Positions 1 to 64,000 of a stretch of 64,000 bases of DNA are shown here, in pieces. The DNA lies in the IMG/VR virus record IMGVR_UViG_2868597578_000002. One strand, 5' to 3'. The notes under the pieces are model-generated. The model saw nothing but the letters and a program-made list of their open reading frames with translations. It searched no databases and was not told where the DNA came from. This stretch comes from a virus (lineage: Duplodnaviria; Heunggongvirae; Uroviricota; Caudoviricetes). A program made the translations under genes and the position numbers. How positions within the stretch are numbered: the stretch's first letter is position 1; every line of letters starts with the position of its first letter.

Positions 1-148
1 GGATATTTTACTGGCAGTGATAAGCCTTTGTAATTCTGTCGCTCATAGTTACAGACATTCCAAAGTTTATATGCTGCATAGCACATATGCCCAATGATAT
101 TAGATTCTGCGTTATTTAACTTGATAGTTGTTTTTTGTGATAGCAGCA
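1..148 (-). CDS. Partial (N-terminal 49 aa) TnpB/IS605-OrfB-like protein; continues off the window's left edge
   Basis: Reverse strand reads ggaggaatctatATG..., translating MLLSQKTTIKLNNAESNIIGHMCYAAYKLWNVCNYERQNY... The pattern (K-x-I-K-L, G-x-x-x-Y-x-x-x-K-L-W-N) resembles the conserved N-terminus of IS605 OrfB/TnpB proteins. An RBS and the GCATATT motif (revcomp at 187-194) lie upstream. Confidence 0.3.
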
Positions 149-220
149 TATAGATTCCTCCTTCCTTGAATTTCTTATTTATATTTAATATGCCAAATTT
201 GTGATAAAATGTAAAATTTT

Positions 221-251
221 GCGAAAAAAATCTCCGCATGAGATGCGGAGA
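221..251. terminator. Bidirectional rho-independent terminator-like hairpin (ctccgcatgagatgcggag) flanked by A/T runs
   Basis: Perfect 8-bp palindrome with a 3-nt loop, followed by ataaaaaa and preceded by aaaaaaat. Confidence 0.5.
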
Positions 252-418
252 TAAAAAAGTCGTATACGATATTTTTATTTTTTATGCGTTTTCATCTCGG
301 ATATAGAATAACCGAGGATTCCCGCTTTAAATCCTAAAACTTTCTGAATTTTCAGTAGAGAAAATTTTCCGCATATTAGATGTATCTAGCAATACCATTC
401 AAGAAAGGAAAAAAAGAT

Positions 419-598
419 ATGAACGAACATGAATTTTGGAAAGAACGCCGCCACCTTGAGGAAATGCCGTTTGATAAGCGTTTTGATGTGGACGGAAACT
501 CTGAACTTTGCCATGCAACCGGATATGAGGTCTTTGACGGCGAGGACTGGTGGGATGAGTTCGTGGATTCTAACGGAGATTTCCAATACGGAAGATAA
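419..598 (+). CDS. Small hypothetical protein (59 aa from ATG 419)
   Basis: ORF-track ORF 380..598. Internal ATG at 419 (MNEHEFWKERR...) follows an A/G-rich stretch. GCATATT motif at 371-377. Confidence 0.35.
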   Translation: MNEHEFWKERRHLEEMPFDKRFDVDGNSELCHATGYEVFDGEDWWDEFVDSNGDFQYGR

Positions 599-708
599 CT
601 CCGGGAAATATTTTTGCCTGCAGAAATTCTGTAGGCTTTTTTCGCAAATTTTTTTTCTCTCCAAAAAATCCCGCATGTTATATATAGAAAAAACAAAGGA
701 GACAAAAA

Positions 709-1086
709 ATGCCTGAAAAAATACTAGTCTTGGATAGCTCAACTTTTTTCGTAATCTGCCACGCAGTAGCAGAAGACGAGAAAGGTATACGAAATGCACA
801 GAACCTGTATTGGTTCCTGTCAGACGGCAAAAATGCAGCAAACCAGGAGATTCTCTCAGACCACACGTGTGAAACTATTGTTCTGGATGCAGACTGGATT
901 GCTAAGCATGCCGAAAACAAATATCTTGGACTTCAATACCGTCAGAACGGTAACACGCACACCGAAACAGTATGTTTTCTGTCCAGCGATATTACAGTTT
1001 TGCTGAAAAGAAATTCTTTTGCTAAGCTGAATATATGCGACATACACGGCAACACGAAGGATACATACACCCTGAAAAGGAGATGA
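709..1086 (+). CDS. Hypothetical protein (125 aa)
   Basis: RBS aaaggagacaaaaaATG. No recognisable motifs. Confidence 0.5.
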   Translation: MPEKILVLDSSTFFVICHAVAEDEKGIRNAQNLYWFLSDGKNAANQEILSDHTCETIVLDADWIAKHAENKYLGLQYRQNGNTHTETVCFLSSDITVLLKRNSFAKLNICDIHGNTKDTYTLKRR

Positions 1087-1092
1087 TTCAAA

Positions 1093-1848
1093 ATGCTTAA
1101 AAAGAAGCTCAAAACAAAAACAAAAACCAAACCAAAGAGAAGTCTAAAGACAAAGTCCTCCACCTACAAACGGCCTTCGCGCAAGCAGCGCCGCAATAAG
1201 AAGATGTACGAAGATGACTCTCTGCTGAATATCTGGAATGGAAATGGATTCGTAATGTGCGGGCTTGGAAAAAAATCCCGAATGTTAGCAAAAATCAAAC
1301 ATTTCTTCAGATGCATCAAATGGTCAAAGCAAAGAGCAAAAAGAGGTTTTGCTGACTCTGATGTGTGGAGTATGTACACATATCTAGAAGAACTGATGCC
1401 GGCAATGCTGCAGTATCTGAAAGATAACCGGATGGGAAGCCCGGCGATGCTCGGTGAAAATTATACTGACGAGCATGGCATAATGCAGAACGATGCTTGC
1501 CATAAAGAATGGGACAAAATCCTTGACCGGATGATTTTCCTCTGGCGGGAACTTGACGAAGAGACATGCAGTGAGAAAAATAAATACGAAAAAGAATATT
1601 CAAAAGCCTCTGATGAATTCTTTGATAAATACGGTTTCTTCGGGGAAGGCCTGGAAACAGAAGAAGAAAAAGAAAAAGCAAAAAAGACAGGCTCCAGAAG
1701 GATGCATTTTATGAGTGAACTGCCAGAGTACGAAGAAATCAGCCGGCTGCATATGGAAGAGGAGAAGCGACTGATGGCGTATAGAGAAAAATGCAAAGAT
1801 GAGGTGTTTGATTTAACGAAGAAATATTTTTTCGCGTTGTGGGATTGA
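1093..1848 (+). CDS. Hypothetical protein with a lysine-rich basic N-terminus (251 aa)
   Basis: RBS gaaaaggagatgattcaaaATG. The basic KKKLKTKTKTKPKR N-terminus is followed by an acidic C-terminal half. Confidence 0.5.
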   Translation: MLKKKLKTKTKTKPKRSLKTKSSTYKRPSRKQRRNKKMYEDDSLLNIWNGNGFVMCGLGKKSRMLAKIKHFFRCIKWSKQRAKRGFADSDVWSMYTYLEELMPAMLQYLKDNRMGSPAMLGENYTDEHGIMQNDACHKEWDKILDRMIFLWRELDEETCSEKNKYEKEYSKASDEFFDKYGFFGEGLETEEEKEKAKKTGSRRMHFMSELPEYEEISRLHMEEEKRLMAYREKCKDEVFDLTKKYFFALWD

Positions 1849-1981
1849 GGGAAATTTTTAATGTGATTAGAGACGGGCGCTGCCTTCGGTAGCGCTTGTT
1901 TTTTTTGTAAAAATAGAAATCCTTCATATTATTATAGATATATGATATTATTTATATAAAAAAAGAAAGGAGAAAAAAGAA

Positions 1982-2200
1982 ATGGTAAAATACATTCTAA
2001 TGCCGGAAGAGGCTATTCAGAAAATAAGAAAAGGAGACAAATTTTTTGTGGATGGCGAATTCAATCCGAATGCTGCCAGAATCATAACTGCGGCACATGA
2101 TGCATATTTTTGGGTAGATGACAACAATATGCCACATTGGACTGTGGATGCAGAGGGGGGCGGATGCTATGGATATGGAGAAATCTGCCAGCAGGTTTAA
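1982..2200 (+). CDS. Small hypothetical protein (72 aa)
   Basis: RBS aaaggagaaaaaagaaATG. Confidence 0.45.
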   Translation: MVKYILMPEEAIQKIRKGDKFFVDGEFNPNAARIITAAHDAYFWVDDNNMPHWTVDAEGGGCYGYGEICQQV

Positions 2201-2574
2201 GTTTTTTGATACAGCCAGAAATTTTGGCTGTATTTTTGATACAAAAATGGAGAATTGGCATATTAAGAATGAAAATTTTTATTGAAAAAAATTTAGCCGT
2301 CGCATTCTCGTGACTTCAGTCGTGATGCAGCGAGCTTACGCTCGCTTGCACCAGACGCGGACGGAGTTTCTATTCCCTCGTATGCGTTCAATTACCTTCA
2401 GACCGACGGGCAAGCAAGCTTAACCGCGGTTTCCCGTCCGTCGATGAGGTAGGCGGCTCGTTTTTTTTTGAGTACATAAAAATATCGTTTACGACGTTTT
2501 ATTTCTCTACGTTTCGGCGTAGAGATTTTTTTATTTCCATCAAATTTTTTCGCAAAAAATCGTCCCGTTTCTAA

Positions 2575-2590
2575 TTTTTTCGGCATATTA
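2575..2590 (+). promoter_or_regulatory. Copy of the conserved (T-rich)-GCATATT(R) putative promoter motif upstream of tnpB
   Basis: ttttttcggcatatta, 35 nt upstream of the tnpB ATG. One of ~20 copies in the window. Confidence 0.5.
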
Positions 2591-2624
2591 AACGTATAAG
2601 AAATTTACAGAAAGGAGGTACGAT

Positions 2625-4085
2625 ATGGCAAACTCAAACAGAAAGAAAGCCCGTAAATTACAGACTGCCAAGAAGACGAAAGCCGCCGAGAAAGAGAAGA
2701 CCGTTAAGAAGGTAAAGCCTGCCGAAGAAAAACCGATAAAGTACACTGTCACAGCAGAACAACAGGCTGACGGTACTTTTGAGTTTCACGGAGGCAAAGG
2801 CGGATTCAATATCATTAAGCAGAAGAATAAAGCATTAGAGCCTTACGGAAAATGCATACATAATTATGGCGTCCTTTTAGAGCTGATTCCAGGAGACAAA
2901 CAGACTGCGATTAACCAGCAGATTGGGAATGCCCGTGTAGTACATAATGACTACCTTTCTAAACGTGAGGAATACTATAAGGAGACCAAAAAGGCTTTAA
3001 CGGTCTCACAGTATAAAAAAGAATACCTTCCGGCATTAAAAAAAGAAAAGGAATATCTTAAGGATACAGACAAGTTTGTTTACGAAAATGCCTGCCGGAA
3101 TGTAGATGACGCATACAACAGATTTTTTAAGGGGTTGTCTGGATTTCCGAAATATGCTTCCAGAACGAAGCCAAACGGAAACAGCTTTACAACAAATTTC
3201 ACAAACAACAACATTGAGCTGAAGATGATTGGAGGCACCCCGTATGTTAAGCTTCCAAAAATCGGAAATGTGAGGTTTATCCTTCCAAAGGAAAAAAAAT
3301 TAAACGATATCCAACCGCATGGAGTGTCAATCAAGGCGGCAACTGTAAACAAGGAGCCAGATGGCTCATACCGCATCGCCCTCAGAATGGAGAGCGTGAT
3401 TGATAAGCCTGTATTTCCAACTGTTATAAATGCAAGGGAGATAATCTCTGTTGACCTTGGCCTGAAAGAATTTGGCGTTTTTGGAAATCTGGAAGAATCA
3501 ATCCCCATACCAAACCCGAGGTGGATTAAAATCCATGAAAAAAGACTGCGGAGATTCCAGCAGAGCCTTTCAAGAAAACAGTATGATTACAAAACACATA
3601 CCGGTTCAAAGAACTGGGAAAAAGTCAGGGCTAAGGTCGCCAAAGAGCAGCGTAAGATTGCGGACCAGAGAAGGGACTTCCACCACAAGCTTTCAAGAGC
3701 AATTACAGATAACTGCGTTGCGTTCATATGCGAAGACCTTGCAGTCAAGAATATGATGAAGAACCACCATTTATCAAAGTCAATCGCATCTGTTGGCTGG
3801 TCCCAGTTCTTAACAATGGTACAGTATAAAATGGAGCGTGCTGGTAAATATTTCAGAAAAATCAGCCGATGGTATCCATCATCACAGACATGCGGCTGCT
3901 GCGGATATAAAAATACAGATGTTAAGGATTTGGGCGTCAGAAAATGGAAATGCCCGAAGTGTGGAACCTGGCATGACCGAGATGTCAATGCTCAGCAGAA
4001 TATATATAAAATTGGTGCGAAGCTGTTCCAGGACGAAGGGATACAGATTATCGGCCTCCCTGTAACCAACAAACCTGCAAACTGA
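2625..4085 (+). CDS. tnpB: TnpB (IS605 OrfB family, RNA-guided RuvC-like endonuclease)
   Basis: 486 aa. The C-terminus has RuvC-III plus a zinc ribbon: ...SQTCGCCGYKNTDVKDLGVRKWKCPKCGTWHDRDVNAQQNI. Central region: ISVDLGLKEF (RuvC-I, D). Basic N-terminus. Strong RBS gaaaggaggtacgatATG. Confidence 0.85.
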   Translation: MANSNRKKARKLQTAKKTKAAEKEKTVKKVKPAEEKPIKYTVTAEQQADGTFEFHGGKGGFNIIKQKNKALEPYGKCIHNYGVLLELIPGDKQTAINQQIGNARVVHNDYLSKREEYYKETKKALTVSQYKKEYLPALKKEKEYLKDTDKFVYENACRNVDDAYNRFFKGLSGFPKYASRTKPNGNSFTTNFTNNNIELKMIGGTPYVKLPKIGNVRFILPKEKKLNDIQPHGVSIKAATVNKEPDGSYRIALRMESVIDKPVFPTVINAREIISVDLGLKEFGVFGNLEESIPIPNPRWIKIHEKRLRRFQQSLSRKQYDYKTHTGSKNWEKVRAKVAKEQRKIADQRRDFHHKLSRAITDNCVAFICEDLAVKNMMKNHHLSKSIASVGWSQFLTMVQYKMERAGKYFRKISRWYPSSQTCGCCGYKNTDVKDLGVRKWKCPKCGTWHDRDVNAQQNIYKIGAKLFQDEGIQIIGLPVTNKPAN

Positions 4086-4094
4086 TTCTTCAGA

Positions 4095-4440
4095 AATAAC
4101 TGTTAACCCAGCAACAGGTAAAACCGGTCACATATAAACAAGCACTCCGGAAACGGGAATAACCAGATAACGAAGCAGCGGTATCTCGGGGAAGCGTGGA
4201 ATCCGTGGTGAAAGTCCACTTTTAAAGCCTGCACCGCAGTAGGACTGTCAGCGTAAGGACGCTGACAGAGAGTCTGAGTAAGACACGGCCGGAAGGCAAT
4301 GCATCGGACAGATGAAGCAGGAAAGAAGATAGAATGGAAGGTGCAACCGGGTCGCAAGACTGAAAAAGCCTGACGGACTGTCGGAAGCCCGTGACTTCAG
4401 TCATGGGTTCTTCACACCTCCACACAACTAAAGTCGAGGG
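4095..4440 (+). ncRNA. Candidate omega-RNA (TnpB guide scaffold) in the structured GC-rich right end of the IS
   Basis: About 350 nt of non-coding sequence between the tnpB stop and the right-end boundary. It is GC-rich relative to its surroundings and has many local hairpins (e.g. ctgtcagcgtaaggacgctgacag). Omega-RNAs of IS605 tnpB elements map to this position. Confidence 0.35.
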
Positions 4441-4749
4441 ATTCCCGCACCTGCAAGCAAAAGAAAGGAAGAAAAATAATGAGGAAAATCAAAAGAAAAA
4501 AAGGATATGCAGAGAAAAGACTGCAAAAACATATACATTTGCATAAAGTATTTTGACTTTCTTGCAAGCTACCGCTTCGCGGCAGCTTTTTTGCCATATT
4601 TGCTGAAGCCTTAAGAATTCTCGCTATGTGCAAAGACTAACCTGGAGAATCATCTCCAGGTTTTTTGTTCGCAAAAAACGAACGGAAATCAAAAGATTCT
4701 GCATATTACAGTTAGAAAAAAAATATAGCAGAAAGGAAACAATAGAAAA

Positions 4750-6573
4750 ATGAGAAAAAAAGACAACGTAAAAAAAGATACGGTGAAGTCAAACGTAACA
4801 GACAGAGATAACGGCAGGAACGATGGAACAGCAGGAAAGGGTCCCGGGAAAGATAAGATAGTAAAAATTATTTCATATATCATACTGGCCGTTCTGATAG
4901 TTACCGCTGGAGCTGGGCTTTATGTCGGTTCGGGTCCTGGAAGGCAAGGAAAGCCAAAAGAAATAAAATATGAAAAATTCCTGGATATGGTGGATGCGGG
5001 GCAGATTAAGGAAATCAAGTGGAATGAAGATGACGAGACCATCACTGCCTATGACAAAAAAGATAAAGAATATACAACGTCAAATCCAAAATACGATGAT
5101 TTCAAAGTAGATATGCTGGAGCAGGGCGTAGAAGTTAAAGAATCAGGAATGCTCAAGAAATATGAAACGCCGATTATGATGGCAGTTCAGTTACTTATGT
5201 ATGCCGCTTTATTCTATGCAATGACAAAGATAATGGGTATTGGTTCCATAAAATCAACCAGAAAGAAAGAACAAAAAAGCAATGTTAAATTCAAAGACGT
5301 TGCCGGCCTGGATGAGGTAAAAGAAGACCTCATGACGGTCGTTGACTTCCTGAAAAATCCGGATAAATATAAAGAAGCAGGCGCAGATATACCGAAAGGT
5401 GTGCTGCTTTACGGCCCTCCAGGAACAGGAAAAACACTTCTGGCAAAGGCTGTGGCAGGAGAAGCCGGAGTAAAGTTTATTGCAACGTCCGGTTCAGACT
5501 TTGATGAAAAGTATGTCGGTGTTGGAGCGAGCAAAATGAGGAAACTTTTTGACGACGCAAAGAACAATGCACCATGCATCATCTTTATTGATGAGATTGA
5601 CTCCATGGGCGGCCGTAGGCACTCCAAACAGAATAATTATGACAGACAGACGCTGAACACGCTGCTTTCAGAGATGGACGGATTTGACGGAAGCAATGGT
5701 GTTGTGGTGATTGCAGCAACAAACAGACTGGAAGACCTGGACCCGGCGCTGACAAGACCAGGAAGATTTGATAACCATTTTGCAGTCAGCCTTCCGGAAA
5801 GCGCAAAAGAAAGAAGGGTTATTATTGACCTTTATACGAATAACAAGAAATTTGCCGAGGACGTTGATTTTGATGCATTTGCAAAAGAAACCATGGGCAG
5901 CAGCCCGGCGACAATCAAGACTGTATTAAACGAAGCGGCTATTATTGCAGCAAGAGATAATAACGGAATCATCGACAGAAAAATCCTTGATGAAGCATGG
6001 ATGAAACAGTTAATGGAAGGGCATTTAAGAAGGAACGGTGAAAGAAATAATATTGAAGTCGTAGCATGGCACGAAGCAGGACATGCGCTGGCAGGGCTCC
6101 TGCTTGGTCAGGACCTGACAAAGGCATCCATCATCCCGTCAACATCTGGTGCTGGAGGCGCAACCTTTATCACTCCAAAGAAACTTGGATTATTCACAGT
6201 CAAAGAATTAAAAGAGCAGGTAATCATGCTGTATGCAGGAAGAAACGCTGAAGCACTGCTGACAGAGAGCAACGGCGAAGAGGAAGGAGTTACAACCGGG
6301 GCATCAAATGATATTGAAAAGGCTACAGACATCATCAAGAAAATGATTGTAGAATATGGCATGAATGATGAGTTCGGACTGCTGAATCTGGATAATCTCG
6401 ATGTAAAGCCGGAAGTCATTACAAAAGAGGCGGTCAAACTCGCAAAGGCGCTTCAGGAGCAGTCTCTGATACTAATGAAAGAAAACATTGACAGGCTGCG
6501 GGATATTGCAGAAGAACTTATGAAAAAGGAAACACTCACAGGGGAGGAAATTAGAAAAATTGCAGAAAGATAA
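4750..6573 (+). CDS. ftsH: FtsH-like AAA+ ATP-dependent zinc metalloprotease
   Basis: N-terminal TM segment. Walker [19 protein letters not shown], Walker [10 protein letters not shown], second region of homology, and HEAGHAL zinc-binding HEXXH motif. Confidence 0.85.
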
Positions 6574-6588
6574 TTTTTTTAACAGAAT

Positions 6589-7162
6589 GACCGGCAGGGG
6601 TGAACTGCCAATCAGCAAAGTGGCTGGCCTTCATCCCCCAGATGACGAAGAGCATGAATATATAGAAGATATAATGCATAAAAAAATAAGCAGGGAGCTT
6701 TTGGCATCTGTTCTATGGTCAATAATTGGGATTGCATTTATTATCGTATATATTTATATCCATGTAAAATCGAAATCAGAAATAACCATTTATTTCTTTA
6801 TCACTCTTGCTGTGTTTGTCATGATTGTTATTGTAAATACATACCGCTTTGCTGTTGTGGATAAAAAACTTGACAAGATAGTCAAAGAAAGAAAGTACAC
6901 GATAAGAGATGTTAAAGTGCATCATGTGATGCCGGGCTATGGAACAAATTTTGGCAAACTAACTGTAAAGATTCAGGATGAACAGGAAAATGTGTATTAT
7001 CAGGAATTTACACTCAATAGAAAAATGGCAAAGATGTACAAAAACGACACAGATACAGCATTTATCCTGATAGCACTGGATAGAAATAAAAATATATACA
7101 GTCTTTTAAGCAAGAAAGAAGAGCAGAAAAAAGAAAAAAGTGAAGAGGCAGCCGAAGAATAG
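6589..7162 (+). CDS. Hypothetical membrane protein (2 TM) with a lysine/glutamate-rich tail
   Basis: ORF 6560..7162 overlaps the ftsH stop. Start uncertain: TTG 6560 or ATG 6589. Hydrophobic segments LWSIIGIAFIIVYIYI and IYFFITLAVFVMIVIV. Confidence 0.4.
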
Positions 7163-7256
7163 CGGCTGCCTCTTATTTTGCATACAGAGAAAATTGTGCG
7201 TATTTCAGGAAAGAAATTCTGCATATTGTAAATATAAAAAAGAAGGAGGAAAAGAA

Positions 7257-7985
7257 ATGACGAAAGAAGTAGAGAAGTTGCAGGAACTAATCGATAACCA
7301 CGATAACATTGTATTTTTTGGAGGCGCAGGGGTCTCAACAGAAAGCGGCATCCCGGATTTCAGGAGCCAAAACGGGCTGTATAATATGGAATACGAATAT
7401 TCACCAGAGACAATCTTAAGCAAACAGTTCTTTAAAAAATTCCCGGAAGAATTTTTTAAATTTTACCGTGATAAAATGTTATGCGATGCAGCAAAGCCAA
7501 ATGCTGCACATTTAAAATTAGCTGAGCTGGAAGAAGCTGGAAAAGTTAAGGCTATTATTACGCAGAACATTGACAATCTGCATCAGATGGCCGGAAGTAA
7601 AAATGTACTGGAACTGCATGGAAGCGTATACCGCAACCATTGTACGAAATGCGGAAAGGCATACGGCCTTGATTACATTAAGGATTCTGATGGAGTACCG
7701 CATTGTGAATGCGGCGGAATCGTTAAACCTGATGTAGTACTATATGGAGAAAATCTCAATGACGGTATTATGGCCAAGGCTGCAAGGGCACTCCGTGAAG
7801 CGCAAGTGCTAATCATTGGAGGAACATCACTTTCTGTTTGGCCTGCCGCCAGTTTGATTGACTATTTTTACGGTAATCATCTGGTGGTGATTAACAAAAC
7901 CCCGTCACCGCGTGATATGCATGCAGATTTGGTTATCCGTGAGCCAATTGGAGAAACATTCGCTCAGATTCAGCTAGAAAAATAA
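7257..7985 (+). CDS. cobB: NAD-dependent protein deacylase, Sir2 family (CobB-type sirtuin)
   Basis: GAGVSTESGIPDFRS nucleotide-binding signature. Zinc-ribbon cysteines CTKCG...CECGG. ITQNIDNLH motif. RBS gaaggaggaaaagaaATG at 7257; the ORF-track start 7140 is an upstream extension. Confidence 0.8.
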   Translation: MTKEVEKLQELIDNHDNIVFFGGAGVSTESGIPDFRSQNGLYNMEYEYSPETILSKQFFKKFPEEFFKFYRDKMLCDAAKPNAAHLKLAELEEAGKVKAIITQNIDNLHQMAGSKNVLELHGSVYRNHCTKCGKAYGLDYIKDSDGVPHCECGGIVKPDVVLYGENLNDGIMAKAARALREAQVLIIGGTSLSVWPAASLIDYFYGNHLVVINKTPSPRDMHADLVIREPIGETFAQIQLEK

Positions 7986-8211
7986 GAAAAAATTTTTTTT
8001 CAAAAGTTGGTCAAAAAAGTGTTACAAAAATTTTTTTATTTTTCATATTGTATATGGATGCAAAAGAGATGCAAAAAAGCGGGATAAAAAACAGGGCTTT
8101 GCCTCAATTGGTAATCCTCCGGCCCGATTTTTAAAAGCACCTGGATTTTGCAAAATAAATATATAGATGCGCAAAAGAAAGCGCAAAAAAATCTAACAGG
8201 AGGAAAAACCA

Positions 8212-8601
8212 ATGCAGAATAAAGCAAAAAGAAAGATTGACTACAAGAAGGTGGCATGGTGCCTTGCGATGATGGTGCTGGGAAGCATGATGTTTATTAT
8301 GCCGGCATTTGCTGACACGGTAAGTGCAAGTCAAACTATGAACAATTTAATTAGTTTAATGTGCTCAATGTTCAAATATGTTGGTGCCGCTATTTTTGTA
8401 TGGGCGATTATTCAGTTCGTTCTTGCCACAAAACGTTCTGATGCTGATTCTAAGGCTGATGCAGTGCAGACAGCTGTTTGCGGAATCGCACTTATGGGCA
8501 TTGTTGTTATTGTAAATGCCCTTGGTATCGGTAAGGCGATTGACGGCAATGGCAATGACTTTACAGATGATAAATTAGGTTCTACCGGCGGTGGTAAATA
8601 A
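8212..8601 (+). CDS. Small secreted/membrane protein (signal peptide plus 2 TM); possible pilin-like T4SS subunit
   Basis: Signal peptide ending FADT. Two hydrophobic helices. 129 aa. A terminator follows at 8612-8642. The pilin-like assignment is speculative. Confidence 0.4.
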   Translation: MQNKAKRKIDYKKVAWCLAMMVLGSMMFIMPAFADTVSASQTMNNLISLMCSMFKYVGAAIFVWAIIQFVLATKRSDADSKADAVQTAVCGIALMGIVVIVNALGIGKAIDGNGNDFTDDKLGSTGGGK

Positions 8602-8611
8602 ATTAACACAA

Positions 8612-8642
8612 AAAGCAGGCTAACTTTCAAGCCTGCTTTTTT
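8612..8642 (+). terminator. Rho-independent terminator (aagcaggct-loop-agcctgcttttttt)
   Basis: 9-bp stem followed by a T-run. Confidence 0.6.
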
Positions 8643-8818
8643 TGTTTGTTTACATCTAAACGCACAAGTAGTCTAAATATTTTATTTTGATATTCCACGA
8701 GATAATACACATTTACTAAAATAAGATTTGTCAATTAGATAAAAACCCGCAAAAATTTGCAGCAATCTCAAAAATGACGTATAATATAGCTAGAAAATAG
8801 AAAGAAAGGAGAAAGAAG

Positions 8819-9484
8819 ATGGCTAAAAATATTCTAAAAAAGATTCTCACTGTAATCGGCTATCATTCGCCGGATATTGCGCGAATTGTCACTATCGTCA
8901 TGTGCATCATTATGACCGGCCATTGGATTGCTGTGAATAAAGACGGCATGAACGTTTTTATCGTACTGTTTTCTGTATTGGTTATCTATCCTCTTCTTGG
9001 TCTCGTCCTTTCAGTTCTGATAATAATCCCTTCATTTATTTGCCGAATGATTTTGTATGCATTAGGAAACGATGCAAATGCAGAAGACCATTATTCATAT
9101 ACATATGACAATAATAGCGATAGCAATAACGCATATAGTAACGCTGAAAATGGATACCAAAGATACCAAAATCAGCAGCAGAGTGGTCGATATTATGGTT
9201 ATAGCGGTTACGGATATAATTCCGGAAATGCCGGTTATGGTTACAGCAATACCGGAACCGGTCAGAGAGATTATTCTTATAACTATTCTGGAAGAACAAA
9301 TATGAAGAGCGATTATGAGATGGCACTTGAATTTTATAAACTTCAGATGCCTTTTACAGAAAAAGAACTGAAAGAACGTAGAAGACAATTTATGAAAACC
9401 GCACATCCGGATGCCGGCGGCAGCAATGAAGAGGCAGAAAAGATTAATGAATATTATGAGATTTTAAAGAAATACGCATCATAA
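8819..9484 (+). CDS. Membrane protein with an N/Y/G-rich low-complexity region and a C-terminal DnaJ J-domain
   Basis: Two N-terminal TM helices. Y/G/N/S-rich segment (YGYSGYGYNSGNAGYGYSN). C-terminus ...QFMKTAHPDAGGSNEEAEKINEYYEILKK carries the HPD motif of J-domains. Confidence 0.6.
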   Translation: MAKNILKKILTVIGYHSPDIARIVTIVMCIIMTGHWIAVNKDGMNVFIVLFSVLVIYPLLGLVLSVLIIIPSFICRMILYALGNDANAEDHYSYTYDNNSDSNNAYSNAENGYQRYQNQQQSGRYYGYSGYGYNSGNAGYGYSNTGTGQRDYSYNYSGRTNMKSDYEMALEFYKLQMPFTEKELKERRRQFMKTAHPDAGGSNEEAEKINEYYEILKKYAS

Positions 9485-9538
9485 ACCAGACTGTTTTTTG
9501 CATACTGTAAGAAAACGATATGCAAAGGAGCAGAAAAA

Positions 9539-18906: not shown

Positions 18907-20775
18907 ATGGCAGAAAATTATTTAATTGGGATGGCAGAGGAAATCAAATCATATATTCCCGGCACATCAAATATTGAAGAGGGGGACAGCAAGATTACGA
19001 TTAATGCAGAATTAAAGACAGGCATTAAAGGTATAAGCGTTGCGATTGAGTGCGCCCCAAATACAGTAAAAATCAAAGGTACGCAGGAATATAAGTATCC
19101 GATTTCCGAAGAATCCGTAGAAGAGTTCCAGCAGGAGATGATGGAAAAATATTCCGGATGCAATGTGTATGTAAGCGGCCAGGTATTTGCATTTTCAAAG
19201 TTTTTTTCATACCAGACAGTAGAAGAAGCAGTAAAAACAACAGAAGAAATCATCGATGCGATGCAGGACGCAGTGGTGACATTTGAGAACGACTGCGTAA
19301 ACTTTCTTGAAAAAGATGTTGAGGCCAAAGAGGAAGACTATAACCCGGAAGAAAACGTAAATCTTGTACACGTGGATAATGCATACCATGCGGTATCAAC
19401 TACGATGCAGGATACAGAGGACTATGAGGAAGAACATCGCAAATTTGCGGAAAAAATTTTCTGTGATTTAGCAGCTGAAATTGGTGGGACATTAAATGGA
19501 AATGAAGTTATCCTCGCCGACAAAAAAGAAAAAATTACAACAGACTGTATTTTTTTACCTCTGGATGCGGAGATTCTGGTTTCCGTATCTACTCCGGCAG
19601 ATAATGATGCCGGCACGATATATGTTTCCTACATCAATGCAAATTATCCTGAATTGATGGCTGCTTATGACGCAGACAATGAAGTATTCAAAGTAAGAAC
19701 GTATTCAAGCCCAGACAAATACGCACCGGATGAAACAAAAGAGCGTCTGGATTTATGTAGAACGGCTCTAGTTGCATGCATGAAGGAATATGAAAGAACG
19801 CTAAAAAAGAAAGATTCCGCGGACTTTGCGTCAGACGTACAGCAGATTTTGTCAGAACAGACAGCAATGGTATCTGAGCGAGAGAAGGCTGTCGCTGAGC
19901 GTGAAAATGAAATGGAACAGAAAGAAAAAGAGATGCAGAAAAAAGAGGCAGAACTACAAAAACAGGTTGCTGTATTGGAAGAAGAAAGGGCTGCACTTCA
20001 GGAGAAAATCAAATCAGAAGAGGCGAAAGTAAAAGAGCATGAAGAGGAGATGCAGAATAAAATCAAAGAATATGAGGAAAGGGATACAAAAAATATACTG
20101 AATCTGCAGCAGCTCGCAAAGCAGCTGGCTGCATTGCAGGATAGACAGAATGCCCTGGGAAAAACTGATAACGAAGCGGAAGAAGAAGTGTTCAGAATGA
20201 AGCAGAAAGTACAGCAGCTGGTAGGACAGAAGATTGCCTTGGAGAAAAAATTAACAGAAAAAATTGTCACAAAAGAATCAAAAATCAAAGAACTCTCTGA
20301 TTCCATTGGAAAGAAGGACCGTGAAATCAAAAAGATTGAAAGCAATATTGAAGACATGGTCAAAAGCCAGGTAGCAGATGAAGTTAAAAAAGTAGAAGAA
20401 CGCGCGGAAAGTATCCAGAAGCAGCTGGACGAAATCGGGCATATCCTGACGCCGGAGGACCTGATTTCTTATTATGAGCAGTATTCCGATGCTGAAATCA
20501 AAAAATTCCATGCCCCAAATGCAGAATTTGTTGTATACAATGACGGGGCTCTTGAAGTTAGAATCCGTATCGGAGAGACAAACTACGTTGAAGTATCAAG
20601 AAGCGCAGCGCTAAAAGACCAGATTCTGAGGAAACTTAACACAAAGTACAATGATGTCAAATTTTACAGTACAAAAGATGACAGGATTGCAGCAAGGTCA
20701 TATTTTAAGAAAAATGCCGCTGCTGAAGATGTCGACGACATTGTAGCATCATTGTCTGAAAATTTCAAAAAATAA
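18907..20775 (+). CDS. Hypothetical protein with a central long coiled coil (622 aa)
   Basis: The E/K/Q-rich heptad region (residues ~310-480) is flanked by globular N- and C-terminal domains. RBS aaaggagaaagaaataATG. Confidence 0.5.
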   Translation: MAENYLIGMAEEIKSYIPGTSNIEEGDSKITINAELKTGIKGISVAIECAPNTVKIKGTQEYKYPISEESVEEFQQEMMEKYSGCNVYVSGQVFAFSKFFSYQTVEEAVKTTEEIIDAMQDAVVTFENDCVNFLEKDVEAKEEDYNPEENVNLVHVDNAYHAVSTTMQDTEDYEEEHRKFAEKIFCDLAAEIGGTLNGNEVILADKKEKITTDCIFLPLDAEILVSVSTPADNDAGTIYVSYINANYPELMAAYDADNEVFKVRTYSSPDKYAPDETKERLDLCRTALVACMKEYERTLKKKDSADFASDVQQILSEQTAMVSEREKAVAERENEMEQKEKEMQKKEAELQKQVAVLEEERAALQEKIKSEEAKVKEHEEEMQNKIKEYEERDTKNILNLQQLAKQLAALQDRQNALGKTDNEAEEEVFRMKQKVQQLVGQKIALEKKLTEKIVTKESKIKELSDSIGKKDREIKKIESNIEDMVKSQVADEVKKVEERAESIQKQLDEIGHILTPEDLISYYEQYSDAEIKKFHAPNAEFVVYNDGALEVRIRIGETNYVEVSRSAALKDQILRKLNTKYNDVKFYSTKDDRIAARSYFKKNAAAEDVDDIVASLSENFKK

Positions 20776-20837
20776 TAGTACAGCCCATCGGTAATTTACT
20801 CATTACTGATGGGCACGCATAAAGGAGGAGTAGAAAA

Positions 20838-21734
20838 ATGGACAATACAGTGATTATTTTAATCGGAGCCGGTGTTTCTTGCGTCGTGATTGGTTTCGCT
20901 CTGTTTGTTAAATTGGCAAAAATGGGCTCACAGGAAGAGAGTGAAGCATCAGGAAACAAGAAACTGCTTGCAGACGATTATGCAGAAAATTTCCAGGAAT
21001 GTTTTGAAAACACTGGAAACATTGAGGACACGCTTGAACAGCTGGCTGATATTTATACTGGAAATCAGTATATGTACAATCTGATTATCAATGCCCTTAA
21101 CTTCCTTAAAGAAGACCAGGGTGATTATGAGACTGCATTGGAGGGTATCAATGTTGACAGTGATACAAGTATCATGAAGATGCATAATAACGCGATAAAA
21201 AAGGCGTTAAACATTGGAAATAGAAATAACGCTCATGAAGATGTTAAAGAGAAACCGGAACGAGAAAAAGCGAGAGAGAGTCACAATAAATCAACAAAAA
21301 GCGAAGGGGACTCGGCCGATGATATCGTCTGTGAGCCAGGCCCTGCGGTTTCAGCTTTTCATGAAGGCTTAAATTCACGCCCTGAGTTCGATAACGAATC
21401 AAGTTTTGCTGACAAATTGCCGACGAATGAAGAGGATGAGTATGAAGAAGACGAGGAAGAAGATGAGGAAGAAGACGAAGAGTATAACAGCACACAGGAA
21501 CTTTTAGATAACGTTAATACTGATAAGAAACAGGAGGCACCGAGTCTAAGAACTGGCCACAGGAGGGAAGCGCGGATTATTAATGGAGAACAGGAAATCC
21601 CCGGCCGACAAAAAGTCGTCCGCGGGTCAAGCGCTCCGGTTTTAACTTCGCACATTATCAAAAAAGAAAGAAATCAGGAAATCGAAAGTGAATCTTTTGA
21701 AGATGACGACTTAGATGATTTCAAAATTGGCTAA
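20838..21734 (+). CDS. Membrane-anchored acidic hypothetical protein
   Basis: N-terminal TM. D/E-rich segment (EEDEYEEDEEEDEEEDEEY). Contains an in-frame family-2 repeat copy at 21601-21660. Confidence 0.45.
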   Translation: MDNTVIILIGAGVSCVVIGFALFVKLAKMGSQEESEASGNKKLLADDYAENFQECFENTGNIEDTLEQLADIYTGNQYMYNLIINALNFLKEDQGDYETALEGINVDSDTSIMKMHNNAIKKALNIGNRNNAHEDVKEKPEREKARESHNKSTKSEGDSADDIVCEPGPAVSAFHEGLNSRPEFDNESSFADKLPTNEEDEYEEDEEEDEEEDEEYNSTQELLDNVNTDKKQEAPSLRTGHRREARIINGEQEIPGRQKVVRGSSAPVLTSHIIKKERNQEIESESFEDDDLDDFKIG

Positions 21735-21741
21735 GGAGAGG

Positions 21742-22986
21742 ATGGAGATGGACAACAAAATAAAAGCAATCATCGCCGTTGCCGTTGTTGCAGTTGGGAT
21801 GATTGGATACACACAAATATCAAAAGAAATGAACAAAGACCCTGAGATAACCGGACTGCAGGCTGAATTCGTTGGAAAGGTAGGACCGGGAGGGTCGTTA
21901 TCTAAAAACATGTTTAAAGTGACTGGAACCACTGAGGCGGGTAAGGTTGTGCAGATAAATGACTTTTCTTCAAAAACAACTACTGCTGCAGAAAACGGAG
22001 CATCTTGTGAAGTGAATATTGAGGCTCAAGGACAGTCGGCAACAGTCATTGTTGACATCACAAGAGAGCCGGTACTTGAAGAAAATATCGGATATCCAAA
22101 TGAGAAAAGCGCAAAAGTGACATGCTATTCAAATGGAGATTTGGAATTCACAGGAAAGGGGGACATTACAAACTTCACAACGTTTCCGTGGTCATCAAGT
22201 ACATATTCCCATGTGTATATTGACGATTCACTAAAAATCGAGAATATGGACAACTGGTTTGAGGGGAATGAAAATCTGGTATACTGCGACAATCTGCCAA
22301 AAACGTTAAAGACAATGAAGAGTACATTCGCAGGATGTACGGCAATAGAGAAGACTCCTGATTATTTTCAGTGCTCGAATTTAAAAATTATGGATTATGC
22401 ATTCTCTGGCTGCTCTGCATTAAAAGAAGCAGACATCATCCCGGTCAATGTGTCATCAATGAAATACACATATGCCGATTGCATTTTACTCCAAAGCCCA
22501 ATCAGTCTTGATAAAACAAGTAATCTGACGAACGTCTCTGGACTATATTCTGGGTGCACAAACCTGAGGGAGGCAACGACAATACCTGATAGTGTTATCT
22601 ACATGAACGAAACATATAAAGACTGTATCAATATTAAAGAAGCGGTAAAATTCCCGAAAAGTATAGAAGAAATCAGCGCAGCATATGCAGGATGTACCGG
22701 ATTGCTGACGGGAGCAACGATTCCAGAATCCGTAATAAATTTTACCGATTGTTACAATGGCTGTGAGTCCTTAAATGGCAAGTTGGAAATCAATTCAGAC
22801 TCGGATTCATTTGAAGGTGTACTGATGGGGGCAACAACAAACGGCGACAAATTAAGTATATCAGGAAACTGCGGTAATCTTCTTGCAATACAAAAAAATG
22901 CTTCAAACAGTAATATCGTGATGGCTGACCCTGAAGCAGCGTCAAAACAGAACGAAAGATTAAACAGAGAGAAGGAGAGTCAATAA
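21742..22986 (+). CDS. BspA-type leucine-rich-repeat surface protein
   Basis: N-terminal TM. Repeated ~23-aa units ...F.GC..L.E..IP.SV..M...Y..C... characteristic of BspA-like LRR_5 repeats. Start set at ATG 21742 after RBS aaggagagg. Confidence 0.55.
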   Translation: MEMDNKIKAIIAVAVVAVGMIGYTQISKEMNKDPEITGLQAEFVGKVGPGGSLSKNMFKVTGTTEAGKVVQINDFSSKTTTAAENGASCEVNIEAQGQSATVIVDITREPVLEENIGYPNEKSAKVTCYSNGDLEFTGKGDITNFTTFPWSSSTYSHVYIDDSLKIENMDNWFEGNENLVYCDNLPKTLKTMKSTFAGCTAIEKTPDYFQCSNLKIMDYAFSGCSALKEADIIPVNVSSMKYTYADCILLQSPISLDKTSNLTNVSGLYSGCTNLREATTIPDSVIYMNETYKDCINIKEAVKFPKSIEEISAAYAGCTGLLTGATIPESVINFTDCYNGCESLNGKLEINSDSDSFEGVLMGATTNGDKLSISGNCGNLLAIQKNASNSNIVMADPEAASKQNERLNREKESQ

Positions 22987-22988
22987 AA

Positions 22989-24065
22989 ATGGTAAAAAAA
23001 ATAGTTGTGTTTTTATGTTTTTTTGCTGGAGCCACATGCTTTATCTCTGCCGGTTTATACATAAACAGGCAGAATGCTGGACTTGAGCCGCAAAAGACAG
23101 AGGAAACAGTTTCAAAGGTGAAAAGTCCAGAACTGTTATCAGAGATTGACATGACATCATATGTTTCGCTTCCAGAATCATTTTCAGACATTGACATTAC
23201 AGAAGACTTGGACAATATCGAGGTCACAGATGATAATGTGCAAGATGTTATGTATGAACAGCTCGATAAAACTGCAGACCGGTTAGGTTCAGTGCAATCA
23301 GACCGTAGCGATAATATCACCCTTATTGTGGATTATACAGTAACGCAAAAAGGCAAAGTAAAAGAAGTTAAAAGTAATTTTAAAATGGCATATAGCGACA
23401 ACTCGAAGATATACAGTGACGATGTCTATACTGCATTAAATAACGCTAAAAAAGGAGACACTGTAAGAGTAACGGATACAACTTTTAATGGTGTCGAAGA
23501 TGCATCGGTAGACATAACGATATCTGATATTTTGAATATGCCATATCCAGTTACCGACGATTACATTCAGAACAACACAGAATACGACAGTGTGCATGAT
23601 ATGTGCTCCGCATTAAAAAACGATGCAAGCGGAGAGGCTAAGGAAATTGCAAGAGAACATACGATAAATTCACTGATTGATACGATGATGGAACAGACTA
23701 CTTTCATTCAGCTTCCGGAAAGCCTTATCCAAAGAGAGTTGGAAGTCCTCCAGAAAGATGACCCAAACGCAACATATGAACAGGCAAAGCATAGTCTTTA
23801 TAAAATTTTCTTTATCGCATCGGTTATAAAGAATGATGGCGTTGCGACAAAAACGGACCTGGAAAAAAGGTATGAAAAGCTAGACAAATCGGAAAAAGAA
23901 GGACTTTCGAAATATGAAATTGAAAGAAAAAAGTACCTTTTATTTGAGGAGGATGTTGTCACCAGCATTTATAAAAAAGTTCAAATTAACAGTCAGGAAA
24001 ATTCAACAAGCAGCTCTGATGCTGCTGAAACTGATAACACCGAGGACGATAATTCAATCGAATAA
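22989..24065 (+). CDS. Hypothetical membrane-anchored/secreted protein (358 aa)
   Basis: N-terminal hydrophobic segment. RBS gagaaggagagtcaataaaaATG. Confidence 0.5.
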   Translation: MVKKIVVFLCFFAGATCFISAGLYINRQNAGLEPQKTEETVSKVKSPELLSEIDMTSYVSLPESFSDIDITEDLDNIEVTDDNVQDVMYEQLDKTADRLGSVQSDRSDNITLIVDYTVTQKGKVKEVKSNFKMAYSDNSKIYSDDVYTALNNAKKGDTVRVTDTTFNGVEDASVDITISDILNMPYPVTDDYIQNNTEYDSVHDMCSALKNDASGEAKEIAREHTINSLIDTMMEQTTFIQLPESLIQRELEVLQKDDPNATYEQAKHSLYKIFFIASVIKNDGVATKTDLEKRYEKLDKSEKEGLSKYEIERKKYLLFEEDVVTSIYKKVQINSQENSTSSSDAAETDNTEDDNSIE

Positions 24066-24079
24066 TTCTAAGCAACACG

Positions 24080-24115
24080 AAGAGCAGAGATTTATATTCC
24101 TGCTCTTTTTTTTGC
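24080..24115 (+). terminator. Rho-independent terminator (gagcag-loop-ctgctc plus T8)
   Basis: agagcagagatttatattcctgctcttttttttg. Confidence 0.55.
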
Positions 24116-24192
24116 AAAAAAAACGTAATCCTTCATATTGTTTTCGGCATATTAACATAGAACACGAAGACCTGAAAAGGAGGCCGAAGAAT

Positions 24193-24489
24193 ATGCGAAA
24201 AACAATGTATTCAGCAATGAAAAATCTAGCAGAATATATTGCCGGGAACGAAAGTTATGACTTTGAAACTATCTGGAAAGAATGGAGTTCCAAATATAAA
24301 CCATTAGAAGAAACTACTAAAGAATTAAAAAAGATGGGAGAAAGTTTATGTCAGATAGATAAGAGTGACATCAAATCGGTGCCGGAGAGGAGCTATCGTG
24401 AAACTATAAAAAAGATGTTAAAGCCAGAAATCAACAAGGAGGAGTTTTTTGATGGACACGTCAGTGACAAAGATGAATGCTGCCGATAA
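24193..24489 (+). CDS. Small hypothetical protein (98 aa) overlapping the start of the sigma-factor gene
   Basis: RBS gaaaaggaggccgaagaatATG at 24193. The ORF-track ORF 23914..24489 is an upstream extension. Overlaps the downstream sigma gene by ~38 nt, suggesting co-transcription and coupling. Confidence 0.4.
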   Translation: MRKTMYSAMKNLAEYIAGNESYDFETIWKEWSSKYKPLEETTKELKKMGESLCQIDKSDIKSVPERSYRETIKKMLKPEINKEEFFDGHVSDKDECCR

Positions 24490-25468
24490 TGCTCAACTAT
24501 TAGAAGAAAAGAAGGTAGTCTACAGTTCAAATGGAAAATACGACCCACAAGAGATTAATAAACTGGTCAAAGTATACCATATGGCGCTTGAAGCAGGCGA
24601 CAACGCAACGGTGCAGGACGCATTTACGCAGATATACTATTTTATCAAAAATTACGTTTATAAAACACTTTGGGATAACTATCGCACACTTATGCAGAAC
24701 AGATATCACCAGGAAGACATTGTTCAAGATGTGTGGATTAAGATTTTTTCGGAATTAAAAAATTACGACCCTGACAAAGGTGCTATCACTACGTTCATAG
24801 CGCCATGGATTCGTCATGTGGTAAGCGATTATGCAAGCAAAAATTTCAGGAAAACCTCTGTGTATTATGCGAATGCCATGAAAAAAATCAATGGCGCACA
24901 GAATTACTGTAAACAATATGGATTAAATGCAGATGACATTGAGACAATCATGAGCCTGACAGGGCTGTCAGAAGCGACCGTAAAGAATACTCTTGATTTA
25001 ATGTCAAAAAAAGACAGCGTCTCATACGAAGCATTAATTGATGCGGGCGCAGACTATACAGCATCAATTAAAGGACCGGAAGAATCTGTTATTGAATCAG
25101 AATCAGAGGAAAACTTAAAAACAATCCTTAAGGATGTATTGACGGATGAAGAGCTTAATCTCTTAGAACTGTTGTTAAATCCTGAGAATTCAAGTAAAAA
25201 GCACTCCAGCTATCGTGAGATTGCAGAACAGATTCCAGGCAGTAATATTCCAAAAGTAAAACGTAAGATATCACGCATTACCACAAAGCTAAAAAATAAT
25301 AAACAGTTTGCACAATTGTACCCTTATATTATCGCACAGGAAAAAGCATTGGAGGATAATTACATACCAGTCATGGGTGATGATGGGAATGAAGATGACG
25401 ACATGTATGAGGAGTTCGATGACATGGACATGTCGGAAGGATGGAAAAGAACGAAAAAAAATAAGTAG
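24452..25468 (+). CDS. Sigma-70 family RNA polymerase sigma factor (element-encoded)
   Basis: Region 2-like DIVQDVWIKIF...FIAPWIRHVVSDYASKN (compare FxxYAxxWIRQAI). C-terminal region 4 HTH ...SYREIAEQIPGSNIPKVKRKISRITTKLK. Acidic C-terminal tail. Confidence 0.7.
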   Translation: MDTSVTKMNAADNAQLLEEKKVVYSSNGKYDPQEINKLVKVYHMALEAGDNATVQDAFTQIYYFIKNYVYKTLWDNYRTLMQNRYHQEDIVQDVWIKIFSELKNYDPDKGAITTFIAPWIRHVVSDYASKNFRKTSVYYANAMKKINGAQNYCKQYGLNADDIETIMSLTGLSEATVKNTLDLMSKKDSVSYEALIDAGADYTASIKGPEESVIESESEENLKTILKDVLTDEELNLLELLLNPENSSKKHSSYREIAEQIPGSNIPKVKRKISRITTKLKNNKQFAQLYPYIIAQEKALEDNYIPVMGDDGNEDDDMYEEFDDMDMSEGWKRTKKNK

Positions 25469-25479
25469 CCTGTCATACA

Positions 25480-25812
25480 GGCTCATGATACCGCGAGCTA
25501 TGCTCAGCTATGCTCGCTTGTCAGCCTCTGCGAGGCTTGGTAACGAAGGCGCTAAGCCTGAGTTATCATTTTTAATCTGGTACCGAATCCAGCAAGGCCG
25601 GTGAGGCATCATATTCATTCTGGTACTGAGTGCGAAACACGAAGTATCATTTTTAATCTGGTGCCGAGCCAATACGGCGAGCGGCGAGGTATCAATTTAT
25701 GCTGGTAACGACTCCGGCAAAGCCGGGGAGTTATCAATGAAATCTGGTAACGAGTCCTGCGAGGCAGGCGAGTTATCAAAGTTGGACGAGGGCTTTCCTC
25801 CCGTCGATGGTT
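25480..25812. repeat. Array of five or more tandem family-1 hairpin repeat units plus a terminal family-3 hairpin
   Basis: Units of ~42 nt: tctggta(a/c)cga-N-tcc + variable short hairpin (ccggcaaagccgg, cctgcgaggcagg, ...) + gagttatca + 5-8 nt spacer. Ends with ggacgagggctttcctcccgtcgatgg followed by a T/A-run. Confidence 0.6.
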
Positions 25813-25845
25813 TTTAAAAAAAATAAAAAAAATCCGTCCGGTTCA

Positions 25846-25864
25846 CAAATTATTCTGCATATTG
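25846..25864 (+). promoter_or_regulatory. Conserved GCATATT motif copy with no downstream ORF (drives candidate ncRNA)
   Basis: caaattattctgcatattg. The next RBS-preceded ORF is 1.5 kb away. Confidence 0.45.
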
Positions 25865-25869
25865 ATTCT

Positions 25870-26745
25870 GATGATACAGATGACAGCCAGGAATTTTGCA
25901 AAAAGTCCTGAAGGACCTTACTGATATTGTACAAAGAAGCGAAAAAAAGAAATAAAAAGAGACAGGAGATTCGTGGAAATATCACGCGGTCAAATTGAAT
26001 ATTGAGGTGTCACCTCTACCAAGAGGACGTTAATTATTATTTTTTGCATAAAGATAAAGAGAGGAAAAACAAAATCAGCAAAAATAATAAAAAAACGTGA
26101 TGAGAACGAGACATATGCTGCAGTAATGCAGAGCAAGGACCAATCTGGTTGCTAAAACAACGTTAAGTGTTGCCGAGCGGCAAAAGTCGAGCAGGGAGCG
26201 GAGAAAATAGTTTGGTCTTAGACTATCCGATGACCTAAGGGGGTGTAGTGCGTTGCAAGCCCTTTGCCTAATACGTAGTTGTATGCGTAAGATGCGAAAG
26301 CACGGGTGAAAGCCTGGTTAAGAGTAGGACGCGGGGGAGTTTGTGGACAACGGAATCCGCGGGAATAAAGACAAACTGTATATACAGTTGATGTAATAAA
26401 ACCGCAACAGGAGGAAGTGAAGCACAGATGCACAGACAGCTTGCGGGCTGCCGGGACCTGTAGGATGATGGAAACATCATGGCGTGTGGGATGTGCCATA
26501 GATTGTACAGAAGAAATGTATAATTTAGACTACGCCAAAATCAGCACGACTGATTTGAACTGCAGGGTTGCGCTTTCCGATAAGCTCTTCGATAAGTTTT
26601 TCGATGAGTGCGACTGCTATCTAAGACCGTCATGATGTGAAGCGACCGATTCCGACGGGCTACATAAAATCTGAGCAGAATGGCATAGCGTTATCCTTCT
26701 TCCGCGCAGACGCATACCATTATAGGGAGAGTCTGCGCTTTTTCG
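25870..26745 (+). ncRNA. Candidate large structured non-coding RNA (or non-coding control region)
   Basis: GCATATT motif at 25857-25863 with no ORF downstream. 0.9 kb lacks any RBS-preceded ORF. A GC-rich core (26160-26600) has many hairpins, some GNRA-capped (gatgatg-gaaa-catcat, cacgggtgaaagcctgg). Ends at a strong terminator gcgcagac-N19-gtctgcgcttttt (26702-26744). Confidence 0.3.
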
Positions 26746-27010
26746 CAAGGAGAAACTATGTCAATCTGCTCAGCTCCCTCCTCCTCTGGGCTGCATGGCG
26801 GCCTTTGGCCGCCTTTCAAAACGTAAGGTTACGAAATATAAATTTACTTTTTTCAAAGTGTAACGTTGAGATGGCAACAGGAAATGCAGCCCATTAACGA
26901 AGGGTGTGATTTATCCGGTAAAGCGACATTACGCATCGTAATAACACTCAACATGCCAAAACTTTTAGAATATATGAATCACGCCCGCACTAACGAAAGA
27001 AAAAGCTGAG

Positions 27011-27156
27011 ACAAGACATGCACACTGCAAAATCTTCATATATCTGGAACGCGAAGATACTGGATATCACGATATATATGAATTTTAAGAAAACTTATAG
27101 GATATCCAGTATCGGAGCGGATAGAACCTTCCGCGATTTTGCAGTGCATGTCTTGT
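27011..27156. other. Long nested inverted repeat (cruciform-capable), followed by an AT-rich direct-repeat tract
   Basis: agacaagacatgcacactgcaaaatc (27011-27036) pairs with gattttgcagtgcatgtcttgtct (27133-27156). Nested gatactggatatc / gatatccagtatc. Followed by ttttttatatacgttttttatatac (27193-27220). Confidence 0.5.
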
Positions 27157-27371
27157 CTCGAGGTCAGAGTAATCGGCTTGCCGATTAGGATGACCTCCAT
27201 GTTTTTTTATATACGTTTTTTATATACAAATACACTGTTCTTCCAAATATTTATCATATTGTACATAGAGAACCGGGACACAAACAACGTGTCTGCAACA
27301 ACTGGCCATTGTATCAGCACTTCAAATTCCTGTTTCGGTTATCGGCAACAAAACACACAGGAGGATAAAAT

Positions 27372-28436
27372 ATGTTTTTTGTTATAGTTATTCTAGTAAT
27401 AATCATTGTATTCCTGGCGAACCAGATACGTATCGTCCCTCAGCAGGCATGCTACATTATTGAGCGCCTTGGAAAATACAGCACAACGTGGGAGGCTGGC
27501 CTGCATGTGAAAGTTCCAGTCATTGATAAGATTGTAAAGAAAATCTCCATCAAGGAACAGGTGTACGATTTTCCGCCACAGGATGTTATCACAAAAGATA
27601 ACGTCACAATTAGTATCGATTCTGTCGTGTATGCAAGTGTTTTCGACCCAAAATTGTATACATATGGGATTGAGAAACCTATCACTGGTTTACAGAATTT
27701 GACAGCCACGACTCTCAGAAGTATTATTGGCGCCATGGAATTAGACCAGACACTGTCTTCGAGGGCAGATATCAACCGCCAGATGCAGGATGTGCTTGAT
27801 GAAGCAACTGATGAATGGGGTATTAAGGTATCACGCGTGGAGGTCAAAAATATCAAGCCACCGAAAGAGATTGAAGAGGTCATGACAAAGCAGATGAGGG
27901 CTGAGAGAGAAAGACGCCAGACCGTATTGGAAGCACAGGCACATAAAGAATCTGTAGTATCCAGGGCAGAAGGTGATAAGCAGGCGAAACTGCTTGACGC
28001 AGAAGCTGAGAGAGACGCAAAAATTGCTCTTGCGAAAGGTCAGGCGGAGGCTATCAGGCTTGTATATGAAGCAGAAGCAGAAGGACTTAGAAGGCTTGCG
28101 GAGTCAGGCGTAAATGAAAATATTTTACGTTTAAAATCTATTGAAGCGATGAAGGATGTGGCCGATGGCCGGGCTACAAAAATCTTTATCCCAAATAATC
28201 TGGCAGAAGGTGTCGGGCCTGCAGCGATTGCCGGCGAGGCTTTTTGGGGAGCAACAAAGGAACCTAAAAAGGAATTCTCAAATGCCGAAGCGGAAAAAAT
28301 CCGAAAAGAAAGATGCGTCAAAAAGACGGTGTCTGAGGATGCCTGCATGAAAGCACCAAGGACGAAAGTAAGTATGCAGTCGGCGATGACTAATGCGGGA
28401 ATGGTCCATGATATGCATAAGGACGAAACTGACTGA
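27372..28436 (+). CDS. SPFH/band-7 domain protein (stomatin/prohibitin/HflK-like)
   Basis: N-terminal TM, then the canonical SPFH domain (IVPQQACYIIERLGKY...GLHVKVPVIDKI...ISIDSVVYASV...). A/E-rich coiled-coil C-terminal part. Confidence 0.8.
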   Translation: MFFVIVILVIIIVFLANQIRIVPQQACYIIERLGKYSTTWEAGLHVKVPVIDKIVKKISIKEQVYDFPPQDVITKDNVTISIDSVVYASVFDPKLYTYGIEKPITGLQNLTATTLRSIIGAMELDQTLSSRADINRQMQDVLDEATDEWGIKVSRVEVKNIKPPKEIEEVMTKQMRAERERRQTVLEAQAHKESVVSRAEGDKQAKLLDAEAERDAKIALAKGQAEAIRLVYEAEAEGLRRLAESGVNENILRLKSIEAMKDVADGRATKIFIPNNLAEGVGPAAIAGEAFWGATKEPKKEFSNAEAEKIRKERCVKKTVSEDACMKAPRTKVSMQSAMTNAGMVHDMHKDETD

Positions 28437-28467
28437 CAGGCGCTGCAATAGACAAAAAAAATAAGAA

Positions 28468-28505
28468 AAAGGTACATCGCAAAATGCTACGATGTACCTT
28501 TTTTA
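28468..28505 (+). terminator. Rho-independent terminator (aaggtacatcg-loop-cgatgtacctttttt)
   Basis: 11-bp stem followed by a T-run. Confidence 0.6.
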
Positions 28506-28522
28506 TTTTATTTTGCATATTG
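28505..28522 (+). promoter_or_regulatory. Conserved GCATATT motif copy upstream of the SSB-like gene
   Basis: ttttattttgcatattggag. Confidence 0.5.
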
Positions 28523-28594
28523 GAGAATAGAGAAAAGAAAAAAAAGACTCTCTAAAAGAAAGAAAACTATAGAAAAAAAAGAGGAGGAAAAAAT

Positions 28595-29449
28595 ATGGCA
28601 AGACATAATTATGTGAGTGTTCTTGCGCTGGTACGAAAGGAACCAAAATTCAAAGACACAGTTGACGGAAGAGCCGGAATCGTTGGTCTTACAACGATTA
28701 TGAGTGGAAGAGAGTACGACAAGGCTACAAGCGGTTATCAATTAAACAGTGTTTCTTTTTGTGCCAGAACACAGGAAAAAGAAATCCTTGATGTGATGGA
28801 TACATTGCAGTTATGGGATGTTGTAAAAATGACAGGATTTTTAGCAACAAGAGAAAAAGATAAAAAAGCAGAGTGTCCGTTTTGCAATGCGGTCAACCGA
28901 AGAGTTGATGCATGCGTAAGAAACGGAAAGCCAAAATCCGGTGGTAATGAGATTTTTGTATATCCAATTACGCTAAGAGTAGAGGAGAAGTTTGAAACCG
29001 AACAGGCAGCGTACGAGTATCTGCATGCAAACGAAGAGGATGCAAACCGTGTGTTTGTGCTTGGTAATTTAACAAACTCTCCTATCCACGGGGAGCTGCA
29101 GGGAGGACGAAAGCCGTATACAAGATTCCAGCTGGCTATCAACCGTAAGTATTGCCCAAAGGGCGGAAATGAAATGTACGAAAGGACAGACTATCCGTGG
29201 GTGTATTCTTATGGCGACAAATCTATCGAAGATTACCAGAATCTTGAAAAAGGTGCCCTCGTATTTGTAGATGGCGCCCTGCAGGCAAGAAAATTTAAAG
29301 AACAGTACACCTGTGGAGTATGCGGCGAAGAGTATGACGTAAGGGGAAGGACACTGGAAGTCCTTTCATACGATACAGAATATCTTAGACTTCCGAACCT
29401 GGCTCCGGATGACGAAGAAGACGATGATGAGAACGAAGATTCAGAGTAA
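28595..29449 (+). CDS. Tandem OB-fold SSB-like protein with zinc-ribbon insertions (putative ssDNA-binding protein)
   Basis: NYVSVLALVRKEPKFKDTVDGRAGIVGLTT and NRVFVLGNLTNSPIHGELQGGRKPYTRFQLAINR both follow the SSB OB-fold N-terminal pattern (N-x-V-x-L-x-G-x-L-x-x-x-P-...-F-x-LA). CxxC...C pairs. Acidic DDEEDDDENEDSE tail like SSB C-tails. Confidence 0.45.
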   Translation: MARHNYVSVLALVRKEPKFKDTVDGRAGIVGLTTIMSGREYDKATSGYQLNSVSFCARTQEKEILDVMDTLQLWDVVKMTGFLATREKDKKAECPFCNAVNRRVDACVRNGKPKSGGNEIFVYPITLRVEEKFETEQAAYEYLHANEEDANRVFVLGNLTNSPIHGELQGGRKPYTRFQLAINRKYCPKGGNEMYERTDYPWVYSYGDKSIEDYQNLEKGALVFVDGALQARKFKEQYTCGVCGEEYDVRGRTLEVLSYDTEYLRLPNLAPDDEEDDDENEDSE

Positions 29450-29564
29450 CTATATGAGGCAGCGGCATAAACTCCGCTGCTTTTTTGATGAAACAAAAAA
29501 CATTCATATTAAATGTGAAACAAAAACAAATAAGAAAGGGGAAATTAATTTGAGAACATTTAAT

Positions 29565-30647
29565 ATGGAAGGCCTGAAAGATTTATGGGAAGACTATTCT
29601 TCTGCAATAAAATCGACAAAGATTGATTTTAAAAAAGCAAAAATCTATCAGGCAAAGGAAATAAAAACAGGAGGGCTGGAAATGCTGGTCACATCTGTAA
29701 GTACTGGAAAACAGGAGACGATTTTTGAGCAATTGCCTGATAAAATGTGCTATATCATCAATAAATCCGAGTGCTTTTATGAGATTGACGGAATACGTTA
29801 TATCCCAAGCCGCGAAGTAAACAGCAGAACACTGAACGATTACAGCCGCAAGAATATCGTTGATGACTGTATGAACAAAGGAAAAACAAAAGAACCTCCT
29901 ATAACGGTAAATCATTTCTCATCACCGGACACATTGAAAACACTGGCCGGAAGATTAAGGCGGACAGATGAGCTTATCGGTATTCATTATAAACTGGTCC
30001 GTGCCAGAAAAAAAGTATATGCACGGCTTGTTGGGTTAAAATCTATGAATGGTGAGAATCAGATTTCTGCGGTAGAGATTGCTGGATGTCTATATAATAA
30101 ATGCGGAAGGAGTATGCTGTTTGAGTCTGCATACCTAGAGCAGATAAAAAGACAGCCAGCATTAAGCTTTACTTTTAGATGCAAACCTGCCCGGTTGCGT
30201 TCCGACGGAATCCCGGTATGTATTTTGTTCCAGGATACATTATCTGGGAGAAAGAGCATGCGCGTCGATTTTGCAGTAAAGATTGATAACAGGCTGTATA
30301 TCCTTGACAGCATGGAAGTTAACCATCGTACTAAGATGTCCGGAGACGAGATTGCCGATAACATCATTAAGCGATTTGAAGTATGTTATACGGCAGATTT
30401 AAATCTAAATATTACAGCAAATGATATCATTAAAAACGTGCTGCAAAAAGGACTTGTTCCAAAAAAAGCAGAAGAGAGGTTTGTAACTTACATGTCATCT
30501 ATTAACACTGATACACCAATCGCTATGGCTTCAGATGTAATAAAGACAGGGATATTTAATATAAAAAACAAAAAGCATACAAGCAGCGGATATGACGGAG
30601 GAAAGCGTCGCTATGAGTTGGAGCTAGGGCGCGCTCTGATAAGATAA
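29565..30647 (+). CDS. Hypothetical protein (~360 aa)
   Basis: ORF 29409..30647. Start placed at ATG 29565 (MEGLKDLWEDY) after RBS aaagggg. No recognisable motifs. Confidence 0.4.
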   Translation: MEGLKDLWEDYSSAIKSTKIDFKKAKIYQAKEIKTGGLEMLVTSVSTGKQETIFEQLPDKMCYIINKSECFYEIDGIRYIPSREVNSRTLNDYSRKNIVDDCMNKGKTKEPPITVNHFSSPDTLKTLAGRLRRTDELIGIHYKLVRARKKVYARLVGLKSMNGENQISAVEIAGCLYNKCGRSMLFESAYLEQIKRQPALSFTFRCKPARLRSDGIPVCILFQDTLSGRKSMRVDFAVKIDNRLYILDSMEVNHRTKMSGDEIADNIIKRFEVCYTADLNLNITANDIIKNVLQKGLVPKKAEERFVTYMSSINTDTPIAMASDVIKTGIFNIKNKKHTSSGYDGGKRRYELELGRALIR

Positions 30648-30704
30648 TGTTTTCAAAAAATATAAGACCGGGGAGATATCTCCGGTTTCTTTTTTGGCAT
30701 ACTA

Positions 30705-30800
30705 ATTTTAATCTCTGCACTCAGTCTTACGGCTTCGCTTGACATTTGCTGCGTAAATTGGTAACGAATCCGGCAGGGCTGGTGAGGTATCGAGATAAAT
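30705..30800. repeat. Family-1 / module-E repeat copy (tcagtcttacggcttcgcttgaca...ggtaacgaatccggcagggctggtgaggtatcgagat)
   Basis: Shares modules with 44160-44340 and 25500-25560. Confidence 0.55.
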
Positions 30801-30827
30801 GCATAAGAAGGTATGGAGGAATAAAGT

Positions 30828-31697
30828 ATGGCATTTATGACAGAAACGGCAAAATATGAAACAAAAAATGTGGAAAATATGATTAGAGGCTCTCGTAATA
30901 TTACTTTTTTGAATATATTTAGCGTAGGTAAAGAAATCCTGCGTATCGAAGCAGAAACCTATTATGTGGAAGATGTTCTTGAGAATGGCGATGTTATTAA
31001 TATAATCGGAAAATTCATTGCAAACTCTGACCCTTGTGCCAAATTGAACATCGTTTGTAAAGATGAAAGAAAGAGAAGACCAGAAACATTAAGAAAAGTT
31101 GGAGTAACACTTGAAGAATTAAGAAATGGTATGAAAAAGAAGGAAATGGCAAGAGCTGTGTCTGATTATTTTATAAAATATGACGGGATTATAGTTTCTT
31201 GCAAACCATATTCTATTATTTCGATGCTGAATAATGATATCATTGAATCCAAGTATAAATCTATTGATAATTCATATTTTGATATAAAGAGAATGGCTAA
31301 AAAGTGCGGTGAAAATTTTACAGATAAGAACAGCCTGGAAAATCTAAAAGAAACATTTATAGACTGCACCGGAAGTTACCGCAGGATGAAAAAGATGGAA
31401 CAAAATAAAAAGGCCTGTGTTGTAAACTATGCGTATTTTTGGCAGAGTTCGTATCGAAACTATGCAGAATGGATTTTTTGCGATACTTCGATTGGGAAGA
31501 TTTATTATGACACGTTGACTGAGAAATGGGGGATTACCAAAAAAGAGGAAAAAGAAAATGGGCTGCGTATCGAAAGTGTTGATACTTTTGATGTAAAAAA
31601 ACAATTGATGGATAAATATAGAGTGAATAGCATGATGGAGCTTAAAAATCTGCTCAAAGAAAAAGCAGAAGAAAGAGAAAAAAGAATGGCAGTCTGA
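30828..31697 (+). CDS. Hypothetical protein (289 aa)
   Basis: RBS aggtatggaggaataaagtATG. No recognisable motifs. Confidence 0.5.
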   Translation: MAFMTETAKYETKNVENMIRGSRNITFLNIFSVGKEILRIEAETYYVEDVLENGDVINIIGKFIANSDPCAKLNIVCKDERKRRPETLRKVGVTLEELRNGMKKKEMARAVSDYFIKYDGIIVSCKPYSIISMLNNDIIESKYKSIDNSYFDIKRMAKKCGENFTDKNSLENLKETFIDCTGSYRRMKKMEQNKKACVVNYAYFWQSSYRNYAEWIFCDTSIGKIYYDTLTEKWGITKKEEKENGLRIESVDTFDVKKQLMDKYRVNSMMELKNLLKEKAEEREKRMAV

Positions 31698-31862
31698 TAT
31701 CTGGAAATAAGTCCGGCAAATCCGGGAAGTCAGTAACAAAGAACAGAAGTTTCAGGCTGGAGATGCTGCTCTGGTGTTTTTTAGCGACAATCAAATTTGG
31801 CATATTAAAGATGCTAAACAAAATATAGCTAAAATAGCTAAAAAAAGAAAGGAAAAAATATT

Positions 31863-33014
31863 ATGAAATTTAAAACAGACTATGAGACATTTAGAGGAGC
31901 AATCGCAACAATTGGAAAAGCTGTAAAGAAAAACGGTATCAACGAAATGGCCGTTGTTAAGATGGAGGTAAAAGGAAATATCCTGGAATTATCTACAAAT
32001 GGTAATATTGGATGCATCGTCCAGGTTGAATTGACAGATGGAGAAGATGGAGAGTTTGTCGTGTCATTTTCAGAACTTAACATCTTTAGTCTTAGAAAGT
32101 GCACCGGAAAAATCTCTGCGTCATCAAGTGATGATGGCAACGCTATGACCATGATGTACAGAGACGGAAATGCAAAGACTGTACTCACAAGAGTTGATGT
32201 TGTATTTAATGACGTAGCCAAGCCTGAAAAAGATACACCGAAGGTTGCGCTTCCGTTTGCAACATTAAAGAAAATGGTTGCAGAAACAATTTTTGCTGCA
32301 AGCCGTGAGGAGACAAATGCAGGGTATGGCGTACATCTGAATATCCGTGAAGATGAGGACGGACTGCTGGCTCTTACGATTACATGTCTTGATGGCTTAC
32401 GCGTGGCTCAGCGAACTGCATATGCTGTCAAGAATGGAGACTACACCGGAACTGTGATTGTTCCGCCTGAGCAGTTTAAGACAATGATTGACATTGTAGA
32501 TGCATCAGATGATGATGCTAATATCGATATTACTATCGATAGCGGAAAATTATATATGGATTACAGTAAAAAGCATGTGTGCATTCCGGTCCTGGATAAA
32601 AAATATCCGGCCGTACAGCGAATGATTGACGGAGAAATCGGAAAAGATGCTTGCAAATTCTCTATCACAATTGACAAGAGAGATTTTATTGAATCCATCT
32701 CCTGTGTTCAGTATGTACTTCAGGAGACCGGGGCATCTGGAGTGAACTCATCAGCGATGCTGAAATTCAAAGAAAAAGAACTCGAGATTGGAGGAATCGG
32801 TCTTTCTCAGTATGGAGAAAAGATTGAGGCTGAGACAGTCGGAGAAGTTCCAGAGCCTGCTTATTTTAACCCGGATTTTCTGAAAGAAGCAGCAAGCATT
32901 TATCCTAAGGACAAAATTACAATCGGAGTGATTGGACCGAAAGCGCCAATCTGGATGTGCTGTGGGGACAGTAATGAATATGTTTACTGTGTGCTTCCAA
33001 GAAAACGCGAATAA
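31863..33014 (+). CDS. dnaN: DNA polymerase III beta sliding clamp (DnaN)-like protein
   Basis: 383 aa, the size of a three-domain clamp. The C-terminus YFNPDFLKEAASIYPKDKITIGVIGPKAPIWMCCGDSNEYVYCVLPRKR parallels the DnaN C-terminus (xFNxxYLxDxL...L...gxxxPxxx...dxxxxYxYxxMPxR). Confidence 0.6.
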   Translation: MKFKTDYETFRGAIATIGKAVKKNGINEMAVVKMEVKGNILELSTNGNIGCIVQVELTDGEDGEFVVSFSELNIFSLRKCTGKISASSSDDGNAMTMMYRDGNAKTVLTRVDVVFNDVAKPEKDTPKVALPFATLKKMVAETIFAASREETNAGYGVHLNIREDEDGLLALTITCLDGLRVAQRTAYAVKNGDYTGTVIVPPEQFKTMIDIVDASDDDANIDITIDSGKLYMDYSKKHVCIPVLDKKYPAVQRMIDGEIGKDACKFSITIDKRDFIESISCVQYVLQETGASGVNSSAMLKFKEKELEIGGIGLSQYGEKIEAETVGEVPEPAYFNPDFLKEAASIYPKDKITIGVIGPKAPIWMCCGDSNEYVYCVLPRKRE

Positions 33015-33039
33015 GATAAGAATAGAAAAGTTAACATAA

Positions 33040-33072
33040 TAAAAAAGCAAGAGGGCAGCCCTCTTGCTTTTT
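33040..33072. terminator. Bidirectional terminator between convergent genes (aaaaagcaagagggc-agccctcttgcttttttt)
   Basis: Perfect palindrome flanked by A-run and T-run. Confidence 0.65.
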
Positions 33073-33726
33073 TTATTCTTGCGCGTTTTCTAATTGTCCA
33101 TATTTTGACATGAACATATAGTTATGAAAAAGAAAATCATTTTTCACTGCAGACGGCATGCTGTCGTGCATGTATTCCAGCGGTGTTGCATAAAAACTGA
33201 TATATAATTGATATAATTTATTTTGTTTTAAATATTTAATACACTCTTTTGAAGAAAAAAACCTGTATAGTTCATCTTCTGATTTGAACATACATGTTTT
33301 GTTGATTACGTATTGAAGACATATTTTGGCGCGAAGCATACCTAAGTATCCGTACATATAGTCCTTTGGGTATCGCCCCTCTCCTGCCATTACCTTATCA
33401 TATACACGAAGTGTATACCTTTTTACGTCGTAATCTACATAGCGAGGATAAAGAAGATAAAGGATATATTCTGTATCATCCTTGGTAACATCAGATGGAA
33501 ACGCAATGTATTTTACCATCTGGTCAAGTTTCATAAACGAAATGTAATTTTTATTAAATAGCTTTATTGCATTGTGGATATCCCATCCTAATAAATTCTC
33601 TATCGCATATCGGATTACAGAAAGTGCAATCCTCTCGTTTCCCTTTTTATCAAACAAAAAATAGCTTGTCGGTATGCGCTGCCGGTTTCCAAGCAGGACA
33701 TCTTCATAATCGTTTAATATTCCCAT
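33073..33726 (-). CDS. Hypothetical protein on the minus strand (217 aa)
   Basis: Y/K-rich with no recognisable motif. Confidence 0.45.
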   Translation of the reverse strand: MGILNDYEDVLLGNRQRIPTSYFLFDKKGNERIALSVIRYAIENLLGWDIHNAIKLFNKNYISFMKLDQMVKYIAFPSDVTKDDTEYILYLLYPRYVDYDVKRYTLRVYDKVMAGEGRYPKDYMYGYLGMLRAKICLQYVINKTCMFKSEDELYRFFSSKECIKYLKQNKLYQLYISFYATPLEYMHDSMPSAVKNDFLFHNYMFMSKYGQLENAQE

Positions 33727-33814
33727 TGTATTTTAACTCCTTTTTCCGATATTTTTTATTTCTTTCTTTTAATATGCGAAATGAATCCCTTTTTAACCTA
33801 GCCGTGCCGATATT

Positions 33815-33833
33815 TTTTTTATTTTGCATATTG
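33815..33833 (+). promoter_or_regulatory. Conserved GCATATT motif copy upstream of 33861 CDS
   Basis: ttttttattttgcatattgg, 28 nt upstream of the ATG. Near-identical to the copy at 28505-28522 (ttttattttgcatattgg). Confidence 0.5.
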
Positions 33834-33860
33834 GAGATAAAGATAAAGGAGGAAAAATAT

Positions 33861-34961
33861 ATGGCGACAACAGATATTTTATACAGATATTTTAAAGCCA
33901 GACAGGAAGTAAATGAAAACGGACATGCAGAAACTCTTGCTCAATGCATCCATTACAATCGCGGAGTTGATGCAGTGGTCCTTGATATGAAAGATAAAGG
34001 ACTGGCTCAAAAAATATTAAAAGAAGCAGATATAAATGATGCTTTTGACTCATGGCTGTTGGATATTGCTGGAAACTTGGTTTTAATATATCCACGAGAA
34101 CAAAGAGAAAAATACATGGAAATTCAGCCACATTTGGTGCTTGGAGAAAAACTGGTGCAGTATGGAGGATTTTCGCACAGCGAAGCAAAAGGTATGATAG
34201 ATTTTCTTAAGGAAGCAGGAGTGGATTATAAGCAGTCTATCGGAGAGGATGGAAGGATTAGCTTTTTGCTTGCAGAAAATAAAGAATATATATTTAAAAA
34301 CGCGATAGATACAATAAAGCGAGAAGAAACCACGGAAGTTGGCGAAAAACATTTCGTATCACAGAATTTGTATTGGCGCTATGCCATCAACCAGGCTTCA
34401 AAGGCGCTAAATCATGATGGCGTTGTATTTTTAGGAAGTGAAGCAGGGACACGTGGAATAAGAGTTGACAAAAATGGAGCAATCAGTATGAATCCATTAA
34501 AAAAAGGACGTTTTATTCCAAAAAATGACCCGGATTATGAGCGTAAAGTATTGAGTGAAATTCTGAATACGATGAACGGAAAAGAATTTCCTGTGAAAGT
34601 TTTTTATGGAGAACTCGCCGATGCGATGAGCAAGGACATGACACGTAAAAGTTTACGGGAATCCCCTCTGATGCTAAAAAAAAGAGAAGCATTGGATATA
34701 TTAAATTTAAGTGATATCCCTTCTGTTGATGAAATTGGAAAGATGGTAAACAATCTTGAGGACTATGGAGACCGCGAAAGAAAAGCGATTTATTCTTTGA
34801 TGCGGATGCGGGTATGTCGGGATTACAAGATAGAAGATATCCAAGCGTACAAGATGTCTAAGCAGGATAAGCAGGATTATAAACAGATGCATGAACAACA
34901 TATAAAACAATTTGCGAAAGGATGTAGACAAGACAGGGAGGGGCTGGTAGATGAAAGATGA
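33861..34961 (+). CDS. Hypothetical protein upstream of the coupling protein (~366 aa)
   Basis: RBS aaaggaggaaaaatatATG at 33861; the ORF-track 33567 start is an upstream extension. No HUH/relaxase motif recognised. Confidence 0.45.
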   Translation: MATTDILYRYFKARQEVNENGHAETLAQCIHYNRGVDAVVLDMKDKGLAQKILKEADINDAFDSWLLDIAGNLVLIYPREQREKYMEIQPHLVLGEKLVQYGGFSHSEAKGMIDFLKEAGVDYKQSIGEDGRISFLLAENKEYIFKNAIDTIKREETTEVGEKHFVSQNLYWRYAINQASKALNHDGVVFLGSEAGTRGIRVDKNGAISMNPLKKGRFIPKNDPDYERKVLSEILNTMNGKEFPVKVFYGELADAMSKDMTRKSLRESPLMLKKREALDILNLSDIPSVDEIGKMVNNLEDYGDRERKAIYSLMRMRVCRDYKIEDIQAYKMSKQDKQDYKQMHEQHIKQFAKGCRQDREGLVDER

Positions 34962-37500
34962 TAAAGAACTTGAACAGAAAAAGCTTGCCTTTGTCTTGTA
35001 TGGCATCTTGTGGTTTATTGGACTGATGATAGCTGGTGCATTTGGCTATCAGAAGCATACACAGGATGGAGCAAGTATCTTTTCAGCAGTGGAAACGGTA
35101 TCCCATTTTGGTATCTTCTATTGGTTAAATCCGGTAAGCTGGGGTACATGCTTAAGATGGACGTTTATATATTGGATTGGTGTAGCGCTTTTCATGATAT
35201 ATGAGCAAAAATGGAAACATGATGCGGCCGGTAAAGAGGCCGGCTCGGCTCATTGGAATAAGAAAGTTGAAGAATTTAACCAAGGACATTCGGAGCCGTT
35301 TGGTGAAAAGACTTTTAGTGACGAGCCTGGTCTGACAAAAAAAATGGGTGGGGAAAACCTGAACAATAAAAAGACACCACCAGTACCAGGGAACCCTAAC
35401 ATGATAGAATCGGAATTGGTAAGGCTGTCAACAGCTGATATGAAAACACATTTGAATAACAATGTTTTTATTGTCGGTGGTGCTGGTACTGGTAAATCAC
35501 GATTTTTTATAAAGCCAAACGTATTACAGATGAACTGCTCTTACATAGTAACAGACCCTTCCGGAGAGCTTCTGAAATCAATGCATAACGTATTGGTTGA
35601 GAATGGGTATAAGATAAAAGTATTTAACTTGGTCGATATGTCTCATTCAAATAAGTACAATCCATTCCGATACGTCAGGAGCGAAACAGATGTCAGTATT
35701 CTGGTGGACTGTTTTATTTCAAACACAACAGGTCCGGACCAAAAAAGCGGCGACCCGTTCTGGGATAAATCGGAAAAGGCTTTGCTCTCAGCGCTGGTAT
35801 TTTATCTTGTTGATATTGCTGATGCAGAGTTTAGGAAGTTCTCAACCATTTTGTGGATGGTACAGTTGGCACAGATGGATGAAAACGGCCGGCCAGGGCA
35901 AAAGCCATCGTCTGAATTTGGCTTCTCTATAGATATGCCGCTTGATGAATTGTTTGATGGAACAAAAAAAATCGGTAAAAAAACGATTACAGATAAAAAG
36001 ACAGGAAAGAAACAGACGGTGCTGGATGCTGTGGAAGTTACGGACCAAAAAGAAATTGGAAGGCTGCGTGATAAAATAGAGACTTCACTTTGCCTCACCA
36101 ACTATAAGACGTTCAAACTTGGTGGAACAAAAACGTTGAAATCCATCTTGATTTCAGCTGCTGTTAGACTGAACCCATTCAGCATTCCGGCAATCCAGAA
36201 TCTGACAGATGATGATAACGTGGAACTGGAGAAGGTGGGCGATGAATTGACGTGCTTTTTTGCAATCATTCCGCAGACGAACAGCACATTTAACTTCTTG
36301 ATTTCCATGCTGTTCTCTCAGATGTTTGAATCTTTATATTATAAGGGTGCCACAATACCGAATAGCCGGCTTCCATATCATGTAAGGTTCCTGCTCGATG
36401 AGTTCGCCAACATCGGCAAGATTCCGGAATTCCCACAGAAGATTTCCACTTGCCGAAAATATAATATATCAACAACGATTGTCCTGCAGTCTATTGCACA
36501 GATAAAAATGCTGTATAAGGATGACTATGAGACAATCATCGGTAACTGTGACACCGCAATCTGCCTTGGTACAAATGAGCAGACTACGGCAGATTATTTC
36601 AGTAAAAAACTTGGAAAAGGTACCATCACGTCGAGAAGTAAATCCACGCCCGTGGGCAAGAGCGGAGGCAATCTATCGTTTAACCAAACAGGACGTGAAT
36701 TGATGCTTCCAGATGAGATAATGACCATGCCGTTTGACAAATGTATTGTCATGATGCGAGGAATCGACCCATTTTATGATAGTAAATATCCACTGGAAAA
36801 GCATCCACAGTTTATGAAAACAGGTGATGGGGATGAAGAAAACTTTTATTTCCTGGAGCAGGACGAAGAGTTTTCGTGCGTTGATAAGTCAGTAGAATAT
36901 GAGGAGATAGCCGAGCAGGAAGAAAATAATGATACAGTAAGCGAAAAGTACCAGCCTAAAACACTGGAAGAAGTGCTGGACGGAATTCTGGTCAACTATC
37001 CGGAAGAAGATGGATATTATCTGATTAAGGATGCAGATAATAACAAAACAAGGAATTCAATGATTACAAAGTACAGTGAATTGCTGGAAGACACAATCCA
37101 GATGTCTATGGGTAACGACGAAACAACGATATTGTTTGACGGAAAAAATATGGATATTGCTCTTGCAAAAGGTCTGATAAACAGGGCTTTTGAGCAACAC
37201 GACGGGGAATTTGAGGATTTAGTCGTTGCCTGCAACGGAATCAGTGATGGACATGTGTGCTGGTTCGGCGCAAAGAATGACCAGTGTAATATCGTTAAAG
37301 TAGCAGAACGATTACAGTTGTCAATATCCAAGAAAAAACGAGGAAACATATCCAGGCAGGATTTATATAAAGTTAATGATATCCTGTCAGAAGATAAATT
37401 TGAAGAATTAAAAAAAGGATGTAAAAATGGTGCTCATTGTATGGCTTCACAAAAAAATAACGATGTAGATTTTGATGATTATGATGATGATAATGATTGA
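34951..37500 (+). CDS. Type IV coupling protein (VirD4/TraG/TcpA family ATPase)
   Basis: Two N-terminal TM helices. Walker A FIVGGAGTGKSRFFIKPNVLQ. Walker B/DExx FLLDEFANIG. About 850 aa. Acidic C-terminal tail. Confidence 0.8.
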   Translation: MKDDKELEQKKLAFVLYGILWFIGLMIAGAFGYQKHTQDGASIFSAVETVSHFGIFYWLNPVSWGTCLRWTFIYWIGVALFMIYEQKWKHDAAGKEAGSAHWNKKVEEFNQGHSEPFGEKTFSDEPGLTKKMGGENLNNKKTPPVPGNPNMIESELVRLSTADMKTHLNNNVFIVGGAGTGKSRFFIKPNVLQMNCSYIVTDPSGELLKSMHNVLVENGYKIKVFNLVDMSHSNKYNPFRYVRSETDVSILVDCFISNTTGPDQKSGDPFWDKSEKALLSALVFYLVDIADAEFRKFSTILWMVQLAQMDENGRPGQKPSSEFGFSIDMPLDELFDGTKKIGKKTITDKKTGKKQTVLDAVEVTDQKEIGRLRDKIETSLCLTNYKTFKLGGTKTLKSILISAAVRLNPFSIPAIQNLTDDDNVELEKVGDELTCFFAIIPQTNSTFNFLISMLFSQMFESLYYKGATIPNSRLPYHVRFLLDEFANIGKIPEFPQKISTCRKYNISTTIVLQSIAQIKMLYKDDYETIIGNCDTAICLGTNEQTTADYFSKKLGKGTITSRSKSTPVGKSGGNLSFNQTGRELMLPDEIMTMPFDKCIVMMRGIDPFYDSKYPLEKHPQFMKTGDGDEENFYFLEQDEEFSCVDKSVEYEEIAEQEENNDTVSEKYQPKTLEEVLDGILVNYPEEDGYYLIKDADNNKTRNSMITKYSELLEDTIQMSMGNDETTILFDGKNMDIALAKGLINRAFEQHDGEFEDLVVACNGISDGHVCWFGAKNDQCNIVKVAERLQLSISKKKRGNISRQDLYKVNDILSEDKFEELKKGCKNGAHCMASQKNNDVDFDDYDDDND

Positions 37501-37512
37501 CATTGCTGGTTA

Positions 37513-37556
37513 GAAAGGACACCGCGTATAAAATACGCGGTGTCCTTTCTTTTTGC
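37513..37556 (+). terminator. Rho-independent terminator (gaaaggacaccgcgtat-loop-tacgcggtgtcctttc plus T5)
   Basis: 17-bp stem. Confidence 0.65.
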
Positions 37557-37644
37557 AAAAAAAAGCATTTTTACTCCGTTCGAAAAATGAAAAATTCGGC
37601 ATATTGAAGGCAAACCGCAAAAATAAAAAAAAGGAGAGAAAGAT

Positions 37645-37896
37645 ATGCAACATATTGAAATAACAGAGCATGACTTTGATGCCTTAATGGATAAACTGGA
37701 AAAAATTGAAATGGAAAACGATGGATATATTCCGTCAGAGGAAGACGTTTTTGATTATATTGAAAAAAATCCAGAAAGATATTACCTGTATTTGCTTTGG
37801 TATAGCGAACATAAGCCGAAGCCTCAGACAGAGGAAGAAAAAAAGATTTTAAAAAAAATTACAAAGATAACTAATCAGACAATCAAGATTTTATAA
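37645..37896 (+). CDS. Small hypothetical protein (83 aa)
   Basis: RBS aaaaggagagaaagatATG. Confidence 0.4.
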   Translation: MQHIEITEHDFDALMDKLEKIEMENDGYIPSEEDVFDYIEKNPERYYLYLLWYSEHKPKPQTEEEKKILKKITKITNQTIKIL

Positions 37897-37910
37897 GGAG
37901 GGAATAAAAA

Positions 37911-40559
37911 ATGAGATATTTATATCTGGCGGAGAAGCCATCTGCTATGAAATCGGTGAAGGCTGCTTATAATGCAAGCAATAAGCCGCTCGGCGATATT
38001 GATTTTTTCGCTCTCGCCGGACATATCTGCCGTTTATGTGAACCAAAAGAATATGAAGACTGGGATGTAAAATGGGCAGACCGAAAGCTGCCAATGATTC
38101 CGAATCCGTTTAGGGTTGGAATCTTGACAGATAACAAAGTAAAAGACTTAAAAGAACAGCTAAAAAAAGTTAAATACGATGCAATCATTGTCGGCACCGA
38201 TAGTGATGTGGAAGGTAACGGAATCTATGACCTGATTGAAACTTACCTTGGGCTGCAGAATTATAAGACTTACCGATTTTTTGAATCTGACCTGACGCCG
38301 GCTGGAATCATGAAATCAATGAATAACCTGACAGATTATCATACAAATCCACGTGATGTAGGAATGACACAGTCTTTTAGAATCCGAAGCCGGTTCGACT
38401 GGCTGATTGGTTTTAATATGACTGTCGCATATACAGTGAAATCAGGTTTTTTGATGAAGGTTGGACGAGTTAAGGCGCCAACATTAAAACTCGTGTATGA
38501 CAACTGTAAGGCAATTGACGGATTTAGCTCTAAGACGGCATATCAGCCGGCAATCGTAACAGAAAACCCGGAAGTTACCGCATATATGATTGACGATGAA
38601 GGCAAGGCAATGTCTTATGCTGATAAAAATGAAGCCCAGAAAGTTCTGACTACATTAAGCGGTGAAGCGGAGGTGCTGAATTTTGAAAAAACAGCAAAGA
38701 AAACGCAGCCGGACCAGTTATATAAATTAACCGACATCCAGGTCGAAGCCGGTTCTAAGTATGGATATACCCCGGAAAAGACTCTGGAGCTGATTCAGTC
38801 TCTGTATGAAAGACATAAGCTTATTTCATATCCAAGAACTGATGGAAGGTATGTGTCTACCGAAAAATCAAAAGACTTTGCCAGATTACTGAAAGCGGTA
38901 GAGGCTATGCCGAGTCTTTCTGCAGCAGTAAAAACGGTTACTCCGGAAGCAATCGCTGCTGCACAGGGGAATAAACGATTTGTGAATGATGTTGAAGTGC
39001 AGAAATCCTCGCATGATGCGCTTATCCCGACAGGCGATACAGCAGCACTCGGTAATTTAACAATGGACGAAATGCATATCTGTGAAATGATTTTCAAAAG
39101 ATTTCTTGCAATATTCTTCCCTCCATTGGAAGAAGAGAAAACAAAAGCAGTGCTGACTGACAACAATATTAAGTTTTCCTGCACCGGCTCCAAAGTTGTG
39201 AATCCTGGCTTTACAGTCCTTACATCAAAGCCAAAGGAAGCACCGCTTCCAGACCTTAAAAAAGGGCAGAAATTAAAAGAAAAAGAAAAATCCCTGCACG
39301 AAATCATAAGCAAGCCGCCTGCGCGCTTTACACAGGCAACACTTATCAAAGCGATGGAGAATGTCCAGAAATACATGGCGGCTGATGAGACAGAGCTAAA
39401 GAAAGCAATGAAAAAAGCCGGAGGTATTGGCCAGCCGTCATCCAGAGCCGCAATTATTTCAGAACTGGTTTCTACTGGATATATTGATGACGTAAAGTCT
39501 GGGAAAGGAAAGGGCCTCCATATTACAGATTCCGGTAAACGTTACATAGAGAATCTTGGCAGCAGTTCTATTGTAAGCCCCGAACTTTCTGCACAGTGGG
39601 AAGTATATATGAATGATATACGTGAAGGCACCAAGACATATGATGAAGTCTATGAAAAGGTCATTGATTATGTATATCAGGCTTTAAAAGAACTGGAAGG
39701 GATGGAAATCCAGAAAGTGACTGCAGGAAACAGAAAAGAGGTCGGCAAATGCCCGAAATGCGGAGAACCAGTCGTTGCCCTGCCAAAAGGATACGGCTGC
39801 AGCGGTTATCCTGACTGTGATTTTTCCGTATTTAAACGTGTTGCAGGAACAGACCTTACAGATAGGGATATGGCGGATATGTTGAACGGAAAGGCTACGA
39901 GAGTTATGAGTTTCAAGAAGAAAGATGGGAGCACTTTCTCTGCCGCGTTAATACTAAATAAAGAACATAAAATTACATGGGCTCCATTTGAAAGTAAGAC
40001 AGACTTGACGTGTCCAAAGTGTGGAAAGCCTCTGGTTAAGACTCCTATGTCTTATAAATGTGATGACGACGAGTGCGGCTTCATATTCTGGACAAAAATC
40101 TGTGGAAAAACATTGACAGATACACAGGTGAAAAAATTACTTTCCGGGCAGTCTACCGGAGCAATCAAAGGATTTAAGAAAAAAGATGGTACATCCTTTA
40201 ATGCCAGTCTGATAATGAAAGATGGAAAACTGGAATGGGAACATAGCATTGCAAAAGATACCGGTCTCAAGTGTCCGAAATGCGGAAAGCCAATTGTTGC
40301 AACAGACAAGGCTTTCTCCTGCGCAGATAAAAAAGACGGTAAGTGCGATTTTCAGATTTGGAGAATGCTTCCAGGCGATAAGGTCGTATTGACAGAAAAA
40401 GATATGAAGGATTTGCTTGAAAAGAAAAAGACAGGCCTCAAAAAGGATTTGAAAAGTAAAGGTGGAAACACATTTAATGCCTATATAACCTTAAAAGACG
40501 ATTTTACAAGAGGTATGGAATTCGCAGACACAGAGAGAAAAAAGAAACCGCAAAAATAA
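37911..40559 (+). CDS. topB: DNA topoisomerase III (type IA) with C-terminal zinc ribbons
   Basis: Toprim YLYLAEKPS. Acidic VGTDSDVEGNGI. Active-site Tyr in LISYPRTDGRY. Three or more C-terminal CPKCG...C zinc-ribbon repeats. Confidence 0.85.
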   Translation: MRYLYLAEKPSAMKSVKAAYNASNKPLGDIDFFALAGHICRLCEPKEYEDWDVKWADRKLPMIPNPFRVGILTDNKVKDLKEQLKKVKYDAIIVGTDSDVEGNGIYDLIETYLGLQNYKTYRFFESDLTPAGIMKSMNNLTDYHTNPRDVGMTQSFRIRSRFDWLIGFNMTVAYTVKSGFLMKVGRVKAPTLKLVYDNCKAIDGFSSKTAYQPAIVTENPEVTAYMIDDEGKAMSYADKNEAQKVLTTLSGEAEVLNFEKTAKKTQPDQLYKLTDIQVEAGSKYGYTPEKTLELIQSLYERHKLISYPRTDGRYVSTEKSKDFARLLKAVEAMPSLSAAVKTVTPEAIAAAQGNKRFVNDVEVQKSSHDALIPTGDTAALGNLTMDEMHICEMIFKRFLAIFFPPLEEEKTKAVLTDNNIKFSCTGSKVVNPGFTVLTSKPKEAPLPDLKKGQKLKEKEKSLHEIISKPPARFTQATLIKAMENVQKYMAADETELKKAMKKAGGIGQPSSRAAIISELVSTGYIDDVKSGKGKGLHITDSGKRYIENLGSSSIVSPELSAQWEVYMNDIREGTKTYDEVYEKVIDYVYQALKELEGMEIQKVTAGNRKEVGKCPKCGEPVVALPKGYGCSGYPDCDFSVFKRVAGTDLTDRDMADMLNGKATRVMSFKKKDGSTFSAALILNKEHKITWAPFESKTDLTCPKCGKPLVKTPMSYKCDDDECGFIFWTKICGKTLTDTQVKKLLSGQSTGAIKGFKKKDGTSFNASLIMKDGKLEWEHSIAKDTGLKCPKCGKPIVATDKAFSCADKKDGKCDFQIWRMLPGDKVVLTEKDMKDLLEKKKTGLKKDLKSKGGNTFNAYITLKDDFTRGMEFADTERKKKPQK

Positions 40560-40623
40560 TATCATCGAAAAAAAATTCAGCATACTGGTTTTGCAGAAAG
40601 GACAGGAAAGGAGCATATCATCA

Positions 40624-42819
40624 ATGATTCCAGTAAGAGGTAGGATTGTCGATTTTTTAATAGACCGTTGTAGTGACGGGTATGCTGAATTTTTATTTAA
40701 AAGTGATTACGATAAAGACTGCCCGCGATTTGAAGCGTTGTGCGCCGGAAAAATCCCGGATGTTGTCCCAGGTGTCCCGATTACTACAGAATTTGCAGCA
40801 GATAATATGGACAAGATTTTGAAGATAGATTTTCGTGAATTGAAGATTGAAAAAATTACAAAATATGTAAAAGAAAAATACATGAACCGAGTCGCATATA
40901 CGTGTATTAATTATAACGACGAAGAATACGCAAAAACGCTATTGGTGAAGGTGAAAGGAATATCAAGTAAAACTGCAAACCGAATACTGGATGCTGTTGA
41001 TGGTGACATAAGCAGGCTTTCTGATGTGTGGAATGACAAGGAATTCTGGAAAGGACTGAAGGGCTCAAAGCGTTACTTGTCTGAACTTAAAGAGACAGTG
41101 GGAGCGATGATGGAAAAAGACCATCTCGTAAAAAAGTATCAAAAGTATGGAATCGGGTATCCGCAAATAGATATGCTGACTGCATGGTATGGGCTGGAAG
41201 CAGAAGAAAAGTTGTGTCAGAACCCTTATGCTGTCTTGCAAAAAATGGAACTGGATTTTCAGGTCGCAGATAATTTTGCAAAGGACCTCGGCTTTGGATA
41301 TTTGTCTACAGAACGGGTCAGGTCAATGATATATCAGGTATTGGTAAATAACGAACAGTCTGGAAACACAGCAATCAAATTGAAAGATTTTTATATCAAT
41401 TGCGCGAGGCTTCATCGATATTCAGCATGGAAGGATTATGTTGTGTCTCCATATTACATTTTGGCGACTCTTGTAGATATGAAGAGCGTGTATTGTGAAA
41501 ATGGCATGCTTGGGTTTATCCGGACAATGGATAAGGAGGCCGATATCGCGTTCCAGATTAGCAGGTTGATGCAGATAAATACCGAGATGGGAACAAAGGA
41601 AGATGTATTTGAATCTATCAAAGATAAATACAATAAAGAACAGCTCGAATTTCTGAAAAGTTTTGATAAAAACAGTGTTGTTTTGCTCCTTGGACGAGGC
41701 GGAACCGGGAAAACGCATACAATCTGTGGCGCTATTGACCTTTTTAAAAAAAGATACCCAGACGAAGAGATACGGCTATGCGCACCAACTGCACGTGCAG
41801 CAGGTGTGCTGAAAGAGCATTCAGGGCATGAGTCTTCAACAATACATATAATGCTTGAGTTGAATCCATATATGCCGGATGATGCCGGTAAGAATGAAGA
41901 AAACCCATTAAATGAAAAACTTATTATAGTTGATGAAATGTCGATGGTAGATACAGACCTGATATATCATCTTTTGAAAGCTGTCAAATCAGGTGCAAAA
42001 CTGATTCTAAGCGGAGACCCTGACCAGCTTGAAAGTGTTGGATGCGGTGCAGTTTTAAGAGATATGATTGATTCAGACGTTATACCAAAGGTGAAACTCA
42101 AAAAAATCATGCGTCAGGGAGAAGGCTCAGCGGTTATTGATAACTGCGGGAAAGTGCTTGCTGGCAAGAGCAATTTCATTGAAAATGAATCATTTGTGGT
42201 AAGAACATGTAAGTCGGAAGAGGAAGCCAGGGCCTATTTAAAATCACGGTATCACGGCGACCCTCACAATACGCAGATTTTATCCACGACCAAAAAGGGC
42301 GTGGTCGGTACGATGGCTTTAAATAAAGAATTTGAGGATGTGGAGCAACCCGGTATCTGGTTTCACGGAGACCATTTTAAGATTGGAGACAAGGTTGTTT
42401 TTACAAAAAATAATTACGATTCCGGGTATTGTAATGGTGATATTGGATTTATTGAAACGCTGACAAATCCAGTTAAAGTCAGGATGCAGGGTGAAGATAA
42501 AGTAATAGATATAAACAAAGATGATGCGGTGGACATGGAACACGCAGATGCGATTACCATCCATAAGAGCCAGGGAAGCGAATATAATGATATTTATATT
42601 ATGCTCCCGGACAAGCCGGTTTCATTGTTAACAAGGAATATGGTGAATACAGCGATTTCCAGGGCGCGCAAGAGCGTTGTTCTTATAGTGGTTAATGACG
42701 CTTTACAGACTGCAGCAAGTAATCGTTTTAAGAGGAACAGGATAACAAGATTAAAAGAAAAATTAAAAAACATGGGGGAAATAATATGTCCAGAGGAAGA
42801 AAAAAAAGCAGAAAAGTGA
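40624..42819 (+). CDS. RecD2-like SF1 DNA helicase (RecD/TraA family)
   Basis: N-terminal domain with HhH (GISSKTANRILDAV). Walker A LLLGRGGTGKTHT. Walker B IIVDEMSMVD. LILSGDPDQLESVG. C-terminal IHKSQGSEY. Confidence 0.8.
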   Translation: MIPVRGRIVDFLIDRCSDGYAEFLFKSDYDKDCPRFEALCAGKIPDVVPGVPITTEFAADNMDKILKIDFRELKIEKITKYVKEKYMNRVAYTCINYNDEEYAKTLLVKVKGISSKTANRILDAVDGDISRLSDVWNDKEFWKGLKGSKRYLSELKETVGAMMEKDHLVKKYQKYGIGYPQIDMLTAWYGLEAEEKLCQNPYAVLQKMELDFQVADNFAKDLGFGYLSTERVRSMIYQVLVNNEQSGNTAIKLKDFYINCARLHRYSAWKDYVVSPYYILATLVDMKSVYCENGMLGFIRTMDKEADIAFQISRLMQINTEMGTKEDVFESIKDKYNKEQLEFLKSFDKNSVVLLLGRGGTGKTHTICGAIDLFKKRYPDEEIRLCAPTARAAGVLKEHSGHESSTIHIMLELNPYMPDDAGKNEENPLNEKLIIVDEMSMVDTDLIYHLLKAVKSGAKLILSGDPDQLESVGCGAVLRDMIDSDVIPKVKLKKIMRQGEGSAVIDNCGKVLAGKSNFIENESFVVRTCKSEEEARAYLKSRYHGDPHNTQILSTTKKGVVGTMALNKEFEDVEQPGIWFHGDHFKIGDKVVFTKNNYDSGYCNGDIGFIETLTNPVKVRMQGEDKVIDINKDDAVDMEHADAITIHKSQGSEYNDIYIMLPDKPVSLLTRNMVNTAISRARKSVVLIVVNDALQTAASNRFKRNRITRLKEKLKNMGEIICPEEEKKAEK

Positions 42820-43310
42820 TTAATCCATTGGTAGAGCATATAGCTGATTATTCAGACATGGAGTTTGTTGATAATGAGAGCGGAGAGGCTCTTATTGCAT
42901 CTCATGCGCAGGCAAAGATTGATAAAAAGTGCGAAGACGAAACGGACCGCATGTGGATGTATAAAGATAACAGAGATGATGAGATTGTTGATGAAGATGA
43001 ATCCACAGAAGACGACCTCTGGAGTGACGAAGATAAGAAAGAAAAAGAAAGAAAAAAATCAGAAAAAAGAACTGCACAGGTAGCTGCAGCGGAGGAAAAA
43101 GTAAAACAATATATGGATGCGGCTGTATGGTTTAAAGATATAAGTGAAAGAGGGGAGATGACAGAAAAGGAACAAAGATATGTTGAACTTATGATAATTG
43201 AATTGTCGAAATTCTATTTTTCAAATCTGGACACGCTGCATCCAAGCTCAAAATGCAGAGAGTCAATTTGTAAGATTTTCGAAGACATAAGGAGGACAGG
43301 GATGTGTTGA
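42786..43310 (+). CDS. Acidic hypothetical protein (174 aa)
   Basis: RBS gggggaaataatATG. D/E-rich. Confidence 0.4.
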   Translation: MSRGRKKSRKVINPLVEHIADYSDMEFVDNESGEALIASHAQAKIDKKCEDETDRMWMYKDNRDDEIVDEDESTEDDLWSDEDKKEKERKKSEKRTAQVAAAEEKVKQYMDAAVWFKDISERGEMTEKEQRYVELMIIELSKFYFSNLDTLHPSSKCRESICKIFEDIRRTGMC

Positions 43311-44128
43311 GAATATTAAAATCGTTGCTTGCTGAGTCTTCTTATTTCTTTGAAAAATATTTTGGTGCAACGTCAATCGCATGGTCTGTTATTTTTGTCG
43401 CTTTTTGTTCGGCAGTGATTATCGGGTCAACTGTGAAGGGACTATTTTGGGTAATAGAGATAAAAAAGAATAAAAAAAAGACGGAAGCAGCAAAAGTAAA
43501 TTTATTCTTTCCGGTGTATATTGGAATCATGTTGTTAATCACGTATTTTATAAATTATCTTGTTAATACAGCGTATACATGGAACAGTAAGCTACAGCGC
43601 GTGATGTCGAATTTTGAATACGTGCTGTCATTTAAAACAAACCGCCATGCGTTTTTATTTGCATTAAATTTGCCAGACAATGTACAGAATAAAAAATCAT
43701 TGTTTAAAATGGCGCTGTATTTAAACGATAAGCAGTGGGATTCTGTTTTTAATAATACAGGAGAAGGTGCATGGTATTTCGAAAAAGTAAAAAAAGCCAT
43801 TTTTGAAATTTTACATGTAGGAGACTGTCATTTAATGTTAAGCCCATTGCAGCAAGGATGGTTGGCGTATCTTCCAATTGCAGGGATGCTAATTGTGTTG
43901 TTTATCTTTCTATTGAAAAGAAATTGGGCAAATACTTTAGTTTCTGCTGTTGCTTGCATTTCAGGACTGTTCGTGAATATGGGCGCAAGTATTTTTATGC
44001 TAAGCGCAATGTGCTTTGGAGTGATATGGGCTATAGCGCTAGATACAGCAATGAAACAAAGTATTTACGAAGGGCGAAAATCCCTGGCTGACAAAAAGCC
44101 GTCCGTGGGTCAAAGGTTCAGGTCTTAA
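43304..44128 (+). CDS. Polytopic membrane hypothetical protein
   Basis: TTG start after RBS aggagga. Multiple TM helices. The 3' end is built from a family-2 repeat copy (…ADKKPSVGQRFRS*). Confidence 0.4.
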   Translation: MLRILKSLLAESSYFFEKYFGATSIAWSVIFVAFCSAVIIGSTVKGLFWVIEIKKNKKKTEAAKVNLFFPVYIGIMLLITYFINYLVNTAYTWNSKLQRVMSNFEYVLSFKTNRHAFLFALNLPDNVQNKKSLFKMALYLNDKQWDSVFNNTGEGAWYFEKVKKAIFEILHVGDCHLMLSPLQQGWLAYLPIAGMLIVLFIFLLKRNWANTLVSAVACISGLFVNMGASIFMLSAMCFGVIWAIALDTAMKQSIYEGRKSLADKKPSVGQRFRS

Positions 44129-44345
44129 CTTCGCACGCGGGTCTGAATCCCCATTCGTGCATTACACTCAGCCTTGCGGCTTCGTTTGTCAGTCTCTGCG
44201 AGGCTTGGGAACGAGCCGGAACGGCGAGATATCAATTTTAATCTCTGCACTCAGCCTTACGGCTTCGCTTGTCAGCGGCAAAAACCGCTTGGTAACGACT
44301 CCGACGAAGCCGGCGAGTTATCGAGATAGCAAAAACGAAAAAAAT
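44085..44345. repeat. Composite repeat block: family-2 copy plus two module-E/family-1 copies
   Basis: gacaaaaagccgtccgtgggtcaa...cttaacttcgcac. Then tcagccttgcggcttcgtttgtcagtctctgcgaggcttgg...gagatatcaattttaatctctgcactcagccttacggcttcgcttgtcagcggcaaaaaccgcttggtaacgactccgacgaagccggcgagttatcgagat. Confidence 0.6.
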
Positions 44346-44529
44346 AAGGAAGGAGAGAGATGAGGACGAAGTCTTATCTTTCTCTTTTTTTTGCGCACAG
44401 AATGCATTCGTTTTTTAAAAAATTTAGCATATTAGAATAAGCGGTAATTAATTCCTGTTTCTGAAATAGCAACAGGGACAACCACAAAATGCAAAAAAAA
44501 GAAAAAGCAAAGGCAAGGAGGAAAGGAAA

Positions 44530-44946
44530 TTGACAAAATACAGTGATTTGCCAGAAGCAAAATCTGCACTCATTGCTGATAAAGAAATTATACAGACTTT
44601 ATTTCGTTCAGGCTATGAATACCTGATTTTGAATCTATACGATGAGGTCTACACGACTCCGGAGATATACGACTATTTTGCGAAGAACCTGGATTTAGAC
44701 AGTCTAAAGATATTCAGGGGCGAAATCAAAAGAGCAGAGCTTATAACGAGTAAGATAGTTCTCCGAAGTATTATCGGAAATGATGAAATATTATCGGAAG
44801 ATGAAGCATATGCAATACTTTATGCAATGACAAATAAAATTGATGTGATTTTGGATGACCCGAGAAAATACGAGATGTTCAAAGGTCGTAATATCCATAC
44901 ACTAAGGCTGTCGGAGATTATTGCAGCAGCAAAAAATTCAGATTAA
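44530..44946 (+). CDS. Hypothetical protein (138 aa, TTG start)
   Basis: RBS aaggaggaaaggaaatTTG. GCATATT motif at 44427-44433. Confidence 0.4.
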   Translation: MTKYSDLPEAKSALIADKEIIQTLFRSGYEYLILNLYDEVYTTPEIYDYFAKNLDLDSLKIFRGEIKRAELITSKIVLRSIIGNDEILSEDEAYAILYAMTNKIDVILDDPRKYEMFKGRNIHTLRLSEIIAAAKNSD

Positions 44947-44951
44947 GGGAG

Positions 44952-47900
44952 GTGAAAAGGATGTTGCCAAAAGAAGAATATATAAGCTTATTGGCCAATC
45001 TGTTTCAGAGAGGTTTATGTCTGGATATGATAGATATAGACGGAAAACAGGATTCCCCAGATATATCAGACGAGGAAAGGATTAGCTTTAAAGCGGCAGA
45101 TGAGGCTTTAAGCAGAGTTGACCTGGATGAACTTTTTGATAATGCGGAAATTTTAGAAATTCCAGATAAGTATCCGGAATTTTATGAATATCTGCGAGAA
45201 CTTCAGCTTGAGAGACAAGAAGATGGACATGGTGAAAGAACCATTGAGGATGTCTCTGCAGATGAAGAGGTAGAAGAGGGCGAAGAGGAGCCAGGACCGG
45301 AAGAGCCACAGGGGCTTTCAACGAAAGACCGAGTTTTAAAGAATATCGTAGATGGAGAACATACCGGAAACCAGAGAGACAGTGAGAAATACCGAAAAGG
45401 TGACGAGATGCGGGCTCGTCTTGACGAAGAACGCCGTGAAGCATTGTCTCGTGCTGCGGAACAGGAGCGATATGATAATGAACATCGTATGTCTCTGGAA
45501 TCCAAACTTGAAGACGAACGTGGAGAGGCCATAGCCAGGGCTGAAGAACAGCAACGGCAAAGAGAAGCTTTAAGGCAAAAGGAACTGGCTGAGAGACCTG
45601 AAACAACTGTTAATATTACAAGTATACACGATAAGAGTAAAAGTGCAGATGGTGTTACAAATGTGGTGAAAGGTAATATTCCAGACGAATCGACAAAACA
45701 CAATGAGAGTAAAACTCAGTATTATGAACCAGATACGTTTAACGAAGAACGGGAAATCCATGACCGGCAAGAATCCGCCCATGAGTCAAATACTTCAATT
45801 TTAACTTCTCACGAGGGGTTGAATCCACGTTCAGCGTCTGGGTACGAGCGCGAAGCTCGAACTATCAATAAGCCGTCTGATTTGTATCAGCAGATGCAGA
45901 CCAAGGACAATGACACATTATCAGATGCACAAGACAGGTCGCATAAGTATGATAAGAGAGATGAAAGGCCGGAGCCTGAAAAGAAAGATAATAACAGGTC
46001 TGCGACAAATGAGTATTCTTCTCGTATCACAAATGACTATGCGGAAAAAGATTCCCATATTACAGAAGACATAAATAGAACTGGTCCTCAAGTATTTGAA
46101 CCAAAGCGGGAAAATGTAGAACAAATATCTGGTCATGAAGAACTTAACACGAAAAGCGCTCAGGATGTAAGTCATGTTGTAAAAGGAGATACTTATTCTG
46201 ATTTTTTTGAACAGGACAGACCCGAGGTAAGGGATGAAAGAAATCGTGCAGACGTTCATAACGAATCAAGGTGCCAGTCATCGCGGGGAATCCGTGAGGG
46301 TTCGGTGGGTGCTGGCATACTTGACAGGAAGAAGGCTGAGGATACGGCTCAATATCATTCAGAGGCAGGCTCAGAAGCGGCAGTAGATAATACAAGAAGG
46401 ACTGAATCGGAAAACAAATATATATCTGATTCGTATGAAAAGTCTGGACAAAGAGATACCGGTGAAACTTATAAGCGCCATCAATATGACGAAGGTTATG
46501 GTGGTACTGATAAGGAAAACCGTTTATATGAAGCTGAGAATAGCCATACAAATCGCAATACTGAAAGGGTTGGGCCAAATCAAGGCAGTGAATATAACGA
46601 AGGTTTTATATACAAGAAGGATGCCGGTATAAACAAACACACGGAGTCAGAGGGCTCTATTGTAGAAAAACGCAGAGAGCATGACACAGAAGATTATAGA
46701 AGCACACAGGGATTCGATAAGCCTAATAGCAGTGAACCGTATAAAGCGAGCAGCATTCCTCAGCATGAAAAGGAATCAGTATATGACGGGAATGCCATCA
46801 GTAATCCAGACTCAGGAAACGCATCAAATGGAACCGCACAATATAAAAGAGAAGCATCAGAAAGTAAAAAATACATTAATGATTCATATGAGCAGGCTGG
46901 ACAACGGGAATCTGCTGATATTCAATCTCACAAGGGTACCGGTGAGGATACATACGCATCGTTTAAACCCAAGACATATGATTCGGTGAACTTGCGTTCA
47001 CCTTCACCAGACGTGGACGGGGTTTCTAGCTCCACGTACACGTCTGGTGACCTCCAGACCGACGGGCAACCGAAGGTTAACCGCGGTTTCCCGTCCATCG
47101 ATGATGCTACTAAGAATGAAGACCAATCTTCGTCATTCGTAGCACGGAATGAAAGAAGAACCTATGACGCCACAGCGAATAGTACAGACAGCATCGCCAG
47201 AAAAGAAAATGGAGATTCACACTCTGTCTTAAACTCTGGCGCAGATAAACGTCCGTCTGCTGAACCGGCTTCAGAAAATGCAAAAAGATATGTAGGCAGT
47301 TCATATGAAATGGCTGGACAGAAAGAAGCCGAGCGTAAAGACCGTGGTTATGAAAATCTGGAAAGACAGGGGCTTGTGGATAAGCCTACAGGAAGTGTGC
47401 AGCCACCATTCTCTGACGGAATTGGAGAAGTAGAAAAAAAATATGAAAAGAGTAGTACAAGAGAAATTAGTGCATCAGAGGTGACATCTAGGCGTCAATC
47501 TGCAGTAGATGATTTATCTAAAAGTGAAAGGTTCCAGGCCGATAACATTGTCCGAAGACCAATCTCTCAGATGCCAGATTCACATACTGCCTCGAATCAA
47601 TATCCAGGACTAGATGGGGACAGTCACCAGCCTTCCGAAGCAAAAGCAATGGTGTATGACCGGCAGCAAGATGTAGGTAACCATCGGGATGAAAAGCCTG
47701 GAGCGAGTGTTGTTGAAGAGGTTCTCAGGAATAGGGCTGCTAATCAAGAAAATCAAGATGCGGATAGGCCGTCTGGCGGCATCACTGAACGAAAGCAGAC
47801 ATATAGCAGGGATTCATATGAATCTTCAGGACAGGCCCCAGTAGATGAGAAGAGGAAAGAACCATACGGCCAAGGAGAGACCTATAGCTACGTTGGCAGA

Positions 47901-50900
47901 AAGGATGGACAGGCTGACAGAAAAGTCGCCGAAAACCGTGTCTTAAAGTCTGATAAAACTGATGTGGTGTATCCACAAAAGAGAAGTTCTTCGGTTGCGA
48001 GTGAAAGTAAAAATGGCCTTCAATCTATCAAAAAAAAGGACGAAACGAAAGTTATTGAAATCCCAGTACCGTCAGGCTCAGGCCAGACGCATACTGTACG
48101 AGGTGCTGTTGCCGGAGCTGCAGCTGTAACTGCAGTAGCAGCCGCGTTAGCGGCAAGAGAAGCTGCAAAGGCCACCTCTGATGCCGCAAAGACTGCTACA
48201 GACAAAGCGGAAGGTATGGTGATGCTGAAAGATACATCAATCATGTCGGCTAGCGAACTTGCTGCATATGCCAGTGCAGTGAACAGTGCGCAGGCAGCAA
48301 CGCAGATAAGCGGAAAACAAATTGCCGATTCCTATGCTTTGGCAGGTCAGGCTGATGCAGAAACGATAAAGATGAATGTAGAGCAGGCCCTTGCAAATGC
48401 GAGAGAGATAGCAGCGGGGACTCGCTCCGGATTGAACGTTCCAGGTGCTATATCTGGCCCAGTGGGGCCAGCCTCATCTGGTGCAACACAGAATTTTAAT
48501 ATAACGAGACCGTCTATACATACACTGGGAATTCCAGGCGTCGTAAAGAACTCAAATTTCACAGACGTTGGGATGTTTGTCCTAAAAGAAGGAAATCAGG
48601 TAACTATATCCAGAAATGGAAAATCAAAAAGATACACAGTCCGTTCTGACGGGACTATCAGAATAGATGGAATTGTATTGAACGTATATTCAGTAGACAA
48701 AGACAGAGCTTTTGTTGGTTGGAAAAACGCGGCTGTATATGGCGGCAAGATTTATACGGCTACAGGCACTGTCCTTGATATAAGTACGGATGGAAGCATA
48801 GGAACGACCAAAACGTTGGCTGGCCTGGAATTCCATATTAAAAGAGATGTTAAGGTCAATGCAAGACAAATGACAATGGCGATGACAATAGCCCCGGCAT
48901 TAAACCAGCCTATTACAGACGCAGATTTTGTGAAAGTTGGAGATAAGTTTATATCAAACAAAGTAACAGAATCGTATAGTGGACTTTTATACCAGAAAGC
49001 ATTAAACAAAGGCAAAGTCTCTCAACTTATTTTTAAACAAAAAATGGCAATGCATTCAGTCTTTCGAGCACAGCTGCTTGCAGGTGCAGCAGCTAATATG
49101 AAGTCGATTGATTTGAAATTAGACCTAAATACGCTGGTTGCAAATTACGATAAAATATTGACATCAATCAGTGGAAACAGCAAGCAGTTTTATCAAATGA
49201 ATGTGTTTTTGGAAACACGCTATTTGAGCGATATTGAACGTCAATATCTGTTTGACGCAAAGGCAAAACTTAAACACCTTGGTCTTACTGAGAATACAGA
49301 TACATTAAAAGAACTTCTGGCTGGCGGCGGATTGTCTCCAGAAGCAGCAAGTGCAATAACGGATTATCTGAATGTATATGAAAATACAAGAGAAAAAATT
49401 ATACGAAAGGGTGTGCTCGGGGACCAGAGCGTAGGCGATTTCAAAGTAGAAAGAGCGTTTTATGCTGCTGCGCTGCCATATGTGCTTCAGGCAAGGGGGC
49501 TTCCATCAGATAAAAAGGCGTTAAAAAAATTATTAAAAGCAGGAACAACTTCAAAAGAAACGAAAGAGTTGATAAGAAATGTATTTAAACTGCAAAGAAG
49601 GATGTTTTTGCTTAATTTGACAGAAACAACATTAACGGCATATGCCAAAGGTGCTGTCAAAGCGGTTAAAAATGGATACCGAAAAATAAAATCATTGGCT
49701 AATAGATATATGGGCGATGATTATACGATGCGAGGACTCCTCATGATGGAGTCAATCATTGTTGGCTCTGCTATGAAAGCGTATCGTACATCAAGAAAAA
49801 TAAAATGGATGAGAGAGAACGCTGGAAGGTTGCTAAATTCCTCAATCAGGCTTGGAAAGTCAATAGGGAATGCTGCGGTCGCAGGATATAGAGGTGCAAA
49901 AGCCGGTATTCATGCAGTTCATATGGGCGGAAGAGCGGCGAGAAAAGGCTTCCAGTATCTTAGAAAAAACGGACTTAAAAAAACGCTAAAAAAAGGTGTA
50001 AAAAAATTACGGATGAAAGGCACGAAAGTTGTCAGAAAAGGCGTTTTAAAAGTTGCCAAAGTAGCGCAAAAGGCCGCGATTAAAGCAATCCAGGCTGCGA
50101 TAAAGTTGATACAGACATTGATTTCAGCATTAGTAGCAGCATTAGGGCCTATAATCATAGCATTGATTATTGTATTGGCAATCATCCTTTGCATTATTTC
50201 ATATGTGAAGAACGCAGGAAATGAAGTCTATTATGATGCAGGCGATGAAGACACTACTGAAGTTTTACAAGAAATGGTTGACGTCTTAACCTTGTGTCAC
50301 AATTCGTTCAGAAGTGAATTATCGAATCATTTTGGTGGAACGTCAAGCACAGGCTCGGCGTCTGGTACAGATGGCTCAACGATGAATGCACCACAGCTAC
50401 AAAAGGGTGATAGTTCTAAGGTTCAGGGGTTATATGATGTGACTGAGGGGACCTGGTGGAATTATGAGTTTACATACCAATATATTCATGGTAATTGGGC
50501 TTCCGGAACACGGCAACAGGCGTTGGATAACAAGGTAACAGTTGAAGGCAATGGAAATTACGCTGTCGTCGACCAGAACGGAACAAAGATGTATATGGCG
50601 GCTTTTGGCTCGTATTGGGGAAAAGTAGGAGATGTCCTTAAAGTGGAATTTAATAACGAATTCACAATAGGCAGTCAGCCTGCATCCAATACTATGTACA
50701 TTATTATTGCGGATGAAAAGGCTTGGAAAGATACTGGTTATCCAGCAGAGCAAGAAGGAATATATGGACATCACTTAGGAAGCCACCGAGATTTTGCAGA
50801 ATTTATTGGTTATGGCTCTAAACCTGCAGGATTGAATGGAAATGGATTGATTCCTACTACTGCAACAAATATGGGAAGCATCCTGGATGGGACATTTGAT

Positions 50901-52406
50901 TCATCAACGATTGGCACTGGGGCAGCTGCTTCGTCGGTAAGCGTAAATGCCGATATCCTGTATCGTCAGGAAATAGACCAGGATGTTTATCGTGATATTT
51001 TAAATAGGGATAAAAACATATACTACACTTTTCCGGAAGAGCAAAAAGTACCAGATGGTATTACCCCAACACCTACTCCGGAAGGATATGTAAAAGCAGA
51101 TGCAAAAGGTGAAGTGTATGGATTCTATAATAATAATCAAGAGCTGATTTCTATGGTAATGGCTATGTTTGATTTTGAGGCAAGTTCTAGTACTTCAACA
51201 AAAAGCACAATCATTAGCAAAAAAGATGCTTCCGGCTTTGACGAGGCAAAAACAAACGACACATATCAAAAAGGTATGACGGATAAAGAAGTTGATGATA
51301 AATGGAAGCTGATAGAATACCTGAATGAAAAAGGCTTAGACCTGACAAATTACAAAGCAGGCGGCTATGATGATTTGAGATATTCGGCTTTGATTGGTCT
51401 TTTTAATGCTTCACATATTATCACGGGAACAGCCGTTAAGCAGTACCATGCAGGCCCAGACGGAACAATCAATCCAGTATATAACGATGATGGAAGGATT
51501 GTTGGTCAAAATAATACCGATGGTATGTCTTATCAAGTGCCGGTTATGGAAACGAAGACAAGACAAGTCAGAAACGAACACGGAGATATCCAAATCGAAT
51601 ACTACACCGGATATAAAACGGACTCGGATGGAAACATCGTTTATGAAACAAAGTATGCACCGTGTCCGGGCCATACAAAGTACAGTGGAGCAGTTATTAC
51701 CCTGCATTTTGATAGTCTGTTAAATCTTGATGACTGGTGGGAGAAAAACATCTATGGAGTAGATGATTTTGATAAGGAAAACCCTAACTATGAAAGCAGT
51801 GACGCAAGTGCAGATACATATAGAGCTAAAGAGAATACGCTAAAACGTACAATCCAGTATATTAAAAAGCCGGATTATTATAAGAGTCTGAGTGGAACAT
51901 GCTCAGAAGGAGAAAACTCTACCACAGACAGTTTCAATCCTGGAACGTGGGATGGAGACCAAGCAAAAGTTGCTAAAGAAGTATATGAATTCCTGACAAC
52001 AAAAATGTCGAGAAAATTAACCTCTGAACAGGCAATGGGAGTATTGGTAAATATCTATAGAGAATGCTCATTCAATTATACAGAAGAAGAAACTGGCGGT
52101 ACTGGATATGGCTTAACTCAATGGTCGTTTGGACGCAGAACAAAACTTGTTCAATGGTGTAACGCAAATGGATATCAGTACAATACGCTTGAAGGCCAGC
52201 TAAAACGTTTGGAATGCGAATTTACGGAAGATACGAGTGATTGGTCCCCGAGCGGAGTAGAAGGATTCTATGCATGTACGACTGCAAGAGAAGCAGGCGA
52301 ATTCTTTATTACGAATTACGAAAGGCCTGGTGCACAATATAAAGCGCAGCGTTTAGCCGAGATGGATTCAGATATCGCTACTATTCAGGCAATGTTACAG
52401 TCGTAA
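44952..52406 (+). CDS. Giant multidomain membrane protein (2484 aa) with a C-terminal lysozyme-like (phage-tail-lysozyme/VirB1-like) domain
   Basis: RBS gggaggtgaaaaggATG. Charged low-complexity N-terminal ~1000 aa with five copies of YxxDSYExxGQ. TM segments near residues ~1060 and ~1740. C-terminal ...GVLVNIYRECSFNYTEEETGGTGYGLTQWSFGRRTKLVQWC resembles lysozyme-like domains of conjugative-element cell-wall hydrolases. A family-3 hairpin repeat is embedded in frame at 47058-47104. Confidence 0.6.
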   Translation: MKRMLPKEEYISLLANLFQRGLCLDMIDIDGKQDSPDISDEERISFKAADEALSRVDLDELFDNAEILEIPDKYPEFYEYLRELQLERQEDGHGERTIEDVSADEEVEEGEEEPGPEEPQGLSTKDRVLKNIVDGEHTGNQRDSEKYRKGDEMRARLDEERREALSRAAEQERYDNEHRMSLESKLEDERGEAIARAEEQQRQREALRQKELAERPETTVNITSIHDKSKSADGVTNVVKGNIPDESTKHNESKTQYYEPDTFNEEREIHDRQESAHESNTSILTSHEGLNPRSASGYEREARTINKPSDLYQQMQTKDNDTLSDAQDRSHKYDKRDERPEPEKKDNNRSATNEYSSRITNDYAEKDSHITEDINRTGPQVFEPKRENVEQISGHEELNTKSAQDVSHVVKGDTYSDFFEQDRPEVRDERNRADVHNESRCQSSRGIREGSVGAGILDRKKAEDTAQYHSEAGSEAAVDNTRRTESENKYISDSYEKSGQRDTGETYKRHQYDEGYGGTDKENRLYEAENSHTNRNTERVGPNQGSEYNEGFIYKKDAGINKHTESEGSIVEKRREHDTEDYRSTQGFDKPNSSEPYKASSIPQHEKESVYDGNAISNPDSGNASNGTAQYKREASESKKYINDSYEQAGQRESADIQSHKGTGEDTYASFKPKTYDSVNLRSPSPDVDGVSSSTYTSGDLQTDGQPKVNRGFPSIDDATKNEDQSSSFVARNERRTYDATANSTDSIARKENGDSHSVLNSGADKRPSAEPASENAKRYVGSSYEMAGQKEAERKDRGYENLERQGLVDKPTGSVQPPFSDGIGEVEKKYEKSSTREISASEVTSRRQSAVDDLSKSERFQADNIVRRPISQMPDSHTASNQYPGLDGDSHQPSEAKAMVYDRQQDVGNHRDEKPGASVVEEVLRNRAANQENQDADRPSGGITERKQTYSRDSYESSGQAPVDEKRKEPYGQGETYSYVGRKDGQADRKVAENRVLKSDKTDVVYPQKRSSSVASESKNGLQSIKKKDETKVIEIPVPSGSGQTHTVRGAVAGAAAVTAVAAALAAREAAKATSDAAKTATDKAEGMVMLKDTSIMSASELAAYASAVNSAQAATQISGKQIADSYALAGQADAETIKMNVEQALANAREIAAGTRSGLNVPGAISGPVGPASSGATQNFNITRPSIHTLGIPGVVKNSNFTDVGMFVLKEGNQVTISRNGKSKRYTVRSDGTIRIDGIVLNVYSVDKDRAFVGWKNAAVYGGKIYTATGTVLDISTDGSIGTTKTLAGLEFHIKRDVKVNARQMTMAMTIAPALNQPITDADFVKVGDKFISNKVTESYSGLLYQKALNKGKVSQLIFKQKMAMHSVFRAQLLAGAAANMKSIDLKLDLNTLVANYDKILTSISGNSKQFYQMNVFLETRYLSDIERQYLFDAKAKLKHLGLTENTDTLKELLAGGGLSPEAASAITDYLNVYENTREKIIRKGVLGDQSVGDFKVERAFYAAALPYVLQARGLPSDKKALKKLLKAGTTSKETKELIRNVFKLQRRMFLLNLTETTLTAYAKGAVKAVKNGYRKIKSLANRYMGDDYTMRGLLMMESIIVGSAMKAYRTSRKIKWMRENAGRLLNSSIRLGKSIGNAAVAGYRGAKAGIHAVHMGGRAARKGFQYLRKNGLKKTLKKGVKKLRMKGTKVVRKGVLKVAKVAQKAAIKAIQAAIKLIQTLISALVAALGPIIIALIIVLAIILCIISYVKNAGNEVYYDAGDEDTTEVLQEMVDVLTLCHNSFRSELSNHFGGTSSTGSASGTDGSTMNAPQLQKGDSSKVQGLYDVTEGTWWNYEFTYQYIHGNWASGTRQQALDNKVTVEGNGNYAVVDQNGTKMYMAAFGSYWGKVGDVLKVEFNNEFTIGSQPASNTMYIIIADEKAWKDTGYPAEQEGIYGHHLGSHRDFAEFIGYGSKPAGLNGNGLIPTTATNMGSILDGTFDSSTIGTGAAASSVSVNADILYRQEIDQDVYRDILNRDKNIYYTFPEEQKVPDGITPTPTPEGYVKADAKGEVYGFYNNNQELISMVMAMFDFEASSSTSTKSTIISKKDASGFDEAKTNDTYQKGMTDKEVDDKWKLIEYLNEKGLDLTNYKAGGYDDLRYSALIGLFNASHIITGTAVKQYHAGPDGTINPVYNDDGRIVGQNNTDGMSYQVPVMETKTRQVRNEHGDIQIEYYTGYKTDSDGNIVYETKYAPCPGHTKYSGAVITLHFDSLLNLDDWWEKNIYGVDDFDKENPNYESSDASADTYRAKENTLKRTIQYIKKPDYYKSLSGTCSEGENSTTDSFNPGTWDGDQAKVAKEVYEFLTTKMSRKLTSEQAMGVLVNIYRECSFNYTEEETGGTGYGLTQWSFGRRTKLVQWCNANGYQYNTLEGQLKRLECEFTEDTSDWSPSGVEGFYACTTAREAGEFFITNYERPGAQYKAQRLAEMDSDIATIQAMLQS

Positions 52407-52508
52407 TATTGTGTATGTTCGACGCGTGATTGTGGTACGGGCGGAGCACTCCGCCCGTCATTGCGTCAGGCAAGGAAACCGCAAGCTGTGTTTGTAAGCG
52501 GTAGGAGG

Positions 52509-54290
52509 ATGATAAAATTGAGAAAACAACAAAAACAAAATAAACATAGAGAACGCTTAATTGCGGGAGTCGTGGCCATAATCCTTGTTTTAGCACTTAT
52601 ACTCACAAGTATTGCCGCGTCTCGCGTACCGGTTTATGCGGCTGGGGCCTCTACTACAGGAACTTCAACCGTCAAATCAAAAGCAAATAAATCCGGGCAA
52701 AAAAAAGCGACCCCAACACCAACGACAATGCCAAAAAAAGAAAAAAAAGCATTGGAAAAAATAATGAAAGGATTATCTACGTTTCATTATAAAGCATACG
52801 AATGGGCGGGATTAACCGTCGGAGGCATGCCGTTCGCTTTGGCGGAGGGGATTTATAATATATCTGATTTAAATACTGATGGAACAAAAACGCCAATATT
52901 TTGGAAAAATGAAGATACAGAATCAGAAATGAAAGATTTTTACTCTTCTACGAATTGGAATGAATTTGAAGGAATGTATGAAACAGTTGAGCTGAGTAAT
53001 AGCTGCGAAGCGGTTTTGTCTGATGAGGTTGCGAAGTATGAAGACCTGATGGACAAAGCGGCGGAAGATAATGGTTTTAAAACGTATAAGGAGATATTTA
53101 AGGCAATTGCGCAAGCAAGGTTTAATGAGCATAAAGATGAGTATGAAGCCATGAAAAAAGATATAAAAGGAGAGGGCAGCGATAAGTTTGATTTATTTCA
53201 TATCAATGGTTCATGGCTGGCAGATTCAAGCAACGGAGACGTTACTCCGGTAAGCAGCAAAGCAAATGTCTCGCCAAAAGACGAATATGGAGAAGATGAA
53301 AGGCTAAACCTAGCAAATAAGAAAAAAGAGGCTGGAAAATACACAGTGCAGGAATCCATAGATGCCGCGGCAAAGGCCTTTGCGAATATAGTGGAAGAAG
53401 CAGTCTATCCATCACCTTATAATACTGATTCATTGATGTGTGTTGTCCAGGGATTTGAATTTGGTGGAAGTTCTAAAGCAATAAAAAATCAATATAATAG
53501 GTCGCCACTAAAACTTGATGAAGAAACCGGATTTGTTACATTTACGGACTATTGTAGCAACAAGGCGTCAAGTAGTAAAAACCAATCCGCAGAAAAAGAA
53601 GAGGTGGATTATGACTCTATCATTGAGGCTTATGCAAAAGTAATCGCCCATGGTGAAGAAAGAGCTAATGCTGATGATGAAAATGGCAAATATAAATATT
53701 CGGACCAGAAGTTTTATCAAAAGGTATTTGAAAATTATAAATGCTCTGGCGGTGGTTCTGGAAACCTGGATATGGGACAATTACCGGATGATATGAAAGA
53801 GATACTGAAAAAGTGTATGGCGACATGGGATAGTAAGGTGACAAAAGAAAGGCGTGAGATTATACAGCAGGGAGTTATGCTGTATGGCGTGACGTATTCG
53901 ATGGACTATGCCAGAACTGACATTGATAATCCAAAGTATCTCGATTGCTCGTCTTTCGTTGGACAAAGTTATTGGAGGGCTGGTGTTCTTGATAAAAGTG
54001 CAGCTAGTTGGTGTACCGGAGATTTTTGCGAAGCGGGTAAAGGGTTTAAGCAAATAGATGCTGCTCAATTGATACCAGGTGACTTTGGACAAAAGACATG
54101 GACACCTGGAGGTAGCGGTGGCAATGAACATATTGGAATATATCTTGGAACGGTCGATGGTACTATGTACTGGCTTCACTGTACAAGCTGGTCTCCAGAA
54201 GCACCAAATACAAAATATGCACCAGGAAAAGGCGTTGTTATAAATGACTATAAAGGTTTTAAAGCGTATGGACAGTACCCAGGACTATGA
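52509..54290 (+). CDS. NlpC/P60-family cell-wall peptidase with a long N-terminal region
   Basis: N-terminal TM. C-terminal catalytic triad context: YLDCSSFVGQSYW (Cys), EHIGIYLG (His), WLHCTSW (His/polar). Start ATG 52509 or TTG 52518. Confidence 0.7.
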   Translation: MIKLRKQQKQNKHRERLIAGVVAIILVLALILTSIAASRVPVYAAGASTTGTSTVKSKANKSGQKKATPTPTTMPKKEKKALEKIMKGLSTFHYKAYEWAGLTVGGMPFALAEGIYNISDLNTDGTKTPIFWKNEDTESEMKDFYSSTNWNEFEGMYETVELSNSCEAVLSDEVAKYEDLMDKAAEDNGFKTYKEIFKAIAQARFNEHKDEYEAMKKDIKGEGSDKFDLFHINGSWLADSSNGDVTPVSSKANVSPKDEYGEDERLNLANKKKEAGKYTVQESIDAAAKAFANIVEEAVYPSPYNTDSLMCVVQGFEFGGSSKAIKNQYNRSPLKLDEETGFVTFTDYCSNKASSSKNQSAEKEEVDYDSIIEAYAKVIAHGEERANADDENGKYKYSDQKFYQKVFENYKCSGGGSGNLDMGQLPDDMKEILKKCMATWDSKVTKERREIIQQGVMLYGVTYSMDYARTDIDNPKYLDCSSFVGQSYWRAGVLDKSAASWCTGDFCEAGKGFKQIDAAQLIPGDFGQKTWTPGGSGGNEHIGIYLGTVDGTMYWLHCTSWSPEAPNTKYAPGKGVVINDYKGFKAYGQYPGL

Positions 54291-54304
54291 TATGGAGGAT
54301 AAAT

Positions 54305-54981
54305 GTATGAAATTAAAAAGAATAGTGAGATTTAGTCTGATAATTGGATTTGTTGCCTTATTTTTCATACAATCAACGAATGTATTTGCAAACAGCAATG
54401 AAAGTGAAACAAGCGAAGAGGATTTGAATGAAGATGATGAGTTACCAGATACTTTTTATCGTCCTAAATCAACTTTTACTTCTTCTTATGATTATGAAGA
54501 ATATTGCAAAGAAATGTACCGACATGGATATATGGATGAGAACTATAATTGGACACCAGCGGCTCAAAATTATATTGATAACATGAATGCTGAAACATTA
54601 GAAACACTTAATAAAGATGCCAAAGGAACGGTAGAACAGAGGGTTGCAGATGGCGAAATGAAACAAATAGACAATCCGTACATTTCATATGATGAATGGA
54701 AAAGGTTATCAGAAGAGAACAGCAAAAATAAAAATAGCAAAAACGAAAGCAACGCTGACACACAAACAGAAAGTGAATCTTCAAGCGAAGGTAATGCTGA
54801 GATTTCAGAATCACCGTCTAAAGATGATAATACAATCACAGTAACACCAGAAGAGGAGCAAGCAGAGAAGGAAGACGAAAAACCAAGTTCTCTTGCAAAC
54901 CGCATAAAACTTGTGTTTATGGTATTATTAGCAGTAGGCATTGCACTTGTTACATATTCTATTTATAAAAAACAATTCTAA
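54305..54981 (+). CDS. Secreted acidic protein with a C-terminal membrane anchor
   Basis: Start ATG 54305 after RBS tatggagga. Signal peptide. E/S/D-rich. C-terminal TM plus KKQF. Confidence 0.4.
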
Positions 54982-54993
54982 AAAAAGGAAAAG

Positions 54994-55028
54994 AGAGCCA
55001 AAAATATACGGCTCTCTTTTTTTTGTAT
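54994..55028 (+). terminator. Rho-independent terminator (agagagcc-loop-ggctctct plus T8)
   Basis: aagagagccaaaaatatacggctctcttttttttg. Confidence 0.6.
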
Positions 55029-55149
55029 AAAAAAAATAAATCATATAACACTCTGCAATTTTTTCTGCATATTAAAAGAGAACAGGAAATGCACAGCATA
55101 TATTGCTTAGTTTTGAAATTACAACTGCAGAAAAAAGAGGAGGATAAAA

Positions 55150-56310
55150 ATGGATTTAAAAGCATTTAATACAGCACAGGAAATTATTGCATGTAAAAAC
55201 CCAATGGTGTCACACTGGGTCATTGCTGTTGATATTGGTTTTTCAGGAGTAAAGGGAATGTCTCCGAATAAAAGGTTTTGCTTTCCGTCTTATGTTAAAC
55301 AGATTGAAAGCAATCTGATGTCGGTAGATGAAGAGGATATCTATTATAGGGATGAAGAAGGCCTGTATATGATTGGAACAAAAGCACAGGACCTTGTCCG
55401 AGCCGATGATACTAACGATACAGGTTCTACGTTTGACAGAAACCGATATTTTACAAAGGAATTCATCATTCTTGCCAGGACGGCTGTAGCTATCGGATTG
55501 ATGAGCAATGAAGTAAGAGAGGGAGGGCCACAGATTAAGCCATTTATCCAAACTGGACTTCCAGCCGCATACCTGAAAGCAGATGCGCCGAAAATCAAAA
55601 GCGCATTCACAGCACAGGGTGTTTATGAGGTAAAAATCGGTACTGGTAGATGGATTCGTTTTGAAAACAATTTAAGAAATAGTGATGTGAGCGTCATGTC
55701 TCAGCCAGCCGGAACCTTAAATTCCATTCTGTTCAATGATGAAGGAGAACGACGAGATGAAGCTAAAGAATTGATGGCGGAAAATATCATCATCGCTGAT
55801 ATTGGATTTGGCACGTTTGACCCATACGGAATCATCAATAGGAAGAAGGTTTTGGAGGAATCTATCAACAATCTCGGAATGAAACGAGTATTGGAGACGG
55901 CGGCTGAGTATATTTTTAAAGATTATCAGATGGATATCCGTATTCCACAAATGAGGAAATACATGAAAGACGGATATTTCAAGGTGGTTGATATCCGGCA
56001 GATGACCAGTAAAAAAATCCCGTTGGACGGATACATTGAAAAGGCGTGCAAGGAAGTGGCAACGCAGGCGGCGAAGAAACTGTATGAAATGGCAGAATAT
56101 TTCACCGATTACGATGTACTTGTTGTGACTGGTGGAACCGGTGCAGCATGGATTCAATATTTCAGGGAGACGTTATCAGGATTGGAAGATTTGAAGATTA
56201 TTCCTGGAAACGATGGAAACGAGCTTCCAATTTATTACGCAAACGCAAGGGGATATTATATGTCCGCTTATAGACGATTGAGAAAAGAGAGGACAGGTAA
56301 AAGTGAATGA
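55150..56310 (+). CDS. Actin-like ATPase of the ParM/StbA/Alp family (plasmid segregation)
   Basis: Phosphate-1 VIAVDIGFSGVKG, phosphate-2 IIADIGFGTFD and adenosine VVTGGTGAAW motifs of the actin fold. Confidence 0.65.
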   Translation: MDLKAFNTAQEIIACKNPMVSHWVIAVDIGFSGVKGMSPNKRFCFPSYVKQIESNLMSVDEEDIYYRDEEGLYMIGTKAQDLVRADDTNDTGSTFDRNRYFTKEFIILARTAVAIGLMSNEVREGGPQIKPFIQTGLPAAYLKADAPKIKSAFTAQGVYEVKIGTGRWIRFENNLRNSDVSVMSQPAGTLNSILFNDEGERRDEAKELMAENIIIADIGFGTFDPYGIINRKKVLEESINNLGMKRVLETAAEYIFKDYQMDIRIPQMRKYMKDGYFKVVDIRQMTSKKIPLDGYIEKACKEVATQAAKKLYEMAEYFTDYDVLVVTGGTGAAWIQYFRETLSGLEDLKIIPGNDGNELPIYYANARGYYMSAYRRLRKERTGKSE

Positions 56311-57281
56311 TGAAGGTAGAAGTAAAACTGTATTCCTATCATGACATGGACCTGGTTGGCCTGTATAAAACAGGGAAAGTTTCCTTTCCTGAAACAACCA
56401 GGCAAGTACTAAATTCTTATGCCCGTGGCGAAGTGTATAAAGTCAAATTATTACACACGAATGATAAAAGGCTCGCCAAGTATCCAAAGACGAGCTTCCG
56501 GAAGTATTATCACTATCATGTGGTACTGGATGGAAAGGAAGACTCTGATGCGATTTCCTTGCTGCATAAAATAACACCAGGATACAGAAACAATTTCATT
56601 AAAGTCGTACTACGTCAATATCTTTGCGGTGTTTTTCTTGAAGAGTACTGTGTCAATGGGGATACATCGTTTTTCAATGAAATGTCACGAAAATTTCAGG
56701 GTGGAAGAGATGAGAAAGAAATAAGACAGACAAAAAAAGAAAGAGATAAATGCACCCAAACAGAACTCAAAAGCCCTGATGTGACGACGAGAACTTTAAT
56801 AGAATCTGGTAGCGAGTCCGACTTTGTCGGCGAGTTATCAATAGAATCTGGTAACGAATCCGGCAGAGCCGGCGAGTTGACAAAAGCAGCAAGCAGAGGA
56901 GCTAAACTAAAAGAAAAACAAAAAAAAGGAATAACAGATGACACGGTTGACACTGATGAACGGAGTTTATGGGACAATGTAAAAGATGAGAATGAATCCA
57001 GGTATGTTGAGCTGCCTACAGAAAAGCATGAAGCAGAACCAGCAGATATCGTAAAAAATACTGAACACAAGGCCCTGATAAATGATAAGGCAAAGAGTAT
57101 TGAGCCTGGCTCCAAAGATAATAACAACAAGATAAAAGAAGATTCATTCGAATTGTCAAACAATAAAACCATGACAACCGCACACACTGACGCACATCCA
57201 AATATAGCGAATAGCGTTCAATCCTATAGCGATGAGGATGATTTCGACGAGTTCCTTGACGAAATGACAGAACAATATTAA
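56307..57281 (+). CDS. Hypothetical protein downstream of parM-like gene (possible segregation adaptor); contains in-frame family-1 repeats
   Basis: Start overlaps the upstream stop (tgaATGa). Nucleotides 56790-56885 are two family-1 repeat units translated as ESGSESDFVGELSIESGNESGRAGEL. The adaptor role is speculative. Confidence 0.35.
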   Translation: MMKVEVKLYSYHDMDLVGLYKTGKVSFPETTRQVLNSYARGEVYKVKLLHTNDKRLAKYPKTSFRKYYHYHVVLDGKEDSDAISLLHKITPGYRNNFIKVVLRQYLCGVFLEEYCVNGDTSFFNEMSRKFQGGRDEKEIRQTKKERDKCTQTELKSPDVTTRTLIESGSESDFVGELSIESGNESGRAGELTKAASRGAKLKEKQKKGITDDTVDTDERSLWDNVKDENESRYVELPTEKHEAEPADIVKNTEHKALINDKAKSIEPGSKDNNNKIKEDSFELSNNKTMTTAHTDAHPNIANSVQSYSDEDDFDEFLDEMTEQY

Positions 57282-57293
57282 GGAGATGATTAT

Positions 57294-57581
57294 ATGTACA
57301 ACAGACAGGATGTATTTAAAAAGCATATTCAAAAAAAGGCAGAAGAGTTAAACGACCTTTGTAAAACACTTGGTGTGGTTTCTTTTATGTCTTTTGCCAT
57401 TAAAGATAACGGGGTTTCTACTGATTATAAAAACTATATTTATGGCAGCACATCAAACGGTATTCGTTTATCAAATGACCAGATACGCGGACATGTAAAT
57501 GTATCAAATGGATTCCAGACGGTTCCACCTGGTGACAATATTGATGCTGATGATTATATGGATGATATTGATGATAATTAA
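57294..57581 (+). CDS. Small acidic hypothetical protein (95 aa)
   Basis: RBS attaaggagatgattatATG. Confidence 0.4.
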   Translation: MYNRQDVFKKHIQKKAEELNDLCKTLGVVSFMSFAIKDNGVSTDYKNYIYGSTSNGIRLSNDQIRGHVNVSNGFQTVPPGDNIDADDYMDDIDDN

Positions 57582-57592
57582 GGTGAATACAA

Positions 57593-58165
57593 ATGGCAAA
57601 AACAAAAATCATAATCATTGCTGAGAAAGGAGCAAACAAATACGAACCTGGAAAGATGCAGGGAATTGGCATCAAAATGTATATACTTAACAATGCGGCC
57701 GGTTTGAGTAGCGTGCGAGAGTTAAAAGGGAAGGATGCTGGCCCATGTCATTGTTATATTATTGGCAAAAGTCCGAAATATTGCGAATCCATAGAAAAGA
57801 CAATCAGAATAAATAAAACAAAATGGAAAATAGTAAAGACCTGCAAAAACGAAGACGAAATCATGAAACTCGAAAATAGGGAGTTTCTAAAGAAGGTTGA
57901 AGAGTCTGCAAAATTTAAAAAAAAGACAATGTCAAAATTACAGGAAGAAATCCTCAATATAAAAGCGATAGAACCGGACTTGGATGAAGAAGATATTGCA
58001 TGTGTAATCATGGCGGCAAACGAAGTGGAAGGAATGAAAATCTTTCCGGCTACCCCAGAGACAAAAATGAAGGCTTTTGAAAAAATGGTTCTAATGTATA
58101 CGCAGGACGAAGAGGTGACTATGAAAGGAGTGGAGGCATATTTAAGGATTAAAAATGTTTCGTGA
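57593..58165 (+). CDS. Hypothetical protein (190 aa)
   Basis: RBS taaggtgaatacaaATG. Confidence 0.45.
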   Translation: MAKTKIIIIAEKGANKYEPGKMQGIGIKMYILNNAAGLSSVRELKGKDAGPCHCYIIGKSPKYCESIEKTIRINKTKWKIVKTCKNEDEIMKLENREFLKKVEESAKFKKKTMSKLQEEILNIKAIEPDLDEEDIACVIMAANEVEGMKIFPATPETKMKAFEKMVLMYTQDEEVTMKGVEAYLRIKNVS

Positions 58166-58209
58166 AAGAAAAACGACAAAAAAATATATTTATTTGTCAT
58201 ATTGATATG

Positions 58210-58520
58210 AGACGAAAACATCGTCAAAAGAAGAAGCAATCACGCATCTGTAGATGATGATTTCCGTAACTAAAACTTTATTTTATGTCATCGATGGACG
58301 AGGGACCGCAGCCAGGTTTGCCATCAGGGGAGGACTGCCGTAAGCAGCACGACCCTGAACAGCTAGGCTGTCCGTTGGTTCGGAGGTTGCTGGACGTGTA
58401 CGGGGAGTCAGAAATCCCGTCCACGTCTGGCGAAGGTGAACGTAAGTTCATTTTTGATAGCTCGCACTTCGCGCTCGTAACCAGACTTCAAACGGGAGAC
58501 TTCCCGTTTTCCGTTAGTCT
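58210..58520 (+). ncRNA. Candidate small structured RNA (GC-rich, promoter-to-terminator unit)
   Basis: GCATATT-like motif gtcatattg (58197-58205). GC-rich ~300 nt beginning with an inverted family-3 hairpin (catcgatggacgaggg). Terminator aaacgggagacttcccgttttcc (58487-58512). ORF 58285..58566 lacks an RBS and is judged spurious. Confidence 0.3.
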
Positions 58521-58598
58521 GGTAACGACTCCGGATTTTGGTCGGGGAGTTATCGATTTATACTGAGAACGAAGGCGTTAAGCCTGAGTTATCACCGA
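58515..58598. repeat. Family-1 repeat copy (tctggtaacgactccggattttggtcggggagttatcga...gcctgagttatca)
   Basis: Matches the unit consensus seen at 25700-25780. Confidence 0.55.
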
Positions 58599-58644
58599 AT
58601 CATTGTTCAAAATGACAAATAGGAACAGGAGGAGTTAATGGCAA

Positions 58645-59592
58645 ATGCTTAGTAATCTATTAGCTATCATGGCCATAACTATCTACAACCAGATGTACGG
58701 GGCAAGTGCAGTGCTGGAACTTATAACTCGGTATAACAAGATAGCGACCGATGTGATGCAGGTTGGAGGGTTTGCCGCTATGGTCTCAACTGTGAAAGGC
58801 CTGGCGGTAGGTATTACCGTTTTACTGTATCTCATTGACTTGGCAGGTAAGGTGACCGAAAAGAATTTCAGTATCGAGCAGTTTTTTAAAGCAACACTTC
58901 GGTTTGTGGTGTCTTATTTCTTTATTTTATATTCAGATGTAATCACTAATTATCTGATTGAAGCAGGTACAGGAATTACAATTGATACCGTAAAGGATAG
59001 TGGATTCGCTTTTTTTACAGATGACCCGGACAATAAAACACTGCTAATTAATGGAATAAAAGATATGAAAGCGATTGAAACATTAGGCTTCGTCATTTCA
59101 TCAATTATTCCATGGTTATTCTCTATGATAGGAGAAGTCATATTACAGATTGTTCTGATAAGCAGGATTCTGGAATTAGTTGTTATGGTAACTTTCGCTC
59201 CGCTTTCTATTTCAGACATATACCGAGAGGGAACCGCAAGTCCAGGAGTCCAATACATGAAGAGGGTCTTAGCACTTAGTCTTCAGGTTATTGTTATCAT
59301 TTTAATAAATGCAGCGACTCAGGCTATTATTTTTGCAATTATCAACAAAGGTTCAAATGTTACCATTGGACAGACAATAACGGATATTCTCGTAGAAGCA
59401 GAATATTCAGAGTCAAAGAATGTTGCGTTGGCTAATGGTTCGGCAAAGTTTACAGTAGATAGCGTAAGAACTTTTATGAAGACATTGACGGGGCAGGATT
59501 CTCTTGTAAAAGTAATTGGAGTTCTCCTTGCGCGTCTTGGTCTTATTTGGAATTCAATGCCGTTATGTGAAGAGATAACGGGAGCGAAGTAA
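58645..59592 (+). CDS. Polytopic membrane protein, VirB6/TrbL-like T4SS channel component (putative)
   Basis: Five or six predicted TM helices. Gene position immediately upstream of the VirB3-like and VirB4 genes, as in Gram-positive conjugation loci. Confidence 0.45.
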   Translation: MLSNLLAIMAITIYNQMYGASAVLELITRYNKIATDVMQVGGFAAMVSTVKGLAVGITVLLYLIDLAGKVTEKNFSIEQFFKATLRFVVSYFFILYSDVITNYLIEAGTGITIDTVKDSGFAFFTDDPDNKTLLINGIKDMKAIETLGFVISSIIPWLFSMIGEVILQIVLISRILELVVMVTFAPLSISDIYREGTASPGVQYMKRVLALSLQVIVIILINAATQAIIFAIINKGSNVTIGQTITDILVEAEYSESKNVALANGSAKFTVDSVRTFMKTLTGQDSLVKVIGVLLARLGLIWNSMPLCEEITGAK

Positions 59593-59613
59593 AAAAAAGA
59601 GGAGGAATACACG

Positions 59614-60078
59614 ATGATTGAAGTACAGGTTCCAAAGGACGTTTCAACATATGAATCACCTTTGATTGGACCATTGACAGCAAGGCAGGCTGTATGCGTA
59701 GCAGCCGCTGCTGCAGTTGAATATATTTATTATTTGGTTATAAGCACATTAAAGTTGAACCTAACGATGAATACAATCGTATGTCTTGGAATGGTATTTG
59801 CTGTACCTATTTTATATATGGCAATCGGCAAGCCTTATGGGATGAGGCCAGAAACATACATATATTATTACTTCATCCCTTCATTATTGGCACCTAAGGA
59901 TAGACCTTATGTAACAAAGCCTACATATGAAACAATGCTGGATATCATTGAACATATTGAGCAGGAAAACGAACAGAAGAATGGAAGCAATACTAAAAAT
60001 AAAAATGGACAGAAACCAAAGAAAAAAACAAATAAAAACAAAAAGGCAAGAAATAAACAGGACATTATGTATGCGTAA
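59614..60078 (+). CDS. PrgI/TcpE/VirB3-like small membrane protein (putative)
   Basis: 154 aa. Two hydrophobic helices (AVCVAAAAAVEYIYYLVI and IVCLGMVFAVPILYMAI). Directly precedes the VirB4-like ATPase. Lysine-rich C-tail. Confidence 0.45.
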   Translation: MIEVQVPKDVSTYESPLIGPLTARQAVCVAAAAAVEYIYYLVISTLKLNLTMNTIVCLGMVFAVPILYMAIGKPYGMRPETYIYYYFIPSLLAPKDRPYVTKPTYETMLDIIEHIEQENEQKNGSNTKNKNGQKPKKKTNKNKKARNKQDIMYA

Positions 60079-60119
60079 TACATGTCAAATACAAATTATA
60101 TGAGGAGGATTTATAGCTA

Positions 60120-62567
60120 ATGGGATTATTCAGTTCAACCAGCAAAACCGCTGGAAAGAATAAAAAGAATACCAAAAAGAAAAGCCCACTGGAAGTACCA
60201 AAGACAGCTCAGGATAGCATTCCATATATGGGCGTATACGAAAATGGAATCATTCAGGTAGATGAAAATTCATATTCAAAAGCGTATGTAATTCCAGATA
60301 TGAATTTTCTTATTGAAGATACAGAAAAGCAGAAGGAAACATTTGGCAACTTTATGGAACTTCTGGGTTCATTTGGACCAGAAGTACATATTCAGCAGGT
60401 GATTTTTAATAAGACCATTAAGCATGCGGAACTAGAGAGAAAAGTGCTGATTCCAATGAAAAACGATAGGCTTAATGAATATCGTGAAGAAATGAATGAA
60501 ATGCTGATTGATAAGATGTCAAAAGCAAGAAATAACATCATTCATGAAAAATATTTTATTGCAACGGTAGAAGCAGATGACATTACTTCTGCAAAAAATA
60601 CCTTCAGCCGGCTGGATGATGAAATCGAAAGAGGTTTTCAGAGAGTCGCTGGTGAGAAGGCAAATGCGGCCCCTTTAACATTAGTTGAAAGGCTTTCTAC
60701 TTTGTATGATATTTACAATATGGATTCCAATGTTCCATTTTATCGCAGAACAAAAATGAAAAGTGATAAGGTGATGGAGTCTTTTAATATGAGGCATATT
60801 CAAAAAATGGGATTAACATCAAAAGACGTTATCGGCCCGACTGCTCTGACTTTTGAGCGAGATTACATGATTATTGGTGAGACTTATGCGAGAGCAATGA
60901 TGATTACAGACCTGCCTACATTCCTAAGGGGAGACGTCCTGACGGAGCTTTCCAATATGCCGTGTAACATGCTGATGAGTGTACATTATCGTGCACTTCC
61001 ACAGAGCAAATCTATTACGCTGCTGAAAAATAAATTAGTAGATGTAAACGCAAATGTGGTAACTCTTCAGAAAAAAGCATCAAGAAACGGATATTCTGTT
61101 GATGTTATTTCCCCTGAAATCAAGCAGGCATCGCAGGAAGTTGAAAGCCTGATGGGAGACCTGACACAGGATAACCAGAAATTATTTTACACAACAGTAT
61201 CTGCCGTTCTTTTTGGAAAAGACAAGGATGAACTTGATGAGAGCACAAAGCTATTTCAGGCTACGGCAGAACGTTTTATCTGCCAGGCGAAGACGCTTGC
61301 GACACAGCAGGAAGCAGGGCTCAACTCATGCCTGCCATTAGGTGTAAATAAGTTGAAAGTTGAACGACTTTTAAATACCAGAGCGGCAGCGATATTCCTT
61401 CCATTTGCAGTTAAAGAATTATGGCAGGATGATGGCATGTATTATGGATTAAATGGGGTTTCAAGACAGATGATTCTTTACAACAGAACAAGCGCGGTGA
61501 ATGGAAACGGATGCATCTTTGGCGTGCCTGGTTCTGGTAAGTCATTTTCTGCAAAAAGAGAAATCGTAAATATCCTGCTGCATACTGATGACGATGTATT
61601 TGTTATCGACCCTGAGAATGAGTACGCTCCTCTGGCTAAGTTGTTTTTTGGTAGTTCAATAAGGATTGCGCCTGGCTCCGGTGTACATATCAATCCAATG
61701 GATATGGGCCTTGATTATGCATCAGAAGATGGAGGCGACCCGGTAACATTAAAAGCTGATTTCATCGCTTCATTTTGTGAAGCTGCAGCTGGTTCCAGAT
61801 ATCCGCTGACTCCGATTCAGCGTTCAGTAATTGACAGATGTGTAAAAAATGTGTGCAAACAGTATATCGATACTCTTATGGCTGAAGGAAAAAGAGAGGA
61901 CTTAACAATAGCACCTACATTGGTAGACTTTTACAATGAGATTGAAATGCAGCCAGAACCGGAAGCTCATAACCTTGCGCTTGCGCTGGAACGTTTTGTA
62001 AAAGGTACACAAAATTCATTTGCTTTCCGGACAAACGTAGAAATCAACAACCGATTTACCGTATATAACATTAAAGATATTGGAGATGGCATGAAGGCCA
62101 TTGGCCTTCAGGTATGTCTTGATAATATCTGGAATAAGATGATTAGCAACTACAAAAAGGGCAAAAGGACATGGTTGTACTGTGATGAGTTCCACTTGCT
62201 CGCACAGACGGAAGTATCTGCAAAATATACGCAGCAAATTTGGAGACGTGCAAGAAAATGGAATGGAATTCCGACTGGAATCACACAGCAGGTTGAAGAT
62301 ATGATGAAGACCGAAGAAGGCCGAGCAATTGTGGGTAACTCTGAGTTCGTAATGATGCTGTCTATGAATGCATATGGACGTGCTCAGATGCAGCAGATGT
62401 ATAATTTAACAGATGCTGAGATGGAATATATCACAAGCGCAGGTTCCGGGCATGGCCTTATCTACAATGGAACCGATATTATACCGTTTATTGATAGCTT
62501 CCCGAAGGATACTAAGTTGTACAATGCTATGACGACAAAAGTCGGTGAAGGCGAAACGCGAGCGTAA
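60120..62567 (+). CDS. VirB4/TrbE/TcpF-family conjugative transfer ATPase
   Basis: 815 aa. Walker A GVPGSGKSFSAK. Walker B WLYCDEFHLL. Size and gene context typical of VirB4. Confidence 0.75.
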   Translation: MGLFSSTSKTAGKNKKNTKKKSPLEVPKTAQDSIPYMGVYENGIIQVDENSYSKAYVIPDMNFLIEDTEKQKETFGNFMELLGSFGPEVHIQQVIFNKTIKHAELERKVLIPMKNDRLNEYREEMNEMLIDKMSKARNNIIHEKYFIATVEADDITSAKNTFSRLDDEIERGFQRVAGEKANAAPLTLVERLSTLYDIYNMDSNVPFYRRTKMKSDKVMESFNMRHIQKMGLTSKDVIGPTALTFERDYMIIGETYARAMMITDLPTFLRGDVLTELSNMPCNMLMSVHYRALPQSKSITLLKNKLVDVNANVVTLQKKASRNGYSVDVISPEIKQASQEVESLMGDLTQDNQKLFYTTVSAVLFGKDKDELDESTKLFQATAERFICQAKTLATQQEAGLNSCLPLGVNKLKVERLLNTRAAAIFLPFAVKELWQDDGMYYGLNGVSRQMILYNRTSAVNGNGCIFGVPGSGKSFSAKREIVNILLHTDDDVFVIDPENEYAPLAKLFFGSSIRIAPGSGVHINPMDMGLDYASEDGGDPVTLKADFIASFCEAAAGSRYPLTPIQRSVIDRCVKNVCKQYIDTLMAEGKREDLTIAPTLVDFYNEIEMQPEPEAHNLALALERFVKGTQNSFAFRTNVEINNRFTVYNIKDIGDGMKAIGLQVCLDNIWNKMISNYKKGKRTWLYCDEFHLLAQTEVSAKYTQQIWRRARKWNGIPTGITQQVEDMMKTEEGRAIVGNSEFVMMLSMNAYGRAQMQQMYNLTDAEMEYITSAGSGHGLIYNGTDIIPFIDSFPKDTKLYNAMTTKVGEGETRA

Positions 62568-62625
62568 TTTGGGGCAAAAGGGCATGTAGAACATGCCCTT
62601 TTGCTAAATATGGAGGTGATAAAAG

Positions 62626-63972
62626 ATGTGGGCTTTTCCATTAATAGCGGCAGCTGCAGGAATGAAATATCCTCTTATGTATATCTCGTCGTCATTTCTC
62701 GTCAACTGGTACATTGACATTTACACAAATGTTTACGGAATGGACACAACATATGCAGACATCATAGAGAAGTTTAACGGATACTTGAAGCATATGATTA
62801 ATGATAACCCGGTGGCAAGCGCTTTTACGAATATTATTATTGCGATAGGCCTTGTTATGATGCTGTATTATTTCTTTTCGGATTTGTCCGCAAAGGCTAT
62901 GGCTAATCAGCTATCAACATTACAGGTTGGAAAGTCATTTTGCACAGCATTAGGTACGGTATTTGTGATTTTTTACAGTAAACAGATTTTTATATTTATG
63001 CTGACATTTGTTGAAACGCTAAATGGTGAATTTATCAATTTGCAAAACGGCTCAACGGCGGTAAGCAAAATTCTTGGAAACGAAGTGGTGCAGATTCTGT
63101 TAAGCCGATGTGTATATGACCATTTTTCCATTGGGGCTATTATAGGATATACGTTGTCAGCATTGTTGCTTGTTCTGGCAAGTCTTGCAACAAGATTGTA
63201 TGTCACATATTTTGCGGTAACAAGGATTATCCAGTTGTTTGTGTACTATGTTTTTGCTCCAATAGGAGTGGCGGACATTTTTGAAAATGACATTGGAGGA
63301 ACGATTAACTTTCAAAGCAGTGGCTTTAGATACATAAAAACTATGTTTGCAATCATGCTGCAACTGGTAGTGGTAACAATTATCTGTCAAGTATACCCAA
63401 TGATTTTGACTACAATAAATACGGGATATTTTGTTGACCAGGGTGACTCAACCTTAAAGGTTGACGGAAGCAGTGTAAGTATAGAAGATAATTATGCGGC
63501 GGCTATGATTAAAAATAATACGGCTGTCTTATATCCAATAAATAATTTTGAATATACAGACCATAAGGCCAGTATTGTCGAAGTTGTATGGGAAGGGGCT
63601 AATGATATTAAAAACGCATTAAAAGCCGTTGGAGCTGTTGTAAAAGGCGATGATGTGGAGATTGATTCCGAAAATAAAAAAGAAAAGCTAAAGGACAGCG
63701 AAAAATACAAATTGGTTGGTGCAGATGGAATAATAAAAAATACGGGTCGTGATGTTGGCTCTATAAAGAGTGAAGCAGAAGATAAGGCAAAAGAGATTTT
63801 AAAAAATAAAAAATACAGAATGACCATTGAGTCCACAGAACGATTCTTCAAGTGGTGTATAGGTGCAGACGGTGGAAAGATGGTTTTATTTGTTATTTTG
63901 CTCATAACGAAGGTTTTAATGATACATTCATCGGCCAAACTCTGCAGCTACATTACAAATACAAATATATAA
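62626..63972 (+). CDS. Polytopic membrane protein (T4SS-associated, VirB6-like second copy?)
   Basis: Many TM helices in the first ~280 aa, then a soluble charged C-terminal part. RBS tatggaggtgataaaagATG. Confidence 0.4.
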   Translation: MWAFPLIAAAAGMKYPLMYISSSFLVNWYIDIYTNVYGMDTTYADIIEKFNGYLKHMINDNPVASAFTNIIIAIGLVMMLYYFFSDLSAKAMANQLSTLQVGKSFCTALGTVFVIFYSKQIFIFMLTFVETLNGEFINLQNGSTAVSKILGNEVVQILLSRCVYDHFSIGAIIGYTLSALLLVLASLATRLYVTYFAVTRIIQLFVYYVFAPIGVADIFENDIGGTINFQSSGFRYIKTMFAIMLQLVVVTIICQVYPMILTTINTGYFVDQGDSTLKVDGSSVSIEDNYAAAMIKNNTAVLYPINNFEYTDHKASIVEVVWEGANDIKNALKAVGAVVKGDDVEIDSENKKEKLKDSEKYKLVGADGIIKNTGRDVGSIKSEAEDKAKEILKNKKYRMTIESTERFFKWCIGADGGKMVLFVILLITKVLMIHSSAKLCSYITNTNI

Positions 63973-64000
63973 AGGGGGGTGTTGAGTAGTGGACCATTTT

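What the first reader, a model, noticed from the sequence alone, without database searches (positions are those of the whole stretch)
24193..25468. An element-encoded sigma factor and a ~20-copy conserved promoter-like motif define a putative private regulon
The motif (T-rich tract)-GCATATT(R) recurs ~20 times, 20-60 nt upstream of start codons of functionally unrelated genes. The variants GCATACT and TCATATT also occur. Copy positions (GCATATT start): + strand 371, 2583, 4701, 7221, 8043, 9500, 13919, 18848, 24147, 25857, 28515, 30697, 31800, 33826, 37598, 40580, 44427, 55067, 58197; minus strand 187-194. It is absent from ORF interiors. This distribution fits a -10-like element with a T-rich upstream tract. 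A CATA-type -10 resembles those read by non-housekeeping sigma factors, which supports a dedicated sigma factor. The window encodes a divergent sigma-70 family protein (24452..25468). A small overlapping upstream ORF (24193..24489) could be a partner or anti-sigma.
Basis: partly seen in the sequence, partly recalled or inferred. Interest (0 to 1): 0.7.

Follow-up and report, generated by a model that had tools for sequence, protein, structure and literature searches.

The report
Plasmid sigma factor with private promoters
A large conjugative plasmid-like element of a gut Firmicute carries its own divergent sigma factor and about two dozen copies of an unusual promoter (TTYnKCATATTR) in front of nearly all its operons, so it probably runs its own transcription programme rather than using the host's standard promoters.

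Summary
The bare heptamer is only about 2x over chance. The extended motif TTYNKCATAYTR occurs 25 times against 1.4 expected. Twenty copies lie in the 7.2 kb of gene-strand intergenic DNA, against 0.05 expected. A purine sits 13 nt after the K in 50 of 51 sites, and SD+ATG follows 22-118 nt later in most cases. CATATT is therefore a -12..-7 hexamer with a TTY extension at -17..-15, a weak A-tract at -43..-37 and no -35 hexamer.

The motif is kept at orthologous positions in related elements (GC 30-51%, sigma identity down to 32%). It is about 20x rarer in 231 kb of other Firmicute plasmid or chromid DNA. Canonical sigma-A promoters are not enriched in the window.

ORF 24452-25468 is a genuine sigma2-sigma3-sigma4 protein of an orphan, metagenome-only family, and it sits behind a motif copy. 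Its invariant His122 aligns with sigma70 Q437, and Q437H is the known change that accepts C at -12.

The small upstream ORF is a conserved, translationally coupled partner gene of unknown role.

The best reading is an element-encoded, autoregulated sigma that drives an element-wide regulon. The closest analogues are pBS32 SigN and phage sigmas. Direct sigma-promoter recognition is inferred, not shown, and the true host chromosome could not be examined.

The parts
24452..25468 (+). Divergent sigma-70 family sigma factor (338 aa) with sigma2, sigma3 and sigma4 domains and a conserved C-terminal extension ending in an acidic tail
   Evidence: Pfam Sigma70_r2 at 9e-11. TIGR02937 at 4.6e-14, covering residues 70-282. 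phrog_351 sigma factor at 2e-16. The AF2 model has helical domains at 30-132, 140-185 and 209-302. All Foldseek PDB hits are group 1-3 sigmas. 48 homologue clusters, all from metagenomes.
24193..24489 (+). Conserved small ORF (98 aa) that overlaps the sigma start by 38 nt; candidate partner of the sigma, role unknown
   Evidence: It has its own SD. 30 homologue clusters. It lies immediately upstream of or overlapping the sigma gene in L001, L005, L008, L009, L017 and L020. Predicted helical with a disordered tail. No Pfam or PHROG hit and no PDB fold match.
24143..24154 (+). Promoter motif TTCGGCATATTA in front of the small ORF and sigma operon (predicted +1 near 24160)
   Evidence: A second TCATATT at 24133 together with TTGCAA at 24112 forms a weak sigma-A-like pair with a 16-nt spacer.
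186..197 (-). Promoter motif on the minus strand, pointing out of the window
367..378 (+). Promoter motif upstream of small ORF 419-598 and the following genes
2579..2590 (+). Promoter motif upstream of TnpB (2625-4085)
   Evidence: The same promoter precedes TnpB copies in L025 and L031.
4697..4708 (+). Promoter motif upstream of the FtsH homologue (4750-6573)
7217..7228 (+). Promoter motif upstream of the Sir2-family gene (7257-7985)
8039..8050 (+). Promoter motif (TCATATT variant) with a 156-nt leader before ORF 8212-8601
9496..9507 (+). Promoter motif (GCATACT variant) upstream of the PG-binding protein and signal peptidase genes (9539-11512)
10995..11006 (+). Motif copy inside the 5' part of the signal peptidase ORF; possible internal promoter, function uncertain
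   Evidence: Conserved in L022.
13915..13926 (+). Promoter motif with a 347-nt leader before the 1142-aa surface-protein gene (14279-17707)
18844..18855 (+). Promoter motif upstream of the operon 18907-24065 (622-aa, 298-aa, LRR and 358-aa proteins)
   Evidence: Orthologous footprint in 6 elements.
25853..25864 (+). Promoter motif followed by about 1.3 kb without an ORF (candidate ncRNA)
27250..27261 (+). Promoter motif (TCATATT variant) upstream of the Band7/SPFH gene (27372-28436)
28511..28522 (+). Promoter motif upstream of the SSB-domain gene (28595-29449) and 29409-30647
30693..30704 (+). Promoter motif (GCATACT variant) directly after a terminator, upstream of 30828-31697
31796..31807 (+). 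Promoter motif upstream of the beta-clamp-like gene (31863-33014)
33770..33781 (-). Promoter motif on the minus strand, about 45 nt upstream of the minus-strand gene 33073-33726
33822..33833 (+). Promoter motif upstream of 33861-34961 and the T4 coupling protein (34951-37500)
37595..37606 (+). Promoter motif upstream of 37645-37896 and topoisomerase III (37911-40559)
40576..40587 (+). Promoter motif (GCATACT variant) upstream of the RecD2-like helicase (40624-42819)
44423..44434 (+). Promoter motif upstream of 44530-44946 and the 2484-aa lysozyme-domain protein (44952-52406)
55063..55074 (+). Promoter motif upstream of the actin-like (ALP_N) partition gene (55150-56310)
58193..58204 (+). Promoter motif (TCATATT variant) upstream of the block 58285-63972, which includes the VirB4-like ATPase

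Best explanation
The window is part of a large conjugative, plasmid-like element of a Firmicute, possibly a Lachnospiraceae host. Its transcription units are each bounded by an intrinsic terminator and a promoter of unusual type. The promoter is an extended -10 element, W-T-T-Y-N-K-C-A-T-A-Y-T-R (-18 to -6). It often has an A-tract at -43..-37 and has no conserved -35 hexamer. Transcription starts at a purine 7 nt after the last T.

The element's own sigma factor (24452-25468) binds host core RNA polymerase and reads these promoters. The sigma2 domain recognises CATATT, with His122 in the place of sigma70 Q437 accommodating C at -12. The start of sigma3 probably contacts the TTY extension.

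The sigma gene, with its small upstream partner gene, sits behind such a promoter, so it feeds back positively on itself. Most of the element is thereby expressed as one sigma-dependent regulon: conjugation, partition, replication accessory genes, surface proteins, FtsH, TnpB and a non-coding transcript.

Shown: the motif, its statistics, its geometry relative to genes, its conservation, and the sigma fold.
For: 1. Promoter nature.
- 25 copies against 1.43 expected.
- 20 copies in 7.2 kb of gene-strand intergenic DNA against 0.046 expected.
- Minus-strand copies precede minus-strand genes in the window (33777) and in L001, L006, L009 and L025.
- A purine lies 13 nt after the K in 50 of 51 sites, with a T-rich -1.
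- Leaders of 22-118 nt run to SD+ATG.
- Terminator-like hairpins are enriched (32 against 14.6) and often lie just upstream.

2. Not a sigma-A promoter.
- C at -12 and K at -13 are invariant, and there is no -35.
- Canonical -35/-10 pairs are not enriched: 44 against 55 and 44 against 40.
- TGnTATAAT occurs once in 64 kb, against 3-12 per 42 kb in four control Firmicute plasmids.

3. Link to the element.
- The motif is kept at orthologous intergenic positions while the flanks diverge to 39% column identity.
- It persists in elements of 30-51% GC and with sigma identity of 79% down to 32%.
- There are 65 hits in 202 kb of such elements against 4 hits in 231 kb of other Firmicute plasmid or chromid DNA that lacks this sigma.

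4. The sigma.
- The family is found only in these syntenic elements.
- There is no relative in PLSDB, the phage collection or the GTDB representatives.
- It has a three-domain sigma fold.
- The invariant His122 aligns with sigma70 Q437. Q437H suppresses a -12 T-to-C change (PMC2613000).

5. Precedent. pBS32 SigN has a plasmid-restricted regulon and autoactivates (PMC6751061).
Against: - There are no transcript 5' ends and no binding or transcription data.
- The real host genome was never sampled, so 'private' rests on proxy DNA.
- The motif does not co-vary with sigma divergence; it is the same at 32% identity. Co-occurrence is therefore the only comparative evidence.
- L022, a 98% identical relative, lacks the sigma at the syntenic site yet keeps the motif in the replacement DNA. 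The sigma may lie elsewhere on that 208-kb contig, but this was not seen.
- The sigma70 alignment that places His122 at Q437 has low overall hhalign probability (9.6%), although the WIR(Q/H) block is unambiguous.
- A purely self-activated sigma leaves open how expression starts in a new host. Only weak sigma-A-like candidates were found (24112-24139; 8756-8785).
- The sigma4 domain has no evident DNA target.
Confidence: 0.6

Rival explanations
1. The motif is a promoter read by the host housekeeping sigma-A holoenzyme. CATATT would be a 4/6 match to TATAAT that keeps A-11 and T-7, helped by the upstream A-tract acting as an UP element. The element's sigma would control something else or only a few genes.
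For: CATATT retains the two most critical -10 positions. An A-tract at -43..-37 is present in about 40% of sites, at the position of a proximal UP subsite. This would solve the start-up problem after transfer.
Against: C at -12 and G/T at -13 are invariant over 51 sites and across elements of 30-51% GC. Selection for sigma-A strength would favour T at -12 and TG at -15/-14. There is no -35. TGnTATAAT and canonical pairs are present in control Firmicute plasmids but nearly absent here, and the motif is about 20x rarer in those controls.
Confidence: 0.12
2. The promoters are read by a host alternative sigma that prefers CATA-type -10 elements, such as the sporulation sigmas G, E or K of endospore-forming Firmicutes. 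This would tie element expression to a host developmental state.
For: By my own knowledge of B. subtilis consensus sequences, CATATTA fits the sigma-G-type -10 pattern CATnnTA, and CATA is shared by the sigma-E and sigma-K -10 elements. A Lachnospiraceae host (binning hint) could be a spore former.
Against: No conserved -35 of any of these sigmas (GnATA, ATA or AC at the right spacing) appears at -35..-30. The same motif is kept in 31%-GC relatives on ~380-kb contigs that resemble the Inocle elements of non-sporulating Streptococcus (resemblance only). It does not explain why a conserved element-encoded sigma sits inside the regulon.
Confidence: 0.07
3. The motif is read by another element-encoded factor that was not seen or not recognised. 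Candidates are a different sigma, a sigma-appropriating activator of the T4 MotA/AsiA type, a non-canonical RNA polymerase elsewhere on the >200-kb element, or a repressor whose operator overlaps the real -10.
For: Only 64 kb of an element that may exceed 200-380 kb was seen. Many large ORFs have no annotation. L022 keeps the motif without a sigma at the syntenic site.
Against: The sigma is the only recognisable transcription-initiation protein in the conserved core. Its gene is embedded in the regulon in every relative examined. The motif geometry (the -10 position, a purine at +1) is what a sigma2 domain reads. The His-for-Gln change fits the C at -12.
Confidence: 0.15
4. The motif is not a promoter. 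It is a repeated intergenic sequence with another role, such as part of terminators, an RNA processing or leader signal, or a small mobile repeat.
For: Several copies directly follow terminator T-runs. Copies 8043 and 13919 share a longer common upstream segment.
Against: Outside the 13-nt core the flanks carry almost no information, so the motif is not a mobile repeat. The orientation always matches the downstream gene. The spacing to a purine and then to SD/ATG fits initiation. Some copies sit 23-30 nt from the SD, leaving no room for another promoter.
Confidence: 0.04

Closest known systems
SigN (ZpdN) of Bacillus subtilis plasmid pBS32
   Same: A plasmid-encoded, divergent sigma-70 family protein. 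Its regulon is essentially restricted to the plasmid, and its own gene has a sigma-dependent promoter that gives positive feedback (PMC6751061).
   Different: - No detectable sequence relationship: tblastn of this sigma against all PLSDB plasmids found nothing.
- SigN promoters are bipartite (TTTACGTTT ... GATAAA-like, Table 2 of the paper). Here the promoter is a -35-less extended -10.
- SigN is LexA-controlled and drives a subset of genes linked to cell death. Here the motif precedes about two thirds of all intergenic gaps, including conjugation, partition and replication genes.
- This element is conjugative.
Phage-encoded sigma factors (Bacillus phage SPO1 gp28 and gp33/gp34; T4 gp55 with gp33)
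   Same: A mobile element redirects host core RNAP with its own sigma to promoters that differ from the host consensus. T4 late promoters consist of an extended -10-only element. gp34 and gp55 work with a small partner protein, which is reminiscent of the conserved small ORF (my own knowledge). The sigma hits the phage sigma family phrog_351 at 2e-16.
   Different: The host element is a conjugative plasmid-like replicon, not a virus (T4CP, VirB4, Alp). There is no sign of a temporal cascade. The sigma is a full sigma2-3-4 protein, unlike the minimal gp55. There is no tblastn match to any phage record.
Extended -10 promoters and the sigma70 Q437H altered-specificity mutant
   Same: Recognition depends on bases just upstream of the -10 hexamer rather than on a -35. 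His at the Q437 position goes with C at -12 (PMC2613000; alignment).
   Different: The extension is TTY at -17..-15, not TG at -15/-14. G/T at -13 is also conserved. This is a natural sigma family, not a laboratory mutant.
'RpoS' annotated on Inocle giant extrachromosomal elements of oral Streptococcus
   Same: Inocles are ~250-400-kb plasmid-like elements with about 32% GC. They carry VirB4/VirD4, RecD-like helicase and an annotated sigma factor (PMC12340149). Relatives of this sigma lie on 380-382-kb polished contigs with 31% GC and the same synteny.
   Different: Identity of those contigs with Inocles was not tested, because no Inocle sequence was available. The window itself has 40% GC and is 98% identical to a contig binned with a Lachnospiraceae MAG. 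The paper interprets the sigma as a stress-response gene and describes no promoter motif.

Membership tests
Sigma-70 family | Sigma2 domain (regions 2.1-2.4) with the core-binding and -10 recognition helices | tested here: met
   Pfam PF04542 scores 41.8 bits against a cutoff of 24. TIGR02937 scores 52.4 bits against a cutoff of 42.9. The WIRH block aligns with the sigma70 WIRQ block.
Sigma-70 family | C-terminal sigma4 helix-turn-helix domain | tested here: met
   The TIGR02937 alignment runs to residue 282. The AF2 model has a helical domain at 209-302. Full-length Foldseek alignments to sigma factors in holoenzyme structures. No Pfam r4 hit on its own.
Sigma-70 family | Binds core RNA polymerase and directs promoter-specific initiation | not testable with these tools
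   Requires biochemistry or genetics.
ECF (group 4) sigma factors | Only sigma2 and sigma4, about 170-220 aa, no sigma3 domain | tested here: not met
   The protein is 338 aa. A helical domain at 140-185 lies between sigma2 and sigma4. The best structural matches are three-domain sigmas: SigB, sigma32, sigmaS, sigmaA, sigma28. All ECF equivalog models score far below their cutoffs.
Sporulation-type sigmas reading CATA -10 elements (SigE/K/F/G) and SigH | Scores above the NCBIfam equivalog cutoffs for these families | tested here: not met
   Only weak partial SigH hits at 16-19 bits against cutoffs of 208-414. No SigE/K/F/G model is among the best 25 families listed.
pBS32 SigN family | Sequence homology to SigN and a TTTACGTTT / GATAAA-type bipartite promoter | tested here: not met
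   No tblastn match in 72,556 PLSDB plasmids at E<=1e-3. The promoter motif differs. Whether pBS32 itself is in that collection was not checked.
Anti-sigma factors (for ORF 24193-24489) | A recognisable anti-sigma domain (ZAS HxxxCxxC motif, FlgM, RsbW-like kinase) or a transmembrane segment | tested here: inconclusive
   No Pfam, NCBIfam or PHROG hit. No HxxxCxxC motif and no hydrophobic segment in the sequence. No PDB fold match. Conserved adjacency and overlap with the sigma gene show only that the two genes are linked.
Extended -10 (-35-independent) promoters | Conserved bases immediately upstream of the -10 hexamer and no conserved -35 hexamer | tested here: met
   Information content is 0.65-1.5 bits at -18..-15 and 1-2.4 bits at -13..-6. 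It is below 0.25 bits at -36..-29 over 51 sites. Functional independence from a -35 is not testable here.
Inocle giant extrachromosomal elements | InoC marker gene, ~250-400 kb circular replicon, about 24-32% GC, Streptococcus host | not tested
   No Inocle sequence was accessible. Only size, GC and gene-content resemblance of L001-L004 is known. The window itself has 40% GC.

The most novel reading that the evidence does not exclude
A widespread, uncultured family of very large conjugative plasmid-like elements of Firmicutes, possibly including the recently described Inocles, runs an essentially orthogonal transcription system. One orphan sigma factor, with a dedicated small partner protein, reads a -35-less 13-bp promoter code. 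That code drives nearly every operon of the element, including element-borne copies of housekeeping-type genes (FtsH, beta-clamp, SSB, and SecA/SecY/SecE in relatives), a large non-coding RNA, and resident TnpB insertion sequences that have adopted the same promoter. The element would be transcriptionally insulated from its host and switchable as a unit.
Probability: 0.4. Interest if true: 0.75.

Novelty: new variant of a known kind. Interest (0 to 1): 0.6.

Why it matters
If the sigma really reads these promoters, a whole class of large, so far uncultured conjugative elements of gut and possibly oral Firmicutes is expressed through a single element-encoded switch.

- This would explain how such elements can carry hundreds of genes at tolerable cost. 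They could be silent until the sigma is on.
- It would give a simple handle (one sigma, one 13-bp promoter) for predicting their operons and reading metatranscriptomes.
- It would provide an orthogonal sigma/promoter pair for Firmicute synthetic biology.
- It would re-interpret the 'RpoS-like stress gene' reported on giant oral elements as their master transcription factor.
- The natural His-for-Gln change at the residue that reads -12, matched by C at -12, would be a clean natural example of sigma/promoter co-specificity.

Tried and rejected
- The motif as a -35 element of a sigma-E-like promoter (KMATATT). Rejected because several copies lie only 23-30 nt from the SD, and no CATACA-like -10 follows at 14 nt.
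- GCAAAAAA as the -35. Rejected because the A-run ends at -37 +/- 1, which is 23-24 nt before the hexamer and too far for sigma4. It is treated as an UP-like tract present in about 40% of sites.
- Near-identical DNA in PLSDB or phage records: none.
- Sigma relatives in GTDB representative genomes: none.
- A second genome scan with the FtsH protein, meant to collect host-like chromosomal DNA, returned one irrelevant locus.
- Using TnpB as a bridge to host chromosomes failed. There was no exact match. The 93%-identical relatives all sit in one conserved context that is itself part of the same element family and full of the motif.
- Co-variation between sigma and motif: none was found. The core is unchanged down to 32% sigma identity. 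Only the -13 base changes to C in the 51%-GC relative.
- Rfam (whole window at gathering thresholds; the 25.4-27.3 kb region at E<=1) and tRNA scans found nothing.
- A literature search for the heptamer was uninformative.
- Fold search for the small ORF found nothing.
Full report
**Setting**

The 64-kb window has about 40% GC. Almost all long ORFs lie on the + strand, and cumulative GC skew rises steadily. Start codons are preceded by strong AGGAGG-type Shine-Dalgarno sequences.

Pfam identifies these genes:
- a type IV coupling protein (34951-37500)
- topoisomerase III (37911-40559)
- a RecD2-like helicase (40624-42819)
- a 2484-aa protein ending in a lysozyme domain (44952-52406)
- a VirB4-like ATPase (60120-62567)
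- an actin-like partition protein (55150-56310)
- an SSB-domain protein and a beta-clamp-like protein
- FtsH, Sir2, signal peptidase, sortase and surface proteins
- a TnpB

The coupling protein is about 34% identical to the CD1115-type VirD4 proteins of Firmicute conjugative plasmids. No near-identical DNA exists in PLSDB or in the phage collection. The window is therefore part of a large, uncharacterised Firmicute conjugative plasmid-like element.

**The observation**

The bare heptamer is only twice as frequent as chance (30 against 15.6).

Aligning the copies shows a longer conserved core, W-T-T-Y-N-K-C-A-T-A-Y-T-R. The statistics for the 12-mer TTYNKCATAYTR are:
- 25 matches against 1.43 expected, with at most 5 in 100 shuffles.
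- 20 matches on the gene strand of the 7.2 kb of intergenic DNA, against 0.046 expected when only intergenic DNA is shuffled.
- 3 matches in the 56.8 kb of coding DNA.
- 20 of the 30 intergenic gaps of at least 50 nt carry a copy.

It also missed a minus-strand copy at 33777 that sits 45 nt upstream of the only clear minus-strand gene.

**Why it is a promoter, and where the hexamer lies**

I aligned 51 sites from the window and five related elements.
- The base 13 nt after the K is a purine in 50 of 51 sites.
- The base before that purine is T in 32 sites.
- This is the signature of a transcription start, and it places CATATT at -12..-7.
- G/T then falls at -13, TTY at -17..-15, and R at -6.

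From the predicted +1, an SD and start codon follow after 22-118 nt for 16 of 21 plus-strand sites. Some leaders are so short (22-26 nt) that the motif cannot be a -35 element.

Terminator-like hairpins are twice as frequent as in shuffles, and many lie directly upstream of a motif. The map is therefore a series of terminator-promoter-operon units.

No -35 hexamer is conserved; information is below 0.25 bits at -36..-29. An A-run ends at -37 +/- 1 in 18 of 51 sites. 22 of 51 sites have at least 5 A in -43..-37, against 5-6 in control windows. From general knowledge, this position matches a proximal UP subsite rather than a sigma4 target.

**Not the housekeeping promoter**

- Canonical TTGACA-N16-18-TATAAT-like pairs are no more frequent than in shuffles: 44 against 55 in 18-38 kb, and 44 against 40 in 1-18 kb. 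The best ones lie inside genes.
- TGnTATAAT occurs once in the window.
- In 42-kb segments of four Firmicute conjugative plasmids with a related T4SS (Streptococcus, Anaerococcus, Ruminococcus, Clostridium), TGnTATAAT occurs 3-12 times. The 12-mer occurs 0-2 times there, and never on the gene strand.
- With a 50-kb chromosome-like segment of a Clostridia chromid and one unrelated locus, the controls total 231 kb with 4 hits. The sigma-carrying elements total 202 kb with 65 hits.
- One intergenic region (8756-8785, TTTGCA-18-TATAAT) looks like a sigma-A promoter.
- A weak TTGCAA-16-CATATT pair lies just upstream of the sigma operon promoter.

**The sigma factor**

ORF 24452-25468 (338 aa) has the following properties:
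- It passes the Pfam Sigma70_r2 and TIGR02937 cutoffs and no subfamily model.
- It hits the phage sigma family phrog_351.
- By sequence, its best PDB relative is RpoH.
- An AlphaFold model built on 35 homologues (pLDDT 71) shows sigma2 (30-132), a sigma3-like domain (140-185), a disordered linker, sigma4 (209-302) and an acidic tail.
- All Foldseek hits are three-domain sigmas in holoenzyme structures.

It is therefore a group-3-like sigma, not an ECF sigma.

The family is small and known only from metagenomes:
- 48 clusters at 90% identity.
- 18 representatives below 1e-30 and 1242 below 1e-3 in an exhaustive HMM search.
- No tblastn relatives in PLSDB or the phage collection, and none found in the peptide-pattern scan of the GTDB representative genomes.

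**Comparative evidence**

Contigs that encode relatives show the same gene order around the sigma: a 1100-aa protein, an Ig-like protein, a 620-aa protein, an LRR protein, a 330-aa protein, the small ORF, the sigma, SSB, and further on T4CP and TopoIII.

Their GC content ranges from 30.5 to 44.9%, yet the motif sits in front of the orthologous genes and, on the minus strand, in front of the minus-strand gene. In an alignment of the six orthologous regions upstream of the 620-aa gene (39% mean column identity), the invariant columns include an A-tract, CATATTA, and T positions in the terminator T-run region.

More distant relatives keep the core:
- A 51%-GC contig whose sigma is 46% identical has TTYNCCATATTA upstream of the small ORF-sigma pair and of another gene.
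- An element whose sigma is 32% identical has nCATATTA upstream of four genes.

There is therefore co-occurrence but no co-variation.

**A mechanistic clue**

The -10 recognition helix reads ...APWIRHVVSDY... Both the RpoH alignment and an hhalign comparison with E. coli sigma70 place His122 opposite Q437 and Ser125 opposite T440. His122 is invariant in the family. It is also present in the 46% and 32% relatives.

Q437 and T440 face the -12 base pair, and Q437H is the classical suppressor of a T-to-C change at -12 (PMC2613000). The invariant C at -12 is thus what a sigma with His at this position would be expected to prefer. This is an inference from sigma70 genetics, not a test.

**Regulatory logic**

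The sigma gene and the small ORF form an operon behind motif copy 24147. In a relative that lacks the small ORF (L006), the sigma is the last gene of the operon driven by the motif upstream of the 620-aa gene. If the sigma reads the motif, it activates itself, as pBS32 SigN does (PMC6751061).

How expression starts in a naive cell is open. The candidates are:
- the weak sigma-A-like pair at 24112-24139;
- a canonical TTGACT-17-TATAAT upstream of the small ORF-sigma pair in one distant relative, although there it is followed by a terminator-like hairpin.

**The small ORF**

ORF 24193-24489 has its own SD and overlaps the sigma start by 38 nt. It belongs to a conserved family of 30 clusters, with 29-57% identity among seven syntenic copies. 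Wherever it is present, it lies immediately upstream of the sigma, even next to the 46%-identity sigma.

It is predicted to be a small helical protein with a disordered tail. It has no Pfam, NCBIfam or PHROG hit, no ZAS motif, no membrane segment and no PDB fold match. It is absent in L006/L007. Linkage is shown; an anti-sigma or co-factor role is open.

**Host and element family**

A contig of 208 kb binned with a Lachnospiraceae MAG is 98% identical to window 10868-24335. It breaks inside the small ORF and continues with unrelated genes that still carry the motif.

Relatives of the sigma also lie on two polished contigs of 380 and 382 kb, in different orientation and phase and with 31% GC. 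This suggests circular replicons of that size. They resemble the Inocle elements of oral Streptococcus: about 32% GC, VirB4/VirD4, RecD, and an annotated 'RpoS' (PMC12340149). Identity with Inocles was not tested.

Near-identical TnpB genes all occur in one other conserved context, with an intein-containing SecA, SecY, SecE and a RelA/SpoT protein. That context has 13-14 motif copies in 21.5 kb, on both strands and each before a gene. It is evidently another part of the same element family.

**Verdict**

- Observation: confirmed and sharpened.
- Promoter interpretation: strongly supported.
- Assignment to the element's sigma: the most economical explanation (about 0.6) but unproven.
- 'Private' status: shown only against proxy DNA.

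The system is a new variant of a known kind, namely mobile-element sigma factors with element-restricted regulons, as in pBS32 SigN and phage sigmas. It differs by belonging to an orphan sigma family, by using a -35-less extended -10 code, by covering almost the whole element, and by having a dedicated small partner gene.

Noticed in passing
window 25853-27210; L006 13421-15440; L011 16290-16815: Motif copy 25857 is followed by about 1.3 kb with no ORF, ending in a hairpin plus T-run near 27160-27210. Blocks such as AACAACGTTAAGTG..CCGAGCGGCAA.AGTCG, GGGGGT..GCGTT.CAAGCCCT and CTGGTTAA.AGTAGGACGCGGGGG are conserved with the equally non-coding stretch after a motif copy in L006, and partly in L011. 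There is no Rfam match. This is a candidate large structured RNA expressed from the element's promoter.
   Followed up: partly
window 25490-25790: A series of imperfect direct repeats (..TATCATTTTTAATCTGGTACCGA.., ..GAGTTATCAA..) lies just downstream of the sigma gene. They could be iterons or an origin or oriT-type region.
   Followed up: no
window 2579-4085; L025 9957-11461; L031 9957-11461 and 16443 onward: The TnpB (IS605 OrfB/Cas12f-like) gene carries its own copy of the element-specific promoter with a nearly identical upstream sequence (TTTTTCGCAAAAAA.CGTCCCGTTT...TTCGGCATATTA). A further copy of this promoter lies at L031 16443, before a short ORF cut by the contig end; its identity was not checked. 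Hundreds of 92-96% identical TnpB proteins exist in metagenomes. All the places examined lie inside this element family, which suggests an insertion sequence adapted to the element's transcription system.
   Followed up: partly
L025-L034 (for example L025 2444-5884 and 13812-15377): Relatives of the element encode an intein-containing SecA (LAGLIDADG/Hom_end), SecY, SecE and a small RelA/SpoT-type synthetase. Motif promoters are arranged divergently between genes. This suggests an element-borne accessory secretion system.
   Followed up: no
L003 and L004 (contigs of 379,969 and 382,248 nt): Two polished long-read contigs of nearly equal length carry the same sigma locus at different offsets and orientations. 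This is consistent with a ~380-kb circular replicon of 31% GC. It resembles the published Inocle elements, and one relative (L010) comes from a DDBJ run.
   Followed up: partly
L022 10143 onward (Lachnospiraceae MAG contig JBKXDT010000005.1): A 98% identical relative of the window lacks window 17713-21058. It breaks inside the small ORF. The sigma region is replaced by unrelated genes (HNH, RNase T, thymidylate synthase) that still carry the motif. This is a natural recombinant worth examining for where its sigma gene lies.
   Followed up: partly
window 8756-8785: This is the only good intergenic sigma-A-like promoter (TTTGCA-18-TATAAT). It lies upstream of ORF 8819-9484 (221 aa, no Pfam hit). 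The gene may be expressed independently of the element's sigma, so it is a candidate early or regulatory gene.
   Followed up: no
window 673-680, 1921-1931, 7176-7186, 11640-11650: Degenerate motif variants (GCATGTTA, ccTTCATATTA, TTTTGCATACA twice) occur in intergenic gaps that lack a consensus copy. They may be weak or differently regulated promoters.
   Followed up: no
window 25304-25468 (sigma residues 285-338): The sigma has a conserved extension after sigma4 (F286, Y290-P291-Y292, I293, E297 invariant or nearly so), followed by an acidic disordered tail. This has no counterpart in standard sigmas, and its function is unknown.
   Followed up: no

Follow-up and report, generated by a model that had tools for sequence, protein, structure and literature searches.

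Large and complex RNAs are rare in bacteria, and rRNA, RNase P RNA, and group II introns perform sophisticated biochemistry. For OLE, GOLLD, and ROOL, we know of no function established so far. The GEBRO motif (RF02988; "GC-enriched, between replication origins") was described by Weinberg et al. in 2017, who suggested that in pUA140, where it separates the single-strand origin from the double-strand origin, the motif may act as single-stranded DNA (ssDNA) (PMC5737381). In Hodor plasmids, which are related to the element analyzed here, a putative oriV lies beside Rep_3 and a putative oriT beside a MOBH-like relaxase (PMC12934698). The full text of that paper does not mention the RNA described below; the term "non-coding" appears in it five times, each time about putative origins.

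The window, that is, the whole stretch of 64,000 nucleotides analyzed here, is part of an element whose T4SS, ParM-like, and sortase genes identify it as a plasmid. With contigs spanning 200–430 kb, the element is a conjugative megaplasmid. A gap (25469–27371) separates a sigma-factor gene (24449–25468, + strand) from an SPFH gene (27372–28436). All flanking genes are coded on the + strand, neighboring genes encode an SSB and a beta-clamp-like protein (in lineage G, also a DnaG-like primase), and replication and transfer genes lie near the gap. The gap is composed of three rightward units: the 3′ UTR of the sigma-factor gene, a structured RNA, and the SPFH gene with its own promoter. The core of the gap is likely a gene in its own right, whose product is a large structured non-coding RNA.

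Each of the three stop codons recurs in all six frames of the gap. Therefore, there is no recoded gene within it, and an alternative genetic code or a hidden ORF is ruled out. The first-pass annotation had stated that 25470–27370 holds no ORF preceded by a ribosome-binding site; one 22-codon ORF, which is not conserved, does follow a perfect Shine-Dalgarno sequence. It had also allowed for a protein-coding gene that has decayed in this copy. Two relatives (L011 and L083) do carry an Ig-like ORF of 203–204 amino acids inside the corresponding gap, but tblastn of these ORFs against the gap gives no match, ruling out that the gap is a decayed copy of them.

The 3′ UTR of the sigma-factor gene contains six tandem hairpin units of ~38–44 nt each (~42 nt; 25539–25778, + strand), which are absent from the first-pass annotation. 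In each unit, UGGUAAC and GUUAUCA form a lower stem in which a G·U pair is invariant; then come a GA/GA internal loop and an upper hairpin that varies. The array folds with z = −4.2, stem positions 5–7 covary (26 distinct unit versions), and the copy number ranges from 2 to about 8 among sister plasmids. We take REP-like extragenic palindromes and type III antitoxin repeats to be leads for comparison: like them, the array has short units, tandem and dispersed, on a single strand, lies between stop codons and terminators, and varies in copy number among strains. Unlike in either, the upper stems vary from unit to unit with compensatory changes; furthermore, no toxin gene follows the array, as it would in a type III antitoxin system, and no RAYT-type transposase was identified beside it, as for REP-like elements. 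A terminator-like hairpin read from the sequence, GACGAGGG-CUUU-CCUCCCGUC followed by GAUGGUUUUU (25785–25816, + strand), is identical in 11 sister copies and is probably the end of the sigma transcript.

The GCATATT motif singled out in the first pass is present at 25857–25863, within TTATTCTGCATATTG (25849–25864), and is conserved 5′ of the homologous unit in six lineages. It is part of a promoter-like motif, AAATTATTCTGCATATTG, composed of a T-rich tract and T(G/C)CATATT(G/A) (25847–25864, + strand), which is kept in front of the RNA by lineages A, A′, B, C, D, F, and G. Lineage E shows, in the same orientation, a canonical TTGACA-N18-TAATAT. The motif is common to many genes of the plasmid. 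In the window, TGCATATT occurs at eight sites on the + strand and one on the − strand; six of the eight are intergenic, and a seventh is positioned just 5′ of an RBS-ATG. A motif of the same family, AATATTTATCATATTGTACATAGAG (27246–27270, + strand), precedes the SPFH gene and is kept in L011. Sites found by a sigma-70 consensus scan of the gap are no more numerous than in shuffles. We infer that 25847–25864 is a plasmid-type promoter of the RNA. The plasmid sigma factor, encoded just 5′, may read this promoter and others that combine a T-rich tract with TGCATATTG.

The GC content is 0.45–0.56 across 26100–26500 versus 0.29–0.35 in both flanks, in line with the GC-rich core noted earlier, and 26100–26750 folds with z = −3.6 on the + strand and z = −0.2 on the − strand. 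The RNA, on the + strand throughout, starts with an AT-rich 5′ domain (25870–26096) that contains hairpin H1 (CCUCU-ACCA-AGAGG, 26013–26026) after a conserved GUCAC; five lineages have five stem sequences for H1, every one of them paired. The GC-rich core (26097–26345), marked by covariation and sequence constraint, contains the invariant segments GUGAUGAGAACGAGAC (26097–26112), AACGUUAAGUG (26159–26169), and UGGUUAAGAGUAGGACGCGGGGGAG (26315–26339), the helices H3 (26171–26193), H4 (26272–26289), and H5 (26304–26315), a hairpin with a U-rich loop (HU, 26207–26226), and a pseudoknot of Pc (26239–26244 with 26258–26264) and P2 (26249–26253 with 26329–26333). The 3′ domain (26346–26681) has lineage-variable hairpins and includes a GAAA-tetraloop hairpin (26464–26481), directly followed by a conserved CGUGUGGGAUGUGCC (26483–26497). 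GAAA tetraloops are conserved across lineages. A closing helix, P3 (26682–26762), completes the structure.

Homologues were gathered by blastn, a DNA pattern scan, and nhmmer. Seven diverged lineages (A–G) of Hodor-like gut megaplasmids carry one, always as a single copy per element, in at least three gene contexts: between the sigma and SPFH genes in lineages A, C, and F; after orf289 and a glycosyltransferase gene in lineage B; and, for lineage G, 6 kb downstream of SPFH. Among 185,579 species-representative genomes, a first DNA pattern has no match, and a second matches two MAG contigs (lineage E) along with three chance matches. IMG/VR has no match to the sigma protein or to any of three DNA patterns, nor do phage and plasmid collections yield one in blastn with the gap as query; no RNA copy was found with the SPFH homologues (60–72% identity) of other T4SS elements (L015–17 and L090–98). 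Within these searches, the RNA is confined to a single group of megaplasmids from the gut.

Because whole-segment alignment with MAFFT and RNAalifold misaligns the variable hairpins, recovering Pc and one short helix, anchor-based extraction and an alignment of the excised core were used. In this covariation set of only seven lineages (seven or eight in the tests), which has modest power and most helix registers of which are hand-set, ten predicted helices are preserved by compensatory changes. Eight helices have 3–7 different stem sequences each. When the 5′ arm is paired with the 3′ arm of another lineage rather than its own, the duplex energy changes from −6.4 to −0.9 kcal/mol for HU, from −6.3 to −1.1 kcal/mol for H5, and from −5.7 to −2.8 kcal/mol for H4. 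The Pc/P2 pseudoknot is paired in 94% of cells, versus 25–58% with the partners slid; it has double changes at three pairs, and its covariation score is reached by none of 500 shuffles. Nucleotide diversity (pi) is 0.006 over 26097–26500 versus 0.009–0.032 at third codon positions, and the GC-rich pseudoknotted core is under purifying selection. G·U pairs account for 39 of 288 pairs (13.5%), the opposite-strand helices are never more stable (per-helix means), and the pairing pattern fits the + strand only. Thus, homologues, covariation, strand asymmetry, and sequence constraint support the proposal of the first-pass annotation that a large structured non-coding RNA extends from GCATATT to the terminator.

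The conserved structure could work as ssDNA instead, as a strand-specific single-strand-origin or priming signal for recipient entry or lagging-strand synthesis. The ssDNA role suggested for GEBRO (PMC5737381), the SSB, beta-clamp-like protein, and lineage-G DnaG-like primase encoded nearby, and the presence of all of the structure on a single strand are consistent with such a signal. We nevertheless regard it as unlikely: a promoter motif lies immediately 5′ in every lineage and terminators with a hairpin and U-run lie 3′, 13.5% of the pairs are G·U, the GAAA tetraloops are conserved, and the + strand would be transcribed anyway, given that the flanking genes are all on it.

The RNA resembles ROOL, GOLLD, OLE, and raiA in length range (0.6–1 kb), in its many helices, GNRA tetraloops, pseudoknot, and short invariant stretches, and, for ROOL and GOLLD, in being borne by mobile elements. 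Unlike them, it has no tRNA neighbors, and none of their Rfam models matches it. At the gathering score, Rfam gives no match in the whole 64-kb window, and at E ≤ 10 it gives only noise in the gap, where the models for group II introns, ROOL, GOLLD, and raiA are unmatched. ROOL and GOLLD (RF03087 and RF01998), named as candidates in the first pass, are rejected accordingly, the window containing no tRNA gene. So is a group II intron: no reverse-transcriptase ORF was found in the window, and the GUGCG at ~26248, taken earlier for the start of the segment, is internal to the RNA, where it forms the 5′ strand of the covarying helix P2 and pairs with 26329–26333. Together with the stops in all frames and the empty tblastn search, these results make it scarcely credible that the gap holds a degraded gene or an already described RNA (group II intron remnant, ROOL, GOLLD, raiA, recoded ORF, or pseudogene), readings for which the GUGCG, the GNRA loops, and the relatives' Ig-like ORF might otherwise speak. 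The RNA matches no catalogued RNA family.

P3 pairs GGCAUAG (26682–26688) and UCUUC (26695–26699) with GGAGA (26749–26753) and CUAUGUC (26756–26762), and encloses a terminator hairpin (26704–26738, + strand) and its U-run (U5, 26739–26743). The intrinsic terminator placed at 26702–26744 by the first-pass annotation is confirmed, with a stem of GCGCAGAC (26704–26711) and GUCUGCGC (26731–26738); its 19-nt loop is the sole reason why a consensus scan overlooked it. Lineages A and A′ have the U-run, and lineage B lacks it. Directly after the terminator, AGGAGAAACUAUG (26748–26760) presents a perfect Shine-Dalgarno sequence and AUG, behind which lies the 22-codon ORF (26758–26826, + strand). The peptides after this motif are wholly different in sequence and length in lineages A, B, C, and D, and the AUG is missing in F and G. 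The ORF is probably not a gene; a type I toxin is ruled out, the peptides being neither hydrophobic nor conserved. In contrast to the peptides, the helix is kept: the P3 arms have 4–6 different sequences over six lineages and are complementary in all, with AGGUAUG..CUAUAC in F and AGGAGAGA..UUUGUAA in G, the 5′ strand matching in each. What is conserved in AGGAGAAACUAUG is a helix strand rather than a start codon.

The position of AGGAGAAACUAUG directly after the terminator and the pairing of its bases with an upstream pyrimidine tract would also suit a long cis-regulatory leader (riboswitch or attenuator), in which the terminator, and P3 sequestering the Shine-Dalgarno sequence and AUG, control the downstream gene. 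Such a leader is very unlikely. The downstream gene is inconstant (SPFH in A, C, and F; unknown ORFs in B; a 78-amino-acid ORF and HipA in G) and is set apart in every case by a further 500–800 nt of non-coding DNA plus a separate promoter; the short ORFs that follow the motif share no relationship; and lineages F and G, without the AUG, still keep the helix by compensatory change.

The segment that follows (26763–27007, + strand) comprises a C-rich tail, GCUCCCUCCUCCUC (26773–26786), a GC hairpin, GGCGGCC-UUU-GGCCGCC (26797–26813), which corresponds to the second hairpin seen in the first pass at 26797–26816, and a spacer; it may be a read-through part of the RNA. The RNA may resemble plasmid replication RNAs (the ColE1 RNA II primer and ARRPOF of Fusobacterium pKH9) in that it would be a long structured plasmid transcript beside replication functions, with an invariant G-rich segment and a C-rich tract downstream. 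Unlike them, it has no origin signature downstream, and pairing between the G-rich and C-rich segments could not be shown; in a by-eye check, pairing of the C-rich tail with GAGCAGGGAGCGGAG (26189–26203) or GCGGGGGAG (26331–26339) is inconsistent across lineages. The Rfam model of ARRPOF gives no match.

A long hairpin (27008–27159, + strand) comes next, with outer arms at 27008–27034 and 27135–27159 and inner arms at 27056–27068 and 27101–27113. It is the inverted repeat described in the first pass as having 26-bp arms and a nested 13-bp repeat; the outer arms are 27 and 25 nt in the window copy and perfect (27/27) in sister plasmids, and the inner arms are 13 nt. The repeat is limited to lineages A and A′ and absent from B to G. 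In A′, at least six positions differ on both arms, all of them compensatory, and every one-sided change among the variants gives a G·U pair on the + strand, with A·C in none. This pattern fits an RNA hairpin in a transcript that terminates right 3′ of the hairpin. The hairpin is unique within the window, and a MITE is rejected, no second copy being found in the window or the loci. A candidate pseudoknot between its internal and apical loops is not preserved in L011.

A second terminator (27160–27210, + strand), an 18-bp imperfect hairpin (27160–27197) followed by CAUGUUUUUUU (U7), lies immediately 3′. Both terminators have a GC-rich hairpin directly followed by a U-run on the transcribed strand, as expected of intrinsic terminators, and compensatory changes maintain the two stems in L011. 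The second U-run overlaps a direct repeat (27203–27227, + strand). The AT-rich direct repeats reported earlier are thus real, but their unit is a 13-mer, TTTTTTATATACG, in 1.9 copies, rather than two copies of tttttatatac at 27193–27220.

From the repeats, the first-pass annotation had proposed an origin. The gap is long and non-coding, has an inverted repeat with perfect 27-bp arms as well as AT-rich direct repeats, and lies close to replication and transfer genes; it could indeed be a vegetative or transfer origin, with the inverted repeat as cruciform and the 13-mers as unwinding element. However, the cumulative GC skew rises monotonically over the 64 kb, with no turning point, and the window shows neither a skew extremum nor an adjacent initiator gene of the kind that marks an oriV: none of the annotated genes flanking the gap is an initiator, and neither Rep_3 nor any other initiator is among the Pfam-scanned ORFs (most, not all, of those of at least 100 amino acids). 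Rep_3 and the MOBH-like relaxase, the neighbors of the Hodor oriV and oriT, do not flank the gap. Near-identical plasmids differ in whether they have one 13-mer or two (a single copy in L005 and L010), the inverted repeat does not extend to lineages B to G, and its one-sided changes are the + strand G·U pairs noted above. An origin is therefore highly improbable.

Among described motifs, GEBRO shares with the RNA the form of a GC-enriched structured island in AT-rich non-coding DNA of a Bacillota plasmid, as is found for the window copy. The GEBRO model matches lineage E at 19.7 bits, in positions 243–338 only (the 3′ third of 350), and the matching segment, which has the same orientation, immediately follows the core; the gathering score is 284.7 bits, and true members score 290–347 bits. 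It gives no match for the window copy (E ≤ 10) or for lineages D and G. By eye, a block GGUUAA..G....UCGCAAGACCU.CAA.AA is present in both, followed by a helix around two hairpins (gCgC/GcGc in GEBRO; P2 here). At the sequence level, kinship is not significant: nhmmer gives E = 0.85 for the block, and pairwise local alignment is no better than shuffles. In addition, the RNA is 2.5–4 times the length of GEBRO, and is carried by conjugative plasmids of >200 kb, whereas GEBRO is carried by rolling-circle plasmids of 5–8 kb; the neighbors of the gap are the sigma-factor and SPFH genes, not the single- and double-strand origins expected on a small rolling-circle plasmid.

For a stand-alone RNA gene, transcription would proceed rightward from the promoter at 25847–25864, starting near 25870, judging from the sequence alone. 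Some transcripts would end at the terminator enclosed by P3 (~26745), giving an RNA of ~0.9 kb, and others would continue past the long hairpin as far as the second terminator (~27210), giving ~1.35 kb. Because the RNA is always in the module of sigma factor, SSB, and beta-clamp-like protein (with the primase in one lineage), and because its only known resemblance is to GEBRO of small rolling-circle plasmids, we tentatively suggest a trans-acting role for it in plasmid DNA maintenance or establishment, as a stable RNA or an RNP scaffold; this is a guess, and a somewhat doubtful one.

Hodor-like conjugative megaplasmids are very common, occurring in a large share of human gut metagenomes, and the exact neighboring SPFH protein is indexed in 967 blocks of an assembly collection. 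The present analysis places a concrete RNA gene in the DNA-maintenance module of this uncultured megaplasmid family, and illustrates that an apparently perfect Shine-Dalgarno-AUG can be a strand of a structural helix. It also offers a possible handle on the unexplained GEBRO motif of small streptococcal plasmids. It is conceivable, although we would not count on it, that the RNA represents a new class of ornate RNA of 0.9–1.35 kb, specific to Hodor-like conjugative megaplasmids and distantly related to GEBRO, and that both belong to a superfamily of plasmid-borne RNAs with a direct biochemical role in replication or post-conjugation establishment.

The gap between the sigma-factor-like ORF (24449–25468, Sigma70_r2) and the SPFH/Band-7 ORF (27372–28436) is non-coding. 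TAA, TAG, and TGA each recur in all six frames; stop-codon reassignment therefore cannot rescue an ORF. The first-pass annotation had called this stretch ORF-free, which holds for the gap as such, but it overlooked a 22-codon ORF after a perfect Shine-Dalgarno sequence (AGGAGAAACUAUG, 26748–26760), as well as six tandem hairpin units (25539–25778). Its GCATATT motif lies at or near the reported position, and its other features are confirmed: a GC-enriched center (0.45–0.56, versus about 0.3), a terminator consisting of a hairpin and U5 (26704–26743), a second GC hairpin (26797–26813), a long nested inverted repeat (27008–27159), and an AT-rich direct repeat of a 13-nt unit (27203–27227). Folding of 26100–26750 is strand-asymmetric (z = −3.6 for the plus strand, versus −0.2 for the minus strand).

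The whole gap is kept in ten near-identical sister plasmids (alignment A1), in which variation is limited to the hairpin array after the sigma-factor gene, with between 2 and about 8 units, and the 13-mer, with one copy or two. More distant relatives were reached via SPFH homologues, a pattern scan of metagenome DNA, and a second pattern in species-representative genomes, and these three routes recovered seven lineages. Besides A, to which the window belongs, the types are A' (L011), which is 90% identical to A; B (the L018/L020 type), whose core is about 72% identical; C (L013); D (L061/L075); E (L079/L081), from MAG contigs of Bacillota/Clostridia; F (L083 and the variant L084–L086); and G (L087–L089). 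The F variant carries an additional GC-rich hairpin of ~60 nt between helices H4 and H5 (L084–L086:7800–7895, compared with L083). All lineages vary in length at this junction, indicating that it is a tolerated expansion site. At the contig end downstream of the lineage-E RNA, an 18-nt unit is repeated in tandem at least seven times (TATATATCTTCTTAGTAG; L079, reverse strand, 1040–1166; L081:3060–3134). The nhmmer searches find one RNA copy per locus and none near the SPFH homologues of other T4SS elements. One different element, L096–L098, with an SPFH homologue of 61% identity and no RNA copy, encodes a Cas12a/Cpf1-like protein (15770–19468) beside IS605 TnpA/TnpB and a sigma factor.

The conserved fold is anchored by invariant blocks (GUCAC; GUGAUGA(G/A)AACGAGA; AACGUUAAGUG; CC.AAGGGG; GCCUAA; UGGUUAA..GU.G...GCGGGGG; CGUG.GGG). 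The hairpins between them occupy constant places, while their stem sequences differ among lineages. For eight helices (H1, H3, HU, Pc, H4, H5, P3-inner, and P3-outer), both arms were extracted per lineage, and in every lineage a helix's own arms pair. Own arms are much more stable than cross-lineage arms (HU, −6.4 versus −0.9 kcal/mol; H5, −6.3 versus −1.1), and no cross pair of HU or H5 reaches the own-arm mean. G·U pairs account for 39 of 288, and the opposite strand is never the more stable in the mean of any helix. Pc (26239–44/26258–64) and P2 (26249–53/26329–33) form a pseudoknot. When core segments excised from eight sequences are aligned, 94.2% of the Pc/P2 cells are paired, versus 25–58% with slid partners, both sides change in three pairs, and none of 500 shuffles reaches the observed pairing or covariation score. 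The covariation is based on seven lineages with mostly hand-set helix registers, and the standard MAFFT/RNAalifold route recovers two helices only. Among eleven near-identical plasmids, the core (26097–26500) has a pi of 0.006, lower than the third-codon-position diversity of all flanking genes (0.009–0.032).

Lineages A, A', B, C, and D have an invariant AGGAGAAACUAUG, but the ORFs that follow it share neither sequence nor length (22, 39, 24, and 18 codons). In every lineage the site pairs with a pyrimidine tract and CAUAG upstream of the 'terminator' hairpin, forming helix P3. The equivalent strand is AGGUAUGAACUAUAC in lineage F (partner GUAUAG..CAUACCU) and AGGAGAGACUUUGUAA in lineage G (partner UUACAGAU-UCUCUCCU). 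Because F and G keep the helix without an AUG, AGGAGAAACUAUG is a structural strand rather than a conserved translation start, which disfavors a riboswitch-type leader. The location of the RNA also varies: in A, C, and F it is flanked by sigma and SPFH, in B it follows orf289 and a glycosyltransferase, and in G it is found 6 kb downstream of SPFH. Not being tied to one gap, it behaves as an independent module and not as the leader of a particular gene. On both counts, a cis-regulatory leader is very unlikely.

Lineages A, A', B, C, D, F, and G have a T-rich stretch followed by T(G/C)CATATT(G/A) upstream of the RNA. The window contains TGCATATT at eight plus-strand sites and one minus-strand site. 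Six of the eight plus-strand sites are in intergenic gaps; a seventh (7220) is just 5' of an RBS-ATG inside a mechanically called GTG-start ORF. For the SPFH gene, the variant is TCATATTG, at 27254. Promoter-like plus-strand sites are at 4700, 7220, 8043, 13918, 24133, 25856, 27254, 28514, 29504, 33825, 55066, and 58197. The motif precedes many genes, often with ..ATAGAGAA next and often after a terminator; no clear −35 element was found at the window sites, and a sigma-70 consensus scan of the gap gave nothing above chance. Lineage E, which comes from a different kind of element, has a canonical TTGACA-N18-TAATAT promoter in the same orientation. The motif would represent a class of promoter specific to the plasmid, which the sigma factor encoded immediately upstream (24449–25468) may read; region 2 alone is detected in that factor. 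The U-run of the first terminator is present in A and A' and absent in B; transcription therefore probably continues in part past it.

Most A-type plasmids have perfect outer and inner arms in the long inverted repeat. A' differs from A by at least six changes on both arms, all compensatory. Among nine versions, one-sided substitutions all yield G·U on the plus strand and none A·C (p roughly 0.01–0.03 if both outcomes are equally likely). Directly 3' is a second hairpin with a U-run (27160–27210), kept by compensatory change. These features agree better with a 3'-terminal RNA hairpin on a ~1.35-kb read-through transcript than with a cruciform in the DNA. Only A and A' have the repeat; other lineages have different long hairpins downstream of the RNA. 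The window copy is unlike all sister plasmids, with a left-arm T-to-C change (27021–27025) and a 2-nt right-arm deletion (27146–27147) that leaves a bulge. A replication or transfer origin with a cruciform and an unwinding element, as the first-pass annotation had also proposed, is highly improbable. Cumulative GC skew increases monotonically through the whole 64 kb; this lends the origin no support, but the shared orientation of all genes confounds it. The 13-mer 'unwinding element' coincides in part with the terminator U-run, its copy number is not constant, and no initiator gene flanks the gap.

The tandem hairpin units belong to a ~33-nt family, UGGUAAC-GA-[variable 3–5-bp hairpin]-GA-GUUAUCA, found in the window (25539–25778, 18647–18716, and 56806–56877) and in relatives (L013:6337–6404, L020:40–72, L083:539–571, and L033:11186–11214). 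The 26 distinct versions always have G·U at stem position 3; positions 5–7 covary, and upper stems vary with compensation. Units lie on the coding strand between stop codon and terminator, single or in tandem with a period of 38–44 nt. They are candidates for an RNA-binding-protein site array, an mRNA stabilizer, or a REP-like element. The 324-codon ORF at 56307–57281 contains two in-frame units (56806–56877, ...GSESDFVGELSIESGNESGRAGELT...); either the ORF has been miscalled at this point, or it tolerates the insertion because the frame is kept.

No Rfam 15 family matches the window at gathering score, and in the gap E ≤ 10 returns noise only; the result is the same for lineages D and G. The suggested identities as group II intron, ROOL, GOLLD, or raiA are thereby excluded as far as those models reach, and a known family or a decayed gene is scarcely credible. 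The single lead is a partial GEBRO match in lineage E (model positions 243–338, 19.7 bits, E = 0.027 in the initial 7.8-kb search), which is on the same strand as the RNA and directly adjoins the core on its 3' side. The GEBRO motif spans 350 nt, is GC-enriched, and occurs in small streptococcal rolling-circle plasmids; its authors suggested a role in replication or as ssDNA (PMC5737381). By eye, true GEBRO copies share with the RNA family the block GGUUAA..G....UCGCAAGACCU.CAA.AA (nhmmer E = 0.85) and a helix equivalent to P2. In pairwise alignment, the two do no better than shuffles, and the RNA family does not qualify as a member of GEBRO; kinship is a lead rather than a finding. That the unit is an ssDNA priming signal is unlikely.

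All genes of the window are on the plus strand, including those for TnpB, FtsH, SIR2, sortase, surface proteins, VirD4, topoisomerase, a RecD2-like helicase, a ParM-like ATPase, VirB4, and a 2484-aa ORF (44952–52406; Phage_lysozyme2 is seen in relatives' giant ORFs). In the SSB-like ORF (28595–29449), the SSB domain (residues 151–237) follows about 150 N-terminal residues without assignment. The assembly collection has 967 blocks in which the exact SPFH protein is indexed; contigs reach 350–430 kb, and every sample or contig label naming a source names human gut. The element matches the conjugative megaplasmids of gut Bacillota that a 2026 preprint (PMC12934698) describes as 'Hodor', or a relative of them; window GC is about 40%, versus the reported 44.6–47.1%. 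The Hodor putative oriV adjoins Rep_3 and the putative oriT a MOBH-like relaxase, and the preprint discusses no RNA (PMC12934698). An HD-domain protein in lineage B (L033:8352–9455), about 5 kb downstream of the RNA after a 204-nt gap, is a candidate for that relaxase; none of eight tested L033 ORFs on both sides of the RNA has a homologue in the window.

The unit is conserved, single-copy, plus-strand-specific, covarying, constrained, and non-coding, with promoter-like and terminator-like flanks, in support of the large structured ncRNA first proposed. From these sequence features, we infer an RNA gene of 0.9–1.35 kb. The family is new within a known kind, the large structured plasmid- and phage-borne ncRNAs. 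Given the constant neighborhood and the GEBRO resemblance, we tentatively suggest that it might act in trans, as an RNA or RNP, in the plasmid's DNA-maintenance or establishment module.
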